From: a virus
Lineage: Duplodnaviria > Caudoviricetes
IMG/VR virus record: IMGVR_UViG_3300048590_000302
Coordinates: 1 to 51,934 of that record
Reading direction: 5' to 3' (one strand)
Length of the DNA stretch: 51,934 nucleotides
The position numbers and the translations under genes are program-made. Under the pieces are notes generated by a model. The model worked only from the letters and a program-made list of their open reading frames with translations, ran no database searches and was not told the DNA's origin. The first letter of the stretch is position 1. Each line of letters opens with the position of its first letter. Positions 1 through 51,934 of this stretch are shown piece after piece.

Positions 1-42
1 TTGCATTCCTTGACGACCTCTTCGGAGTGGTTGCCTCCCCTC
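1..42. repeat. Imperfect terminal direct repeat, left copy (35/42 identical to 51893-51934)
   Basis: ttgcattccttgacgacctcttcggagtggttgcctcccctc versus ttgcattaaatgaagacctcttaggagtggttggctccccac. Confidence 0.85.
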
Positions 43-191
43 ACGCACTCGCGGCAGATCCATCGGTTGAGGGAGTCGAGTTTCATGTGGAGGCATGCTG
101 GGCCATGGATGGGGCAGTCGAGGCGCTTTGGTCGTTCCCTTCGCATGAGTTTTGCGCCCTTGCCGGTGTAGGCTGGCCTCTTGTCGGACAT
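1..191 (-). CDS. 5' part of an 89-aa Cys/His-rich protein that continues across the circular junction into 51814-51892
   Basis: AGGAG RBS then ATG at 191; MSDKRPAY...CPIHG...CREC...KEC continues in frame as KRLYHHYYYY...AAHG*, with the stop overlapping the next start. Confidence 0.7.
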   Translation of the reverse strand, partial: MSDKRPAYTGKGAKLMRRERPKRLDCPIHGPACLHMKLDSLNRWICRECVRGGNHSEEVVKEC

Positions 192-377
192 GGTGTTGTC
201 TCCTTGCTGTGAGCGGGGATTTCCCTTTATAGCGGGAGGTTGGTGTCGGGGCAACGAGGGGATTTTGGGCCCGTGGGGTGTACTAATTCGACACATGCGC
301 CGGGTTTGGTACCCTGCGGGGGGATAATAGGGCTCACGCCAGCGGAACTCGGGTCGGTGATGAAGCATTTTACCCGC

Positions 378-406
378 TTGACCCTTGGGGTATCGCCAGC
401 CATAAC
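378..406 (+). promoter_or_regulatory. Possible sigma70-like promoter for the modification/packaging operon
   Basis: TTGACC-17 nt-CATAAC in the divergent intergenic region. Confidence 0.3.
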
Positions 407-479
407 ACGCCTCCGGGCCGGGTTCCGCGATCGAGGAAGGTCGTCGTCGTCTCCTGTCAGTGGGCTTGGGTGGCGGAAT

Positions 480-565
480 TTATTTGATGGATTGCCCCCT
501 CTCAGGATAAATTGACCGCATACCCGCTCATAATCACTGGGGAATCCTTATTTGAGGGATTGCCC
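480..565. repeat. 18-bp direct repeat upstream of the ParB-N gene
   Basis: TTATTTGATGGATTGCCC (480-497) and TTATTTGAGGGATTGCCC (548-565). Confidence 0.6.
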
Positions 566-583
566 TCCACGGAGGTTTTGTCG

Positions 584-1360
584 ATGGCCCGTAAGAAGAC
601 TGCATCCCCGGAAGCCGCTCCTGCTCAGGACTTGGGCACGGGGGCCGCCGCGCAGCCCCGGTTTCAGATTGAGATCGCCCCGATGGATTCGATCGTCCCG
701 TATGCCCGCAACGCCAAGCTGCACACCGACGAGCAGATATCGGAGATCATGGCGAGCTTTCAGGAGTTTGGCTTTATCAACCCGCTCCTGCTCGACGCCA
801 AGGGGTCGATCGTCGCCGGGCATGGTCGTTTCAAGGCGGCTCAGCGCCTTGGTTATACCGAGGCTCCCGTGATTCGTCTCGGGCATCTTTCCCCGGCGCA
901 GGTCAAGGCGCTTCGCATTGCCGACAACCAGCTCGGTCTTAAGACGGGATGGAATGCCGACCTGCTTTCCCTGGAGCTGACGGAGATGGCCGACGACGGC
1001 TACAACATGGAGCTGCTGGGGTTTGGCGATCAGATTGACGAGTGGCTGACGGCCTCGGCGGATCCGGCGCCATCGGATGATGATGGTTCCGAGGGCGGGG
1101 GCGCCCCGGCAGGTGGGGTTTCGTCGTCGTCGTCGGAATCTTCGGATGATCTTATTCGCGGCGATGTCGAGCGGATTGTGCTGCTCGTGGACAAGAAGGA
1201 CTTTATCAAGGCGGCGCAGGTCATCACCGAGATCAAGGAATCGGAGGGACTGGAGAACGTCACGGAGGTTTTTCTTCACCTGCTGATGGAGTGGAATCGT
1301 CTTCATGGGAGCAAGCGCCCGTCGCCCATTCCCGAGGGAAGCAGCGATGCGGCACATTGA
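584..1360 (+). CDS. ParB/Srx N-terminal domain protein of the type linked to phage DNA modification
   Basis: PYARNAKLH...SFQEFGFINPLL...IVAGHGR...ALRIADN...W motifs; GGAGG RBS before ATG 584. Confidence 0.9.
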   Translation: MARKKTASPEAAPAQDLGTGAAAQPRFQIEIAPMDSIVPYARNAKLHTDEQISEIMASFQEFGFINPLLLDAKGSIVAGHGRFKAAQRLGYTEAPVIRLGHLSPAQVKALRIADNQLGLKTGWNADLLSLELTEMADDGYNMELLGFGDQIDEWLTASADPAPSDDDGSEGGGAPAGGVSSSSSESSDDLIRGDVERIVLLVDKKDFIKAAQVITEIKESEGLENVTEVFLHLLMEWNRLHGSKRPSPIPEGSSDAAH

Positions 1361-2237
1361 GGTCGAGCGTTTGATTGAGGTTCCGAAGTCGCGCATCGGA
1401 GATGCACCGAAGGAATCCGATGCAAGTATTTACGTGCGGGAGCCGACTGTCATTACGCACCTCGGCCAGCCGATTGCGCTCTATGGGGATATTTCCGACT
1501 TCGACTTTCGACAGTTACTATCCTGGTGCAAGCGTGCAAGATTTGGCCTGTTCCGTCGCATGGCGGTCCAGCAAGGCAAGGAATGGTCCCTGCCGAAGTC
1601 CCTCGAACTTTTCTGGGGGTATACCACTGGAAGGCACGTCTATACGGCTCCTCCGGGCGTCACTCGCACGACCAAGGACGATCCCGACATTTACCGGGAG
1701 TCGATCATCCCGCTCTATCATCGACTGCGGCGGGAGTTTGAACTGCACATGCCTGCGCAGTACGTCTCGCAGTTTGAGCGGCTAACTTCTCAGATCCGTC
1801 CTGACTGGCGAATTGATGGCGGCATGTATACGCAGGTCGTATGCAACAAGGGGAATGTATGGAGTTACCATCTCGATCAGTCCAATTTCCGTGATTCCTG
1901 GTCTTCCATGGGAGTGTTCAGCCGTGGGTGTGTTGGCGGCAACACTATCATCCCTGCTCTGGATATGCGATTTGCCATGCAGGGGCAGCGGTTCCTCATC
2001 TTTGAAGGGGCGCGACTCATCCACGGCGTCACACCGCTGACGAAGGTCAAGGCGGATGCCTACCGATATTCATTCGTTTACTATGCGCACGAACAGATGG
2101 CGAAGATGGACACGCTGGAGGTGGAGCTGCGGAAGTTTCGCCGGTCGCTCGACAAGCGCTTCGATGCTGATTATCAGGCGACGCGCGATGCCAACGTGCA
2201 GAAGTTTCGCCGCAAGATGAGGAAGAGCGGACTATGA
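1347..2237 (+). CDS. TET/JBP-family 2OG-Fe(II) dioxygenase
   Basis: HLD (HxD)...GGNTIIP...LIFEG..LIHGVTPL...RYSFVYY double-stranded beta-helix motifs typical of phage TET/JBP. Confidence 0.85.
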   Translation: MRHIEVERLIEVPKSRIGDAPKESDASIYVREPTVITHLGQPIALYGDISDFDFRQLLSWCKRARFGLFRRMAVQQGKEWSLPKSLELFWGYTTGRHVYTAPPGVTRTTKDDPDIYRESIIPLYHRLRREFELHMPAQYVSQFERLTSQIRPDWRIDGGMYTQVVCNKGNVWSYHLDQSNFRDSWSSMGVFSRGCVGGNTIIPALDMRFAMQGQRFLIFEGARLIHGVTPLTKVKADAYRYSFVYYAHEQMAKMDTLEVELRKFRRSLDKRFDADYQATRDANVQKFRRKMRKSGL

Positions 2238-3082
2238 ATCTATACTCGCATCCCCTGGTTGCCATTCCCTCGCATCGTCGCGCGGCGGGCCTGCTGGAGC
2301 ACACGCTGGCCTTTCTTCGGCGGATGGGCTTTCCCCTCTCGCGGGTCTTCGTCTTCGTCTCGGACGCGGATGATCTTAAGGACTACAAGGCGGCGATCCC
2401 GGATGCCGATGGGCTGCACCTCGTTTTTGCAAAAAAAGCCTCCTCGCTCCGCTCGAAGTTCAACTTCATTCGGCGGTACTTCGCGCGGGGGCAGCGCGTG
2501 TTTCTCCTCGAAGACGACGTGATGAGCCTCGTCGAGAAGATGGGCGAGAACTCCGTGCGCGAGTGTGCAGACTTCGAGGCATTTCTTCGCGAGGGCTTCG
2601 ACCTCATGGAGTCGGTTGGTGCCCGCATCTGGGGGGTTTCCCCGCACGCCAACGCCTTCTACATGACGAACAACAATTCGATCAACTTCAAGTTTATCGT
2701 GGCTCAGGCATTTGGATTCGTCGCCGACGACGACGCGCGTCTCGACATCACGCTCGACGGGAAGAGCGACTATGAGCGGACGATTCTCTACTATTTAGCC
2801 GACGGGAGGACGCCGCGGCTGAATCGGTTCGGGGTGAAGCCGTTTGCCAGCTACAAGGGCGAGGGTGGACTTCAGGCGGAGTTTGACCATCGGACGCGGG
2901 TTTATAAGGAGGAGCAGGCCGTCTCCTATCTCACGAGCCGGTATTCGCTCCTGTGCTACCGCAACGAGGGGAAGAAGAGCGTGATGCCGGAGATCAAGTT
3001 TCGTCCGATCAAGGGCAGTCACAAGGCGGTCGTGGCCGCGCAGGCCGCTCGTGACAAGGAACTCGGTTATGGTAAGAACTAA
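2234..3082 (+). CDS. TET-associated glycosyltransferase (TAGT/GREB1-like, GT-A fold)
   Basis: VAIPSHRR N-terminus, FLLEDD (DxD-like), KSDYERT, GGLQ motifs; ATGA overlap with the TET gene. Confidence 0.8.
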   Translation: MNLYSHPLVAIPSHRRAAGLLEHTLAFLRRMGFPLSRVFVFVSDADDLKDYKAAIPDADGLHLVFAKKASSLRSKFNFIRRYFARGQRVFLLEDDVMSLVEKMGENSVRECADFEAFLREGFDLMESVGARIWGVSPHANAFYMTNNNSINFKFIVAQAFGFVADDDARLDITLDGKSDYERTILYYLADGRTPRLNRFGVKPFASYKGEGGLQAEFDHRTRVYKEEQAVSYLTSRYSLLCYRNEGKKSVMPEIKFRPIKGSHKAVVAAQAARDKELGYGKN

Positions 3083-3881
3083 TGACGGGGGGATTTCCGG
3101 CGCATGGTTCGAGCGCGATGGCGGGATGCTGACCAAGCATTGTGCGAATGCCCGCGAGCAGGTGGGGCAGCTCGTTTCCATGCCATCGTATATGACCGCA
3201 CCGACGATCGTCCGCGTGGGGAGCGATCGGTATACGATGCGGTTTATTGATGGCAGTTCACTTCTCGAACTCTGCACGAAGCGTCGTCTTGTGGCAACGT
3301 ATTTCGTGCAGCAACTGCTTACGATCATTGATCAGAATCGTCGTCAGTCGATGCTGGTTGAGATGGAGCACTTTACGCGCAAGGTGAGGTCGATTGCGTT
3401 TCAATCGCCGACCCTTCCGCGCCCGCTTCGCGGGACTCTCTGGCTCTCGTGGCAGTCGATTCTTGACATGATGCCCGATGAGATTCTGCTGCCGATGGGG
3501 TTTGCGCATGGGGATCTTACGCCCGAGAACATCATCATCGACCAGCGGATGACGCCGCACTTTATTGATGCGATTCCCTCGCCTGTCTCCACCATTCTTC
3601 AGGACGTGAGCAAGCTTCGTCAGGAGTTTCTTTATGGATGGTCGTCTGTTCGTCACGGTCTTGATTACGATCGCCGTCACTATCAGGGGATTGTTGACGG
3701 GAGATTTCCCACGACGCGGGAACTTCTCACGCTGGACTTCGTTACGATTGCACGGATAGCCCCTTATGCGGGTGCCAATGAGAGGATTTCCGAATGGATT
3801 ACGCAGCGTCTCTGCCAGATCTTGTCGTGCTATGCGCAGGCACTTCCGACCGCTACGGTGGACGCCCCAAGGCTCTCCTGA
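3069..3881 (+). CDS. APH/choline-kinase-like phosphotransferase
   Basis: HGDLTPENII catalytic loop, HFID, QDVSKLRQE. Confidence 0.8.
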   Translation: MVRTNDGGISGAWFERDGGMLTKHCANAREQVGQLVSMPSYMTAPTIVRVGSDRYTMRFIDGSSLLELCTKRRLVATYFVQQLLTIIDQNRRQSMLVEMEHFTRKVRSIAFQSPTLPRPLRGTLWLSWQSILDMMPDEILLPMGFAHGDLTPENIIIDQRMTPHFIDAIPSPVSTILQDVSKLRQEFLYGWSSVRHGLDYDRRHYQGIVDGRFPTTRELLTLDFVTIARIAPYAGANERISEWITQRLCQILSCYAQALPTATVDAPRLS

Positions 3882-4852
3882 CCCATCCGTCCGGGTTTAT
3901 CATGGCTGTGGAATCGGTGCGTGGGCTTTATGGGTATGGTCGTCTTCATGTGGTGGTTCGCCATCTGTCGCATGTGGATGTGGTTCGTCGTGAATTTCTC
4001 GCTGGTGGTCTTGGCCTGACCGAGGTCAATGTCGTCGTCGTCGGTGAGACGTCCTCTCCTCTTGAGTCGGCACGGCGATTTGTACGGTTGTCTGGTATTC
4101 GCGGTCCTGTGGCCTTCAAGGATTGTGACAATCATTTTCGCATGCGGGTAACTCCTGGTGACTACGCTGCGGTGGTCTACATGCCTGAGCAGGCATCGTT
4201 TGTACGGCGTGACAACAAGAGCTACTGCTCATACTCGGGCTTCTCGCGCAAGCCTTCGGACTGGGCGTGTGCCGGTCTTTACTCGTTCTCGGAGGCTCAG
4301 GATCTTCTGGAGCTGTCGGGGGAGTGGACGGACTTTTGGCAGGTGATGCCTACGACTGCGGTCCATGACGTGGAGCATTATCTTGATTGGGGAACGCGGG
4401 AGGATTGGGTTAGGTTTCGTCGGCGGTATGGGACGGTGTTCGTGGACATCGACGGCGTCCTTGTTCGCAATGGGTCGAGGTCGTTTGCTGACCGGCTTTG
4501 GGGTGATACGGCAGTGATTGCCGGGTCGATCAGGAGGGTCAACGCGCTTTACCATTCCGGTCGGTGGCATGTGGTGCTGGTGACTTCGCGTCCCGAGGAG
4601 GTGCGGCGGGAGACCGTTTCGCAACTGGCGGAATTGTCGTATCATCGTCTAATGATGGGACTTCCAGCCGCCCATCGCATCCTGATTGGCGACGATGATA
4701 GTTTCGGGTCCATGGTCCATGCCGTGCGAATGACGAGGGACGAACCCGACTGGAGACATTTCAACGACATCACCGGAGACTTCCCCGATGACAGATCAAC
4801 CGAAGAAGAAGATGGGCCAGCCGACGAAGTATCGGAAGGCGATTTGCGATGA
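3794..4852 (+). CDS. Sugar-phosphate nucleotidyltransferase fused to a HAD phosphatase
   Basis: N-terminal VVLCAGTSDRY..RPK, FKDCD and DWGT motifs; C-terminal FVDIDGVL, VTSR and IGDD HAD motifs. Confidence 0.85.
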   Translation: MDYAASLPDLVVLCAGTSDRYGGRPKALLTHPSGFIMAVESVRGLYGYGRLHVVVRHLSHVDVVRREFLAGGLGLTEVNVVVVGETSSPLESARRFVRLSGIRGPVAFKDCDNHFRMRVTPGDYAAVVYMPEQASFVRRDNKSYCSYSGFSRKPSDWACAGLYSFSEAQDLLELSGEWTDFWQVMPTTAVHDVEHYLDWGTREDWVRFRRRYGTVFVDIDGVLVRNGSRSFADRLWGDTAVIAGSIRRVNALYHSGRWHVVLVTSRPEEVRRETVSQLAELSYHRLMMGLPAAHRILIGDDDSFGSMVHAVRMTRDEPDWRHFNDITGDFPDDRSTEEEDGPADEVSEGDLR

Positions 4853-5288
4853 GATCGTTGAGTTCATGGCTACGGGGCGTTCGATCTCGGCGTTTGCCGC
4901 TGAGAAGAAGCTGTCGCGCGACATTCTCTATCGGTGGTGTGAGCGCTACCCGGAGTTTGCTGATGCGATGGCAGCAGGCAAGGAGGCGTCCCAGCGCTGG
5001 TGGGAGGCTTTGGCCATGGCTGTGGCGAGCGGTTCGGCTGCCGGACACAAGACGTATAAGAATGCCAACTCGGGGATGGTGATGTTTATGATGAGTCGTC
5101 GCTTCCCCGACTACTACAAGAAGTCCGACGGCGGACCAATCGAAGGCGAGGGCAATGGCACAACGGACGACAACGTCAACGAAGAGGAACTTTCCAACGA
5201 GATCGACCGCCTCATCGCGCTCCGCGATCGACTCCGATCGTCTAAAAAGACTGCTGATGCGCGAGATCGCGGACGAGGCAAGAAGTGA
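4788..5288 (+). CDS. terS: Terminase small subunit
   Basis: GQPTKY..ICDEIVEFMATGRS..HTH..YPEFADA; directly upstream of terL. Confidence 0.85.
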   Translation: MTDQPKKKMGQPTKYRKAICDEIVEFMATGRSISAFAAEKKLSRDILYRWCERYPEFADAMAAGKEASQRWWEALAMAVASGSAAGHKTYKNANSGMVMFMMSRRFPDYYKKSDGGPIEGEGNGTTDDNVNEEELSNEIDRLIALRDRLRSSKKTADARDRGRGKK

Positions 5289-6672
5289 TCTTCTGGCCTT
5301 TATCCAGGTTCTCAATCCCCGCTATCAGGTCAACTGGCATCATGCCGCCATCTGCGATCGTCTGACCCGTCTTGCTTCTGAGGAGGGTCAGCGCCTGATA
5401 ATTTCGGTGCCCCCTCAGTATGGGAAGAGCGAGATCGTGTCGCGGCATTTTCCTGCGTGGATGCTCGGACGAATCCCCGACGGCAAGATCATCCAGGCGT
5501 CGTACTCGGCGGACCTTGCCAACAGCTTTAACCGCGACTGCCAGGGGATCATGGAGTCGGAGGCGTATCGGACGATCTTTCCCCAGACGCAGATCTATCC
5601 CTTCTGCAAGGGGATCAAGCGCACGCAGAACGAGGTCCAGACCTCGCGTCGTGGCTACCTCTTTACCGTGGGGGTTGGCGGCGCCACCACGGGTCGGACG
5701 GCGAATCCTCTTTTTATCATCGACGATCCAATCAAGGACATGGTCCAGGCCCTCAACGAGAAGCACCGCCAGCGCATCATCGAGTGGTATCACGCGGTCG
5801 TCGAGACTCGTCTTTCCCTCGGGGCGAACGTCATCATCATGCACACCCGCTGGCATCAGGGGGATCTTGCCGGATATTTACAGGCCGAGGCTGCCAAGGA
5901 CCCGACCGCCCCTCAGTATGAGGTGATCAACTTTCCTGCGCTTGCCGAGCCGCACTTTCCCCTCCACGCTGACGATCCTCGTCAGGTGGGGGAGGCTCTG
6001 TGGCCTTTATACAAGGGGGATGCTGCTGCTCAGCAGAAGCTTCGCAAGTCGGTGGGGAGCTATATCTATAACGCGCTCTTTCAAGGTCGTCCGCAGTCGG
6101 AAGGCGGCAACATGGTGGATGCCGCGTGGTGGCGCTACTATGAGGCGCTGCCGCCGCTGGATGCGTTTGAGGAGATGCTTATCAGCGTTGACTGCGCGTT
6201 CAAGGATATCAAGGCGTCGGACTTCGTCGTCGTTTCCGTGTGGGGGAGGATTGGTCGCGCGAAGTATCTCGTCGATCAGATTCGTGGCCGCTACAACGTG
6301 CAGAAGACCATGCACTGGATCATGAACACAGCGGATAAATACCCCCGCGCCCACGAGAAGTTGATCGAGGGGAAGGCGAACGGTCCTGCGGTGATTTCCC
6401 TCCTCAAGGGGAAGCTCCACGGCCTTCGCGAGATCGACCCGAAGAGCAGCAAGATTTCCCGCGTGGCGGCTGTCTCGCCCATGATCGAGGACGGCGAGGT
6501 ATGGCTTCCCGACCCGAAGATTGCGACCTTCGACGTTCGCGACTTCGTTGCCGAGTGGTCGGCTTTCCCGATGGGTGTCAACGACGACCAGGTCGATGCC
6601 GGCACACAAGCTCTGGACAGATTGTCGCGGGGCGAGAATAATTACCTACGAAAACTTGTTGGGAGAACCTGA
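5155..6672 (+). CDS. terL: Terminase large subunit (start may be 5257)
   Basis: PPQYGKS Walker A, IIDDP Walker B, TRWH, SVDCA and DDQVDA nuclease motifs. Confidence 0.95.
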   Translation: MAQRTTTSTKRNFPTRSTASSRSAIDSDRLKRLLMREIADEARSDLLAFIQVLNPRYQVNWHHAAICDRLTRLASEEGQRLIISVPPQYGKSEIVSRHFPAWMLGRIPDGKIIQASYSADLANSFNRDCQGIMESEAYRTIFPQTQIYPFCKGIKRTQNEVQTSRRGYLFTVGVGGATTGRTANPLFIIDDPIKDMVQALNEKHRQRIIEWYHAVVETRLSLGANVIIMHTRWHQGDLAGYLQAEAAKDPTAPQYEVINFPALAEPHFPLHADDPRQVGEALWPLYKGDAAAQQKLRKSVGSYIYNALFQGRPQSEGGNMVDAAWWRYYEALPPLDAFEEMLISVDCAFKDIKASDFVVVSVWGRIGRAKYLVDQIRGRYNVQKTMHWIMNTADKYPRAHEKLIEGKANGPAVISLLKGKLHGLREIDPKSSKISRVAAVSPMIEDGEVWLPDPKIATFDVRDFVAEWSAFPMGVNDDQVDAGTQALDRLSRGENNYLRKLVGRT

Positions 6673-6674
6673 AC

Positions 6675-8222
6675 ATGCCGCGAGTCAAGTCCTATGGCGA
6701 CAAACACGGCCATACCGCTGTCACCCGAACCGTTCCACGCATCGCCTCCCGCAGCGACAACTGGGAGAACGCCTTTACGGGACTTAATGTCATCGGCAAG
6801 GATAAGCGAACAGCCTCAACGCCTACCGCCCTCATCCTTACGGAGCATCAGGCGGAAGCGCTTTATGCGGCGGACCCTCACGCGGCGAAGATCGTCGATC
6901 TCCTCCCCGAGGACATGACGCGCGAGGGGTTCGACCTTGTTTCCTCCGAGCTGGAGGACGAGGAGATCAAGACGATCGAGCACCACATCACCGACAAGCT
7001 TCATTGGGCCGAGCGTTTCACGCAGGCACTTTCCTGGGCTGACCTCTACGGCGGTTCCGCCATTCTTCTCGGGATCGACGACGGCAGCTCTGATCTTTCG
7101 AGGCCGCTCAACGAGGAGTCGATCATCGCGTTTGACTTCATGACGGTTCTCACCCGCTACGAGCTTCAGATGGAACGTGTGCAGGATGATCCCTCACAGG
7201 CCAACTATGGAATGCCGGTGCTCTATAAGATTGTTCGCCGTATTTCCTCGCCGAACTCGCCCGCCCTTGTTCCTCACGAGCGCTTCGTACATGCTTCGCG
7301 GCTGATTCGTTTCGATGGTGCACACCTGCCGCGCGGTGAATTCATTCGCAACGGCTACTGGTCGGATTCGGTTCTTTCCCGCCTCTTCCGGCCTCTTCAG
7401 AACTTCGCGACGACGCATGACAGCGTTGCTTCGCTCATGCAGGATTTTTCCCAGGCAGTCTTCAAGATTAAGAACCTTGCCGACATTCTCTCGGCGCAGG
7501 ATGGCAAGCAGCTTATCAGCGAGCGGATCAACATGGTGGAGCTTTCCCGCTCTCTTATCAATGCCGTGATCATTGCTGAGGATGAGGAGTTTGAGAGGAA
7601 GACGACGAGTCTTGCCGGTGTCGAGGATGTTCTTCGGAAGATGGAGGAGCGGCTTGTTTCCGGGACGCAGTACCCTCACACAATCCTATTGGGCGAAGCT
7701 CCTGGCGGTGGCATTGGCGACAAGGGCAAGAGCGAGCATCGGGACTATTATGATTTCGTTCGTCGCAAGCAGATGTCGCGTCTGATGCCAGGGCTGAAGC
7801 GATTTATGCGCTTCGTGATGCTTGCTAAGAATGGTCCCACGAAGGGAAGGATACCTGAGAACTGGTCACTTAAGTTTCGCCCGCTGTGGCAGCAGACCTT
7901 GACGGAGACACTGGAGCAGCGGCTTAACCAGGCGAAGATTGATACAATCTATATTAACGACGGGGTTCTTTCCCCTGACGAGGTTGCCGTCTCGCGCTTC
8001 GAGTCGGGCGAATATAGCCACGATCAACGGCTCTACTTTGATCGTAACGAGGAGGAGCCTCTTCCGACGATGGAGGAACAGCTTGCGATGGAAGCTGCTG
8101 CCAAGGCCAATCCGAAGGCTGATGATCCGAAGGATGGTTTGAAGCCGAAGACGAAGGAAGAGGACATGGTGAAGACGAAGACGACGCCTTCCGGTGTGAA
8201 GAAGCGCAGCAGTCGTTCCTAA
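6675..8222 (+). CDS. Portal protein (DUF1073/HI1409-like)
   Basis: Follows terL; IVDLLPEDMTREG, LYGGS, VHASRLIRFDG, LLGEAPGG, FRPLW. Confidence 0.88.
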   Translation: MPRVKSYGDKHGHTAVTRTVPRIASRSDNWENAFTGLNVIGKDKRTASTPTALILTEHQAEALYAADPHAAKIVDLLPEDMTREGFDLVSSELEDEEIKTIEHHITDKLHWAERFTQALSWADLYGGSAILLGIDDGSSDLSRPLNEESIIAFDFMTVLTRYELQMERVQDDPSQANYGMPVLYKIVRRISSPNSPALVPHERFVHASRLIRFDGAHLPRGEFIRNGYWSDSVLSRLFRPLQNFATTHDSVASLMQDFSQAVFKIKNLADILSAQDGKQLISERINMVELSRSLINAVIIAEDEEFERKTTSLAGVEDVLRKMEERLVSGTQYPHTILLGEAPGGGIGDKGKSEHRDYYDFVRRKQMSRLMPGLKRFMRFVMLAKNGPTKGRIPENWSLKFRPLWQQTLTETLEQRLNQAKIDTIYINDGVLSPDEVAVSRFESGEYSHDQRLYFDRNEEEPLPTMEEQLAMEAAAKANPKADDPKDGLKPKTKEEDMVKTKTTPSGVKKRSSRS

Positions 8223-8322
8223 GACTAAAAGGAAAGCCGGGCCAACCCACGGGAAGCCCGGCCCTCGCCTACAGTTTTACGGAATCAGTGATCCCTTAAC
8301 TTTATCAGAACGAGCGTGCATC

Positions 8323-9204
8323 ATGCCACAACTTCGCCAAGGCCCACTGAAGAGTGCCGTCGGTCGCCCCCGGAGGATGCCCGTTTCCCTTCATCCGAGG
8401 ATGCTGGAGAGGCAGTATGATCGACTTGTCACCCGGCTTGCGTTTGAGATGCTTGATATCGTCCGTGCGGACATCATTCCTCAGCTTGCGGAGCTTCGGT
8501 CTGTCTTTCGTCGTGAGTTCGGCAACAGTCGGTTTGATGATTTTGGTGACGATCTTCGTCGTCTTCTGGACCGCTTCAAGGCGCGGTGGACGGAGGCTGT
8601 TTCGCGTCGTCGTGAGGAGATCGAGGAGATTGGTATTGATGTCAATGCGTGGGGTCGCCGCCAGACGGCAAAGATCCTCGAGCGCTCCCTCGGCAGTCAG
8701 CTCCTCGCGTCGGAGGCGGACCTCGACCGGCAGGTGAAGCTTTGGATTGCCGACAACGTCTCCAAGATCCAGGCCATTGGCGATCTTGAGGCGACACGCA
8801 TCCAGGATTTGATTGTGGATTCGCTTCGTCAGGACCGCCCTGTTGAGGCGATTGCCGAGGGTTTGCGGGATCTCTGGCGCAACCAGACGGATCGTCGTCA
8901 GTCGTGGGTTCGCGGGGTTTCCCCGACGGTTCGCGCCCGCCTTGTGGCAATCGACCAGATCGGCAAGCTTCATAGCCAGTTGACGAAGTACCGGCAGGAG
9001 TCGATGGGGGTTCGTTTCTATCGGTGGCGGACGATGCTCGACAACAAGGTTCGCCATAGCCACAAGGCTCTGGAGGGGCAGGTATTTGCGTGGAGGCCGG
9101 AGGACGGTCCTCAGCCGCCCGAGGGGCATCCTGGGATGCCACCCAACTGCCGCTGTTCGGCAGAGCCGATCCTTTCCGATGCGATTCCTGACGTCGAGGA
9201 GTGA
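8323..9204 (+). CDS. Head morphogenesis protein (SPP1 gp7 / Mu gpF-like)
   Basis: RARLVAIDQIGKL, YRWRT..D.KVRHSH..LEG, HPG..NCRC. Confidence 0.9.
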   Translation: MPQLRQGPLKSAVGRPRRMPVSLHPRMLERQYDRLVTRLAFEMLDIVRADIIPQLAELRSVFRREFGNSRFDDFGDDLRRLLDRFKARWTEAVSRRREEIEEIGIDVNAWGRRQTAKILERSLGSQLLASEADLDRQVKLWIADNVSKIQAIGDLEATRIQDLIVDSLRQDRPVEAIAEGLRDLWRNQTDRRQSWVRGVSPTVRARLVAIDQIGKLHSQLTKYRQESMGVRFYRWRTMLDNKVRHSHKALEGQVFAWRPEDGPQPPEGHPGMPPNCRCSAEPILSDAIPDVEE

Positions 9205-9277
9205 GGTAGGCAAGGATTCGATATTTCCCGGCCCATCTGACCTGTGATAATGTTTCCCTAATTCAAGGAGTATTGCG

Positions 9278-10471
9278 TTGAAGATCGAGCGCTTTGACAA
9301 CGGCTCCACCGGCCAGGTGGAGCGTCTGCCGAACGGATTCCTTCGGTTGCCGATTACGGCCACGCGGTTTGGAATCTTCGTCTACAAGGACGGCCTTGGC
9401 GGTGAGTGGCGCGAGCTGCGACCGGAGGAGGAGGTGTTTGCCGCCGACTCGATGGGCAGCCTTCGCGGGGTTCCTCTGACCAATGAGCATCCGGTTCACA
9501 TGGTCGATATTTCCAACGCGCAGGAGCTGATGGTTGGCTACACGTCCGACTCGGTCAACCGGGACGGCAAGCACATCAAGACGTTTGGAACGCTGACGCA
9601 CAAGCCTACGATCGACCAGGTGGAGACGGGGTCGAAGGTGGAGGTTTCCTGTGGCTATGACTGCGAGCTTGAATTCACTCCAGGAAGCTACAAGGGCCAG
9701 CGTTACGACGCCATCCAGAGAAATATACGCTACAATCATATTGCCATAGTAAAGAAGGGTCGCGCCGGTCCTGAAGCCCGCCTTCACCTGGATTCGGCAG
9801 GTGGCGCAACCGAGCGCGTCATGCGCCTTGATTCGGTGATTGATTTTGACGAGGACGCTTCAAACCCGGAAGCGGGCGAACATACCAACGATAATGGAGA
9901 CAACATGAAGATTTTGGTCATCAACGGCGTTGAACACAAGCTTGACGAAGCTGCCTATGATGCCGTCGTTGCCCGCTTCAAGGCGGACAGCGATGCGATC
10001 GAAGCGGCGAAGTCGGAAGCGGCCACTGTGAAGGCCGAGGTTTCCACTCTGACGGCGAAGTGTGATTCACTCACCGACGAGCTGAAGACCGCCAAGGAAA
10101 GCCGCATGGATGCCGACACGATCAACCAGAAGGTCGAGGCACGGATGAAGCTTGTCCGCTTCGCTGAGAAGCACCTGAAGGCTGATGCCGTGACTGGTTC
10201 CGACATGGACATCATCGAGAAGCTGATTCAGAAGAAGAATCCAGACTTCAAAAAAGACGGCAAGGACGAAGCCTACATGCTGGCCCGCCTCGATCACATG
10301 ATGGAGACGGAGAAAGACGCCCCCGGTGGTGCCTACCAGCAGGCTCGTGGCGACAGTGCCGATCGCGTCAACGGCTCAAGCGGCAAGGAGTCGTCTGCCG
10401 ACATCCGCGCGAGAAAGCAGCGCGAGGATGCCGACGCCTGGAAGACGCCACTCAAGTATGCGTCGAAGTAA
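9278..10471 (+). CDS. Prohead protease/scaffold (DUF2213-like)
   Basis: PLTNEHP, EVSCGY, QRNIRYNHIAIVKKGRAG; coiled-coil C-terminus; TTG start after AAGGAG. Confidence 0.88.
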   Translation: MKIERFDNGSTGQVERLPNGFLRLPITATRFGIFVYKDGLGGEWRELRPEEEVFAADSMGSLRGVPLTNEHPVHMVDISNAQELMVGYTSDSVNRDGKHIKTFGTLTHKPTIDQVETGSKVEVSCGYDCELEFTPGSYKGQRYDAIQRNIRYNHIAIVKKGRAGPEARLHLDSAGGATERVMRLDSVIDFDEDASNPEAGEHTNDNGDNMKILVINGVEHKLDEAAYDAVVARFKADSDAIEAAKSEAATVKAEVSTLTAKCDSLTDELKTAKESRMDADTINQKVEARMKLVRFAEKHLKADAVTGSDMDIIEKLIQKKNPDFKKDGKDEAYMLARLDHMMETEKDAPGGAYQQARGDSADRVNGSSGKESSADIRARKQREDADAWKTPLKYASK

Positions 10472-10531
10472 GTGCAATGAATTACCCGCGAGGGTGATTT
10501 CTCAATCATGTATCCAAGGAGGTTTTCTCTA

Positions 10532-10996
10532 ATGTCTCAGACCACACACAACATGAATCCGAAAGTCGCTCGCGCGGGAATGCTGGCTTTCCCCCTCCGT
10601 GAATCCAAGGTGGATACCCATGCCGCCGAGGGAACGGTGAAGTTTGGCTATGCGGTGGTTACTGGTACTGCTGCCGGTCAGGCGAAGACCGCTTCTGCTG
10701 ACACCGATACGTTTCTCGGCTTCGCTCTTGAGAGCAAGGCGCGTGTCGTGGACAGCACCACCAGCGATCCTCACTACAACGAAGACGACGCTCTGAACGT
10801 CTGTTCGTTTGGTGAAGTTTGGGTTCCCTACAGCGGCACAGCGCCGACTGTTGGCGCGACTCTTTACGTGGACGTTCTTGTCACTGCTGGCAAGGTCACA
10901 GCCACATCCACTGACAACCTTGCAGCGCCTTTGAAGTGCAAGAAGGTCGATACCGAGAGCACTCTCGTTCTCGTGGCGATCACCGAGCCCGTCTAA
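10532..10996 (+). CDS. Head decoration/cement protein
   Basis: Between scaffold and major capsid gene; FGYAVV...GEVWV; AGGAGG RBS. Confidence 0.7.
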   Translation: MSQTTHNMNPKVARAGMLAFPLRESKVDTHAAEGTVKFGYAVVTGTAAGQAKTASADTDTFLGFALESKARVVDSTTSDPHYNEDDALNVCSFGEVWVPYSGTAPTVGATLYVDVLVTAGKVTATSTDNLAAPLKCKKVDTESTLVLVAITEPV

Positions 10997-11055
10997 GTCG
11001 TCGTCCTTTGTCATTTGATTAACCTTGATTCATTCATTCTGGAGGCTCAATTAGA

Positions 11056-11979
11056 ATGCGTTATGCACACCTTGACGATGCCGAGTCGATCTTCTTTGAC
11101 CAGGCGCTTGAGAACGTGAAGAGCAAGACTTACGACATCAAGTTTCCCGAGCTGCGTCATCGCCAGCTTATTCCCACAAGCTTCGACGGCCATCCTGCGG
11201 ATGAGTACGTTTCCTACTACCAGCTCGATCAGGTTGGTATGGCTAAGATCGTGGCGGACTTCGCCAACGACTTCCCAGCCATCAGCGTGCTCGGCAAGAA
11301 GTTTCGTTCTGAGATCCAGTCGATCGGTGCTTCCTATGGCTATAGCGTCCAGGAGATCCGCGCGGCATCCAAGACGGGCAAGCCTCTTTCCACCATGCTG
11401 TCGAACGCTGCGAAGCGTGCAATGATGCAGAAGGAACGCGACCTTGCCTTCTGGGGTGACAGCCTATATGGTGTTCCCGGCTGGTTTAACAATGCGTCGA
11501 TTCCCGACGTTACGATGACCAACGGTGACTGGGCCAACGTCGCGACGACGCCGGACCATATCATTTCCGACCTTAACCAGTTGGCGAATGCTCCCATCAC
11601 CAACAGCAAGACCACCCTCACGCCGGACACGATGCTTTTGCCAGTGCCCTACCTCACGCAGATCGCCTCGACTCCTCGCAGCGCGAACAGCGACACGACC
11701 ATTCTCGATTTCTTCCTGAAGGCGAACCCCTTCATCAAGAGCGTTGACTGGTTGGCTGAGCTGACTCCTGCGAACTCTGGCGGCAACTTTGCCCGCTCGC
11801 ATGCGTTCGTCTATAACCGCAACCCTGAATATATGTGGTTGGAGGTTCCGCAGGACTTTGAGCAGTTTGAAGCTCAGCTTCAGGGCCTCAAGTACGTGGT
11901 GCCTGTGCATCAACGCTGCGGCGGCACGATCATCCCTTATCCTTTGGCTCAGGCGAAGTCGGACGATCTCGACGCCTGA
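11056..11979 (+). CDS. Major capsid protein (DUF2184-like, HK97 fold)
   Basis: Size and position; YGYSVQEIRAA, AFWGD..YG, GGTIIPYPLA. Confidence 0.9.
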   Translation: MRYAHLDDAESIFFDQALENVKSKTYDIKFPELRHRQLIPTSFDGHPADEYVSYYQLDQVGMAKIVADFANDFPAISVLGKKFRSEIQSIGASYGYSVQEIRAASKTGKPLSTMLSNAAKRAMMQKERDLAFWGDSLYGVPGWFNNASIPDVTMTNGDWANVATTPDHIISDLNQLANAPITNSKTTLTPDTMLLPVPYLTQIASTPRSANSDTTILDFFLKANPFIKSVDWLAELTPANSGGNFARSHAFVYNRNPEYMWLEVPQDFEQFEAQLQGLKYVVPVHQRCGGTIIPYPLAQAKSDDLDA

Positions 11980-12039
11980 TGTTTTGTATGGATCATCACC
12001 AGGATACGCACACCATTCTTTCGAGGGAGGACTTCAGCC

Positions 12040-12423
12040 ATGATGGTCAATTACCGTCGCAGCAATATTCTCACGGTTACGAACAAGGCGGGGGATACGT
12101 TTCTCTTCGTCCCAGGCAACAACGAGATCACGACCGCACTATGGAAGTCGTTTCTCGAACTTCCCACCTTCAAGCGTCGTCTTGATGAGGGGCTTTTTCG
12201 TACTGTGTCCGGCGACGACAAGCCGTCGGTCGTCGTTCTTCAGGAGCTTTCTCCGTCTGAAGCCAAGGAGCTCGTCAACGAGACGTTTGATCCGAAGATG
12301 CTCCGCGAGTTTAAGAAGAGTGAGACGCGCCCTGGCGTCCTTAAGGTGATCGAGGCTCGCCTGAGGGAAGCCGAGGAGCGTCTTTCGCGCAAGGATCAGA
12401 AGGACCCGAAGGACTCCAAGTAA
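12040..12423 (+). CDS. Hypothetical virion-associated protein
   Basis: GGAGG RBS; immediately after the capsid gene. Confidence 0.6.
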   Translation: MMVNYRRSNILTVTNKAGDTFLFVPGNNEITTALWKSFLELPTFKRRLDEGLFRTVSGDDKPSVVVLQELSPSEAKELVNETFDPKMLREFKKSETRPGVLKVIEARLREAEERLSRKDQKDPKDSK

Positions 12424-12451
12424 CAGCAATCGACTTGATTTGAGGTGAGAT

Positions 12452-12796
12452 ATGTCCACGCCATCACTCGTTCAGAGCATCGCAACGGAGTTCAAGGGAC
12501 GGGCCTCTGAGGAGGTTCAGGTCTTTCTTGATATCGCCATGACCATGGTGGATTCGACCGTTTGGGGTGACAAGTACGATTACGGTGTGGCTTATCTCGC
12601 CGCTCACCTTATGACGATGACCGAGCGAAAGGGCGTCGGCGGTGCCGTCATCAAGGAACACGTTGGCGAGATTACAGTTCAGTACAGTCAGCCTAACACG
12701 GACGCCGTGAAGTCGCTTTACCTTGCGACGAGCTACGGTCAGATCTATCTGTCGCTTCGCAGTCAGCTTGTGCTGACTCCGCTTGCGCGTTCGTAG
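12452..12796 (+). CDS. Head-tail adaptor (DUF4054-like)
   Basis: YLAAHL...VGEITVQY...TSYGQIY. Confidence 0.8.
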   Translation: MSTPSLVQSIATEFKGRASEEVQVFLDIAMTMVDSTVWGDKYDYGVAYLAAHLMTMTERKGVGGAVIKEHVGEITVQYSQPNTDAVKSLYLATSYGQIYLSLRSQLVLTPLARS

Positions 12797-12811
12797 GCGG
12801 GGTGAATTTCC

Positions 12812-13360
12812 ATGGCCCGTCTTCCCACAATCACGGAACTCACGGCCAGGCTGAGCGCTCGCGGTGGACGCCTCAGCTATGAAACGACCGTCACCGCAGG
12901 CCCCGGCTACGACGCCACGCGCAACCTTGTGGCGACTCTTGCGAAGGGGCTTTCCGCTCTTTCCGTCGGGATTCATGATGATGCCGGCATCCACCACGAA
13001 GCCTCGAAGGACGGCAAGGTCAAGACGGTGGCCGAGGTTGCTTTCTGGAATGAGTTCGGAACGGACGACGGACACATTCCAGAGCGCAGCTTTATGCGGT
13101 CCACGATGGACCGGAATATGTTTCGCTATCAGGGCATGCTGAAGAAGTATGCGATTCGCATTTACGAGGGTCGAATGACCATCGACGAATCTCTCGACCA
13201 GCTTGGCAGGATCATTGCTGCCGATATGAGGAAGGCTGTTCGTGACTTTCACGATCCTCGCAATGCTGATTCCACGATCAAGGCGAAGGGTTTCGATGAT
13301 CCTCTGATTGAGACGCGACAGCTCATGCGCTCAATCACTCACAAACGCACGGAGGACTGA
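12812..13360 (+). CDS. Neck/tail completion protein
   Basis: NEFGT..IPERSFMR, NADSTIKAKG.D.PLIET. Confidence 0.8.
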   Translation: MARLPTITELTARLSARGGRLSYETTVTAGPGYDATRNLVATLAKGLSALSVGIHDDAGIHHEASKDGKVKTVAEVAFWNEFGTDDGHIPERSFMRSTMDRNMFRYQGMLKKYAIRIYEGRMTIDESLDQLGRIIAADMRKAVRDFHDPRNADSTIKAKGFDDPLIETRQLMRSITHKRTED

Positions 13361-13363
13361 CGT

Positions 13364-13747
13364 ATGGGCATACAGTCATTGCTTCAGAAGTTTTCCGGTC
13401 GATCGTCTCCCCTTATCATCCATCGTTATAAGCGTGGCTCTCACGTCGGCGGCGTATTTCAGGCTGAGATTGATCGCATCTTCGAGGTCTGGGGTTCGGT
13501 GATGCCTATTCAATTTGATACCGACCTTCCCGATGTCATCACAAGTCCTGGCAACCATGTTCGCGCCACCGATATGCTCAAGATCTTCACGCCCGAGCGT
13601 CTTTTACCGGACGATCCGCTCACCAGTCAGAAGGCTGACCGGATTGATGTCGATGGAATCATGTACGAGGTGAGGGCGTCGGCTCTTTACCTCCATACGT
13701 CTCTTGGTCATTACGAGAGCATCTGCGTGAGGGCGTCCGATCAATGA
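13364..13747 (+). CDS. Head closure protein
   Basis: Position in neck cluster; ADRI.VDG..YEV...HY. Confidence 0.65.
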   Translation: MGIQSLLQKFSGRSSPLIIHRYKRGSHVGGVFQAEIDRIFEVWGSVMPIQFDTDLPDVITSPGNHVRATDMLKIFTPERLLPDDPLTSQKADRIDVDGIMYEVRASALYLHTSLGHYESICVRASDQ

Positions 13748-14319
13748 ACGAAGTCATCGCTCACTATAACAATGTTCGCGCGTTTCTCTTTCAGTGGCTG
13801 ACCTCCGCTCTGCCTGGCTATCCTGTGATTATGGATAATCAGCATGATCCAAGGCCGCAGGAGCCTCACGTCTCGTTCAATTACCTGACGGGGTTTCGCA
13901 AGGTTGGAACGCACGACGAACGGATTCAGATCAACAATGTCGTCTATCTGTCGTGTGTGCGTGAGTTTACCGTGACGATTCGTGCCATTGGGCATCCGAT
14001 CAACGGTTCGTATCCTTTGGTCAATCCTGCCGAGATGCTTGACGCCGTTCAGTCGAGTCTTGATCTTGATGCCAATGTCGCCCTGTTTCGCGCGGCTGGT
14101 GTGTCTGTCGTCGATAGCCTTGGCGTTATCAATACGACGGCACTTGAGGAGAATGCGTTTCGTCCGTCTGCGGTTCTCGATGTGATTATGCGCACGCGCT
14201 ATCTGATCGAGCAGTCGGACGCCACGTTTATAGATACGGTAATCATCTCCGGGACGGTTGAGAATCCTGGCGGAGACGATATCGAGTATGGACCTTCCAC
14301 GGTTTCTGTCGCCCCTTAA
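13744..14319 (+). CDS. Tail terminator/neck protein
   Basis: Directly before the sheath gene; Q..PRP..P motif. Confidence 0.7.
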   Translation: MNEVIAHYNNVRAFLFQWLTSALPGYPVIMDNQHDPRPQEPHVSFNYLTGFRKVGTHDERIQINNVVYLSCVREFTVTIRAIGHPINGSYPLVNPAEMLDAVQSSLDLDANVALFRAAGVSVVDSLGVINTTALEENAFRPSAVLDVIMRTRYLIEQSDATFIDTVIISGTVENPGGDDIEYGPSTVSVAP

Positions 14320-14337
14320 TTATCCATTGGAGGCTTT

Positions 14338-15381
14338 ATGTCCGGGCTTAGTGACATCGTATCCATCACCATCTCACGCGAGACGAAGGTCCCATCCCGC
14401 CAGGGTTTTGGTTATGCCAACTTCGTGTCGTCCTCGACCACGTTTACTGGCGGCAGTCGCATCCGCTCGTATACTTCCCTTGCGGAGGTGTCGGCTGATA
14501 CCGATGTTGATGCAACGGCAGTTGCATTTGCCACGAGCTACTTCGCGCAGAATCCACGTCCGAGGAAGCTCTACATCACTGAATGCGACCTCGTGACAGT
14601 TCCTGAGACTTTCGTCGAGGCGCTTCAGGCTGCACAACTGATCGACGACGACTGGTATGGTGTTGCAATCGAAAGCCGCGACTCCGCTATCGTCGCTGCC
14701 GTGGCGGCATGGGTTGAGACGCAGACGAAGCTCTTTGCAACGGCGTCGGACGCTGCCAATATTCTGACAGCGACGACGACAAGCAATATTGCCTACACGC
14801 TCAAGAATGCCGGCTATGATCGCTCGCTGGTCATTTACCATTCGGACGCCGCCACTGACTGGCCGGAAGCCGCGCTTCTTGGCCTTCAGTTTGCCAAGAC
14901 GCCTGGAAGTTCGACCTACGTTTACAAGACGCTGGCTGGCATCTCTGCCGATTCTCTTACCTCTGCTCAGAAGGGTTATGCGCATAGCTACAATGCGTTT
15001 ACCTATACGACCCGCGCTGGCATCAACATGACCGAAGGCGGCAAGGTTGCAAGCGGCGAATGGGTTGACGTCATTGTCGGGATCGACGACCTGACGATTG
15101 ACATGGAGACGAAGGTTTTCGGCAAGCTCGCCAATGCCGAGAAGATTCCTTACACGATGCAGGGGGTTTTGGTTATCGTTGGCGCGATCAACGAAAGCCT
15201 GACGCGCTCGGTCAACAACAGCGTGCTCGCTGCTGATCCTGCTCCGTTCGTCACCTATCCCGAGATTGCGGATATTTCCGATGCCGACAAGGGCAATCGT
15301 ATTCTTCCCGACGTGGAGTTTGAGGCTGTGCTGGCCGGTGCCATTCACAAGGCGACAATCAGCGGTCGCGTGGTTCTTTAA
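14338..15381 (+). CDS. Tail sheath protein (DUF3383-like, compact)
   Basis: IVSITISRET, YFAQNPRP, KTLAGI, GEWVD, KIPYT..G, LAGAIH. Confidence 0.9.
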   Translation: MSGLSDIVSITISRETKVPSRQGFGYANFVSSSTTFTGGSRIRSYTSLAEVSADTDVDATAVAFATSYFAQNPRPRKLYITECDLVTVPETFVEALQAAQLIDDDWYGVAIESRDSAIVAAVAAWVETQTKLFATASDAANILTATTTSNIAYTLKNAGYDRSLVIYHSDAATDWPEAALLGLQFAKTPGSSTYVYKTLAGISADSLTSAQKGYAHSYNAFTYTTRAGINMTEGGKVASGEWVDVIVGIDDLTIDMETKVFGKLANAEKIPYTMQGVLVIVGAINESLTRSVNNSVLAADPAPFVTYPEIADISDADKGNRILPDVEFEAVLAGAIHKATISGRVVL

Positions 15382-15413
15382 TTTCATAACTGAGACGAGG
15401 AGATATCAATCAC

Positions 15414-15848
15414 ATGACGACTGCAACGTATGATCCCCGTAACGTGACCATTATCATCGGCGGCATAATTGCCAGCGGGTTTGCCGATGGCACCTTCATT
15501 CAGGTGGAGCGCAACAATCCAAGCTTCTCGGTTGTTTCCGGTGCGAGCGGTGAGACGTCCCGCATCAAGAGCAACGACAAGTCCGGCAAGCTCACCCTGA
15601 CGCTTATGGCGACATCGACTTTGAACGATATTCTTACCGGCTTCATGAAGGCCGACGAGATAAGCAACAGCGGCAAGTTTCCCATTACGATCTATGAGAT
15701 CACCGGCTCCACCGTAGTCTCTGCTCTTGAGGCGTGGGTTTCCAAGCCTCCTCGTGTCGAGTACGGCAAGGAGAGCGGCACCCGCGAGTGGGAGCTTGAG
15801 GCTGGAACGCTTGAGATGTTTGTCGGTGGCATTCAACCGACGGTCTGA
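15414..15848 (+). CDS. Tail tube protein (DUF3277-like)
   Basis: TYDP..V..IIGG..SGFADG...REW. Confidence 0.88.
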   Translation: MTTATYDPRNVTIIIGGIIASGFADGTFIQVERNNPSFSVVSGASGETSRIKSNDKSGKLTLTLMATSTLNDILTGFMKADEISNSGKFPITIYEITGSTVVSALEAWVSKPPRVEYGKESGTREWELEAGTLEMFVGGIQPTV

Positions 15849-15867
15849 TTTTTCTCTTTTCTCCATG

Positions 15868-15904
15868 GCCTGGCAGGAGCATGATTCCTGTCAGGCATTA
15901 TTTT
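15868..15904 (+). terminator. Probable intrinsic terminator after the tail tube gene
   Basis: GCCTGGCAGGA/TCCTGTCAGGC hairpin followed by ATTATTTT. Confidence 0.5.
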
Positions 15905-15944
15905 AATACCGCTACCATCATCATCACTGCGAGAGGGATTTCGT

Positions 15945-16346
15945 ATGCGACAGGCCACCACCGTACAGATTGACGACAGAACGTACACCATTGGTCACTG
16001 GGCACCGGACCATGCAACCGAGGTTCTGGCGTGGCTGACGGCCACGTTTGCTCCGATCATGTCTCAGCTTTTCTCTGAGGCGACGGCGGACGTTGAGGAC
16101 GACAAGCAGCTCATTGCCCGCGTGCTTGAGAAGGGAGCACCGCAGCTTCCGAAGCTTCTTGAACCCAGAAAATACTCCGAGATGGTCCGCTCGATGACGA
16201 AGGATCTTCTCGTCGATGGGGCTCCGTGCAACTACAACTTTCACTTCCAGGGTCGAATCTTTCACCTTCACAAGGTCATCATTGCAATCCTGAAGCATCA
16301 ATACTCTGATTTTTTCGACGGAGCCCAAGGTCTGCTCGGCGTATAG
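15945..16346 (+). CDS. Tail assembly chaperone (short, G-like form)
   Basis: Between tube and tape measure genes; ends ...YSDFF at a slippery site. Confidence 0.8.
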   Translation: MRQATTVQIDDRTYTIGHWAPDHATEVLAWLTATFAPIMSQLFSEATADVEDDKQLIARVLEKGAPQLPKLLEPRKYSEMVRSMTKDLLVDGAPCNYNFHFQGRIFHLHKVIIAILKHQYSDFFDGAQGLLGV

Positions 16347-16567
16347 GTCCGGCACCGGAATATGCACCGTATGATCCTGGGCAGAGCAATGTGAATTGGC
16401 TTATTTGGCGAGTGGTACTGGCTCAGGTCGCCACCTACTCGGAGATCATGGAGAAGTGGAATCTCTGTGATTTGCATGATGCGAATGAAGCCCTCGACAT
16501 CAAGGATGAGGCCGAGGCGTACAACGTCCACATGAGCCGCATGCAACACGCCAAGCTTAAGAAGTAA
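16310..16567 (+). CDS. Tail assembly chaperone extension (GT-like) via -1 frameshift
   Basis: T TTT TTC at 16310-16316; the -1 frame is open to TAA 16565-16567 and encodes WLIWRVV..ATYSEI..KWNLCDLHDANEALD. Confidence 0.75.
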   Translation, partial: FFRRSPRSARRIGPAPEYAPYDPGQSNVNWLIWRVVLAQVATYSEIMEKWNLCDLHDANEALDIKDEAEAYNVHMSRMQHAKLKK

Positions 16568-16593
16568 CCCTTTCAACTCTCGGAGCTTTCCTT

Positions 16594-18327
16594 ATGGCCC
16601 GTACTATCATTCGCGACATGGTTACACGATGGAAGTATGTTTCTGATACGAAGGGCCTTCAGGAAGCCGAGAACAAGCTTAATCGCGTCGGCCAGAGAAT
16701 GCGCGATACGATTGGCAACAGCCGCTATGGAAAGCACCTCGACCGAATGAACAACAGCCTTGGGGCGTTCGGTCGATCGTTTACCGGGTGGCAGATTGCA
16801 GCGGGCGTTGCTCTCTATCAGATGGCCAGCGGCATCGGCCAGGTCCTTGAGCAGTCCACGCGGGCGACGATTGCTTTCGAGCAGCACCAGGTTGCCTTGA
16901 CGACGATGCTCAAGGATGCCGGCGCTGCCAACCAGCTCCTTAACGACATGAGACAGATGGCGAAGGAGACGCCGTTTCAGTTCTCTGACCTTGTCGAAGG
17001 CGGCAAGCGTCTTCTTGCTTTCGGTGTCGGTCTGAACGATCTTCTCCCCACCATGCAGCACCTCGGGGATCTTGCCGCTGCCGTTGGGATGGACCGCCTG
17101 CCGAACATCATCCATGCGTTTGGTCGTATCAAGACCAAGGGCAAGGCGACGATGGAAGAACTCAACATCATGCTTGAGAACGGCGTCCCTATTCTTGAGG
17201 CTTTGACGGAGGAGACGGGTCTGATGGGGGATGCCCTTTTCAAGGGGATCACCAACGGCCTAATCAGCTTCGAGAAGGTTGACAATGCCATCAAGAAGAT
17301 GACGACAGGCGAGGGGCGATTTGCCGGGATGATGATCGAGCAGTCGAAGACGCTCGGCGGTCTTCTCAACCAGATTTCCGATTACCTGGAGGATATTGGT
17401 CGTGGCATTGGCCAGTCCGCTCTGCCTCAGTTGAAGGAGCTTTCCCGCACGGTCATCTCCCTTCTTAGTGACAACTCGAACTTTCTCAGTACGGTTGGCG
17501 GTGATGTCCTCACGTTCTTTGCCAATGCTGCTCAAGGTGCCACACGCATCCTCAAGGGCATGATGCCAGCCATCCAGGGCGTAGTCGAAGCACTCGGCGG
17601 CGTTGGAAATCTCATGCGTACCCTGGCCATCCTCATCCAGCCGCTTCGCCTCTTTATGATGGCCGACGCCATTCTCCGCATCGGCACGGCCTTTAGCGCC
17701 ATGGATGACAAGGGTCGAGCGTCGATCCGTGTGTTCAAGGTACTTGTTGGCCTTGTCAGGATATTTGCCCTGTTCATGCAGCTTCTCATCGGCCTGCCTT
17801 ACTATGTGCTTGAGGACTTTGCCAGCTACCTTGAGGGCAAGGACAGCGTCTTTGGAATGCTTGAACGTCGCTTCAAGGAATCTGTTGGTGTCATCAGTGG
17901 ACTTATCAAGGATCTCGATAGTGATCTCACGGACTTTCTCAACAAGTGGACCGAACGTCTGACCTTCGGCATTGCAAGAAATCAATACGCTTCCATCAAG
18001 CAGATTGAGGAGGGTGGCGCTTATGCCAAGCAGATGGCGTCCACTCCTGGGCACTTCAAGGGGAAGATGGAGGCATCGGACTACTACGAGTTTATCAAGC
18101 GCATGATGAATCTTCAGGCTCTCAATTATTCAGAGCGGATCTATCCTATTCCTGCAAGTTCTGCCTCTCCACCTATCACGCCTGTCTTTAACATCACGAA
18201 CAACAACTCGATTTCCGGTGCCGGCTCACCTGACGAGATCGGCAAGTCGGTTGGTCAGTTCACCTATGATGCCGCGCAATCCTTTATTGACTTTATGAAG
18301 CAGAACCCACGTAAGACGGAGCACTGA
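16594..18327 (+). CDS. Tape measure protein
   Basis: AKETPF, GK..MEELN..ENGVPI..L tape-measure domain; hydrophobic central segments. Confidence 0.9.
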   Translation: MARTIIRDMVTRWKYVSDTKGLQEAENKLNRVGQRMRDTIGNSRYGKHLDRMNNSLGAFGRSFTGWQIAAGVALYQMASGIGQVLEQSTRATIAFEQHQVALTTMLKDAGAANQLLNDMRQMAKETPFQFSDLVEGGKRLLAFGVGLNDLLPTMQHLGDLAAAVGMDRLPNIIHAFGRIKTKGKATMEELNIMLENGVPILEALTEETGLMGDALFKGITNGLISFEKVDNAIKKMTTGEGRFAGMMIEQSKTLGGLLNQISDYLEDIGRGIGQSALPQLKELSRTVISLLSDNSNFLSTVGGDVLTFFANAAQGATRILKGMMPAIQGVVEALGGVGNLMRTLAILIQPLRLFMMADAILRIGTAFSAMDDKGRASIRVFKVLVGLVRIFALFMQLLIGLPYYVLEDFASYLEGKDSVFGMLERRFKESVGVISGLIKDLDSDLTDFLNKWTERLTFGIARNQYASIKQIEEGGAYAKQMASTPGHFKGKMEASDYYEFIKRMMNLQALNYSERIYPIPASSASPPITPVFNITNNNSISGAGSPDEIGKSVGQFTYDAAQSFIDFMKQNPRKTEH

Positions 18328-18331
18328 AGCC

Positions 18332-19150
18332 ATGGCCGTATCGAATCTTGCGTCGTTTCTTTTTGGTCGCACGCCATCGAAGACGAAGTTCGGGGAGTTT
18401 CTTGTCGTCGATGTCACGTCGATGATTACAACAACCTATCAGGCCACTGTCACCAGTAACCCCGTGCAGCGTGGCGCTGTAATAAATGATCACGTCAAGC
18501 TCGAACCTCTCATCGTGAAGATGGACTGCTTTATCTCGGATGCTCCGATAGGCACCGACACGACCCTGGCGGAAAGTCTTGCAGGCGGCGTGGCCGGAAG
18601 TCTTGCCGCTGTCGTCGGCCAGAACTCCAAGGTCGGTGGACTTGCCATGCTCGGGACCGGGATCTTTGCCACTGCCGGGTCGAAGCTCGGCAACTATATG
18701 GCAGCCGACGCCACCGATCGCGGCAGCAATTCCACATGGCCGCAGATGGCTTTCGACATTCTTCGTCGTCGCTTCGAGAGTCAAGCTCCGTTCACGCTCT
18801 ACACGTATTTCTACCCGAAGGACGACGACCGCAATATCTATCAGAACATGGTCATGACATCGCTTGAGATCACTCATTCGCCGAACGATGGCGGTGGTCT
18901 TCGATTTTCCGTCACGGCTCAGAAGATTCGCGTTGTCACGCTTCTCGATGAGGTTTTGGTCGATCCTTCAACCATCAAGGGACTTCAGGCAGCGAACAGT
19001 GCCGCGACAAAGCGCGACCTCGGCAAGCAGGGAACCAAGGCTGCATCGGACAAGGCCGCTCGTGACGCCAGCTCAGCGAAGGGCATCCTTGATGATATTT
19101 ACGATACGTCCCAGGACGTAACGAGAAACCTTAACGGACTGGGGCTATAA
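18332..19150 (+). CDS. Baseplate/tube initiator (Dit-like) protein
   Basis: VTSNPVQRGA.INDH...YQNMVMTSL...LRF. Confidence 0.75.
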   Translation: MAVSNLASFLFGRTPSKTKFGEFLVVDVTSMITTTYQATVTSNPVQRGAVINDHVKLEPLIVKMDCFISDAPIGTDTTLAESLAGGVAGSLAAVVGQNSKVGGLAMLGTGIFATAGSKLGNYMAADATDRGSNSTWPQMAFDILRRRFESQAPFTLYTYFYPKDDDRNIYQNMVMTSLEITHSPNDGGGLRFSVTAQKIRVVTLLDEVLVDPSTIKGLQAANSAATKRDLGKQGTKAASDKAARDASSAKGILDDIYDTSQDVTRNLNGLGL

Positions 19151-19152
19151 CC

Positions 19153-19476
19153 ATGGCTGTCATCGAGATCCCCGTTACGAATCAATATCCAGCCTATTCG
19201 TTTCAGGTCGAGCTTGAGGGTGTCCTCTACCTTCTCGACTTCCACTACAACTCGCGGATGGAACGCTGGATCATGAGCATTTACTCCGAGTCGAATGATC
19301 CCGTCCTTATGGGCATTCCCCTGCTTACCGGCTGGTCCCATATCGGTTCGTTTCAGACTTCGCTCAAGCCTCCTGGTGAATTTCTCTGCATCGACGAGGG
19401 CAGTCTCGGTCGCAATCCCGACCGCGAGAACTTCGGCGTCGATGTGAAGCTTGTTTACGTCGAGTCGGAGGAGTAA
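19153..19476 (+). CDS. Baseplate plug-like protein
   Basis: Position; YNSR..RW.MSI...GIPL. Confidence 0.7.
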   Translation: MAVIEIPVTNQYPAYSFQVELEGVLYLLDFHYNSRMERWIMSIYSESNDPVLMGIPLLTGWSHIGSFQTSLKPPGEFLCIDEGSLGRNPDRENFGVDVKLVYVESEE

Positions 19477-19480
19477 GCCC

Positions 19481-20335
19481 ATGGCTGGCAATCCACGCTT
19501 TCTCTATCGCGAGGTCTGGGTTCGGATCATCAATCTGAAGACCGGGCGCGAGATCAATGTCGATCAGCTCCTTCGCATCAACTTCGACGTGCAGCTTTCC
19601 GTGGACTCCAACTGCAACGACGGTACGCTTGAGATCTATAACTTCAACGAGCAGTTTCGTCGTCACTGTGAGGTTCCTCCCGAGAAGAAGGAGAAGGACA
19701 CCTTCTACCATCTCTACGTCGAGCTTTCCGCTGGCTATCAGGACATTCCTCCGAAGATAATATTTGCCGGCTACGCTTCCGGCATCAGCGAATACAAGTC
19801 GCCCGATTGGGTCACGCGACTGACTCTGGTCGATGGCAAGAAGGAGATGAACACGTCGTTTACCAATCGCACCTATCGCAAGGGCACTCCTGTCCAGACC
19901 ATCATCAATGACACCGTGAAGTCGTTCGGGTGTGCGCGAGGCTATGTTTCCCCTGACATCACGAGCGACGTTGTGAAGCATGCGCTTACCTTTTCCGACT
20001 CGAACAAGGACATCATGGATCGCTATGGTGAGCAGTATGATTTCGAGTGGTCGATTCAGAAGGGAGCGATCCAGGTCGTCAAGTCCAGCGAGGCCCTGCC
20101 GACACTGGCCATTGCCCTTTCGCCGTCGAACGGACTTCTCTCTCTTCCTCAGCGTTCGGAGGTCGGGATTGCATTTGAATCCCTCCTTGTGCCATCGCTT
20201 CAGGTGGGCGGCATTGTCGTCATCGAGGACAATGATACGTGGACGGGAGCATGCAAGATTCGGACGGTGCGATTTACCGGGGATAGTGAAGAGGGTCAAT
20301 TCAAGGCTTACGTGGAGGCTGTGATAGCAAAATGA
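19481..20335 (+). CDS. Baseplate hub protein
   Basis: IYN, LSAGY, IFAG, WSIQKG, GLL..P motifs. Confidence 0.75.
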   Translation: MAGNPRFLYREVWVRIINLKTGREINVDQLLRINFDVQLSVDSNCNDGTLEIYNFNEQFRRHCEVPPEKKEKDTFYHLYVELSAGYQDIPPKIIFAGYASGISEYKSPDWVTRLTLVDGKKEMNTSFTNRTYRKGTPVQTIINDTVKSFGCARGYVSPDITSDVVKHALTFSDSNKDIMDRYGEQYDFEWSIQKGAIQVVKSSEALPTLAIALSPSNGLLSLPQRSEVGIAFESLLVPSLQVGGIVVIEDNDTWTGACKIRTVRFTGDSEEGQFKAYVEAVIAK

Positions 20336-21027
20336 GTTACCGCGACGAATCCTACCGACCGACTCTTCCTCAGCTTATTCAGGAGGCGCTTGAAGAGCGC
20401 CTGATGTACGTCAACACTATCATGCCTGCCAAGGTCGTTGAGATAGATGAAACTACTGGCCTCCTCACTGTGGAACCATCTTTTAAGCGCAAGTATCGGC
20501 ATCAGACCGATGCCATTTCGTTACCCCTTATCGCGGGCGTCCCACTCGCTGACATGCGGGCGAACGATGCGATCATTTCCATGCCGATTGCCGTTGGAGA
20601 TCACGTTACCCTCTGGTTTAGTCAACGATCCCTGGAGAACTGGAAGGCTGACGGTAGAACAGCCGTACCCGGTACTCGCAATATCCACCACATTTCAGAC
20701 GCTATTGCTTATCCAGGAACTTATCCCATCAATAAAAACATCAAGACCGACCGCAGCCTCCTCACGATCAAGTTTGGTGCTTCCCAGGTCAAGCTTGCGA
20801 AGGATGCGAGTGTCGAGGTTTCCTGCAAGTCGGGCAAGTTCCGCATCACCTCCGATGGGAAGATTTACGCTGGCAACGGCACGGTTGAATTGCTCGACCT
20901 CTTTGCCCAGACGCTGGCGGCGATCAAGCTGATTCAGGTCCCGACCGCTCTCGGACCATCCGGCGTTCCTGCGAACGTGGCGACATTTACCCAGATTGAG
21001 CAGAAGCTTGGGAGCATCAAGTCATGA
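20332..21027 (+). CDS. Baseplate spike (gp138-like)
   Basis: MPAKVV, PIAVGD..LWFSQRSLENW, HHISDA..PG. Confidence 0.85.
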   Translation: MSYRDESYRPTLPQLIQEALEERLMYVNTIMPAKVVEIDETTGLLTVEPSFKRKYRHQTDAISLPLIAGVPLADMRANDAIISMPIAVGDHVTLWFSQRSLENWKADGRTAVPGTRNIHHISDAIAYPGTYPINKNIKTDRSLLTIKFGASQVKLAKDASVEVSCKSGKFRITSDGKIYAGNGTVELLDLFAQTLAAIKLIQVPTALGPSGVPANVATFTQIEQKLGSIKS

Positions 21028-21563
21028 GTCTTTCCGCTTCCGGCGACTGGCAATCCGATTGGGCCACCGAGGTTGAGCGCACAATGGACGACACATGGAA
21101 GGCGGACCTTGCGACGTTTATCGACGATCATGTCGGCTCTCTTGTCTGCAATGGTGTCAAGGATGAGGATGGCACCGACGCCGGCACGTTCACCTGGGCG
21201 AAGTCAGTCTTTGAAGCTGCTCTTTCCACCGGGACGAAGGAGAATCTTGCCGCTGCCTGGGAGTCCGCTGCTCTTGGCTCCTCGATGGCGATCCCGGCTC
21301 TTTCCTACATTGGATCTCTGACTCCCACAAGTCAATGGTCCGTCGTCGCGTCTGTCGTCGTCGATCCTGCGTCGGTGGCGGCAGGGAAGGCGAAGATCCT
21401 TTCTGATCTTGCAACGATCCAGAACGTATCGCTTGCCAATCAGAGCACCTTCCCTGTTACCCTGCGGGCGGCGTTTCTTCTTCTTACGGTCACGATCACC
21501 GGCACCGACAATAACACAGGTTCCAACGCACCGCTCACCGATGCGGGAAGGGGTTTGAAGTGA
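21024..21563 (+). CDS. Hypothetical baseplate-region protein
   Basis: Overlapping start and stop with neighbours. Confidence 0.6.
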   Translation: MSLSASGDWQSDWATEVERTMDDTWKADLATFIDDHVGSLVCNGVKDEDGTDAGTFTWAKSVFEAALSTGTKENLAAAWESAALGSSMAIPALSYIGSLTPTSQWSVVASVVVDPASVAAGKAKILSDLATIQNVSLANQSTFPVTLRAAFLLLTVTITGTDNNTGSNAPLTDAGRGLK

Positions 21564-21925
21564 ATCTATATATTAACGATGATGGCGACATTGAACTCGA
21601 CACGACGACGAACAATCTTCGTATGGTTTCCGGTGATGATGAGATTCTTCAGATTGTCCTGCGAAACCTGGAGACGTTTCTCGGTGAATGGTTCCTTGAC
21701 TCAACGCTCGGCGTGCCGTGGTTTCAGTCGATCCTTATCAAGAATCCCAGTATCGAGACGATTGACGCTGCTGTTATTGATGTCATTGGCCGGTCTAAGG
21801 GGGTTCTTTCCATCCAGCGCTATGAGAGCGAGCTCGATACCGCCACCCGCGAGCTATCTATCTCTTTCTCGATCCAGACGGTATCTGGCATTATAGACTT
21901 TTCCAAGGATATCAAGCTTGGCTAA
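21560..21925 (+). CDS. Baseplate wedge/sheath initiator (gp25-like)
   Basis: FLGEWFLD..GVPW. Confidence 0.8.
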   Translation: MNLYINDDGDIELDTTTNNLRMVSGDDEILQIVLRNLETFLGEWFLDSTLGVPWFQSILIKNPSIETIDAAVIDVIGRSKGVLSIQRYESELDTATRELSISFSIQTVSGIIDFSKDIKLG

Positions 21926-21943
21926 CCCAGGAGGTTATTGACG

Positions 21944-23431
21944 ATGAGTTATGGCGTCACAGCGGAAGGCTTTGTCCTCAAGCGTCTTGCCGACTGCAAG
22001 ACGGAGATCGAGAACGACCTCAAGTCGATTTTCGGTGCCTCCATTGACCTGGCCGCTAACGGTCCATTCGGTCAGTTTGCCGGTATTATGGCCGAGCGTG
22101 AATCGCTGCTCTGGGAGCTTTTCGAGCAGGTCTACAACTCCGGCTATCCCGATACCGCCGAGGGAGCCCAGCTTGAGCAGGTGGTTCGTTTCAATGCCCT
22201 GGTCAAGGACACCGGCTCGTTCAGCACGGTGGCAATCAAGGTTTACGGTGACATCGGAACGATCGTCACGCAGGGCTCCATTATATCCGTGTCCGGCAAT
22301 CCCCTCGCCCGCTTTCTCGTGGATGAGGATCTGACCATTGGTGCCGGCACGGACGAGGTGCAGAATCTGGCTTTCTCCCTGGTTCCTGATGCCGGCTCCT
22401 TCACTCTTATTTATGATGGCGAGACGACCGGAGCGATTGCCTACAATGCCACTGCCGCAGCGATCAAGGCCGCTCTTGAGGCTCTTGCGAATGTTTCCTC
22501 TGTCACTGTCACGGGTGACTTCACGTCGGGATTTGTCGTTACCTTCACTGGTGTCGATGGTGAGCAGGATCGCGAGCTTTTGGAGGTTGGCTCCAGCACG
22601 CTCGTTCAGGGGGTCACGTCTGTTTCGATTACGATTACCGTGACCACAGCGGGCGAGCTTCCCAATGCAGCGGGAACGGCCACCGCCGAATCCCGTGGGG
22701 CTACCGTGGCTTTGACCGGGACGCTTAGTATCATGGAGACAAGCATCACCGGCTGGGACTCCGTGGTAAATACCGCCGACGCCACCGTTGGACTTGCACC
22801 GGAGACGGACGCCGCCCTGAAGCTTCGTCGTGCGCTCAGCGTTTCTACGTCCGGTGGATCAACCCTTGAGGGTATCGCCACCTACATCCGCAACCGTGTC
22901 GAAGGCGTGACGGCATGCGTGGTGTTTGAGAATGACACGATGTCAACCGATGGCGATGGCCGTCCTCCAAAGTCGATCGAAGTCGTCGTCGAAGGTGGAG
23001 ATGATGCCGACGTTGCCGAGGCGATCTGGCTTTCCGCGAAGGGCGGCATCTATCTTCACGGCTCCGAGACGGTCGTTCATGTTGACGACGAGGGTTTCAA
23101 TCAGACGATTCGCTTCTCGCGTCCGACTCCGGTTCCCATCCATCTCATCGCTGACATTGATGTCGATAGCACATTTCCTGCTGATGGCGAGACGACCCTT
23201 CGTGATCTTATTCTTGACTATGGAGCAAGCCTTGAATCCGGCGATGATGTGATTGTCTATCCGAAGCTTATTTCCGTGTTCAACGACGACAATCTTCCAG
23301 GGATACTCGACATCACAATCAAGATCGGCACGGCTGCTCTGCCGACACTCGACGACAACATCACGATTTCCAACTCGGAGCGTTCGTCGTGGGACAGTGC
23401 CCGCATCACCATTAACGTCACGGTGGTTTGA
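21944..23431 (+). CDS. Baseplate J-like protein with an internal domain insertion
   Basis: YGVT..GF, PDTAEG..L, ETDAALKLRR, VFENDT, PPKSI..VVEGG, FSRP. Confidence 0.9.
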   Translation: MSYGVTAEGFVLKRLADCKTEIENDLKSIFGASIDLAANGPFGQFAGIMAERESLLWELFEQVYNSGYPDTAEGAQLEQVVRFNALVKDTGSFSTVAIKVYGDIGTIVTQGSIISVSGNPLARFLVDEDLTIGAGTDEVQNLAFSLVPDAGSFTLIYDGETTGAIAYNATAAAIKAALEALANVSSVTVTGDFTSGFVVTFTGVDGEQDRELLEVGSSTLVQGVTSVSITITVTTAGELPNAAGTATAESRGATVALTGTLSIMETSITGWDSVVNTADATVGLAPETDAALKLRRALSVSTSGGSTLEGIATYIRNRVEGVTACVVFENDTMSTDGDGRPPKSIEVVVEGGDDADVAEAIWLSAKGGIYLHGSETVVHVDDEGFNQTIRFSRPTPVPIHLIADIDVDSTFPADGETTLRDLILDYGASLESGDDVIVYPKLISVFNDDNLPGILDITIKIGTAALPTLDDNITISNSERSSWDSARITINVTVV

Positions 23432-23433
23432 CC

Positions 23434-24261
23434 ATGGCCGAGATCACTCACGTTACGACTCATCTTTCCGATGCGCTTGACAGGTTGATCGAACGCTATC
23501 GGGAGAAGCCGAACTTTACCGCGTTCATGTCGATCTATCCTGAGAAGCTTCAGGAGCTTGAGGATGCCGTTATTGCTTTCGTTAATGCCAAGTGGCTTGA
23601 TGATGCCGTTGGCGAGCAGCTTGACAAGCTTGGGCTTATCGTCGGTTGTCTTCGTCGTGGCTACGACGACGACCTTTACCGCATCCTTATCAAGGTGCAG
23701 ATTCTTATCAATTCGAGCGAAGGTCAGGCTCCTGACCTCATCAACATTTTCAAGGATCTCACGCAAGGAACTCTGGTCCGCTACATCAACGAAGGTCACG
23801 CTTCGGCATCGCTCATGAGCAATGGAACCAACCCATTTTCCGATAATGATCTCTTCTATGAGCTTATGGAGCGCGTTGCCGCTGGCGGTGTAAGGCTCAA
23901 CACGCTTGGCCTCTATGCTGACGTTCCATTCGGCTTTGATCCTGCGACTGGTGTTCTTGCTGGCTTCGGCACGGGGAAGTTTCCCACGATGCTCAAGAAG
24001 AGTGGCGGCATGTCGCTGATGAGTCTTCCGGCGTCTGGTCTTTCCGGGAAGCTCTCGGGAGAATATGCAGTGGAAGCGCATACCGTGGTCGGCAACTGCG
24101 TTGTGGAGGCTGACGCCACGGCGATTTTCCCGATTGGGTCGAGCCTCGACTTCGCCGGGGAATACTCGATTCTTGTCCTTGGTCATCTTCAGCTCGCGGA
24201 TATTTCCGCTCTGGATCGCATCACTCTTGGATCTGACGACGCAATCCTAACCATACTCTAA
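23434..24261 (+). CDS. Baseplate wedge protein (DUF2612-like)
   Basis: LDDAVGEQLDKLG.IVG..R...DDDLYR..I. Confidence 0.8.
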   Translation: MAEITHVTTHLSDALDRLIERYREKPNFTAFMSIYPEKLQELEDAVIAFVNAKWLDDAVGEQLDKLGLIVGCLRRGYDDDLYRILIKVQILINSSEGQAPDLINIFKDLTQGTLVRYINEGHASASLMSNGTNPFSDNDLFYELMERVAAGGVRLNTLGLYADVPFGFDPATGVLAGFGTGKFPTMLKKSGGMSLMSLPASGLSGKLSGEYAVEAHTVVGNCVVEADATAIFPIGSSLDFAGEYSILVLGHLQLADISALDRITLGSDDAILTIL

Positions 24262-24274
24262 GGAGCAGCAACCC

Positions 24275-24772
24275 ATGGCCAAACCATCCGAACATCTTGA
24301 GTGGTGCGTAGGCAACCCCGATCCTGGAACGAATGTAATCGAGCCCGACGGGGCAAAGAAGATCGCCGGCTGGGTCCAGGATGAGAGCCCCTACGCCGAA
24401 CACTTCAACTACCTGTTCAACCTTCAGGATCTTTGGAACAAGTATCTTGAGGAGACGACGGACGACCTTGTTTCGCTGACAGAGGAATCCGTTACGAGCA
24501 TCACGACAACCCCTGTCACGCTCACCGCCGCCGAAACACGTCACATACTCCTCGTTGATACGAGTGCCGCGAGGACGCTGACACTTCCTGCGGCGGCGGC
24601 TGGTCTGCGCTTTACCATCAAGGACAAGACGGGTCAGGCATCGACCAACCCAATCACAATTGCCCGAGCAGGATCGGAAAGCATCGAGGGCCTTGCGGCG
24701 AACTATACTCTTGAAGCCGACTGGGGTAGGTGGGAACTCGTTTGCGACGGCACCAACTGGTTCATAATCTGA
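24275..24772 (+). CDS. Short tail fibre/adaptor protein
   Basis: P..K..GW...P.AEHFN N-terminal anchor; TLTLPAA...IKD...DGTNW module. Confidence 0.75.
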   Translation: MAKPSEHLEWCVGNPDPGTNVIEPDGAKKIAGWVQDESPYAEHFNYLFNLQDLWNKYLEETTDDLVSLTEESVTSITTTPVTLTAAETRHILLVDTSAARTLTLPAAAAGLRFTIKDKTGQASTNPITIARAGSESIEGLAANYTLEADWGRWELVCDGTNWFII

Positions 24773-24787
24773 AAGGAACACCATCAC

Positions 24788-26119
24788 ATGAGCAACCGCA
24801 TCATCAAGCAGTATTCAGCCGACTCAACCTGGACAGCCCCTGGTGGCGTCAATCGTGTTCTCGTTTCCATCTTCGACTCGCGCGAGCTTACGCAGAAGAT
24901 CCGAGCCGGATTTTCAACGTCGCTTGCTCTTGGGCAGGACGGACAGCTTTGGACCTGGGGTTATAGTGGATCAGGGGAGCTGGGAGACAGCACTGTTGTA
25001 TCGAAAAGCTCCCCCGTCATCCCATCGAACCCGTGGCCGAAGTTCAAGAGCGTGGCAAACGGAGCCTATCACTACCTCGCAATCGACGAGCAGGGGCGCT
25101 GCTGGGCATGGGGTTCCGGCCTTAACGGTCGTCTTGGCAACAATGCGGCCTCCAACCAATCTCTCCCTGTTCAGGTGGCCACCGGGGTTCGTTTCAAGAT
25201 GGTTGCCGGCGGTCAGGATCACAGCGTTGGAATTGACCAGGACGGCTACCTTTGGGCCTGGGGAGATAATACCGGCTATCAGCTTGGTGACGGGACGAAC
25301 GTAGCTAAAAGCACGCCTGTTCGCGTTTCCTCGAACCTCAAGTTCAAGTTCGTCGAAGCCGGCAACAGTTTTTCCCTGGCAATCAGCGAAGCCGGCAACG
25401 CCTATGCCTGGGGTTCCAATCTGGACGGACAGCTTGGTTTGGGCGACACCACAACGCGCAGCAGTCCGGTTCAGGTGACGACGCCAGCCAAGACGTGGAA
25501 GATGCTTTCCGCCACTCTCGCTGGAACGTCGTTCTTCCTTGCTGACGACGGCACTCTCTATGCTTCCGGTGAGAACGGCAGCTTTGAACTGGGAATTCCC
25601 GGCAGCCCCAATGTCAGCACTCCCACGCAGGTTTCCGGTCCTGCAACGTGGATGCACATTTCCGCTGCCAGCAACATGGTCCTTGGCCTTGATTCCAACG
25701 GTGCGGCTTGGGCCTGGGGCTTGGATCTTGATGGCGAGATGGGAGTCGGCAACGTCACCTACACGGATGTTTCCAGTCCCTCGGCTGTGATTGGTGGTCA
25801 TACGTTCATTCACTGCAATGCCGGCGACTTTTTCTACGCAGGACTCAAGTCTGATGGGACGATGTGGGTTTGGGGGGATTCACTTGATGGTGCCGTTGGC
25901 GTCGGCAGCACAACGATTCAACGCTCGCCCGTGCAGATGGTTGGCAACCAGAGGTTTGACACGATGTTCGACGAGGTCTTTGTTGCTCGCCGGTATATTG
26001 ATGTCACTCCTGGAACATCGTATGCGATCACGGTTGGAGCTGGTGTCGTGAAGTTTGGCGATGAGATCATCTGTCACAACTCAGGCTATAACATCATGGT
26101 GCTGGATTACGTGAAATGA
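24788..26119 (+). CDS. RCC1-repeat beta-propeller protein, probably tail-associated
   Basis: About seven repeats of G..H/S..DG..WAWG.N..GQLG..SSPVQV. Confidence 0.9.
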   Translation: MSNRIIKQYSADSTWTAPGGVNRVLVSIFDSRELTQKIRAGFSTSLALGQDGQLWTWGYSGSGELGDSTVVSKSSPVIPSNPWPKFKSVANGAYHYLAIDEQGRCWAWGSGLNGRLGNNAASNQSLPVQVATGVRFKMVAGGQDHSVGIDQDGYLWAWGDNTGYQLGDGTNVAKSTPVRVSSNLKFKFVEAGNSFSLAISEAGNAYAWGSNLDGQLGLGDTTTRSSPVQVTTPAKTWKMLSATLAGTSFFLADDGTLYASGENGSFELGIPGSPNVSTPTQVSGPATWMHISAASNMVLGLDSNGAAWAWGLDLDGEMGVGNVTYTDVSSPSAVIGGHTFIHCNAGDFFYAGLKSDGTMWVWGDSLDGAVGVGSTTIQRSPVQMVGNQRFDTMFDEVFVARRYIDVTPGTSYAITVGAGVVKFGDEIICHNSGYNIMVLDYVK

Positions 26120-27108
26120 ACCCTACCCCATCACACAAGGATACAGCAACCATTCCTGCATGGGAGATCCCGAGCTTTCGGGTCTTCCATGCGCTTCAGC
26201 GCGGCACCGACAAGCGCTGGCTCTTCAAGCTTCCCGGTGGACTTGGTGATGTCGTCTGCGCGGAGCCCGTCATTCGTTTTGCCGCCGAGCACTTCCTCGG
26301 TGTCTCCATCTCGATCGTCACGCATCTTCCCGAGCTTTTCTCCCATCTCCCCGTCCATATTCATCGTCCCGGCGAAGTGAACGAGCAGGACTATTATGTT
26401 CTTGAAACAATCCGCCCGTCGCAGAGTCTCAACTGGGAATTCTACACACACCCTCTTCTTCACTGCGTTGACTATCTTTCTGTATCGACGCTTCGCTGCC
26501 AGCTTCCCAATGCGGCGAAGGAGGTTCGGCTTCCTGAGTTTGACGATCTGACGAACCCCATAGTGCGATCCATCGTGAGAAACAGCGACAACTTCGTCGT
26601 CGTCCATCCTGGTCGTCACTGGCAGTCGAAGACGTTTCCCGCGTCGTGGTGGAACGCGGTTATCGACTGTCTTCACGATCGGGGATTTGACGTTTGCCTT
26701 GTCGGCAAGCACATCGACGAGCGCCTTGGTTATGTTGCTCTTGATCGCTCGGATGTCATCGACCTTCGCGACTCGCTGTCGATCCCGGAGCTGGTATTTC
26801 TCCTGAAGGGCTGCCGCTATCTTGTCACGAACGATTCGAGCCCGATCCACATTGCAGCGGCGGGGCAGGCATTTATTGCCTTCGTTGCGAGTTGCAAGCA
26901 TCCTGACTTTCTGTATCACTGGCGTCAAGGCCAGTACGGGTGGCGAATGCGGGACTTTGGCCGCGATGGACTTTATAATTATATGAGCTGGTCGCCGGTT
27001 CAGAAGGATGAGGTTTCCATCGAGTTCTGTACGCCCGAGATGATGGAGCGGATTCTTCCCGAGCCGGATGAGATTGCCTTTCACCTTTCCCAACTTAGGA
27101 GTGTTTGA
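26116..27108 (+). CDS. Glycosyltransferase family 9 (heptosyltransferase-like, GT-B)
   Basis: GGLGDVV..P, VVVHPG...KTFP, VTNDSSPIHIAAA. Confidence 0.88.
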   Translation: MNPTPSHKDTATIPAWEIPSFRVFHALQRGTDKRWLFKLPGGLGDVVCAEPVIRFAAEHFLGVSISIVTHLPELFSHLPVHIHRPGEVNEQDYYVLETIRPSQSLNWEFYTHPLLHCVDYLSVSTLRCQLPNAAKEVRLPEFDDLTNPIVRSIVRNSDNFVVVHPGRHWQSKTFPASWWNAVIDCLHDRGFDVCLVGKHIDERLGYVALDRSDVIDLRDSLSIPELVFLLKGCRYLVTNDSSPIHIAAAGQAFIAFVASCKHPDFLYHWRQGQYGWRMRDFGRDGLYNYMSWSPVQKDEVSIEFCTPEMMERILPEPDEIAFHLSQLRSV

Positions 27109-27109
27109 T

Positions 27110-27760
27110 ATGCACACCCGCGTCATCGTCGTCGGCAATGAGCCTGTCGAGAAGCTGATTCAATCCCTCGATCAACTGATTGCCACTCGCGAGAGGTCGT
27201 TTCGAGCAGGGGAATACTTCGTCAACCTCCGCTATCCTGATGCCAATCCTGAGATGGCTCGCGAGCTGTTGATCACAAAGTGCGAGCGCAATCGCATTCG
27301 CTACTGTGAGGCACCTCAAGGCTATGATGATGTCATGGCGTTCAACTGGGTGCTTTCCCATATTCTCGAGTGTCCCGACGACGACCTGGCTGTCTTCTAT
27401 CCAGGGACGAGCTTTCCCTCTGTTCTTAACTGGGAGCGTGCCGTGACTGATTCCATTCGCGGTGATACGGACACGGTCTGGTCGAGTCTTCTTTCTGATG
27501 AAGTGAAGGGCAACCTTAATACTCCAGCCAACCGTGACGAGCGGACGCTTCCCAATGGCCGCAAGGTCTGGCATCCGAAGCAGCCGCAGGCGGTGGCTGT
27601 TTCCGCGTTTCACTATGGATGGCTCAAGTCTCAGGGTGGTCTTCCCGCTCGCGGTACAAATCCCAACCAGGGTATCGGCCAGCAGCTTCATGCGAAGCTT
27701 GGCAGCAAGAAGCGGTCGTTTCTCCCGGACTTCACCGAGAGCAATATTCTGAGGACATGA
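27110..27760 (+). CDS. Hypothetical protein, possibly a degenerate GT-A fold glycosyltransferase
   Basis: Adjacent to GT9; alpha/beta pattern and WLK..GG motif, but no clear DxD. Confidence 0.4.
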   Translation: MHTRVIVVGNEPVEKLIQSLDQLIATRERSFRAGEYFVNLRYPDANPEMARELLITKCERNRIRYCEAPQGYDDVMAFNWVLSHILECPDDDLAVFYPGTSFPSVLNWERAVTDSIRGDTDTVWSSLLSDEVKGNLNTPANRDERTLPNGRKVWHPKQPQAVAVSAFHYGWLKSQGGLPARGTNPNQGIGQQLHAKLGSKKRSFLPDFTESNILRT

Positions 27761-28248
27761 TGGACGTCACTTCTCTCGTCCGTTCGTGGACGACGCACAT
27801 TTCCCCGGAGATCCAATCGGTAATTCTCGCGATGTGCGTTCGCGAGAGTTCCCTTGATCCGTGGGCCATCCGCTATGAAAGCCACTACTCCTGGCCGTGG
27901 CAGGTCAAGGAGAACGCCCGGGATCTTAATATCTCGTTTGACACCGAGCTTCAGCTTCAGAAGTTTTCCTATGGGCTTCTTCAGGTGATGGGTGGGACCG
28001 CACGGTGGCAGGGTTTCAAAGGTCCTCTGATGCAGCTTTGCTGTGACCATCGTGCGGCCTTCGACCATGGCCTGAATTACTTTCTCTATCAGTTTGAGCG
28101 TTACGACAAAAACATCGTCAAGGCGCTCTGCGCGTACAACGGTGGAAACGTGAAAATCGTCGATGGAAAATACAAGAATCAGACCTATGCAGACGAGGTT
28201 CTGCAGTTTCGCAATCAGTTGAAAAAGCACTGGGAGATGAGCGCATGA
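27757..28248 (+). CDS. Lytic transglycosylase (SLT family), candidate endolysin
   Basis: RESS catalytic Glu, SYGLLQVM, AYNGG. Confidence 0.9.
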   Translation: MMDVTSLVRSWTTHISPEIQSVILAMCVRESSLDPWAIRYESHYSWPWQVKENARDLNISFDTELQLQKFSYGLLQVMGGTARWQGFKGPLMQLCCDHRAAFDHGLNYFLYQFERYDKNIVKALCAYNGGNVKIVDGKYKNQTYADEVLQFRNQLKKHWEMSA

Positions 28249-29591
28249 CACTTGCAGTTATCGGTGGTGGTGGAGGCCGTGGAAGTTTAATTTACCGCGG
28301 CGCTGATCCTGACGCTGTGACAGGAGCCCTGGAAGGCGATCTGTTCATTCTCGAAACGAACGGTTTGCTCTATCAGTACGATGGAAGCCAATGGGTTAAC
28401 ACTACGATTCACGTCAAAGGCAGCCGTTGGTATTTCCAGGGCACGCAGCCCGCTGATCTTGTTCCTGGCGACGTAATTTATGATGATGTTGGTTTCGTCC
28501 AAATCTATCTCGGCGATGCTGGCTTTGAAGGCATCGGCAGGATCTCTCCTGCGAAGTGGTATTTCGGGGAGGATAGCGCAGAAGTTGCTGTGCCTCTGAT
28601 CGGCGATATGTTTGTTGTGGTATCGACTGGTGACGTTTATCAGTATGACCCCAACAACGGTTGGGGTGATGTTGACTCCCCTATCTTTAATCTCAAAGGC
28701 CCTGCTGGCGCTGATGGCGCAACTGGTCCCGCAGGCGCAACTGGTCCCGCTGGTCCTGGCCTTGCCGCTGGTGGAACCACTGGCCAGATTCTAGCAAAGA
28801 AAACAAACACAGACTACGACACTGAATGGATTGATGCACCAACAGGTGGTGGCGGATCTGTGGATCTAGGCGGAATAGAATACGAGATTATCCAGGATTG
28901 GATTCAAGCTACAGAGCCTAAACCAATGGGTGAGCCAGTTACATCTGGCGCTACTAATCTTGTAGAATATATTCAAAAAGATGGTGCTCTAGGACTTTAT
29001 TCATTCTATGGAAGTAGCGCGAGCGCGTATGGCCGATTCACAGAAACACTTGGCAACCAGTTTCAGTATTCATGGCATCTCGATGCTTTAGGTGCCAATA
29101 CAACTGTTTTTGCAGGCCGCATCATGGCGATAGAATATAGATTTAAATTTTACAACGGCAACCTCCCGGTCGGGAATGATTCATGGTATTTTTTCGGACT
29201 TGGCGAGCGCCTTATTCATGACTATGCAGCTCCTTCTTTTCAGACTGGTCTTCATATCAATGGCACACTCCAACCAGCTACTGGTCGTTACTACATTCGT
29301 CGTAAAGATGGCGGTATTGTCGGCAATGAATTTACTGATCTTGGACCCGTTGACAGCGGTTGGAAAACGTATCGTCTGGAAGCAGAACATAAAGGATCTG
29401 GTGTCATAACATACAGGCACTACTTTCAAGGTGTTCTCGTCCTGACGTACGACGTAACGTCTGCACAGCATGGTTCTGGATATAGATGGCTTAATTGCTA
29501 CTGGCAGAATTCCGCGACTGCTCCAGCAGGTCTTAGAGGAATCACTCTTGATTATGTCAAACTTTATCTTAAAAGGCCGAGGACTTATTGA
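28245..29591 (+). CDS. Tail fibre/receptor-binding protein with collagen-like linker
   Basis: GD..G..YQY repeats, GPAGADGATGPAGATGPAGP, GGTTGQILAK..TDYDTEW, beta-rich C-terminus. Confidence 0.8.
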   Translation: MTLAVIGGGGGRGSLIYRGADPDAVTGALEGDLFILETNGLLYQYDGSQWVNTTIHVKGSRWYFQGTQPADLVPGDVIYDDVGFVQIYLGDAGFEGIGRISPAKWYFGEDSAEVAVPLIGDMFVVVSTGDVYQYDPNNGWGDVDSPIFNLKGPAGADGATGPAGATGPAGPGLAAGGTTGQILAKKTNTDYDTEWIDAPTGGGGSVDLGGIEYEIIQDWIQATEPKPMGEPVTSGATNLVEYIQKDGALGLYSFYGSSASAYGRFTETLGNQFQYSWHLDALGANTTVFAGRIMAIEYRFKFYNGNLPVGNDSWYFFGLGERLIHDYAAPSFQTGLHINGTLQPATGRYYIRRKDGGIVGNEFTDLGPVDSGWKTYRLEAEHKGSGVITYRHYFQGVLVLTYDVTSAQHGSGYRWLNCYWQNSATAPAGLRGITLDYVKLYLKRPRTY

Positions 29592-29944
29592 TGATTCCAG
29601 TCAAACTCGCAGAACCAATTCCTTTATTTGTGGCCGTGAGTGACGAGGTTACGACCTATGTTGTGAAGGCACGCATTTTCACACTGAACCCATACACCGA
29701 GATTGAGGCTGCGCTGGCTCTTTCTCTTATTGCTGCTAGTCCCGGCTACTATGCGAGCACGGCTGTCGATATGCCTGACAGCCCTATTGTGCATGCGGTG
29801 TTTTCCATCTACGAGGCGGACGGCACGACGCTTGTTACGAAGGCTGAGGAGACGTACAGTCTTTCGCGTTCTTCGATCGGTGGAGGCGAGCTTATCGGCA
29901 TTATTGAGGACGACAACCTTATCGGACAGATAACCTGCACATGA
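29591..29944 (+). CDS. Hypothetical structural protein (Ig-like?)
   Basis: Translationally coupled to the fibre gene; beta-strand pattern. Confidence 0.55.
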   Translation: MIPVKLAEPIPLFVAVSDEVTTYVVKARIFTLNPYTEIEAALALSLIAASPGYYASTAVDMPDSPIVHAVFSIYEADGTTLVTKAEETYSLSRSSIGGGELIGIIEDDNLIGQITCT

Positions 29945-29958
29945 AAGGAGTAGGCACC

Positions 29959-30306
29959 ATGGCTAAGACTCAGGGCGAGATCAGCCTCGTTCGCGGCGAG
30001 GATCGGATTGTGAAGTTTGCCATTCGTGACGACGAGGGAAGTCCTGTTGATCTCACCGCCTGCACCGAGATCACGGCGACGTTCAAGACGAAGACGAACA
30101 CGTTTGCAACGTGCAAGCTTACCGAAGGCGACATTGAGATTACGTCGGCGGCGGCAGGGACGTTTGAACTGACGCTTGATACGACGTTCACCGATGCCCT
30201 GGCCGAGGGTCAGCGGCTGGACTTTCAGGTGGATCTTACGATCTCCGGGAAGAAGTACAGTCTCAAGTATAAGCAGGCGCTCAACGTCGATGCGAAGCTC
30301 GGCTAG
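29959..30306 (+). CDS. BppU-N-like Ig-fold structural protein
   Basis: RGED..F...G.PVDLT...G.F.LTL...T..L; AAGGAG RBS. Confidence 0.6.
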   Translation: MAKTQGEISLVRGEDRIVKFAIRDDEGSPVDLTACTEITATFKTKTNTFATCKLTEGDIEITSAAAGTFELTLDTTFTDALAEGQRLDFQVDLTISGKKYSLKYKQALNVDAKLG

Positions 30307-30453
30307 TTTCCTGCGACGAGCCAGCGGACGACGGCTGCTGGCAGTGGCCATGCCTTTACGATACAATAGAGGGTAATCTTGGTGATGATCACCTGCAAGG
30401 CTCTGAAAGACAGTCTGAAGAGTCTTTCCCTCGACGAGCGATGGTGAGCGGTG

Positions 30454-30486
30454 AGCCGGTTGGAGAATTCCAGCCGGCTTTTTTTT
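30454..30486 (+). terminator. Intrinsic terminator ending the late operon
   Basis: AGCCGGTTGGA-gaat-TCCAGCCGGCT followed by a T run. Confidence 0.85.
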
Positions 30487-30489
30487 ATC

Positions 30490-30711
30490 CTATGCTTCTG
30501 CCTCAGCTTCCTCAAGGCGACGAATTTCATCTTCAATATAGAATATTGCCTTCTTCAGGTCCTGGATCTCTGTGTCCTTGCTTTTTCGACCTGCACGGGC
30601 AAGGTACTTGATTGCGTTGCCACGTTGAAAGTTTAGCTTCCAATCGTTGATGACGTCGATAACCTCAAATCGGCCCAGATTGTAATGCTTGGGATGCTCA
30701 ACGTGTTCCAT
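30490..30711 (-). CDS. DUF3310 (SaV-like) protein
   Basis: VEHPKHY..EVIDVI..F..GNAIKYL.RAG.K..QDLKKA.FY. Confidence 0.88.
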   Translation of the reverse strand: MEHVEHPKHYNLGRFEVIDVINDWKLNFQRGNAIKYLARAGRKSKDTEIQDLKKAIFYIEDEIRRLEEAEAEA

Positions 30712-30730
30712 GTCGTCGTCCTTTCTCTCT

Positions 30731-31024
30731 TTAGGTGGGGGTAAACTTGGGCAACCAACCGAAGCGCTCGGTATGTATTTGAGTTGTCTGAGGAAGATAC
30801 CACGGCATACCGCACCTATCGCACGCACACTTTGCTCCCTTCACTATTGATGGTCCCTCGAAGTGATCGGAGGTCATCCGATCGCCTTTGTTGAGTTGCT
30901 TGACGACTGTGGCGATGAACTGCTTGCAGTGGGGGCAGCATATTCTTGTGCCGACCTCCAGGAATGGTTTCTGGTCTGGTTCGTTACTGTAGACGCGCTG
31001 GACGACGCCTTGGGGTTCCGTCAT
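30731..31024 (-). CDS. Zinc-ribbon protein
   Basis: CPHC...CDRC. Confidence 0.7.
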   Translation of the reverse strand: MTEPQGVVQRVYSNEPDQKPFLEVGTRICCPHCKQFIATVVKQLNKGDRMTSDHFEGPSIVKGAKCACDRCGMPWYLPQTTQIHTERFGWLPKFTPT

Positions 31025-31120
31025 GGTGATGATCCTTGCAGCTTGCGGGCAAAAAAAAATTATTCCCGCTCATGATATCGCGACGGGCGAGGCAGGGAAA
31101 TGGCAGGTTTTCCGGTTTCC

Positions 31121-31339
31121 TTAGCGGAACATCTCGATGGCGAGGAGGATCGCGCCCGACACGGTTGCCGTCTGGGCGAAGTCCGCCGACACCGAAGCGG
31201 TTCCAAGGATGGCAACGGCGTAGGCGGCGGCCTTTCCGATGCTGTCCCAGACCTTCCGGCGACGGGCGCGTTTACGATCCTGGCTGCTCGATACGGTGTT
31301 GACGCTGTTGAACATATGCAGGTATAGGGCATCGCTCAT
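31121..31339 (-). CDS. Small predicted membrane protein
   Basis: Basic patch followed by two hydrophobic segments; GGAGA RBS. Confidence 0.5.
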   Translation of the reverse strand: MSDALYLHMFNSVNTVSSSQDRKRARRRKVWDSIGKAAAYAVAILGTASVSADFAQTATVSGAILLAIEMFR

Positions 31340-31517
31340 CTTCGGATCTCTCCCTGTCGTTGATAGCCAAATTGTCCCTCAAAGGTGACGTGTTTTTCCA
31401 CAGGTCTTTTTTGCCCTGTTGATAATACCGCCTGGTCGGATGGCCAATAGGCTGCTGTCACCCTGATACGGGGGGATTTCGCCAGGTCACTGCGTCTGTG
31501 GATAAGTCGGCAACCCA

Positions 31518-31673
31518 TCACCCGCCAAGCCCCCGATGCCATTCGCGGACGACGGCTGCTACGATTTTGATCACGGCCAGGACGGCTTCGGTCAGTACCG
31601 GGATTGAGATGGCGATAGCGAAGGTCACGACGGCCCGTTTCCGCCGCGGCGGAAGCTTGTTTTCGTCCTTCAT
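31518..31673 (-). CDS. 51-aa predicted membrane peptide (not in the ORF track)
   Basis: MKDENKLPPRRKRAVVTFAIAISIPVLTEAVLAVIKIVAAVVREWHRGLGG; GGGGA RBS. Confidence 0.5.
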   Translation of the reverse strand: MKDENKLPPRRKRAVVTFAIAISIPVLTEAVLAVIKIVAAVVREWHRGLGG

Positions 31674-31805
31674 AGGCGTTCCCCCTTCGTGTTCCGACTG
31701 TATGTCATATTGTACTACACATGAAAAAAGGCCCGCCCGTCGTATTCGGAGAGCGAGCCCGCAAGAGGGAGGGTCAGAATCGGCGTGGCCTTTGAGGCTA
31801 TGGTA

Positions 31806-32255
31806 TCAGGCTTCCGGTGGGCATTCGCTGCCGCTTCCCTCCGGTGGCTTTGGCTGATCCCACCAGGGCTTGAAGCGTTCGATTTCATCGACGGTGGGCA
31901 TCGTCCCGGTGAAGAGAATTGCGCGATCGTCGATCGTGAGAAAGGCCGGTGGCTTCTCCGCAGCGATCGACACGCAGCCCGATATGCCCCACTCTTCGAG
32001 GGCTTTCGCCACGGCCTCACGCCCTTCGTCGGTCGAGGCTCGCGACGTGTGGACGACGATTTGATAGTGTGAGGCGTGGATTCTTATCCATTCGATTGTT
32101 GCCTTAACTGGACCGCCGTCGATGACGGTGGGTCCTTTCCATCGCCGGTAATTGTGAATCACGCCGTCGAAGTCGAGGCATATCAGTTTTCTCATCATTC
32201 CGTTCTCGCGCCTTTTCTTTGGGGCCTTCGTTGTCAGGCCGAGGATTACGGTCAT
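31806..32255 (-). CDS. HAD-family phosphatase/nucleotidase-like protein
   Basis: CLDFDGVIH, HTSR, KPPA..IDDRA. Confidence 0.85.
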   Translation of the reverse strand: MTVILGLTTKAPKKRRENGMMRKLICLDFDGVIHNYRRWKGPTVIDGGPVKATIEWIRIHASHYQIVVHTSRASTDEGREAVAKALEEWGISGCVSIAAEKPPAFLTIDDRAILFTGTMPTVDEIERFKPWWDQPKPPEGSGSECPPEA

Positions 32256-32473
32256 AGCTCCTTCCTTCCGCTGTCGAACTCCTGCTTTGATATCTGCTTC
32301 CACCATGTAATTACGATGTCCTCTGCCGATGGTCGGAAGAATTCGTTTCTGATGTTCTTCAGAATCGCTTCCTTGGCCTTGGCAATGTGAAAGTAGTCCA
32401 CATTCGACGAGAAGCAGCAGTCGCCTATGTCAATTCCTGGAGCCTTGTAGTTGACGAACCAGTAGGTTTCCAT
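32252..32473 (-). CDS. Hypothetical protein
   Basis: Tightly packed in the leftward operon. Confidence 0.65.
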   Translation of the reverse strand: METYWFVNYKAPGIDIGDCCFSSNVDYFHIAKAKEAILKNIRNEFFRPSAEDIVITWWKQISKQEFDSGRKEL

Positions 32474-32854
32474 TCAGAAGACCTCACCTTCCGGCAGCGG
32501 GTGGGCGCCATCGCTGGTTATCTCCACATTCATCCTCGGGACAAATTGCATCGACGACGACACGACTCCTGCCATCCATACCGTTCGCATATAGAGCCAG
32601 CCATCCTCGACCGGAATGCGTTTCAACGTCTCGCCGTTATGTCCCTTGATGGAGCGATAGCAGAGCTGCGGGGCATGGGTGCCGAAGAGCTTTCTCATCT
32701 CCTTGACGTCGTCCATGAATTCGATATCGGCCATCCATTCGCGGAGTTCATCGACGTACTCCTCGACGCCCTTTGTCCCGAGGAGGTCGAAGTCTTTTTT
32801 GATGGCCCATGTTCTCTTCAGCTTATCGAGCTGTTCACGATTTAGCTTGGTCAT
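32474..32854 (-). CDS. Hypothetical protein
   Basis: Tightly packed; RIPVEDGWL...MQFVP. Confidence 0.65.
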   Translation of the reverse strand: MTKLNREQLDKLKRTWAIKKDFDLLGTKGVEEYVDELREWMADIEFMDDVKEMRKLFGTHAPQLCYRSIKGHNGETLKRIPVEDGWLYMRTVWMAGVVSSSMQFVPRMNVEITSDGAHPLPEGEVF

Positions 32855-33071
32855 TGCCTTCCTCCCATGACGAGAGCGAGCATTCCATCGTCTCGGTTAT
32901 CTCTCCTACGCCTCTTGTTTCTCTGTAGGTGATTGTGAATGGTGTAGCTCTCTGATTCACAAGGAATTGGAAGGCGATTTGCACGGCCTTCATCATCTCC
33001 AGCCGTTCAAGCCTCTTCTCCCTTCTCTCTTCTTCTTTCATGTCTTTCGTTCCTGTCCCTTCAGTGTCCAT
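32835..33071 (-). CDS. Hypothetical protein
   Basis: GAGG RBS, operon packing. Confidence 0.6.
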   Translation of the reverse strand: MDTEGTGTKDMKEEERREKRLERLEMMKAVQIAFQFLVNQRATPFTITYRETRGVGEITETMECSLSSWEEGNDQAKS

Positions 33072-33415
33072 GATCGTATCCTCTTTAGTTGGTAGATGAC
33101 TTCGCACGTCGGCGGGAATCCATCAAGGATGTTGGCCATTCTGTTTCTTGCAACGATGGCCTGCCTGAGCGATTGACTGACACGGGTCCTGGCTTCGCTC
33201 TTTGCCCTCATCCAGTCCTGCCTTGTCAGGCCGATGATGTTTTCCTCGATCTCGTTAATCATCATTCGATTCTTCTGATGTTCGTCTGAGTTTGGTTCCA
33301 GATGCTGGTCGATGTGGAAGTCGAGCCATGCGACGAGCGCCTGGAGAAACGCCGCCCCCTGCTCCCTTCCCCCGCGCGTGATGAAGTTCATAAGGAATTC
33401 CTCGTGGGATTTCAC
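33038..33415 (-). CDS. Hypothetical protein
   Basis: GTG start overlapping the upstream TGA; GGAGG RBS. Confidence 0.6.
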   Translation of the reverse strand: MKSHEEFLMNFITRGGREQGAAFLQALVAWLDFHIDQHLEPNSDEHQKNRMMINEIEENIIGLTRQDWMRAKSEARTRVSQSLRQAIVARNRMANILDGFPPTCEVIYQLKRIRSWTLKGQERKT

Positions 33416-33711
33416 AGCTCGTCCTCCCTGCCGAGATCGGCACCGCTTATTCCGAAGCGTTCCAGCGTCTCCCATAGCTCGCAGTCGGCACCGATCCATC
33501 CACCGAAGGTCTTTGCACCGCCAAGCTTAAATCCAAGCTCGACGAATCTGAGGATGGTTTTCTTGTCGATCTGCATGGAGCTGACGGGCCTTGCCTGCAT
33601 CTTCTCGATGGCGTCCAGCCATTCCTGGCGGTCCTTTCGCTTGGCACTGGCCGGTCTGGTTATGTCGCGAATATGGTCGATCTGTGATCGTGTGATAATG
33701 AATTCGTCCAT
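33412..33711 (-). CDS. Hypothetical protein
   Basis: AGGA RBS before ATG 33711. Confidence 0.6.
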   Translation of the reverse strand: MDEFIITRSQIDHIRDITRPASAKRKDRQEWLDAIEKMQARPVSSMQIDKKTILRFVELGFKLGGAKTFGGWIGADCELWETLERFGISGADLGREDEL

Positions 33712-33722
33712 GTGTGTCCTGG

Positions 33723-33748
33723 AAAGAAAAGGCCCCCTTTCGGAGGCC
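33723..33748 (-). terminator. Intrinsic terminator after recT
   Basis: GGCCTCC-GAAA-GGGGGCC followed by TTTTCTTT on the minus strand. Confidence 0.65.
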
Positions 33749-33761
33749 ATGAAGGAAGTCG

Positions 33762-34661
33762 TTATGTGGCCGGCTGCTTCTGAGGTGTTTCAGCCGTCAT
33801 ATCTATCGTGTCATCGGCAAGTATGTCTTCGAGTTCATTTCCGCTGGAGGCTCCCGACCGTGCCCCCTGCTGTTGCCCCATCGGCAGCTTGTCGAGGAGG
33901 CCGGCGTCTTTCGCGACCTGGGCCATGTTCGTTCCTGGTGCTTCGTCCTCGCGATCGTGCATGGTGAGGTCGTTGATTTCCGGGCTCTTCGGCAGCGACT
34001 TGTAGAGACGACGGACGACGGTCTTTCTCGCCATCTGGTCCCAGTGGTCGGTCCATGGAATCGACTTCTTGCCCTTGCGCATCTTCTGCTCGTTTCGATC
34101 GACCTGGTCCTTCGTCATGACCTCAATGATGGTGCCGCCGCCCTTGATCTTGGCCATGGCGTAGACGAGTTTGATGTTCGTCTCGTTCATGTCGGTGTTC
34201 TCGTAGTTTTTCTTGTGGCGGAAGACGATTCCATCGTGGGTCACTTCATGCTGAAAGTCGTCGTTGTGATAGACGACGTCCGACATGATGTACTCGACCT
34301 TTCCCGAGCGCATGGCGATGTCGATCATGCCTTGATAGCCGATTTGCATGGTGACTTCGTTGCCGTATGGAATCAGATACGCCTGGCCGAGTCCTGCGCC
34401 TGGTTCCAGGCCGAGCTGGGCGGCTTTCAGGATGGCCCCGAAGAAGGAGGCTGGATTGTTTTCCGCTGTTCTCGCGAGGGTCGGGTTCATCCGCAGCTCG
34501 GTCAGGGCAATGCGGGCCATGCGATCGGGGTTGATGTGTTTCGGCAGGGCAGCGCCGATCTGGTCCTTGTACTTGATAAGCATCTGGTCGGGACGCATCG
34601 GGGCAACGGCCTGAGTGTTTGCTGGACGGCTGCCGCCGCTAAATGTTGGTGCCTGGGCCAT
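33762..34661 (-). CDS. recT: RecT-family single-strand annealing recombinase
   Basis: LPKH..DRMARIA, AAQLGLEP..LGQAYLIPY, IGYQG, PW..H.DQMARKTV.RRL.K.LP. Confidence 0.95.
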   Translation of the reverse strand: MAQAPTFSGGSRPANTQAVAPMRPDQMLIKYKDQIGAALPKHINPDRMARIALTELRMNPTLARTAENNPASFFGAILKAAQLGLEPGAGLGQAYLIPYGNEVTMQIGYQGMIDIAMRSGKVEYIMSDVVYHNDDFQHEVTHDGIVFRHKKNYENTDMNETNIKLVYAMAKIKGGGTIIEVMTKDQVDRNEQKMRKGKKSIPWTDHWDQMARKTVVRRLYKSLPKSPEINDLTMHDREDEAPGTNMAQVAKDAGLLDKLPMGQQQGARSGASSGNELEDILADDTIDMTAETPQKQPAT

Positions 34662-34673
34662 GTGGTCGTTCCT

Positions 34674-34805
34674 TTATTGCTTGATGTTGAGATTCAGCCA
34701 CTTGTGCCCGGTGAGCATCAAGGGTTCAATCATGCTTACATGATATTTCTCGCGGCGCCTCTTGCGTCTTCGGAGAATCCACGTTAGGATTTTCTTACGG
34801 ATCAT
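34674..34805 (-). CDS. 43-aa basic peptide (not in the ORF track)
   Basis: MIRKKILTWILRRRKRRREK...; preceded by the CTTGGAGAGTA motif. Confidence 0.5.
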   Translation of the reverse strand: MIRKKILTWILRRRKRRREKYHVSMIEPLMLTGHKWLNLNIKQ

Positions 34806-35123
34806 TGATTACTCTCCAAGTAAGACTTTGACACTCCGTACCGAAGCCCGCCATGACTAACCACCTTGGCGGGTTTTCACGTTTCCGGGCTTCGTCGGCA
34901 CTCCCACTCTTCCTTGTCATTCTGATATCCTTTTAAGGTGACTCCCGCGACGTTTGACTTCCTCCTCTTGGCGGAACTCTGTAAGCAGCGTCACGCGGTT
35001 TCACGTCGAACTCAAGGTGGTGGGGTTCACTGGGAAGTCCATTACACGGTAGCTTCGTCGCCTCCGTGCCCTTTGAATCCCATCACCCCCGACGACGACA
35101 AGGTCTGCCTTTCATTCCCCTAC

Positions 35124-35945
35124 TTAAACGACGAGCCCGAGATCTTCGAGCCGTCGCAATTCCTCCTGAAGCTCTCTTTCCTCGTGTGGCGTAATCCTGA
35201 TCTCGTCAACCTCGAACGAATAGCCTGGCCATTCCTTTGATGCCATGCAGTCGCGATAGAGGTCGATGGCCTTTCGACAGTGGACGTACCACGCATAGTC
35301 AATCAGCGTCTGATCGGGCGACATGATCTTTGCGCAGTAGGGTTCCTCCATCTCGATGACGAGGAAGTAGACCTTTCTTCGGATACCGTCGTGGATTTCC
35401 GCCACGCGCTGATACCAAGCGGCCTGGATGTGGTAGCCGTAGAGGCGGAATTTCTTTTTGAAGTTGTCGGCCTTCTTAATGTACTCGCCGAACTCGGAGG
35501 AGGTTTTCACGTCGAGGATCATGCGCGGGTTTATGAAGTCGTAGAGGGCCTTTCCCGGAACGCCATCGACCTCGACATAGATGTCTTTCTCGCGCTCACC
35601 GGGAAGGCCGAGGAACTTGCAGATTTTGTTGTTCTGAAGAACCTTCTGCGCGACCTTGCAGGCAATATCGTACTCTTCCTGAGTGAGGATGAATTTCTTC
35701 GGGTGAAGCAGGCGGAACTTGTCGGCTGACTTCGTCGTCAGGGATTTTCCTGGGAAGACCTCGACCTCGTCGCGGATGACTTCGGGAGTCAGCAGAATAT
35801 AGTGGACCATCTCGCCAATGCGGAGGGACTTGGAGCCCTTGTGCTCCTTCTTTCTCCAGGTGATATAGTGCTCGGGGCTCTGCATGAGTTGTTTGATGCC
35901 TGAGTTGCTGAGCGCTTCTCGGGAATAGTATTCGGGCTTAAGCAT
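35124..35945 (-). CDS. RecE/ExoVIII-like PD-(D/E)XK exonuclease (DUF3799-like)
   Basis: LSNSGIK...SP, G..VH..LL.P, KALYD...DVKT, YGYHIQAAWY; upstream of recT. Confidence 0.88.
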   Translation of the reverse strand: MLKPEYYSREALSNSGIKQLMQSPEHYITWRKKEHKGSKSLRIGEMVHYILLTPEVIRDEVEVFPGKSLTTKSADKFRLLHPKKFILTQEEYDIACKVAQKVLQNNKICKFLGLPGEREKDIYVEVDGVPGKALYDFINPRMILDVKTSSEFGEYIKKADNFKKKFRLYGYHIQAAWYQRVAEIHDGIRRKVYFLVIEMEEPYCAKIMSPDQTLIDYAWYVHCRKAIDLYRDCMASKEWPGYSFEVDEIRITPHEERELQEELRRLEDLGLVV

Positions 35946-36247
35946 TTACTCTCCAAGTAAGACCTTATCATTCCAGCGTTATCCCATGAGGCTAACCACA
36001 ACCTCAAGAAATAGTTCTTCGTAACAAGCTACATCGCTTGTTATTCCATAAAATTGGCAAAAGCACAAGAGGAATCATCACCCACATAACACAGGCTAGA
36101 CAAGCGCCATGGCGGATAGACCACCCATACGCCGCGACCATCAAGGACCATGAAACGACAAAACCCCAAGCGCCTTGGCACTCAGGGTTTATGACTTTGA
36201 TGATTTTAACTATGCGTGAATCGTCAGGACGATTCGACCATGTGAGC

Positions 36248-36481
36248 TTATTCGTCGCGAAGCTTCGCATCAAGCATATTTGCAAGGTCGCGCTCCGTTA
36301 TGTGACGGCTGCCGGATCGCTGCGAGGTGAAGCACTTTTCGCAGAGGATGTCCTTCCAGTCGGGCTGCCAGTCGTCGCGGCCTGTCTTATATGCAAGCTC
36401 CCGCGCCACGCGAAGATCGTGCGTATGGGCCTTTGTCAGGCGCTTCTTGCAGCAGGGGCATGAGGTCGGCAGTCGCTTCAT
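36248..36481 (-). CDS. Small zinc-finger protein
   Basis: CPCC...CEKC; AGGAGACGACGAC before ATG. Confidence 0.7.
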   Translation of the reverse strand: MKRLPTSCPCCKKRLTKAHTHDLRVARELAYKTGRDDWQPDWKDILCEKCFTSQRSGSRHITERDLANMLDAKLRDE

Positions 36482-36594
36482 GTCGTCGTCTCCTATGGGG
36501 CTTTCCCTTATCGTACATCATGTACGGGCCGGCATCCTCTACCCATCGTTTCCGTATAGAATATGCCTGCGTGCATACACAGAGGAGATGCCAA

Positions 36595-36840
36595 ATGAAG
36601 GACATGATTATAGAGTGGATCGTCGATATCGTTCTGAGAAACCTCGAACCTCACGTTATCCGGGAACTGGCCCGCAAGCTCCAGTGCGTGATGGCTCCCA
36701 TCGTTCGCGAGCACAAGGACGAGATCTTTGCCCGTCTGCATGCGAAGGCGCTGGAGACGGACACTGTGATCGACGACGCCGTTTATCAGGCGCTTGACGC
36801 ATTCATCGACCAACTGCTTCCCGAGACATGCGAAGCCTGA
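36595..36840 (+). CDS. Small helical protein on the strand opposite to its neighbours
   Basis: GAGGAG RBS, ATG 36595, TDTVIDD motif. Confidence 0.7.
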   Translation: MKDMIIEWIVDIVLRNLEPHVIRELARKLQCVMAPIVREHKDEIFARLHAKALETDTVIDDAVYQALDAFIDQLLPETCEA

Positions 36841-36875
36841 AAAAGAAAAGACCGGGGAGTTCTGCACCCGGTCTT
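36840..36875 (-). terminator. Intrinsic terminator (minus strand, possibly bidirectional)
   Basis: AGACCGGG/CCCGGTCT hairpin with an A-tract on its left side. Confidence 0.6.
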
Positions 36876-37060
36876 CCTGTCTAGCGCTATCTCGTTGTTG
36901 TTTCTCTTCCACCGATATCCTGTCAGGAACTTCCCGCCATCGTACTGACAGCGAACGAGGGAGTCAGGCAGACTTTCCCTGTCAGCAGGTCGCGTCGGTG
37001 GGCTGCGGCTCCTGCTGCTTATTTTCCTACCTCAATCCTCGAACCTCTTCAAGACTTTTC

Positions 37061-37336
37061 TCATTCCAGCTCTCTGATATCCGGGATATTCGCCGCTATC
37101 GCCTCGCGGATGAGCTTTCTCTCCCAGTCGCCCAGCACCCGCTTCTGCTCGTCGGCGGCCATTCTTTCCCCATCGACGAAGAGCCTGTGCGTGGAATCGA
37201 AGAAGGTCCAGCGTCCCCGGCTTTCATCCTCGGGGCGAATCTCATGCTCGAATGTGTAGTAGACTTCGAGGGAGTATGTTTTCCCGTCGTCCACGAATTC
37301 AATTAGCCTGTCGATTGTTTTTAGTGTTGGCTTCAT
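37061..37336 (-). CDS. Hypothetical protein
   Basis: GAGGA RBS before MKPTLK. Confidence 0.65.
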   Translation of the reverse strand: MKPTLKTIDRLIEFVDDGKTYSLEVYYTFEHEIRPEDESRGRWTFFDSTHRLFVDGERMAADEQKRVLGDWERKLIREAIAANIPDIRELE

Positions 37337-37742
37337 TCTTCCTCGCCCTTTCTCTTGCCTGCTTGATGTCCTTGCACAGCTCGCGATACTTCGGCAGCCA
37401 CGGCCCAAAGTGGTTCGTCAGCATGTTCCATCGTTTGGCGTCGTTCCATGTATAGAACGTGACATCGACCACCTGACGACCTCTGTAGTAGTCGGTTTTC
37501 TCCACCTCGTAGCAACAGAACTCTCCCGCATGTTCACCGTCGAGCACGATGCCGAAGTCGAAGCACGAGCTGTTTGCCTCCAGCCATGCGTGAGCATAGC
37601 GCTCGCCCGTATCTTCGTGAATCAATATTCCGTGCGCCATCACGTATTCGTTTGTCCACTGTCGTTTCTTGTCTTCCTTCACGAGCCTCTGAAATTCATC
37701 CAGGGCATTGTCGAAGCACTTTCCTGTTGGTCCTATTCTCAC
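37299..37742 (-). CDS. Transglutaminase/papain-like fold protein (tentative)
   Basis: CFDNA...HG...HAWLE...D pattern. Confidence 0.5.
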   Translation of the reverse strand: MRIGPTGKCFDNALDEFQRLVKEDKKRQWTNEYVMAHGILIHEDTGERYAHAWLEANSSCFDFGIVLDGEHAGEFCCYEVEKTDYYRGRQVVDVTFYTWNDAKRWNMLTNHFGPWLPKYRELCKDIKQARERARKNEANTKNNRQAN

Positions 37743-38722
37743 TGCATGGCCTCCTGCTGACCCATATCGTATTCGATTGGCTTCGTTTTCCTGCGCTGCC
37801 TGATGTGTTCCCTTACCAGTACAGCCTTGTATTCCTTTCGCCCTGGTCCGACCGGCTGCATGCGAATGAATGGCTCCACGCCCCAGGCATCGACGAACGA
37901 CTGACGATCTTTCTTCCAGTTGTAGCCGATGATCTTGAAGGGATGCTCGGCGAATTCCTTGTGCGCACGGACGGGCTTTGTGCTGGTCGGTGTCTGGTAT
38001 CTAATTGCATTTCTATGCTCGCGCATGTCGGGGTTGCCCGATTCGATATAGACCATCATCTTGAGGGCGAGCATCACGATTTCATTGTATTCCGTACCAT
38101 GGCTGGTGGTTTCCACCAGGATTGGCCCTGCCGATGGCCTCATGAGTCGCGTGGCTATTTTCACATCGTCCTCGTCGTCCTCTCCGAAGAAGATCATGAA
38201 GGTTTCTATTCCATGGGTGCCCCACGGGATGCTGGCGGCGAACATTTCCGTGACCCTGATATCACCGTGCTTATCCATTGACGGCGTTATGATCGGTTCG
38301 GGGAACCTGACACACATCGCGGTAAACGCCGGCACCATCGACCAGTCGAGATTCTTCAGGCGGGCCTTTCTCAATATCCTGAAGAAGTCCTTCGCGACGA
38401 CGTAGAAGTCGGGATTTGACAGATGAGCGAAGAGCATGGGCCTGAAGTATTCCATCTTTCTTGCTTCGTCAGACATGGCGTTGACTATCTGAGATCCATA
38501 GCTCTCAATTTTAAAATCAAGCCATCCAAGATCAACGATCTTATCGGCAAACCTCGCCGCGAATTCAATAAGATCATCCGTCTCCGCTATCATCATCTTT
38601 TCTTCGTCGTTGACGAACTCCCACATGGCATGAGCCATCGCCACGTCGAGGATGTCAGACTTTTTCGTTGGGCGTCGTATCTTCTCTATCTTGAACTTCT
38701 TTTCCATTGGATGTTCAATCAT
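37739..38722 (-). CDS. Phage protein of unknown function
   Basis: 327 aa; C-terminal W.V..FIRMQPVGPGR..K...VREH motif of a type common in phage proteins. Confidence 0.75.
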   Translation of the reverse strand: MIEHPMEKKFKIEKIRRPTKKSDILDVAMAHAMWEFVNDEEKMMIAETDDLIEFAARFADKIVDLGWLDFKIESYGSQIVNAMSDEARKMEYFRPMLFAHLSNPDFYVVAKDFFRILRKARLKNLDWSMVPAFTAMCVRFPEPIITPSMDKHGDIRVTEMFAASIPWGTHGIETFMIFFGEDDEDDVKIATRLMRPSAGPILVETTSHGTEYNEIVMLALKMMVYIESGNPDMREHRNAIRYQTPTSTKPVRAHKEFAEHPFKIIGYNWKKDRQSFVDAWGVEPFIRMQPVGPGRKEYKAVLVREHIRQRRKTKPIEYDMGQQEAMQ

Positions 38723-38955
38723 TGGTTACTCTCCAAGCTTAATTCCCATCTGGTCATTTCCACGAATCCCCAGAGTCCGGTGACATCCGATCTCGTAACC
38801 ACTCGCACAATAGCCACCGACGGGAGAAACGTCACATGCCTGTCTCCAGGACCGTAGGCGTCAACAGTCCTGGAGTTGTCAACTATCGTCATATCCTCCC
38901 TGATATCGAACCGCTGAAGAAACAGCTCCTCAACACCGCATCGTCTCCGCTCCAC
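38719..38955 (-). CDS. Hypothetical protein
   Basis: Stop overlaps the next start. Confidence 0.5.
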   Translation of the reverse strand: MERRRCGVEELFLQRFDIREDMTIVDNSRTVDAYGPGDRHVTFLPSVAIVRVVTRSDVTGLWGFVEMTRWELSLESNQ

Positions 38956-38981
38956 TGCAACCCCTGGTCTGCTCGTCGTCT

Positions 38982-39239
38982 TTATTTGATATGTCTGTCG
39001 CGATCCCTGTTCTGCATCCGCTTCACGTAGGCGTCGATCTCCTCGTTTACCGAGGCGCGGAATCCCGCCGCAAGCTGTCTTGAGACGATGTCGAGGATTT
39101 CGTCGATCATCACATCCACATGCTCTGCGGAGAACCTTCGCCGCGTCAGGCGCTGGAGTTTCCCGGCCATCGCATCCCTGAGCCGATGCTCGGCCCAGCT
39201 TCTCTCATGGAGTGGATTTACCGGACTTCGCTTCGTCAC
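38982..39239 (-). CDS. Hypothetical protein
   Basis: GGAGG RBS before GTG. Confidence 0.6.
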   Translation of the reverse strand: MTKRSPVNPLHERSWAEHRLRDAMAGKLQRLTRRRFSAEHVDVMIDEILDIVSRQLAAGFRASVNEEIDAYVKRMQNRDRDRHIK

Positions 39240-39474
39240 TTCGTCCTCCTGTCGCGGGCTTCCATTCCCGCATCGTGGTAAATGGTGTCTCCGCCATCAT
39301 CGCCGTTATGAGCGATATGATCTCGTCGTCGGTGAGGTCGCGTCGTCGCCACGGGGTTTCCTGGATGGCAATGCTTATTCCCTTCGACATGAGGTGCATT
39401 GCCAGGGATCGGGCGATTATGTTTCTCGTCTGGGTCTTGCCTGATTCCATTACATCGTCGATCATTGTAGTCAT
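39205..39474 (-). CDS. Hypothetical protein
   Basis: Start follows the CTTGGAGAGTA motif. Confidence 0.65.
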   Translation of the reverse strand: MTTMIDDVMESGKTQTRNIIARSLAMHLMSKGISIAIQETPWRRRDLTDDEIISLITAMMAETPFTTMREWKPATGGRSDEAKSGKSTP

Positions 39475-39566
39475 GGGGTACTCTCCAAGGTTTGATTCCA
39501 GCTTAAGCGTTTGAACTCGTTGCGTGGGGGACCGGGTGAACCACACCCGATCCCTCGTTTTTTTAT

Positions 39567-40408
39567 CTAGCTGACGACGACGCTTGTTCCTGCTCTGTGG
39601 GTCACGCCTCTCGTGTGACCGTAGAGGCCCGTTTCCACCTGTTCAAGGCCGAGAACGCTTCCCGTCTTCGCGATCGTATCGACGAAGCGTGCCGCGCGTT
39701 CCATCCTCTGAAGTCTCCCGACGGGCGAGAGTTTTCCCTGGTGCGTGAGTTCATAGGTGAAGTTCTGCATCAGGTCCCAGTAGGTGTTGGCGGATTTCAT
39801 CAACAGTCGATCCTTGCCACCGATTGATACCACATCGCGAATTCTCGCGCACTCGACAATCGTCGCATAGTCAACGTCGAGATCCCTTTCCGCGTAGGTC
39901 CGCCAGACTCCCGATTGATCCCGGTAGGTGTCGAGCACGTTGTCGGGTTCGGGGAATTTGATTGGCGCTTGTGAGGTCACATGGCGATAGGTGTAGGAGT
40001 AGATGTTTTTCGGGATGACCATTCCGTTGAGGCACGAGAGGACCAATGCTCCGACCTGGACGCGCACGGCGCTTTCCGCGTTGTATGAATTCTCGACGAA
40101 GACGCGAAGACCGACGAATCACCGCGCTGGATGGTGAGGAGATTTCCAGCGTCGCGGTAGGTGTACTCGGCAACGACACGGGCTCCGTTCTTTGCGATGT
40201 TGAATCGCCGCTCTGGTTCGCCGAAGACGGAGATGAATTTCTCTGCCGAGTCGAACACATGGTCATGCTTCACTATCTGATAGCGGTCGGAGACGGTTGC
40301 GATCGGAAGTTCCATGTCTTTCCGCACGACGGCGCGGACGTTCGGGATGTCAACTCCACTCTTGAGGTACACTTTTTCGAGTTCAACGGGGAATCTGTAC
40401 TCTGACAT
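39567..40408 (-). pseudogene. DUF932-family protein split by a single-base frameshift near 40117
   Basis: Frame 1 VSDRYQIV...IQRGD continues in the -1 frame as VGLRVFVENSYN...GALVLSCLNGM. Confidence 0.75.
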
Positions 40409-40459
40409 TCTTACTCTCCAAGTAATGATCGTTTCATCAGGGGCCCAACCCCTGATTTC

Positions 40460-40494
40460 ACCAGTGTTATCAACCACTTAGCACTGGTTGTCAA
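40460..40494 (-). promoter_or_regulatory. Sigma70-like promoter overlapped by an inverted repeat
   Basis: TTGACA-17 nt-GATAAC on the minus strand; ACCAGTGTTA/TAGCACTGGT inverted repeat at 40460-40488. Confidence 0.5.
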
Positions 40495-40557
40495 GAAATT
40501 ATTTTCGCTCCAATCTCTCCGCTATCTCCCTGGCCGCTTCCAGCTTTTTGATCCTCG

Positions 40558-40737
40558 TCATTTCGCCCTCACTTCGTAGCATGGCATCAATGTCTTAAGG
40601 TGTGGCATCTGGTTGAGTTGGTATGAAATCCACTGAATGAGTTCACTGCCTTCAATATCCAGCTCTGTATGAATCAGACCGGGAAACTCCTCGATCATTC
40701 GGGCGATCAGCCAGCATGAGTCCTTTTCAACGCTCAT
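40558..40737 (-). CDS. 59-aa hypothetical protein (not in the ORF track)
   Basis: MSVEKDSCWLIARMIEEFPG...; overlaps the upstream stop. Confidence 0.5.
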   Translation of the reverse strand: MSVEKDSCWLIARMIEEFPGLIHTELDIEGSELIQWISYQLNQMPHLKTLMPCYEVRAK

Positions 40738-40996
40738 TGTCTCTTCCCAACTGCGACTGACTGATCGCCTTATTTATAATGTCCACAATCTCCTTGTTGT
40801 TGATTCGCGTGAACCCCTGAAGGTTTCTCGATCCAATTGCGCCACCGATCTGATAATTGGTGAAGATCTTCTGCATGGTGGCAGTCGGTTCCTTGCAGTA
40901 TGTGATCATCTGGTAAATATCCCCGCCAGGACCCCAGAAGAATTCGCCGACGTTGCTTTCATCCATCACTTGTCCTCCCAAGTTAAGTTCATCCAT
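40727..40996 (-). CDS. Hypothetical protein
   Basis: GGAGG RBS; TAATG coupling. Confidence 0.6.
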   Translation of the reverse strand: MDELNLGGQVMDESNVGEFFWGPGGDIYQMITYCKEPTATMQKIFTNYQIGGAIGSRNLQGFTRINNKEIVDIINKAISQSQLGRDNER

Positions 40997-41217
40997 TACT
41001 CGACCCTCCTCTCCCATGCCTTGATCACTTCGCGCTCGGCTTCCGCCAGATCCTGATAGGACGACGACGACTCTACTGTTATCGAAGTGGCGCTGCATGC
41101 CATGCAAGCAACCCACATTAGCCACGCATCGGCCTGGACCTGATCGGTTTCGATCTTGGGTGAGCCTCCACAGAAGGGACAGCTCTTCGTAAGGGTCAGC
41201 TTATTCATTTCCGTCAT
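40996..41217 (-). CDS. Lar-like (restriction alleviation family) zinc-ribbon protein
   Basis: SCPFCGG...VACMAC.A...KAWERR. Confidence 0.75.
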   Translation of the reverse strand: MTEMNKLTLTKSCPFCGGSPKIETDQVQADAWLMWVACMACSATSITVESSSSYQDLAEAEREVIKAWERRVE

Positions 41218-41590
41218 GGTTATCCCCCTGGTCGATGCCATCCTTCCAGATGTCGCTGTCGCTGTCGGGTTTCGGAGGAAGTGGCATCCAGTGAGTTGCG
41301 GTCAATTCGGGCTGTATCGCACCAAGGAAGAGGCAGCGCCAGGTCTTTCCATCCCACATTGCTTCCTGAACGATCGGCGATTCAATCTCGGGGTCGTCGA
41401 TCAGCTTTCCATAGACCATTGCGAAGTCCTCGTGCTTCGGCTTGTGCCATGTCCCGATTGGTTGCCACAAGCTCGTGCCCTTATAATCAAGCCATGCCTT
41501 GGCCAGATTCTCCTTGTAATTCGTTCTTCCTGAAAAAAACTCCTGAACCCTTTCCGCAAGATCTTCAGCGGCTCTCAGCTTCTGATTCAC
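41201..41590 (-). CDS. DUF551-like protein
   Basis: WQPI.T...THWMPLPPKP; GTG start after the CTTGGAGAGTA motif. Confidence 0.75.
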   Translation of the reverse strand: MNQKLRAAEDLAERVQEFFSGRTNYKENLAKAWLDYKGTSLWQPIGTWHKPKHEDFAMVYGKLIDDPEIESPIVQEAMWDGKTWRCLFLGAIQPELTATHWMPLPPKPDSDSDIWKDGIDQGDNHDGNE

Positions 41591-41612
41591 TTCATACTCT
41601 CCAAGTAATTTG

Positions 41613-42047
41613 TTATAGCCACACTGCAATGTAACTCCTAATTGCGCTGCGCAGTGGTTCGATTCTTTTGTCGTTCATGATGAAGCCGCTCCACTCGATC
41701 TTGTCTGAAATCATTATAAGCTCCACGACGTGTCCTCCATCGTCAATCACCTCGTCTTTTGCCTTTTTACCGTCGATGCCAAGAGTGAAGCTGACGAATG
41801 GGAAGTACATCGAATCGAGGATTCCGCAGCTTTTGTTGATGATTCTGACGTGAAGTGCTTCCGCTGAGCCCGATGATCCTGCCCAATCCGGCTCGATCAC
41901 AGCGATGATTCCAACCGGGGTTTTATTGCTGCCGATCATGACTCTGTCGCCAATGATCGTTGTCGCCGGCATACCTAGCAGGCTTTCTCCGATCAGACTC
42001 TTCATGAACTCTTCGTGCTGGACATGCGGTGGTTGGTTCTGTTTCAT
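41613..42047 (-). CDS. Hypothetical protein, first gene of the leftward operon
   Basis: AAGGA RBS; 144-aa ORF. Confidence 0.65.
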   Translation of the reverse strand: MKQNQPPHVQHEEFMKSLIGESLLGMPATTIIGDRVMIGSNKTPVGIIAVIEPDWAGSSGSAEALHVRIINKSCGILDSMYFPFVSFTLGIDGKKAKDEVIDDGGHVVELIMISDKIEWSGFIMNDKRIEPLRSAIRSYIAVWL

Positions 42048-42329
42048 GTGGGGATCCTTCCTCTCGTTTCAAGGTGTGTAACATGGTAAGCCTGTTAGGC
42101 TGTGTCACTATGACGCAGATTGGCATTACTCTAACTATAGACCGCAATAGTATGGCATTATCAGGAGCTTGTCCACTGGAACCAGCGCGGCGTTGCCGGG
42201 TTATGCCGTATTTCTCCAACAATTGCACTGGCTCAGCAGTGTGGTCTATGGCATGATCCCAACCTCACAGAGTAATGTCATAGTCTAGTGTCAGAAGACA
42301 TGGCGCACACTACCTATAGAGGACCAATC

Positions 42330-42752
42330 ATGCTTACAGACAATCCATCATCCGCAACCCTCCCGATTGAGACAGTCACACTTGAGGATGGAACGCAGGT
42401 TTCACTTCAGGATCTTCTGCGCATCGTCAAGGAACAGCAGAAGGCTCTTCAGCAGCAGAAGATGCCGAAGAAGGAAAAGATCAGACGACGACGATCCCGA
42501 GAGACGAAGGACAAGGAGGTGAAGTTTATCTGTCGCATTCCCGAGAAGCTGCTCGTCTGGCTCAAGGAAGAGAGCGAGCACTACGAAGTAACGCAGCAGG
42601 CGTACATCGAGGCGGTGTTTCGCGCTCGACGGGCATCGGCTCCGCGACGCTCGCGATTCGATGTCATCCGTAAGAAGCCACGCGATCTCGTCGAAAGCTA
42701 TCTGACCGACAACGTCACCGACGAGGATCAATCGAAGCTATTGAGAGCGTGA
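42330..42752 (+). CDS. Ribbon-helix-helix-like DNA-binding protein
   Basis: VKFICRIPEKLLVWLKEES...TQQAYIEAV strand-helix-helix pattern; basic arm. Confidence 0.6.
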   Translation: MLTDNPSSATLPIETVTLEDGTQVSLQDLLRIVKEQQKALQQQKMPKKEKIRRRRSRETKDKEVKFICRIPEKLLVWLKEESEHYEVTQQAYIEAVFRARRASAPRRSRFDVIRKKPRDLVESYLTDNVTDEDQSKLLRA

Positions 42753-42797
42753 GACGGGCAGTGGTTTGCCGGAATTAACAACACATGGAAGTGGTTT

Positions 42798-43910
42798 ATG
42801 GAGCTACACGATGGCCAGGTTGCAATTGATTGGACGATCATCGAGCGGTTTTGGTTCACGGTCTACAGTGACCCTGTCTATGGATTTAGCCCGAATCAGG
42901 CCCCGTCTCTTCAGTTGTTGTGGGTACTCTTCCATACATGGCCTAGAGTCAATCGAACGCAGGTACTTATTTCCGCAACTCGTTATGACTCCAATGAGGA
43001 GCTTGCCAGTCTTTTTTCCGGCGATGGTGGGCATGAGGTTTTAAAGAAGGATATGGTCACAGTGACCAATGCACTTCAAGCTCTTTATAAGCGAAATATG
43101 CTACGTCATGTAAAACTTGGGAATCGTCGAGCCTTGGGATTTACTGCTGAATACATCGCTCACATCAAAAAGCGATGCGCCAGTATCTCTACCGCTCAGA
43201 GGCATAATGCCGCCAATATCTCTACCGTTCAGCGGCATAATGCAGCCAACTTTACGCCCTTTCAGCGGCACAATGCAGTCAATAACTCTACCGGCCTGAG
43301 CGGTAGAGTTCCTGACACAGCCCAGAACGATGCAGCAAAAACCGCAATGATTCCGCAGGGGGAAGTTGCTGGCGATCATATCTATAGAGGAAGAAGAATA
43401 ATAGAAGACGAAGACAGACATAGAATACCTATTACTAATCTCGAAGAATTGAACTCCGAGAACCCCGCAAAGTCGTCGTCGTCTGTTAAGTCGCAGCAAG
43501 GGAAGACGCTTGACCAGCCTCAACCCATCGCGGTACGACCCCAACCTGTAGGACCCCTCTCAGGATCGCAGAATCGCCCGCTGTCGCTCCGAGCACAGTC
43601 GAAGCGAGCTTATCTTAGGATTGCACCAGACAAACATTCTGGAGCCAATGAGGGCCTTCCAGGACCATACGTCGATGCGGTGCCTCAACCGTGGCGGGAT
43701 GGCATCTTCTCGACCGTCACGGAGATCGTCGAACAGCTTGGGAGGGGGATGGAGCTTTTAACCTGGCTTGATGAACTCCTCAGCAAGGAGTCAATCAAGA
43801 CCATCTGCCAGGGGATTGGAGGTGAAGCGCAGGACTGGGAGATGTTTCTCAACGATCACTTACGAGCGCAATTCGGACTCGAACCGCTTAAAAAGAAAAT
43901 GACCCCTTAA
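42798..43910 (+). CDS. Replication initiator protein (lambda O-like organisation)
   Basis: Upstream of DnaB; N-terminal winged-helix-like region; internal DNA repeats. Confidence 0.7.
   Translation: MELHDGQVAIDWTIIERFWFTVYSDPVYGFSPNQAPSLQLLWVLFHTWPRVNRTQVLISATRYDSNEELASLFSGDGGHEVLKKDMVTVTNALQALYKRNMLRHVKLGNRRALGFTAEYIAHIKKRCASISTAQRHNAANISTVQRHNAANFTPFQRHNAVNNSTGLSGRVPDTAQNDAAKTAMIPQGEVAGDHIYRGRRIIEDEDRHRIPITNLEELNSENPAKSSSSVKSQQGKTLDQPQPIAVRPQPVGPLSGSQNRPLSLRAQSKRAYLRIAPDKHSGANEGLPGPYVDAVPQPWRDGIFSTVTEIVEQLGRGMELLTWLDELLSKESIKTICQGIGGEAQDWEMFLNDHLRAQFGLEPLKKKMTP
43185..43292 (+). repeat. 33-bp tandem repeats (about 3.3 copies), probable iterons/ori
   Basis: ATCTCTACCG(C/T)TCAG(A/C)GGCATAATGC.GCCAA units at 43185, 43218, 43251 and 43284; A-rich tract at 43380-43440. 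Confidence 0.8.
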
Positions 43911-43937
43911 ACCATTAACAGCTTACCGAGGTCACCT

Positions 43938-45416
43938 TTGAAAACTTATTCTGACTCGATGTTTAACCCGAACTGGGCCTATCGTGCAATAGACGGAGCC
44001 AGGAATTTTAATCCTGAACATGAAATTCTTATTCCCGAAGCGGCGCTTCTCGCGTGCATCGTCACCGATTGGGACACCGACCAGGACCAGCGAGGCTGGG
44101 CGGCACTCAATCTAAAGCTCGAAGATAAGTATTTTCAGACGCCCGAAGGACGCTTCTTCTTCCGACTTCTGGTGCAACTGCGCGACAGGAAAGTACCAAT
44201 TCAGGATAATTCCAGCTTATTCATAGCAGAAGCCGAACGTGTGATTGGGAAAAGGGTTGACACGTTGATACCTGCGGCGTTACCACTCTTCACCGTGATG
44301 GCCACAAATCCAAACTATTGGGCCAAGTTGGTTGTCGAAGAATACCTACGCAAGGAGCTTGCAAGAGCAATCCTGGCAGCGCAGGAGGACAGTGAAATGG
44401 GAGCGAAGATCGTGAAGTTACAGGAAGCGATCGAGAGCCTTAAGGCTGCCGACGTCTTCCGCGACAGATCGTTTGTGTCATTGCAGCAAGCCATTGGCGA
44501 ATTCGTCGAGATCCTCGAACACCGCACGCAAAAAGCCGCGCATCAATCCCCATACATCCCCTCAACATTCCCCACTCTCGACGCTCGCGTGAAGTTTGGC
44601 CGTGGACACTTCATCGTACTCGGAGGACGCTCAGGCATGGGCAAGTCCACCGTCGCTGTAAATCTCATGCACCGAATGATCGTCACCGGGCAGAAGGTGG
44701 GCATGTTCTCACTGGAAATGACACGTCCCGAGATCGTCCAGATGCTCATCGCCATCGAAGCAGGCGTAAACTACGAGAGCATGACGGACGCCTCCAAGCT
44801 CAACGACGACGACTTCGACAAAATCTCGGAAGCTTCACGAAGTCTTTACAATACAGACAAGAAGCTGGAGATCTCCGACCGAGGACGCATGACCATCGAC
44901 GACATTCGCGAAGAGATGGAACACATGCGAAGAAAGATGATGGGCCTCGACGTCGTCTTCATCGACCACATGCACATCATCAACACCGACAACAAAAAAC
45001 TTGGCTCCATGCGTGAGAAGCTGATCTATGTAACAGCCGAACTCAAGGCCATGGCCAAGGACTTCGATTGCGCAGTCATCTGCCTCGCGCAAATGAACCG
45101 CGACGCCGACAAGCGCGACGACAAGCGGCCCGTCGTAGCCGATCTAAAGGAATCCGGCTCCATCGAACAGGATGCCGACACAATCCTATTCGTCTATCGA
45201 GACAACTATTATCTGAATCCAGGAGAGCGACCAAAACCAAAACTCTCGATCCTTCGCACCGCCTACGACGACGACAACAGCGATCATCAGGCGCAAGCGG
45301 GAACGAGCGAACTCATATGCAGAAAGAATCGTCACGGTACGTGGCAGAACTTCACCGTCAACTTCGAGGTCAACCCGCGAACCAAGCGCATGAGCGAATC
45401 ACGGGAACAACCATAA
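43938..45416 (+). CDS. dnaB: DnaB-like replicative helicase
   Basis: GGRSGMGKS, FSLEM, FIDH, LAQMNR, DLKESGSIEQDAD, KNRHG. Confidence 0.96.
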   Translation: MKTYSDSMFNPNWAYRAIDGARNFNPEHEILIPEAALLACIVTDWDTDQDQRGWAALNLKLEDKYFQTPEGRFFFRLLVQLRDRKVPIQDNSSLFIAEAERVIGKRVDTLIPAALPLFTVMATNPNYWAKLVVEEYLRKELARAILAAQEDSEMGAKIVKLQEAIESLKAADVFRDRSFVSLQQAIGEFVEILEHRTQKAAHQSPYIPSTFPTLDARVKFGRGHFIVLGGRSGMGKSTVAVNLMHRMIVTGQKVGMFSLEMTRPEIVQMLIAIEAGVNYESMTDASKLNDDDFDKISEASRSLYNTDKKLEISDRGRMTIDDIREEMEHMRRKMMGLDVVFIDHMHIINTDNKKLGSMREKLIYVTAELKAMAKDFDCAVICLAQMNRDADKRDDKRPVVADLKESGSIEQDADTILFVYRDNYYLNPGERPKPKLSILRTAYDDDNSDHQAQAGTSELICRKNRHGTWQNFTVNFEVNPRTKRMSESREQP

Positions 45417-45553
45417 AGGGGAGTGCGAGTCTTGAGTGGGAGAGATATCATCAGGGCCTTGTAAAAGGGCGGGAGCCCCGAGATCGACCATGATCCCTGG
45501 GATCGCGAGGCTCCCTTTTATCTCTCGAACGCAGTAACCATAGGAGAGTAATC

Positions 45554-46036
45554 ATGATTCGTTCCGCAATCCTTGCCGCTTCCCTCTTCACAGCAGGAGC
45601 GGCCACGGCACAACACAAGAGCTTCGAGGTATGCACCGAGCAAAGCCTCTGCGCTCTCCGCGTCCTCGACAGTGACACCAACGAGGAAGTCTGGCTTGTC
45701 ACCGAACAGGCAAAGGACCTCTCCCTCATCTGGGGAGGAACCTATTGGATCGTAGATCGGCAAACCTACGACGAAGTCAACGAGCTGATTGAAGAGCGCA
45801 TGGTCCTGCCAGCGAAAAACCCGACGACAGACCTCACACTCGAACGGGCCAAGGGAGGATCAACACCACCACCGAAAACCCCGGCACAATCCGGCAGCGG
45901 TGGGCCACTCGTCAGCGGCTCCGTATCAGTGGGAAATATCACCATCGGCGGCAGCGGAGGCGACGCCTCGTGTCGCGACTGTCACACGGGATCACACAGG
46001 GAAATCCATAAGAAGGTGATGGACAAGGGCTACTGA
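45554..46036 (+). CDS. Secreted protein with a C-terminal CxxCH motif
   Basis: Signal peptide MIRSAILAASLFTAGAATA; Pro/Gly/Ser linker; CRDCH. Confidence 0.75.
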   Translation: MIRSAILAASLFTAGAATAQHKSFEVCTEQSLCALRVLDSDTNEEVWLVTEQAKDLSLIWGGTYWIVDRQTYDEVNELIEERMVLPAKNPTTDLTLERAKGGSTPPPKTPAQSGSGGPLVSGSVSVGNITIGGSGGDASCRDCHTGSHREIHKKVMDKGY

Positions 46037-46075
46037 AGAAGAAAAAACGCGGGGAAGCATCATCGCCACCCCGCG
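46036..46075 (-). terminator. Hairpin with A-tract (minus-strand or bidirectional terminator)
   Basis: CGCGGGG/CCCCGCG stem preceded by AAGAAGAAAAAA. Confidence 0.45.
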
Positions 46076-46238
46076 CCACGAACTAAAAAGGAACTCATGG
46101 CCGTAACGCCCCGCCCGCAAGAGGTCTGTGGGAACGGACGGGGAGCACCCATCTCTCGGAAAAAAGCTGCCATCTCCATGACGGTCCCTTCAACCCAGAA
46201 TAACATACCCTCACCTCATCAATGGAAATGGCCCGCCA

Positions 46239-46466
46239 ATGGAAGAGATGGTACTGCTGGAGCACAGGGACGGACGAAGAGAGAAGCACCTCATAGCCAT
46301 GGAGGACGCCCCCACAGAACGCATCCTGACCATAAGGATCCAGCGAACTGTAAAGGACCGCTACGTGCAGCTAACCTTCACATACACGGGACGACGACAC
46401 ATCGACAGAAGGATATTCAAGGAAACAGACGAGAGCGAGGTCAAGGCGGAGGCGTTCGATTGGTGA
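46239..46466 (+). CDS. Hypothetical protein
   Basis: 75-aa ORF with plausible composition. Confidence 0.5.
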   Translation: MEEMVLLEHRDGRREKHLIAMEDAPTERILTIRIQRTVKDRYVQLTFTYTGRRHIDRRIFKETDESEVKAEAFDW

Positions 46467-46513
46467 GCCAAGGATATAGGGCAGTAATTCGAGCGCTGAG
46501 AAGGACAGAGGAA

Positions 46514-46735
46514 ATGAGCTATCTTCCAGTAATGTCGGCGGCGGTGAACTTCTTCATAAGAGGGCAGGTCAAGCAGTTTGCCCTTCGCAGGATGTACCAC
46601 GTTCCAAGAGTTGGCGATTCGGTAATATTTCAGACGATCCCCTACAAGGTGCTCTATGTGGATTGGTGCCTTGACGAAGATGCAACGGATTATGGTGTGA
46701 GGGTAAACGTCGAGATTGAGAAGAACGTGACATGA
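46514..46735 (+). CDS. Hypothetical protein
   Basis: GAGGA RBS; VPRVGDSV motif. Confidence 0.65.
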   Translation: MSYLPVMSAAVNFFIRGQVKQFALRRMYHVPRVGDSVIFQTIPYKVLYVDWCLDEDATDYGVRVNVEIEKNVT

Positions 46736-46938
46736 ACCAGGACGAGCTGAATGCACTCACTCTGGAAGAGAGGAAAGCCCTCCGCACGCTACTCGATTCC
46801 CATGAGAGGATGATGGCCACCATCAACATAAGATGGGCGACAGACCACGAGACTGCAATCGAGAGGATAAATGAGAATATCAGGAGGGATTGGAATGAGG
46901 GGAGGCAGCTTTCTCGTTTGCGCGGGATCCAATTTTGA
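46732..46938 (+). CDS. Hypothetical coiled-coil protein
   Basis: ATGA coupling. Confidence 0.6.
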   Translation: MNQDELNALTLEERKALRTLLDSHERMMATINIRWATDHETAIERINENIRRDWNEGRQLSRLRGIQF

Positions 46939-47730
46939 AAATCAATTTCCAGAAAAATTGGCTGGCCGCCCCGGGGCACCCGCGAGAGAAAAGCCGGAAA
47001 TCCACCGGAATCTCCGGGGAAAAAATCGCGAGCTTTTCACGTGGAACCGGGAGCAAAACCAGGGAATTTCCATCTAACCATAACCTTCTTCTCACAAAAA
47101 AGACTGACGACGACGACCCGACTTCAAGACAAATTCCAACCACTTCACAGCACACTTCACACATCGTCCCCCACCACTCCGCCACCACCACCACGCGAAA
47201 GCTTTGTTGGTTTCCATATATTTGAAAGCTTTGTCTGGCCAAAATCCCAAAATTCCCTTTCGATTTCGACCAGGAAAGACTGTCAAAGTTTACGACACCC
47301 GGCTGTCGATTTCTTTGACACTGTCGAGTCTTTGGACGTCAAACCTTTGGACACCGCAAGAAGTGTACCCTTTAGACAGAGCGATTCCGTGCCAAATTCA
47401 AAGACAAGGACCATGCCAGCAGACAAAGGCAGGAACCGTGCCAGCCGCGCCCCATGCAGGATTCAAGCCATTTGACACCGCGTACAGGGATTTGACAGGA
47501 CCGTCAACGCCTTTGACAGCATGGGGTTGACCGATCGGCTCTTATAATACAAGGAACCCCAACCCCGCGCCTGTCAAGCCTTTGGCCGATTCAACTGTCC
47601 ACGACGACGACAGACATTCCCTTGCAATCCCTGGCGCTTAAGCCAATCCAGCCGCGCGGTAAGCAGAATCCGCAGGATCCTTGGACACCCCCCACTTTCA
47701 TAACTATCGAATATTACTATGCCAACATGA

Positions 47731-47746
47731 CGGCACGCGCCCTGCA
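47731..47746 (+). promoter_or_regulatory. Sigma54-like (-24/-12) promoter
   Basis: CGGCACGCGCCCTGCA has GG-N10-GC spacing (consensus TGGCACG-N4-TTGCW); AT-rich tract upstream. Confidence 0.5.
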
Positions 47747-47810
47747 TTATATATAACGTCAGCCGATGGTCGGTTGGCAGAATCAGAACCCGATCTTAAG
47801 GAACTTAATC

Positions 47811-48179
47811 ATGAGTAACTCAACTGAATCCAAGAACTCGACCAAGTCTCCAGCCATCCTTGATAAGCCAATCGACGGAGCCGATAAGCTTACCGCCGAG
47901 CAGCTTTTAGCGAAGATGTTTGAGGTCGTGCCCGCAAGCTCAAATGCACGCCTGCCAGAACCCTGGAGTCAAGCCGATCGCGATAAATTGGTCGGCCTGG
48001 TCAAGGCAGCCCTGGCCGCTGGCCGCACAACTCGCGACGCTTGCACTTTCATTTTTGAAGCAGGGGTCTTTCCAGGACGCGGTAAGGCTGCAATCTTCGA
48101 GATTTGGCAGGACTACACCCGACCTGAACGCGCGGCCAAGGCAGCGGCCAAGGCCAATAAGCAGGAAGTTTCCAAGTAA
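47811..48179 (+). CDS. Myb/SANT-like (RsfA-type) HTH protein (tentative)
   Basis: WSQADRDKLV..V...G.T..A......FPGR...AI...W pattern; AAGGA RBS. Confidence 0.55.
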   Translation: MSNSTESKNSTKSPAILDKPIDGADKLTAEQLLAKMFEVVPASSNARLPEPWSQADRDKLVGLVKAALAAGRTTRDACTFIFEAGVFPGRGKAAIFEIWQDYTRPERAAKAAAKANKQEVSK

Positions 48180-48301
48180 GCTGACCAGACTTTAGACAAG
48201 GACGACGACGACTTTCCCCAAGGATCGGGGGTTTAATATCAGGCGGCCCAGGATTTCAGGTTTGAGCCCTGGTCCGCCTTTCAACCCAAGGAACCCTTTC
48301 C

Positions 48302-48409
48302 ATGCACCCGATCCATGCTGTGTCCTCTGCTGCCGTTGCCGCTCTTTCTGTTTCGATTCCCTTGGTCGTAAGTTTCATTATGCTGACCAACTATTTGACA
48401 GGAGGATGA
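48302..48409 (+). CDS. 35-aa hydrophobic peptide
   Basis: AAGGA RBS; MHPIHAVSSAAVAALSVSIPLVVSFIMLTNYLTGG. Confidence 0.45.
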   Translation: MHPIHAVSSAAVAALSVSIPLVVSFIMLTNYLTGG

Positions 48410-48413
48410 CCAA

Positions 48414-48524
48414 ATGCTTGACACTCTAGCGCTCCACGCAATAATGGTGCCAGCCGTTATAGTCGCGTCAATCCTGGCCTCGGCCTGGTTTATCATTGAC
48501 CTCATAGACAGGATCCACAAATGA
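48414..48524 (+). CDS. 36-aa single-TM peptide
   Basis: AGGAGG RBS; MLDTLALHAIMVPAVIVASILASAWFIIDLIDRIHK. Confidence 0.55.
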   Translation: MLDTLALHAIMVPAVIVASILASAWFIIDLIDRIHK

Positions 48525-48712
48525 GCCAGGATAAAGAATTCGGACTTAAGACAAGCCAAAACCTTTCCATGCACGATACGTTTGTCCTGGATGGATTTCC
48601 GGCCCAGGTAATAGGGTTTGCAGGTGACTGGACCCTCTGCGAATACATAGACACCGACCCGGACTTGACGCTGATCACGCTTGACCTTGACCAAGTCCAA
48701 GGATACACATAA
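48521..48712 (+). CDS. Small acidic protein
   Basis: ATGA coupling with the upstream peptide. Confidence 0.55.
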   Translation: MSQDKEFGLKTSQNLSMHDTFVLDGFPAQVIGFAGDWTLCEYIDTDPDLTLITLDLDQVQGYT

Positions 48713-49588
48713 ATACCCGATATTATTGATATAATGGCTGCTCTAGTCTTTCGGAATTCAGGTGGAATTCTGAGGGGTTAGGGCAGCTAAAGTATTTAGC
48801 GCCTGCGTTTCCATTTCCCGCTCAAACACCCCGACCCATACCGCCCGTGAAATGGTGCGCTTGCACCCCACTTTCCGCTATTTCCAGGCTGCACGGTGGC
48901 CGGTGGCCGAGAGCGCGAGTGTCAAATCTCCTTACACCCCCTGTCCACGCCTGCGACACCCCGGCCTGTCAAGGGGTTTGACACATGCACAGCACGGTGG
49001 CATGCACCTGTCAGTTTCCCGACAGCATGGCTATCGTTAAGCCCGGAATAATACAGGGAGGGATGGCCAAGGGTTTGACAGCCCCCAGCCTTCAAGAGCA
49101 CGCCTCACAGGTGCATGACCTTTAGACACCATTTGATCGTTTCGCGACGCAAATCCCTTTGCGGTACAGGGCTTGCTAACCCCCAGATCTGCACATTTCT
49201 GTTTCGATCCCCCTGTACCCCTTAACCCCCAGGCAGTGTGTGTAAAAAATAGTAGGAGAATTTTTTGAATTGGTGGGTGAGGGCTGGACCGATTCCACTT
49301 TCGCCGCTGTGCTCGAAGCTCCTTGGCGTCCGCCTGCCTTGGAGTTACCGGGTGGCGTACCCCACTTCGCAACGGTTTACCTCATGTCCTCGGCCCGGAG
49401 TTCGGTCTAGCCGCATGTCCTGCCCTCATTTGATGTGTGGTGCGTGTCAGTGCCGCCATTGGCTAAGCTTGCTTGCCGAGGGATCCGGCCCCCTGGTTTG
49501 CCTTATCACCGCTTCACGTCTGAAGTTCTGACCACGGGTTCAGCCGCCCCACATGGTCTTTCCTATCAGGTCTACTGTCTCTCCACAA

Positions 49589-49801
49589 TCAATTCTGGAG
49601 GCCGGATTTTGGGTTCTGCGCGTCTGAGTTCTTCGTTCGCTCCTCTGGTCTTACCTGCCAGAATCTGGCGTTGAATTTCTTCCTGAGCCATCCGTCGAAC
49701 TCCCTCTGCACGATCTCCATGGTGACGTTGTCCTCGAAGTCGATCATTTCCCTGTCGATGGGTCCTAGTGGATCTTCGCAGTGGAAGACGAAGGTTTTCA
49801 T
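49589..49801 (-). CDS. Hypothetical protein
   Basis: ATGA coupling, AAGGA RBS. Confidence 0.65.
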   Translation of the reverse strand: MKTFVFHCEDPLGPIDREMIDFEDNVTMEIVQREFDGWLRKKFNARFWQVRPEERTKNSDAQNPKSGLQN

Positions 49802-50010
49802 GGCTGGTCCTTGACTTCCGCGAGTGCGTAGTCGAATGCCGGCTGACCATCGAGGATGGCGTGACCGACGAATTCAATCCTTCCGCTTATCTGTTTTTCC
49901 TGTCCCGTGTTCTTGTCTTTGACATTGACGTAGACGATCTGTCCTTCCATGTGTCGCATGCTTGCCTCTGCCTCGGAACCTTCCTTGACGGTGAATTCCA
50001 TGAGTTTCAT
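49798..50010 (-). CDS. Hypothetical protein
   Basis: GGGAGACGACGAC before ATG. Confidence 0.7.
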   Translation of the reverse strand: MKLMEFTVKEGSEAEASMRHMEGQIVYVNVKDKNTGQEKQISGRIEFVGHAILDGQPAFDYALAEVKDQP

Positions 50011-50243
50011 GTCGTCGTCTCCCAGTCGGTTTTATGCACGAAGATTCTTCGGTATGAGTCACCGAATATCATGGGCATGAGTTCGTGCTTCATTTCCATG
50101 TAGTCGTTGGAGATGGTTGCGAGTGCTTCGGCCTCGGAGTTGAATCGGAAGTTTCTGCTTCCTGTCTCCAGCATTGCCCCCTTGACCTTGCATGGCACGA
50201 CACTCCACTTGCCGTCTTTTTCCAATAGGACGATGTTTCTCAT
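50007..50243 (-). CDS. Hypothetical protein
   Basis: GGAGACGACGACGAC before ATG. Confidence 0.7.
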   Translation of the reverse strand: MRNIVLLEKDGKWSVVPCKVKGAMLETGSRNFRFNSEAEALATISNDYMEMKHELMPMIFGDSYRRIFVHKTDWETTT

Positions 50244-50366
50244 GTCGTCGTCGTCTCCAACGTGTTTTTGCTGCTCACCATGGCTTAAGCAATGCCTCGA
50301 TGATCTTCTTGCTGAGGTATCCGACTACGATCACGCAGACGGAATAGAAGAAGGCTTCTGCCCAGT

Positions 50367-50636
50367 TCATTTTTTATCTCCAATTGGGGCTGCGCGGCAC
50401 CCGACGTTTCCGACTCTTGGTGGCCAGCTCCAGTGTCCTGGCTTCGGTGTTTCTGAGTACGGGGTTGGATTGAAGTAGAGGCCATTGGGATTCATGACGA
50501 AGAGTTGGCACTCGGCGGTTTCCTCGTTGAGGATCTGGGTGATGATGGCTGGACTTGGTTCCGCCTTGTGCTCCCCTCCCGGTGATCCGAATCTTTGATA
50601 ATGCACGACTCGTCCGATGGATGGCTTCTGGTTCAT
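50367..50636 (-). CDS. Conserved-type phage hypothetical protein
   Basis: PSIGRVVHY...PAIIT...LFV..P.G...WSWPPRV. Confidence 0.8.
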   Translation of the reverse strand: MNQKPSIGRVVHYQRFGSPGGEHKAEPSPAIITQILNEETAECQLFVMNPNGLYFNPTPYSETPKPGHWSWPPRVGNVGCRAAPIGDKK

Positions 50637-50650
50637 GGTGCTGTCTCCTT

Positions 50651-50878
50651 TTAGTTGTCGTCGTCGTCTCTGTTATTGAATGCTCCCGGTGGTCCGATTG
50701 AGATTCGGATGTCCCAGCCGTCGTACTGCCTGATGTTTTCGAGGGTGATGGATGCGACGACTCCGTTGAACTCACTCGGGTCGAGCTTCATCTTTCTTCC
50801 GAAGAGTTCTTCAATCATCTCTGCTATGAGGTTTCTTCCGAACTCGCGGAGCGGAACCATCTTGTCTTCTTCAGTCAT
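50651..50878 (-). CDS. Hypothetical protein
   Basis: GACGACGAC before ATG; ATGA coupling. Confidence 0.7.
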   Translation of the reverse strand: MTEEDKMVPLREFGRNLIAEMIEELFGRKMKLDPSEFNGVVASITLENIRQYDGWDIRISIGPPGAFNNRDDDDN

Positions 50879-51162
50879 GTCGTCGTCTTCTTTGCTCGTC
50901 GCTTGGCGAGTTCATCGTCGCCTGGGTTGGGTGGATTTGGTACGGGTTTCTCCATCATCTTGATGTCGATCATGTGGAGGGCTCTCTCTCTGGCGGCGGC
51001 GGGATTTCCCGCGCACTTGCAGATCAGCCCCATGTTGAGCGCCCAGGCGTCGAGCATCATCTCGAAGCCGTATCGGTTTTGCGCATCGACGGCGATGAGG
51101 TTGAGTGTCCGGCAGAGTTCGCCCATCATCCTTGCCATCATGCGGTTGTATTCTTCATCCAT
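50875..51162 (-). CDS. Hypothetical protein
   Basis: GAGACGACGAC before ATG. Confidence 0.7.
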   Translation of the reverse strand: MDEEYNRMMARMMGELCRTLNLIAVDAQNRYGFEMMLDAWALNMGLICKCAGNPAAARERALHMIDIKMMEKPVPNPPNPGDDELAKRRAKKTTT

Positions 51163-51177
51163 GTCGTCGTCTCTTTA

Positions 51178-51531
51178 TTAGTAGAGGCAGATTCTCGGGT
51201 CCTTGCCTTCCTTGAGTGCCCGTCTGGGTGGGCAGGTTTGTTGGTCCCTGTCGGCTTCCTTCTGCCACTGGCATTCGTGTTCCCTTGGGCATTGGTAGTC
51301 GAGGGGTTTTCTATCGTGGAAGTGCCCCTTGCTTCCGAGCTGGAGTGTTCGCCCTGTCTCCAGGACTTCGTCGATCTGGAGGTTTGCGCTCAGGGAGCCT
51401 TCGCACCTGTCGGACTTTTTATTGAACCAGGCGCAGTCCTTGCCCTGACAGTTGGTGTTGTATGCGCCGGTCCAGGGGGAGCCTTTCGGTGCGATGAGTG
51501 GACACATGGATGCGGGGCAGAATGTCGTCAT
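51178..51531 (-). CDS. Cysteine-rich protein
   Basis: CP..CPL...C...CAWF...C...CP...CQWQ...CPP; AGGAG RBS. Confidence 0.7.
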   Translation of the reverse strand: MTTFCPASMCPLIAPKGSPWTGAYNTNCQGKDCAWFNKKSDRCEGSLSANLQIDEVLETGRTLQLGSKGHFHDRKPLDYQCPREHECQWQKEADRDQQTCPPRRALKEGKDPRICLY

Positions 51532-51821
51532 GCTCCTGGGACTTCCATCTTTACGGTCACGGCTTCGTTGATGCGTGGGTCGATGCGGATCTGGAACATT
51601 TTCCTGCATGCCTTGCATTGTGCTCCTCCGAGGTTGATGCCGAGTTGCATGAAGAGGCTTGGTTTGATGGTGAGGCGGTTCTCTCCGCAGTAGGGGCATG
51701 CGACGTAATATTTTTCCTTCAGGACGAGTGATGTCGGCAGTGTGTCGGCATCTTCGAGGTCGCGTCGAGCGCGTTCGCCGGCCTTGATGATCTCGTGAAT
51801 TTCCTGATCGGTTCTATCCAT
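51528..51821 (-). CDS. Zinc-ribbon protein
   Basis: CPYC...CKAC; GGGAG RBS. Confidence 0.7.
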   Translation of the reverse strand: MDRTDQEIHEIIKAGERARRDLEDADTLPTSLVLKEKYYVACPYCGENRLTIKPSLFMQLGINLGGAQCKACRKMFQIRIDPRINEAVTVKMEVPGA

Positions 51822-51892
51822 GTGCTGCTCCCTTGTCGTCGTCGTAGATGTTCGGATGGAGGGTGTAATAGTAGTAGTGGTGGTAGAGGCGT

Positions 51893-51934
51893 TTGCATTA
51901 AATGAAGACCTCTTAGGAGTGGTTGGCTCCCCAC
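51893..51934. repeat. Imperfect terminal direct repeat, right copy
   Basis: 7 mismatches to 1-42; introduces TAA stops into the junction ORF frame. Confidence 0.8.

Follow-up and report, generated by a model that had tools for sequence, protein, structure and literature searches.

The window, by which we mean the whole 51,934-nucleotide stretch of DNA analyzed here, is an entire virus record (CheckV 100% complete), and a compact cassette near its start probably hypermodifies thymine after replication, using a sugar donor that the phage makes for itself. As described previously, five plus-strand open reading frames fill positions 584–4852, each overlapping the next and the last overlapping terS. 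The overlaps are 14, 4, 32 (or 14), 88, and 65 nt, the final one being that between the nucleotidyltransferase-HAD gene and terS. The features referred to below are as follows.

584–1360, +: ParB-like protein, 258 aa (PF02195, 26.3 bits; phrog_15396/620, 1e-46)
1347–2237, +: TET/JBP-family Fe(II)/2OG dioxygenase (5mYOX), 296 aa (PF12851; phrog_6059, 2e-23)
1869–1871, 1875–1877, 2022–2024, 2064–2066: codons for dioxygenase H175, D177, H226, and R240
2234–3082, +: TET-associated glycosyltransferase (TAGT), 282 aa (PF20691; phrog_25200, 2.7e-25)
3051 (GTG) or 3069 (ATG)–3881, +: APH/choline-kinase-fold small-molecule kinase, 276 or 270 aa
3507–3530, 3567–3569: kinase catalytic H147-G-D149..N154 and D167
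3794–4423, +: sugar-1-phosphate nucleotidyltransferase (NTase), N-terminal domain of a 352-aa fusion
4424–4852, +: HAD-type phosphatase, C-terminal domain of the same fusion
4788–5288, +: terS, small terminase subunit (PF20901, 1.9e-7; phrog_309, 2.8e-20), context only
5155–6672: terL, 3' of terS
6675–8222: portal, after terL
26116–27108: GT9-like gene (heptosyltransferase family), among tail-fibre genes of the tail module

Promoter and terminator scans of positions 1–9000 returned sites no more numerous than in shuffled sequence, so the term operon rests on strand and overlaps only. Lying beside terS and terL does not in itself tie the cassette mechanistically to packaging. The earlier suggestion that modification takes place during packaging drew on position alone, and a terminase gene lies beside the set at just three of six loci, the window counted.

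Probable oxidation and glycosylation of thymine

Because four Pfam scores (TET, APH, NTase, and HAD) fall below the curated cut-offs, further support was required and was obtained from profiles, motifs, and structure models, which uphold all of the gene identities in the preliminary description (ParB-N, TET/JBP, TAGT, APH-like kinase, and nucleotidyltransferase-HAD). The Tet_JBP match of the dioxygenase (E 5.6e-8) scores 32.6 bits against a cut-off of 34.9, which a homologue of 57% identity clears. Its HxD/H/RxS residues (H175, D177, H226, R240, and S242) are invariant or nearly so among 13 sequences, and its profile retrieves both TET2 (6.4e-7) and Naegleria Tet (5e-3), in agreement with the call made on the HxD..H..R motif. 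The TAGT, at 46.5 bits, is above its cut-off of 27.5 and has conserved R16, E93-D94-D95, and D179/E181/R182, all in invariant columns of a three-sequence alignment. Its Pfam family takes its name from association with TET/JBP genes. The earlier reading of a dioxygenase paired with a glycosyltransferase is upheld. We propose that the dioxygenase, with the adjacent ParB-like protein, would oxidize thymine in phage DNA to 5-hydroxymethyluracil (5hmU) and that the TAGT would then add a sugar to the 5hmU hydroxyl, giving a base J-like product.

The 5-methylpyrimidine named as target in the preliminary description can be narrowed, and thymine is the most likely candidate. Neither a C5-cytosine methylase (PF00145) nor a thymidylate-synthase homologue (PF00303) is found in the whole record, and a second complete virus with ParB, TET, TAGT, kinase, and NTase genes has no C5-methylase either. 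The same target is indicated by the adjacent ParB gene, by the layout of its product, and by the roughly 45 residues that extend the dioxygenase beyond its last conserved block. The ParB-like protein, whose ParB_N score is right at the Pfam cut-off, has a nucleotide-binding domain at its N terminus (NBD), a linker rich in Ser and acidic residues, and a C-terminal domain that is small and conserved (CTD). Aligned with six ParBs adjoining related TETs, it shares the NBD (G79..A85, D114-N115) and the C-terminal block, and the linker is variable. This layout agrees with the description of ParB176 in PMC13229309, which reports a C-terminal extension for ParB-dependent T-dioxygenases only. The window protein is a putative activator of the dioxygenase.

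A probable self-made sugar donor and the alternatives

The kinase matches the APH Pfam family at E 4e-4 and 20.6 bits, below the 23.2 cut-off. Its structure model (pLDDT 92.5) retrieves APH(3')-Ia (8.8e-6), maltokinase, LicA, and glucosamine kinase in Foldseek and APH(4)-Ia (Z 16.7), maltokinase (Z 15.0), and LicA (Z 14.6) in VIA; K23, H147-G-D149, N154, and D167 are invariant among 40 sequences. Alignment to the RB69 gp52 kinase domain with hhalign gives a probability of 94% (E 1e-7). We propose that it is a sugar(-phosphate) anomeric kinase.

In the fusion, NTP_transf_3 scores 18.4 bits, below its cut-off of 27, and the NTase profile matches 4evw, an NDP-sugar pyrophosphorylase, at 3e-14 (Foldseek 1e-10; VIA Z 19.6), with IPCT, UGPase, RmlA, KdsB, LicC, HddC (Z 15.5), and MurU as further VIA neighbors. 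The signature A15-G-x-S-x-R20..K26 is encoded at 3836–3871, within the 88-nt kinase overlap, and D110-x-D112-N113 is conserved in a 15-sequence alignment. The HAD domain scores 20 bits for HAD_PNKP, below the 27.6 cut-off, and matches PF25109 and PF18143 weakly, the Pnkp1 phosphatase domain (4xrp) at 1e-4, and 1xpj at 0.16; the best match to NCBIfam GmhB reaches only E 0.098, to a related histidinol-phosphatase domain. Motif I (D218-x-D220-G, 4445–4456) is nearly invariant and T264 of motif II is conserved. The model of the fusion is of low confidence at 225–237 and 299–309, and its acidic tail, which overlaps terS, is unconserved.

From comparative genomics and published analogues, we infer that these two proteins would convert a host sugar phosphate to an NDP-sugar. 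A 1,n-bisphosphate would arise as the kinase phosphorylates the anomeric position; its distal phosphate would then be taken off by the HAD domain, and the NTase domain would convert the sugar-1-phosphate to the NDP-sugar. The order put forward earlier, from sugar to sugar-phosphate to NDP-sugar, leaves the phosphatase idle and has been corrected to that described in PMC13326640 (sugar-distal-phosphate, 1,n-bisphosphate, sugar-1-phosphate by the HAD enzyme, NDP-sugar). The idea of an NDP-sugar donor itself gains from the linkage of the pair, from its glycan clusters, and from NTase–kinase fusions. Kinase and NTase-HAD genes are adjacent in every viral locus (12 of 12), in every cellular one (10 of 10), and in every metagenome locus that has 900 bp or more upstream (59 of 59; 72 of 80 counting all loci), and fused NTase+kinase relatives occur (P0089, L010:508-2076, and L099:11758-13932). 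Most genes around the pair encode epimerases/dehydratases, GT1/2/4/6/11, flippases, initiating transferases, and sugar methyl- and carbamoyl-transferases, and the location of most pairs in glycan-synthesis clusters favors donor synthesis over action on DNA.

The cassette recurs elsewhere: TAGT, kinase, and NTase(-HAD) genes are found with ParB on five other contigs (L141, L105, L063, L015, and L014). A truncated copy, L140, was also observed. TET is present on four of the five and missing from L014, and the NTase has no HAD domain in two (L015 and L063), indicating that the phosphatase step is not universal. Gene order is shuffled among these cassettes, and the TAGT, kinase, and NTase genes stay together, overlapping. 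The modification likely serves to shield phage DNA from host nucleases.

It is unlikely that the cassette instead acts on 5-methylcytosine (5mC) laid down by the host, the product then being glycosyl-5hmC, confined to a few positions methylated by the host, in place of glycosyl-5hmU. In other clades, phage TETs act as 5mC dioxygenases (PMC8256090), and published T-dioxygenases oxidize 5mC too, iteratively (PMC13229309), but the 5mC-type phage TETs described in the former bring their own methylase, which this record and its second complete relative lack, and the adjacent ParB and C-terminal extension suit the T-dioxygenase subclass.

It is quite improbable, too, that the kinase and NTase-HAD fusion tailor the DNA base after or instead of glycosylation, for example by phosphorylating or nucleotidylating a DNA-bound sugar or 5hmU and trimming phosphate to leave a phosphosugar base. 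The best family and PDB matches of the HAD domain are polynucleotide-kinase/phosphatase-type (PF25109, PF18143, and Pnkp1 4xrp), so a nucleic acid-linked substrate is possible, and other phages hypermodify thymine through kinase-activated 5hmU (PMC8256090). However, 5hmU DNA kinases known so far belong to the P-loop and not the APH-fold type, both profile and fold identify the NTase as an NDP-sugar pyrophosphorylase, and in all 10 cellular loci and the majority of viral and metagenome ones the pair belongs to plain glycan clusters without TET or TAGT; the phosphosugar base raised in the preliminary description is supported by nothing beyond gene position. Very improbable indeed is a donor destined for virion proteins or the host envelope through the GT9-like enzyme, with the TAGT nearby by coincidence. 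That enzyme is encoded among tail-fibre genes and most relatives of the donor genes serve surface-glycan clusters, but GT9 relatives were not detected in the related cassette loci, and TAGT, kinase, and NTase remain together on five other contigs despite shuffling elsewhere.

Comparison with known systems

The logic we prefer, thymine oxidation followed by glycosylation from a self-made donor, has phage precedents for its three donor activities in heptose (bioRxiv 10.1101/2023.12.21.572611) and arabinofuranose (PMC13326640). The earlier remark that the base may be undescribed was overstated, the same activities being published for heptosyl-5hmC and arabinosyl-5-hydroxycytosine. In phage "contig 53", a HAD-APH protein, a cytidylyltransferase, and a glycosyltransferase are all needed for heptosyl-5hmC, and the cluster yields 5mC bearing one heptose or two (heptosyl- or diheptosyl-5mC; Pyle et al., bioRxiv 2023.12.21.572611, cited as Cell Rep 2024). 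As in the window, kinase, HAD phosphatase, and nucleotidyltransferase accompany a DNA glycosyltransferase downstream of TET-type oxidation. However, its fusion joins HAD and kinase rather than NTase and HAD (compared by description), its NTase is annotated as a cytidylyltransferase, its glycosyltransferase is GT-B rather than TAGT, and its base is 5hmC from a methylase and TET.

AfhE (NTase+kinase) and AfhF (HAD) of phage HY126 make UDP-Araf via Araf-1,5-bisphosphate, and they and RB69 gp51, gp52:53, and gp55 supply UDP-arabinofuranose for arabinosyl-5-hydroxycytosine (PMC13326640, citing He et al. and Mahler et al. 2025). These systems share with our proposal an APH-fold kinase, which makes the sugar 1,5-bisphosphate, a small HAD enzyme taking the distal phosphate, and an NTase making the NDP-sugar, but their NTase and kinase are fused, their HAD is separate, and a ThyA homologue makes their base ahead of replication. 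RB69 also encodes an arabinose-5-P isomerase of its own, but the window has no gene for a SIS-type sugar-phosphate isomerase. The PHROG family matched by the window HAD (phrog_1238, 4.7e-4) appears to contain RB69 gp51, judging from the "phosphoheptose isomerase" label shared with the gp51 annotation. The window NTase does not match gp53 (probability 0.6%) and the HAD matches gp51 weakly (38%, not significant), so the cassette is analogous to AfhE/AfhF, with orthology unsupported.

Nucleotide-heptose pathways (HldE/GmhB; HddA/GmhB/HddC) follow the proposed reaction order, with a kinase acting on a sugar 7-phosphate, a HAD phosphatase, and a nucleotidyltransferase, but their kinases are of ribokinase or GHMP fold rather than APH fold, and no GmhA isomerase is encoded in the window. 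In base J synthesis (kinetoplastid JBP1/2 and JGT), a TET/JBP enzyme oxidizes DNA thymine and a GT-A-fold enzyme then O-glycosylates it, as we propose here; unlike the window, it draws on host UDP-glucose with no ParB or dedicated donor pathway, and its role is regulatory rather than anti-restriction. Phage GT-A DNA glycosyltransferases have been related to JGT (Pyle et al., bioRxiv 2023.12.21.572611).

By layout and neighbors, not phylogeny, the cassette resembles 5mYOX176/ParB176, ParB-dependent phage T-dioxygenases (O'Toole et al., PNAS 2026, PMC13229309), with an adjacent NBD–unstructured linker–CTD ParB, a TET/JBP C-terminal extension, no C5-methylase, and glycosyltransferases and terminases as frequent neighbors of the subclass. 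The characterized examples were studied for oxidation only, however, and the subclass is described as associating chiefly with P-loop kinases, amino-acid:DNA transferases, and GATases, with APH at 0.3% and HAD at 0.2–0.6% in the 5mYOX neighbor table of that report. The arrangement in the window is rare and new, and its pathway logic has itself recently been published.

Gene layout and protein assignments

The window record is linear and complete (51,934 bases; CheckV 100%) and encodes myovirus-like structural proteins (sheath, baseplate, and tape measure) as well as RecT/exonuclease and a DnaB helicase. Its closest terL match is 40% identical, and a DNA search of GenBank phages with window 500-8300 returned no similar phage. 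Seven consecutive + strand genes, every neighbouring pair of which overlaps, occupy the left end of the record.

Genes at the left end of the window (coordinates, strand, product)
584-1360, +, ParB-like protein
1347-2237, +, TET/JBP dioxygenase
2234-3082, +, TET-associated glycosyltransferase (TAGT)
3051 or 3069-3881, +, APH-like kinase
3794-4852, +, nucleotidyltransferase-HAD fusion (NTase-HAD)
4788-5288, +, terS
5155-6672, +, terL
6675-8222, portal, after terL without overlap

The preliminary description had proposed a five-gene overlapping set, and these genes are confirmed where it placed them. Because shuffled sequence yields promoter- and terminator-like sites at least as often as window 1-9000, the reading of the set as an operon derives from strand and overlaps alone. 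ParB and TAGT reach the curated Pfam cut-offs, the latter with 46.5 bits against PF20691 (cut-off 27.5). The remaining matches are sub-threshold (TET 32.6 of 34.9 bits, APH 20.6 of 23.2, NTase 18.4 of 27, and HAD 20 of 27.6), and these four assignments were therefore examined further.

The TET/JBP protein matches PF12851 with an E of 5.6e-8, and the cut-off of that family is passed by a 57%-identical homologue (41.1 bits) and by the relative on the viral contig L015 (46.6 bits). In an alignment of 13 sequences, H175, D177, H226, and R240 are invariant and S242 is nearly so; both the HxD...H iron triad and the 2OG-binding Arg are thus present in the window protein. A word-based homologue search found one relative apart from the window's own protein, and the protein as a lone phmmer query against the PDB gave chance matches only. 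The 13-sequence profile retrieved human TET2 (6.4e-7) and Naegleria Tet (5e-3) from the PDB sequences.

For the kinase, the word-based search returned nothing besides the window's own protein, and an exhaustive search returned 244 distant relatives; many kinase relatives score above the PF01636 cut-off that the window protein does not reach. K23, H147-G-D149, N154, and D167 are invariant among 40 aligned sequences, which gives the protein the HGDxxxxN catalytic loop and the metal-binding Asp. Its structure model (pLDDT 92.5) matches APH(4)-Ia (Z 16.7, rmsd 3.4, 241 aligned), maltokinase (Z 15.0), and LicA choline kinase (Z 14.6), followed by fructosamine-3-kinase, glucosamine kinase, methylthioribose kinase, and the N-acetylhexosamine 1-kinase NahK.

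The NTase half of the fusion is closest to the NDP-sugar pyrophosphorylase 4evw (profile E 3e-14; Z 19.6, rmsd 2.4, 193 aligned), with IPCT, UDP-glucose pyrophosphorylase, RmlA, KdsB, LicC, HddC, and MurU as the next structural neighbours. Fold neighbours of the kinase and the NTase do not tell sugars apart, and NCBIfam gave no GmhB, HldE, or HddA/C assignment. Across 15 aligned sequences, the signature G16-x-S18-x-R20...K26 (all four named residues invariant) and D110-x-D112-N113 are kept. In the HAD half, motif I (D218-x-D220-G) and motif II (T264) are kept in at least 90% of the same sequences, and the placement of motifs III and IV is uncertain. Profile matches of this half are the Pnkp1 phosphatase domain (1e-4) and 1xpj (0.16), and its structure model has moderate confidence only. 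At window 3794-3904 the database gene call for the fusion (P0001) is too short: with 316 aa, it has Met37 as its first residue and lacks the G-x-S-x-R..K nucleotide-binding signature. Because this N-terminal signature is conserved, and fourteen homologues agree, we place the start at ATG 3794. The signature is encoded within the 88-nt overlap of the kinase and NTase-HAD genes, the longest such overlap among the related loci examined.

Among the TAGT sequences, a three-sequence alignment shows R16, an acidic (DxD-like) motif E93-D94-D95, and D179/E181/R182 as invariant; a TAGT profile gave just weak acetyltransferase matches against PDB sequences (E 0.011). The idea of the TAGT family, like that of a ParB-TET connection, reportedly originated with Iyer et al. 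in 2013 (NAR).

A GT9 (ADP-heptose:LPS heptosyltransferase family) homologue is encoded at 26116-27108 (+; PF01075 5.7e-14, TIGR02201 1e-8). It is placed in the tail-fibre module, flanked by an RCC1-repeat protein (24788-26119) and an SLT transglycosylase (27619-28248), and may have virion proteins or the envelope of the host as its target.

Genomic context of the kinase and NTase-HAD pair

A word-based search with NTase-HAD found only three relatives apart from the window's own protein, and scanning viral contigs with the single protein found nothing; viral loci were retrieved with the alignment as query. In these loci the kinase gene is adjacent in 12 of 12 cases, and the same holds for 10 of 10 cellular loci (from Paenibacillus, Prochlorococcus, Halieaceae, Mesoterricola, Nanoarchaeia, Woesearchaeota, and an alphaproteobacterium) and for all 59 metagenome loci that extend 900 bp or more upstream. 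The full metagenome set has the kinase in 72 of 80 loci, the other eight all being without upstream DNA. The kinase and NTase-HAD cassette has at least 398 metagenome relatives and occurs in giant viruses and phages as well as in bacteria and archaea. The ESM Atlas holds many clusters of the fusion, mostly viral.

TET and TAGT are missing from most of these loci. The neighbours of the pair are instead sugar-modifying enzymes (NAD-dependent epimerases/dehydratases and GDP-mannose dehydratase), transferases (GT1/2/4/6/11, an initiating sugar transferase, and WavE), Wzx-type flippases, sugar O-/C-methyltransferases, and carbamoyl-, pyruvyl-, and sulfotransferases. Judged from gene content, the pair is thus a general sugar-activation cassette, and this counts against direct action of the two enzymes on DNA.

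In several loci the pair is joined by another sugar-activation enzyme (L010:508-2076, L099:11758-13932, L005:24-1211, and L005:3352-4995), for example an NTase+APH fusion of AfhE-like architecture or a HAD_2+NTP_transferase fusion. Aldolase/transaldolase, RuBisCO-like, TPP-enzyme, or cupin genes accompany these enzymes, and their products could make unusual sugar phosphates. Relatives of the window kinase fused to an NTase are found at the same L010 and L099 positions and in the protein record P0089; another relative, P0094, is fused to WavE.

Among the best 80 of 88 viral TAGT relatives, TET is found in 28 loci (A5, the TET profile), ParB in 12 (A6, the ParB profile), and the kinase/NTase pair in only three (L014, L063, and L015). 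With TET in only 28 of these 80 loci, targets of the TAGT family in large viruses may include non-TET products. Giant-virus MAG contigs, together with contigs 100-570 kb long, hold many of the relatives (viral loci L014-L093). Among 50,697 GenBank phage records, 21 match TAGT and a single one matches NTase-HAD, distantly; the two lists share no record.

Gene order in viral and metagenome loci that combine TAGT with the kinase and NTase
L141: ParB-TET-TAGT-kinase-NTase-HAD, the order of the window
L140: TAGT-kinase-NTase-HAD, a truncated copy
L105: terL-ParB-ParB-TAGT-kinase-NTase-HAD-TET
L063 (= L012): ParB-TET-TAGT-kinase-NTase, without HAD
L015: ParB-TAGT-NTase-kinase-TET, without HAD; terL close by on the opposite strand
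L014 (= L002): ParB-ParB-TAGT-kinase-NTase-HAD; TET not found on this record, which is rated 23% complete

The preliminary description had suggested a synteny search, and in that search the kinase/NTase and TAGT set recurs on five other contigs. TAGT, kinase, and NTase are contiguous in all of these loci, with NTase ahead of kinase in L015, whereas the remaining genes change place. This contiguity amid gene shuffling is the strongest argument for a cassette that supplies TAGT. Tandem ParB-like genes precede TAGT at L105:3788-5343 and L014:4584-5986, and the window has one ParB. A role in packaging had also been put forward. A terminase gene stands beside the set in three of the six loci (window counted), and terminases are reported on 19% of all contigs with a TET/JBP-type dioxygenase (5mYOX) (PMC13229309); the set is thus linked to packaging by position alone, and the proposed role is unsupported.

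Target base and predicted pathway

The target base is suggested by the ParB and TET proteins and by what the record does not encode. O'Toole et al. (PNAS 2026, PMC13229309) describe phage T-dioxygenases that require an adjacent ParB. Their ParB reportedly joins an NBD and a brief structured segment to a CTD through a disordered linker of ~50 aa and has no classical DNA-binding domain, and a C-terminal extension is described as confined to the ParB-dependent subclass of dioxygenases. The window ParB adjoins TET and, by domain search and alignment, has the same layout of NBD, linker, and C-terminal block; an HTH domain is not evident, as judged by length and alignment alone. The window TET and its aligned ParB-linked relatives continue for ~45 residues past the YYA block, the last conserved block. 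TET of the viral locus L051 stops at this block; the A6 profile nonetheless gives a ParB-like match there. A predicted TET-ParB complex (score 0.02, mark 0.32) weighs neither way on binding.

Six-frame searches of the whole window record, with positive controls, found neither a C5-cytosine methylase (PF00145) nor a thymidylate-synthase homologue (PF00303), and therefore both phage-made 5mC and a pre-replicative route to hydroxymethyl-pyrimidine are unencoded. PF00145 is also missing from three related records. The record of L063, a complete virus of 68,846 bases with terminal repeats that carries ParB-TET-TAGT-kinase-NTase, is without a C5-methylase.

The cassette most likely combines ParB-assisted T oxidation, glycosylation by TAGT, and its own supply of NDP-sugar, a reading drawn from homology and gene order. 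T would be oxidized to 5hmU with the aid of ParB, and 5hmU would then be glycosylated by TAGT. The donor would come from a host sugar phosphate, converted to an NDP-sugar by an anomeric kinase, the HAD phosphatase, and the NTase. The preliminary description is supported in its core and made more precise; its scheme gave the phosphatase no role, which a route of the AfhE/AfhF type does. The phosphosugar product that it also envisaged finds no support.

It is possible, if rather doubtful, that the product is a base-J-like glycosyl-5hmU whose sugar comes from outside ordinary host pools and is new to thymine-derived bases, and that the widespread kinase and NTase-HAD donor cassette is an uncharacterised NDP-sugar route that serves DNA modification in viruses and surface glycans in cells. 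If the main, more probable reading of the cassette holds, a reassemblable unit of ~4.3 kb would unite thymine oxidation activated by ParB, DNA glycosylation dependent on TET, and phage sugar-donor synthesis, glycosylated 5hmU would be predicted in a bacteriophage, and the pair would offer an entry point to a conserved, unstudied component of many glycan clusters. The adduct would be relevant to phage resistance against restriction and CRISPR nucleases and to enzymatic 5hmU labelling tools.

Comparison with published donor pathways

Donor synthesis by phages has been demonstrated twice already. Pyle et al. (bioRxiv 2023.12.21.572611) reconstituted a phage cluster in which a GT-B enzyme is accompanied by a cytidylyltransferase and a bifunctional HAD-APH protein; each of the three is reported to be indispensable for heptosyl-/diheptosyl-5mC. 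In phage HY126, as summarised in PMC13326640 (NAR 2026), AfhE is a fusion of an NTase and an APH-fold kinase that converts arabinofuranose-5-P to the 1,5-bisphosphate and later forms UDP-Araf, and AfhF is a small HAD that takes off the 5-phosphate; their RB69 counterparts are given there as gp52:53 and gp51. Like AfhE/AfhF, the window has a predicted kinase, HAD, and NTase all beside a DNA glycosyltransferase, with the TAGT linkage kept on five other contigs. Against single-sequence RB69 templates, the hhalign probability of the kinase profile is 94% for gp52 (E 1e-7), that of the NTase is 0.6% for gp53, and that of the HAD is a weak 38% for gp51. RB69 encodes a SIS sugar-phosphate isomerase, whereas searches with PF01380 and PF13580 found none in the window record with controls positive, so the feedstock sugar phosphate must be host-supplied.

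Two further genes of the window lie near each other, the second in the early-gene region.
31806-32306, -, second small HAD phosphatase, free-standing, 166 aa, DFDGV motif I, phrog_1238
30490-30828, -, DUF3310 protein (PF11753 3e-14), PHROGs label 'nucleotide kinase'

RB69 gp51 is annotated as 'phosphoheptose isomerase', which is taken to be the source of the phrog_1238 label; this family matches the cassette HAD domain at 4.7e-4 and the free-standing HAD at 2.9e-12. The free-standing protein has no significant direct BLASTP match to gp51 (E 0.21), and may act either as the actual bisphosphate phosphatase or on nucleotides.

The mining table of PMC13229309 lists APH on 75 (0.33%), HAD on 145 (0.63%), and NTP-transferases on 957 (4.1%) of 23,070 5mYOX contigs; the association has thus already been seen, but is rare and unstudied. 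Our literature search found no publication combining phage 5hmU with a glycosyltransferase, a nucleotidyltransferase, and a kinase. Counterparts of all its elements are in the literature, so the cassette does not represent a new principle, and its logic has two published precedents. What is new here is the combination of a T-dioxygenase, TAGT, and a donor cassette, together with a fusion architecture in which NTase is joined to HAD and the kinase is separate.

Follow-up and report, generated by a model that had tools for sequence, protein, structure and literature searches.

We found that five tightly overlapping genes in a 52-kb phage genome probably form a cassette for post-replicative thymine hypermodification, in which a ParB-activated dioxygenase would convert thymine to 5hmU and a glycosyltransferase would then act on it with an NDP-sugar made by the phage. 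The window, by which we mean the whole stretch of DNA analysed (51,934 nucleotides), is an IMG/VR record with a CheckV completeness of 100%; its ends are classed as 'linear' in IMG/VR, and no direct repeats of 40 bp or more were found within it. The genes of the cassette, followed by the two terminase genes that adjoin its 3' side and are given for context only, are:

584-1360, plus strand: ParB-like protein, predicted dioxygenase activator (PF02195, phrog_15396, phrog_620, TIGR00180)
1347-2237, plus strand: TET/JBP-family 5-methylpyrimidine dioxygenase (5mYOX), 296 aa, predicted thymine dioxygenase (PF12851; HxD...H...R intact)
2234-3082, plus strand: TET-associated glycosyltransferase (TAGT), GT-A type, 282 aa (PF20691, phrog_25200)
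3069-3881, plus strand: small-molecule kinase of the APH/eukaryotic-like-kinase fold, 270 aa (PF01636, fold, motifs)
3794-4852, plus strand: NDP-sugar pyrophosphorylase (about residues 1-210) fused to a capless HAD phosphatase (about residues 213-300), 352 aa; NTase-HAD below
4788-5288, plus strand: terminase small subunit
5155-6672, plus strand: terminase large subunit (for the terminase pair as a whole: PF20901 Sf6_terminase, E = 2e-7; phrog_309, E = 3e-20; tblastn matches of TerL to phage terminases)

In the pathway that we propose, the dioxygenase would turn thymine of the phage DNA into 5hmU by hydroxylating its C5-methyl group, the ParB-like protein most likely being needed as activator of the enzyme on double-stranded DNA. 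The kinase and NTase-HAD would make an NDP-sugar from a sugar phosphate of the host, in the presumed order of sugar-omega-phosphate to 1,omega-bisphosphate (kinase), to sugar-1-phosphate (HAD), to NDP-sugar (pyrophosphorylase), and TAGT would transfer the sugar onto 5hmU, yielding a base-J-like 5-(glycosyloxymethyl)uracil. A heptose is the candidate sugar, but it may be a pentose or another sugar. We advance only tentatively the narrower proposal of a new thymine hypermodification, 5-(heptosyl- or other rare-sugar-oxymethyl)uracil, made by way of a ParB-activated T-dioxygenase, a JGT-like GT-A enzyme and an uncharacterised donor module of kinase and pyrophosphorylase-HAD.

The dioxygenase ORF is open from position 1305, and a GAGGGA motif lies upstream of the ATG at 1347. 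Its match to PF12851 (Tet_JBP; E = 6e-8, 32.5 bits) is just below the 34.9-bit gathering cut-off, which the six-frame search also narrowly misses at 34 bits; relatives score far above it (91.9 bits for the TET of locus L093, for example). A precomputed database annotation gives PF12851 for the identical protein, the match to phrog_6059 has E = 2e-23, and H175, D177, H226 and R240 (the iron triad and the 2OG-binding arginine) are invariant in an alignment of 20 sequences and also among the eight closest. These matches, with that of TAGT to PF20691, uphold the dioxygenase and glycosyltransferase called in the initial annotation, which had overlooked the ParB-like gene, the kinase and NTase-HAD. 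The label 'queuine tRNA-ribosyltransferase', carried by this family in GenBank and PHROG, is a mis-annotation, as the profile and catalytic residues are those of TET/JBP.

Relatives of the dioxygenase comprise 797 library representatives at E ≤ 1e-3 and only 10 at E ≤ 1e-30. In a quick tree, which contains no characterised member, it forms a long branch with only seven close relatives, the upstream context being known for none of them. The identical protein occurs on six contigs, the longest of 52,019 bp; a scan of viral contigs with the single TET protein yielded zero relatives, and the three closest sequences, when scanned against metagenome contigs, yielded one contig of 1.4 kb. An extended C-terminus is described as specific to ParB-dependent enzymes (PMC13229309). 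Behind the RYSxVYY motif, the tail is 50-61 residues long in the window enzyme and its seven nearest relatives; 10 of the remaining 12 sequences of alignment A2 stop about 20-30 residues earlier. We dropped the length of this C-terminal tail as a marker of ParB dependence, as the medians among 82 TETs with context (53 residues when ParB-linked, 60 in the others) showed no separation.

The ParB-like ORF is open from TTG 512, with the ATG at 584 as its likely start, and its stop (1360) overlaps the dioxygenase start (1347) by 14 nt. The protein matches PF02195 (E = 9e-6, 26.1 bits; cut-off 26.3), phrog_15396 and phrog_620 (both E ~2e-46) and TIGR00180 (E = 5e-7). It consists of an N-terminal ParB/Srx nucleotide-binding-type domain and a C-terminal domain, both conserved in an alignment (A7) with eight ParB-like ORFs found upstream of TET homologs, and Pfam reported no HTH family in it. 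A ParB-like gene without a DNA-binding domain, directly upstream of a TET/JBP dioxygenase of about 300 aa, is the arrangement described for the ParB-dependent clade C1 (5mYOX176/ParB176 and 5mYOX185). As reported by O'Toole et al. (PNAS 2026, PMC13229309; preprint 10.1101/2025.08.14.668559), 5mYOX176 and 5mYOX185 form 5hmU in E. coli (~25-35%) only when the cognate ParB is present; this ParB has an NBD and a CTD and is described as lacking a DNA-binding domain. The window shares with that subclass, as characterised there, the lack of a C5-methyltransferase (C5-MT) and a viral metagenome source (IMG/VR), and terminase, GT, APH and HAD domains are also among the co-occurring domains in that report. 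Because ParB plus dioxygenase without a C5-MT is the arrangement of the ParB-dependent subclass, we read the window enzyme as a putative T-dioxygenase. The likeness is one of gene arrangement and, unlike the loci reported for 5mYOX176 and 5mYOX185, the window locus joins ParB to a GT-A enzyme and a donor-supply pair.

Of 16 related loci inspected, 10 have a ParB-like ORF that abuts or overlaps the TET gene, and among 80 related IMG/VR loci ParB could be detected in 27. Of the records of the five nearest context-known TET relatives, one has a PF02195 match, and that a weak one; because ParB is patchy among these nearest relatives, dependence of the dioxygenase on the ParB-like protein for activity on double-stranded DNA is likely but not assured. 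A predicted complex of TET (A3) with ParB (A7) counts neither for nor against their pairing (score 0.02, mark 0.32).

The cassette and the terminase genes, through position 6672, form a single tightly packed string of plus-strand genes. The modification proposed here may protect phage DNA from host nucleases, serve as a packaging-linked mark, or both. It is possible, but unlikely, that the same chemistry leaves a sparse, sequence-specific, ParB- or terminase-linked mark for packaging or regulation and does not give global protection from restriction. The position of the cassette directly upstream of the terminase is consistent with such a mark, as are three points in PMC13229309, namely that 19% of mined 5mYOX pathways include a terminase, that the characterised enzymes prefer certain sites (YTY, NTR) and modify no more than ~35% of T, and that an epigenetic-like role is considered by the authors; against this, protection from nucleases is what most known phage hypermodifications provide, and the terminase adjacency may reflect only a late or early operon layout. 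A megablast search of GenBank phages with 20 kb from the structural region gave zero matches, and because the tblastn matches of TerL and the major capsid protein are at most 40% identical and scattered across many host phyla, no host was inferred.

A six-frame HMM search of the whole record gave no matches at E ≤ 10 to PF00145, TIGR00675 (dcm), PF01555, PF02086, PF02384 or the thymidylate synthase family PF00303; C5, N6/N4, Dam and N6 methyltransferases are thus absent by this search, although one too divergent could escape the models. The weak TET domain (34 bits) was picked up by this pipeline and served as a positive control, and we therefore consider the search sensitive enough; a selection of 36 ORFs scanned with Pfam also showed no methyltransferase. 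The earlier statement that the genome has no recognisable C5-MT is confirmed by this search of all frames. A nucleotide-level route to 5hmU or 5hmC through a thymidylate-synthase paralog was ruled out, there being no PF00303 match. Among the ORFs scanned with Pfam, the replication genes are DnaB, RecT and a DUF3799 exonuclease, with no DNA polymerase, and the modification must therefore act on DNA built from normal dNTPs.

Thymine and host-written 5mC had both been put forward as substrates of the dioxygenase. The absence of a C5-MT, together with an overlapping ParB-like gene as in the ParB-dependent T-dioxygenases, favours thymine, and host 5mC may be a minor substrate. The premise that characterised phage TETs act on 5mC has been overtaken: phage TET89 made 5hmU in 2021 (PMC8256090), and two subclasses of phage T-dioxygenases were defined in 2025-26 in a survey that reports a C5-MT in only 6% of mined phage 5mYOX pathways (PMC13229309). 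We regard as distinctly improbable the alternative that the enzyme mainly oxidises 5mC written by a Dcm-like or restriction-modification methylase of the host, which would place glycosylated 5hmC at the few host-methylated sites. Clade A/B phage TETs are reported to be 5mC dioxygenases (PMC8256090), phage T-dioxygenases are reported to oxidise 5mC in vitro as well (PMC13229309), and the searches above pointed to no particular host; yet the 5mC-type phage TETs characterised so far in these two reports adjoin a C5-MT of their own, which the six-frame search did not find here, and the ParB linkage fits the T-dioxygenase subclass. PF00145 does match 7 of the 50 TET relatives whose whole records were searched (4 of the 17 that are at least 90% complete), these records being a subset of the 80 related loci picked for longer contigs, but the relatives with strong C5-MT matches sit in other clades of the quick tree than the window; the 25-row clade of the window has five context-known members (L009, L025, L026, L031 and L081), all without a C5-MT match. 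Host methylation of fast-replicating phage DNA would also, we infer, leave sparse and incomplete modification.

Thymine oxidation followed by glycosylation, our preferred reading, has a close parallel in base J, for which kinetoplastid JBP1 and JBP2 hydroxylate thymine to 5hmU and JGT then glucosylates it. The second step would here fall to TAGT, which matches PF20691 (E = 5.5e-12, 46.5 bits; cut-off 27.5) and phrog_25200 (E = 3e-25), has D94, D95 (DxD-type) and E181 invariant in 11 sequences (alignment A8), overlaps the dioxygenase stop by 4 nt with its start, and is predicted from its sequence to put the sugar on the 5-hydroxymethyl group. Both pathways would comprise oxidation of thymine by a TET/JBP dioxygenase and O-glycosylation by a GT-A enzyme, and phage GT-A DNA glycosyltransferases are reported to have T. 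cruzi JGT as their nearest structural neighbour (10.1101/2023.12.21.572611). Unlike JBP1, with its J-DNA-binding domain, and JBP2, with its SWI2/SNF2 domain, the phage enzyme has a dioxygenase domain as the only domain detected in its 296 aa, which leave no room for either. The phage also differs in having a ParB-type partner and an NDP-sugar module, and in a likely role in protecting or marking phage DNA as opposed to the control of eukaryotic transcription. The description 'base-J-like' in the initial annotation is right in its logic but probably not as to the sugar: because the phage carries its own donor-making genes, this is probably not plain glucose from host UDP-glucose.

The gene order is conserved among related loci, being TET (60% identity)-TAGT (64% identity)-APH on the closest contig (L095), TET-TAGT-APH-NTase in L093 and TAGT-APH-NTase/HAD in L083. 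Likeness to ParB is only faint (E = 0.19) in the ORF that precedes the L093 TET, and the two unknown ORFs that precede TAGT in L083 showed no homology to the TET profile. Cultured actinophages (Arthrobacter phage Altadena; Mycobacterium cluster B/Acadianvirus phages such as Serendipitous) also have the order ParB-like, TET-like, glycosyltransferase, in cassettes that adjoin the terminase or the genome end; these are only 26-35% identical to the window and lack the APH and NTase-HAD pair, their accessory genes being a deacetylase (Altadena) and an 'adenylate kinase' P-loop protein (Serendipitous). Many actinophage TET genes carry the queuine tRNA-ribosyltransferase label in GenBank.

The kinase, for which GTG 3051 is an alternative start, matches PF01636 under the cut-off (E = 4e-4), and its G-x-S-G loop, HGD...N and D167 are invariant in alignment A5. 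Foldseek places its AlphaFold model (pLDDT 83.8) closest in the PDB to maltokinase 4u94 (E = 2.8e-6), followed by APH(3')-Ia, APH(4)-Ia, glucosamine kinase and the choline kinase LicA; sequence-profile matches are to Bud32/RIO-type kinases. We predict a sugar-phosphate 1-kinase. The start of NTase-HAD at 3794 is confirmed by an N-terminal AGxSxR...K motif conserved in its homologs, in which HAD motif I (DxDG) is also invariant. Its Pfam matches are weak (NTP_transf_3, HAD_PNKP, HAD_SAK_2), and PDB searches with single protein sequences gave no useful match; the profile matched the NDP-sugar pyrophosphorylase 4evw (E = 2.4e-12, positions 4-210), the Pnkp1 phosphatase (E = 6.5e-5, 235-312) and 1xpj (E = 0.14), and the best Foldseek match was again 4evw (E = 4e-9), then RmlA, UGPase and IPCT. 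All three catalytic domains, kinase, HAD and NTase, are present with intact motifs.

The pair is widespread in bacteria and archaea. An APH-like ORF precedes the NTase-HAD homolog at all 12 viral loci and at 41 of the 49 cellular loci of full length, and the 59 cellular loci scanned have neither TET nor TAGT nor ParB in the vicinity. In Marinobacter it lies in an LPS-core cluster with HldE, a GT9 heptosyltransferase, HAD, WavE and O-antigen ligase, and in Helicobacter bilis it adjoins an epimerase and a GmhA-type SIS_2 protein; SIS_2 neighbours were found in 7 of 62 loci, and the window itself has neither a SIS isomerase nor an epimerase. A tblastn search of 50,697 GenBank phage records (E ≤ 1e-3) found kinase and NTase-HAD homologs in one uncultured marine virus record only.

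P-loop 5-HMUDK phosphorylates 5hmU in other thymidine hypermodification pathways, and the ELK-fold kinases WaaP and KdkA phosphorylate sugars already attached to LPS. By analogy, the kinase and NTase-HAD could act on a DNA-borne group, phosphorylating 5hmU or phosphorylating or nucleotidylating the attached sugar, to give a non-glycosidic or phospho-sugar modification. The existence of 5hmU-in-DNA kinases, reported as P-loop type (PMC8256090), the Bud32/RIO-type profile matches, and the best PDB profile match of the HAD to the phosphatase domain of the polynucleotide kinase-phosphatase Pnkp1, whose family dephosphorylates nucleic-acid ends, all point this way, but we consider it highly improbable, given the occurrence of the pair in LPS and polysaccharide clusters away from any TET, TAGT or ParB, the homology of the NTase N-domain to a bona fide NDP-sugar pyrophosphorylase (4evw), and the reported donor-making use of the same three activities in two phage systems (10.1101/2023.12.21.572611; PMC13326640).

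The first of these systems is contig 53, in which an HAD-APH fusion, a cytidylyltransferase and a GT are reported to be needed for heptosyl- and diheptosyl-5mC (10.1101/2023.12.21.572611). As in the window, an APH-type kinase, an HAD phosphatase and a nucleotidyltransferase are encoded beside the GT, so that the likeness is one of activities; the fusions differ (HAD-APH and a separate NTase in contig 53, a lone kinase and NTase-HAD in the window), as does the GT type (GT-B in contig 53, GT-A in the window). The C5-MT/TET/GT clusters described by Burke et al. (2021, PMC8256090) likewise rely on post-replicative oxidation followed by glycosylation but, unlike them, the window has no C5-MT, making T and not 5mC the likely substrate. 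In the second system, that of RB69/DLP3/HY126-type phages, AfhE (NTase and kinase) and AfhF (HAD) are reported to make UDP-arabinofuranose via Araf-1,5-bisphosphate (PMC13326640), and the window would similarly take a sugar phosphate through a bisphosphate to an NDP-sugar by kinase, HAD and pyrophosphorylase. The HAD of the RB69-type phages and that of the window both match PDB 1xpj, the latter at the E = 0.14 given above. [quoted passage not shown] The tblastn search above showed no homology of the window kinase or NTase-HAD to AfhE or AfhF, provided that the RB69, DLP3 and HY126 genomes are in the GenBank set, as we presume them to be.

The principle that phage thymine dioxygenases operate without a methyltransferase was published in 2025-26, and the window locus is a new example of it; because the record comes from IMG/VR, which the surveys mined, the contig may already be in their datasets. 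The locus is a complete, compact and tightly overlapping five-gene candidate for a base-J-like pathway in a whole phage genome, with ParB activator and donor supply included, and its value is that of an example and of a handle on the donor module. It offers a convenient test case for whether phage GT-A enzymes glycosylate 5hmU, for the way in which ParB switches the dioxygenase on, and for the sugar product of the widespread pair of APH-type kinase and NTase-HAD. If the reading of a new sugar is true, assignment of that product would annotate the same module in bacterial and archaeal envelope-glycan clusters.

The cassette at the left end of the window is tightly packed together with the terminase genes, all on the + strand, and gene overlaps occur at each junction from the ParB-like gene through the large terminase (14 nt for ParB/TET, and 4 nt for TET and its associated glycosyltransferase, TAGT). 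The cassette probably encodes a predicted ParB-activated thymine dioxygenase, a JGT-like GT-A enzyme and a self-supplied NDP-sugar, together yielding base-J-like glycosylated 5hmU. That the modification is sparse and serves regulation or packaging, not bulk protection, a question of role and not of chemistry, we consider unlikely.

Genes discussed in the text, by position in the window and strand
512-1360 (likely start 584), +, ParB-like protein
1347-2237, +, TET/JBP dioxygenase
2234-3082, +, TAGT glycosyltransferase
3051/3069-3881, +, APH-fold kinase
3794-4852, +, nucleotidyltransferase-HAD fusion (NTase-HAD)
4788-5288, +, small terminase (TerS)
5155-6672, +, large terminase (TerL)
6675-8222, +, putative portal, assigned by position and size only
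31806-32306, -, second HAD-like ORF, stand-alone, 166 aa (below cut-off at E=2e-4 for PF18143 HAD_SAK_2), among the leftward early genes and distant from the cassette
33762-34661 and 35124-35945, -, recombination pair, RecT and DUF3799 (PDDEXK exonuclease)
43938-45416, +, DnaB-type helicase

A GAGGGA motif lies upstream of the dioxygenase ATG at 1347. When the longest ORFs are taken, the overlaps of kinase with NTase-HAD (88 nt, 3794-3881), NTase-HAD with TerS (65 nt, 4788-4852) and TerS with TerL (134 nt, 5155-5288) are unusually long; the first is supported by conservation of the N-terminal NTase residues, and the true TerL start may lie further downstream. CheckV puts the record at 100% completeness, its ends are classed 'linear' by IMG/VR, and no direct repeats of at least 40 bp were found in the 51,934-bp window. 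Identical copies of the dioxygenase protein occur on six contigs, the longest of 52,019 bp. AT skew is about +0.2 at 42001-48000 and negative elsewhere. Gene direction changes from leftward to rightward at the same place, around 42.2 kb, and the region may hold an origin or a divergent early promoter.

The dioxygenase matches PF12851 at E=6e-8, with 32.5 bits in the Pfam scan and 34 bits in the six-frame search, slightly missing the gathering score of 34.9, and H175-x-D177, H226 and R240 are invariant among it and its homologs (n=20). It is divergent: a search of 1.84 billion library representatives brings up 797 at E<=1e-3, of which just 10 reach E<=1e-30, the nearest relatives having 57% and 49% identity. 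TAGT scores 46.5 bits against a cut-off of 27.5, with D94, D95 and E181 invariant. Many actinophage TET/JBP homologs in GenBank (e.g. Julie1, KayaCho, Hosp, Nigel and MementoMori), as well as PHROG 6059, carry the label 'queuine tRNA-ribosyltransferase'; judged by profile and catalytic residues this is an error, one that seems to have spread.

The six-frame HMM search of the whole genome for DNA methylase families returned no matches at E<=10 to C5-methyltransferases (PF00145, TIGR00675), to N6/N4 (PF01555), Dam-type (PF02086) or N6_Mtase (PF02384) methylases, or to the thymidylate-synthase family (PF00303); the weak TET domain, recovered by the same tool, served as positive control. Together with the profile matches and invariant catalytic residues, these empty methyltransferase searches confirm the initial annotation of a TET/JBP enzyme and glycosyltransferase without a phage C5-methyltransferase. 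Pfam scans of 36 chosen ORFs identified DnaB, RecT, the DUF3799 exonuclease, DUF3310 and the second HAD-like ORF, and neither a methyltransferase nor a DNA polymerase. With no polymerase among the scanned ORFs, the phage presumably replicates with the host enzyme, which fits a post-replicative route of modification.

Oxidation of 5mC written by the host, the other substrate first proposed, appears improbable. Whole-record searches of 50 of the 80 related loci, which we picked for longer contigs, gave PF00145 at E<=1e-3 in seven records of TET relatives (4/17 among those at least 90% complete), all placed outside the clade of the window, in other clades of the tree. In that tree (quick maximum likelihood, 107 rows) the window TET sits on a long branch within an 8-row clade (SH-aLRT 100) whose other members are without known context, and a C5-methyltransferase match is absent from all five context-known members of the wider 25-row clade. 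O'Toole et al. (PNAS 2026, PMC13229309) report co-occurrence with a C5-methyltransferase for only 6% of the 5mYOX (5-methylpyrimidine dioxygenase) pathways they mined. Three IMG/VR records (L003, L014 and L061) have a ParB-like gene overlapping TET and a C5-methyltransferase match elsewhere, two of them (L014 and L061) also with TAGT; ParB linkage and C5-methyltransferase presence are thus not mutually exclusive.

Thymine as the substrate is well supported by published enzymes, although as a kind of activity it is already in print. TET89 was seen making 5hmU as early as Burke et al. 2021 (PMC8256090), and a 2023 preprint (10.1101/2023.12.21.572611) gives 5hmU as the probable product of many glycosyltransferase-linked 5mYOXs and likens phage GT-A enzymes to the T. 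cruzi base-J glucosyltransferase. One subclass of phage thymine dioxygenases is described as needing a cognate ParB-like activator composed of NBD and CTD without a DNA-binding domain; 5mYOX176 and 5mYOX185 depended on ParB to reach about 25-35% 5hmU in E. coli (PMC13229309). The commonest pathway neighbours tabulated there are glycosyltransferases (31%), ParBs (27%) and terminases (19%), and APH and HAD are among the listed domains.

The dioxygenase and glycosyltransferase of the original gene inventory stand, but it had missed the ParB-like gene overlapping the dioxygenase start. The encoded protein has a ParB N-terminal domain, a linker and a conserved C-terminal domain, and no HTH family was detected in it. 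By tblastn, ParB-like ORFs were found in 27 of the 80 IMG/VR loci encoding TET relatives, abutting or overlapping the TET gene in 10 of 16 loci inspected. Close to the window the linkage is patchy, since ParB_N finds a match, a weak one immediately 5' of TET, in only one of the five context-known members of the 25-row clade; patchiness is also reported for clade C1 (PMC13229309). Among cultured phages, Arthrobacter phage Altadena has the window's order of ParB-like protein, 'Tet-like J-binding protein' and glycosyltransferase, plus a deacetylase, and Mycobacterium cluster B phages have the same order at the genome end beside terminase.

The remaining two genes apparently form an uncharacterised two-gene module. 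The kinase retains the G-loop, HGD...N and metal-binding Asp, and its AlphaFold model (pLDDT 83.8) matches maltokinase, APH(3')/APH(4), glucosamine kinase and choline kinase. NTase-HAD, starting at 3794, belongs to a family that keeps an N-terminal AGxSxR...K motif and a HAD DxDG motif; its profile matches the V. cholerae NDP-sugar pyrophosphorylase 4evw (E=2.4e-12, residues 4-210) and the Pnkp1 HAD phosphatase (E=6.5e-5, 235-312), and its model (pLDDT 74.5) matches 4evw, RmlA, UDP-glucose pyrophosphorylase and inositol-phosphate cytidylyltransferase. In 12/12 viral loci, and in 41 of 49 full-length bacterial and archaeal loci from many phyla, the NTase-HAD homolog is preceded by an APH-like ORF. 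A 1.4-kb metagenome contig, the cassette's closest relative, has TET, TAGT and APH in that order; two viral loci read TET-TAGT-APH-NTase-AAA (L093) and TAGT-APH-NTase/HAD (L083). ESM Atlas holds many clusters of the fusion, mostly viral (a lead only), and the pair occurs in one of 50,697 GenBank phage records, that of an uncultured marine virus.

The pair would convert a sugar-omega-phosphate to the bisphosphate, then to the sugar-1-phosphate and finally to an NDP-sugar. Cellular GDP- and ADP-heptose pathways (GmhA, kinase, GmhB, nucleotidyltransferase) follow the same logic. Two phage systems have the same three activities: in contig 53, a HAD-APH fusion, a cytidylyltransferase and a glycosyltransferase were all needed for heptosyl- and diheptosyl-5mC in E. 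coli (10.1101/2023.12.21.572611), and AfhE (NTase and kinase) with AfhF (HAD) takes arabinose 5-phosphate through the 1,5-bisphosphate to UDP-arabinofuranose (PMC13326640). It is on this shared logic that we read the window pair as an NDP-sugar route. No SIS isomerase was found in the phage genome, so the host would supply the precursor. TET, TAGT and ParB are absent from all scanned cellular loci of the pair, and among viral records with an NTase-HAD homolog TET and a thymidylate-synthase homolog each occur in 1/11. That kinase and NTase-HAD act on a DNA-borne group is very unlikely.

For the NDP-sugar route, heptose is the best single guess, with a chance well short of even; it draws on contig 53 and on cellular contexts. 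In Marinobacter the pair lies within an LPS-core cluster (HldE, GT9 heptosyltransferase, HAD, WavE, O-antigen ligase), and in Helicobacter bilis beside an epimerase and a GmhA-type SIS_2 protein; SIS_2 neighbours 7/62 loci and WavE 6/62. In the LPS-core clusters of gammaproteobacteria, WavE comes after the pair. The loci (L096-L144 on genome contigs, L083-L094 viral) span many bacterial phyla, archaeal Nanoarchaeia and Woesearchaeota MAGs, and large viral contigs (158 and 170 kb, a GVMAG), and a short NAD-dependent epimerase-like gene often separates the two genes (e.g. L084, L085, L123). The WavE, O-antigen ligase and GT4 proteins on one contig binned as a Rhodopirellula MAG share 99-100% identity with their Marinobacter vinifirmus FB1 counterparts (L118 versus L142), which probably reflects bin contamination or misbinning.

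The 2021, 2023 and 2026 studies may already list the window contig in their supplementary datasets. Less usual in its locus are the donor module, which turned up in no record of a cultured phage and shows no detectable homology to AfhE/AfhF, and the combination of a ParB-like protein with a GT-A glycosyltransferase.
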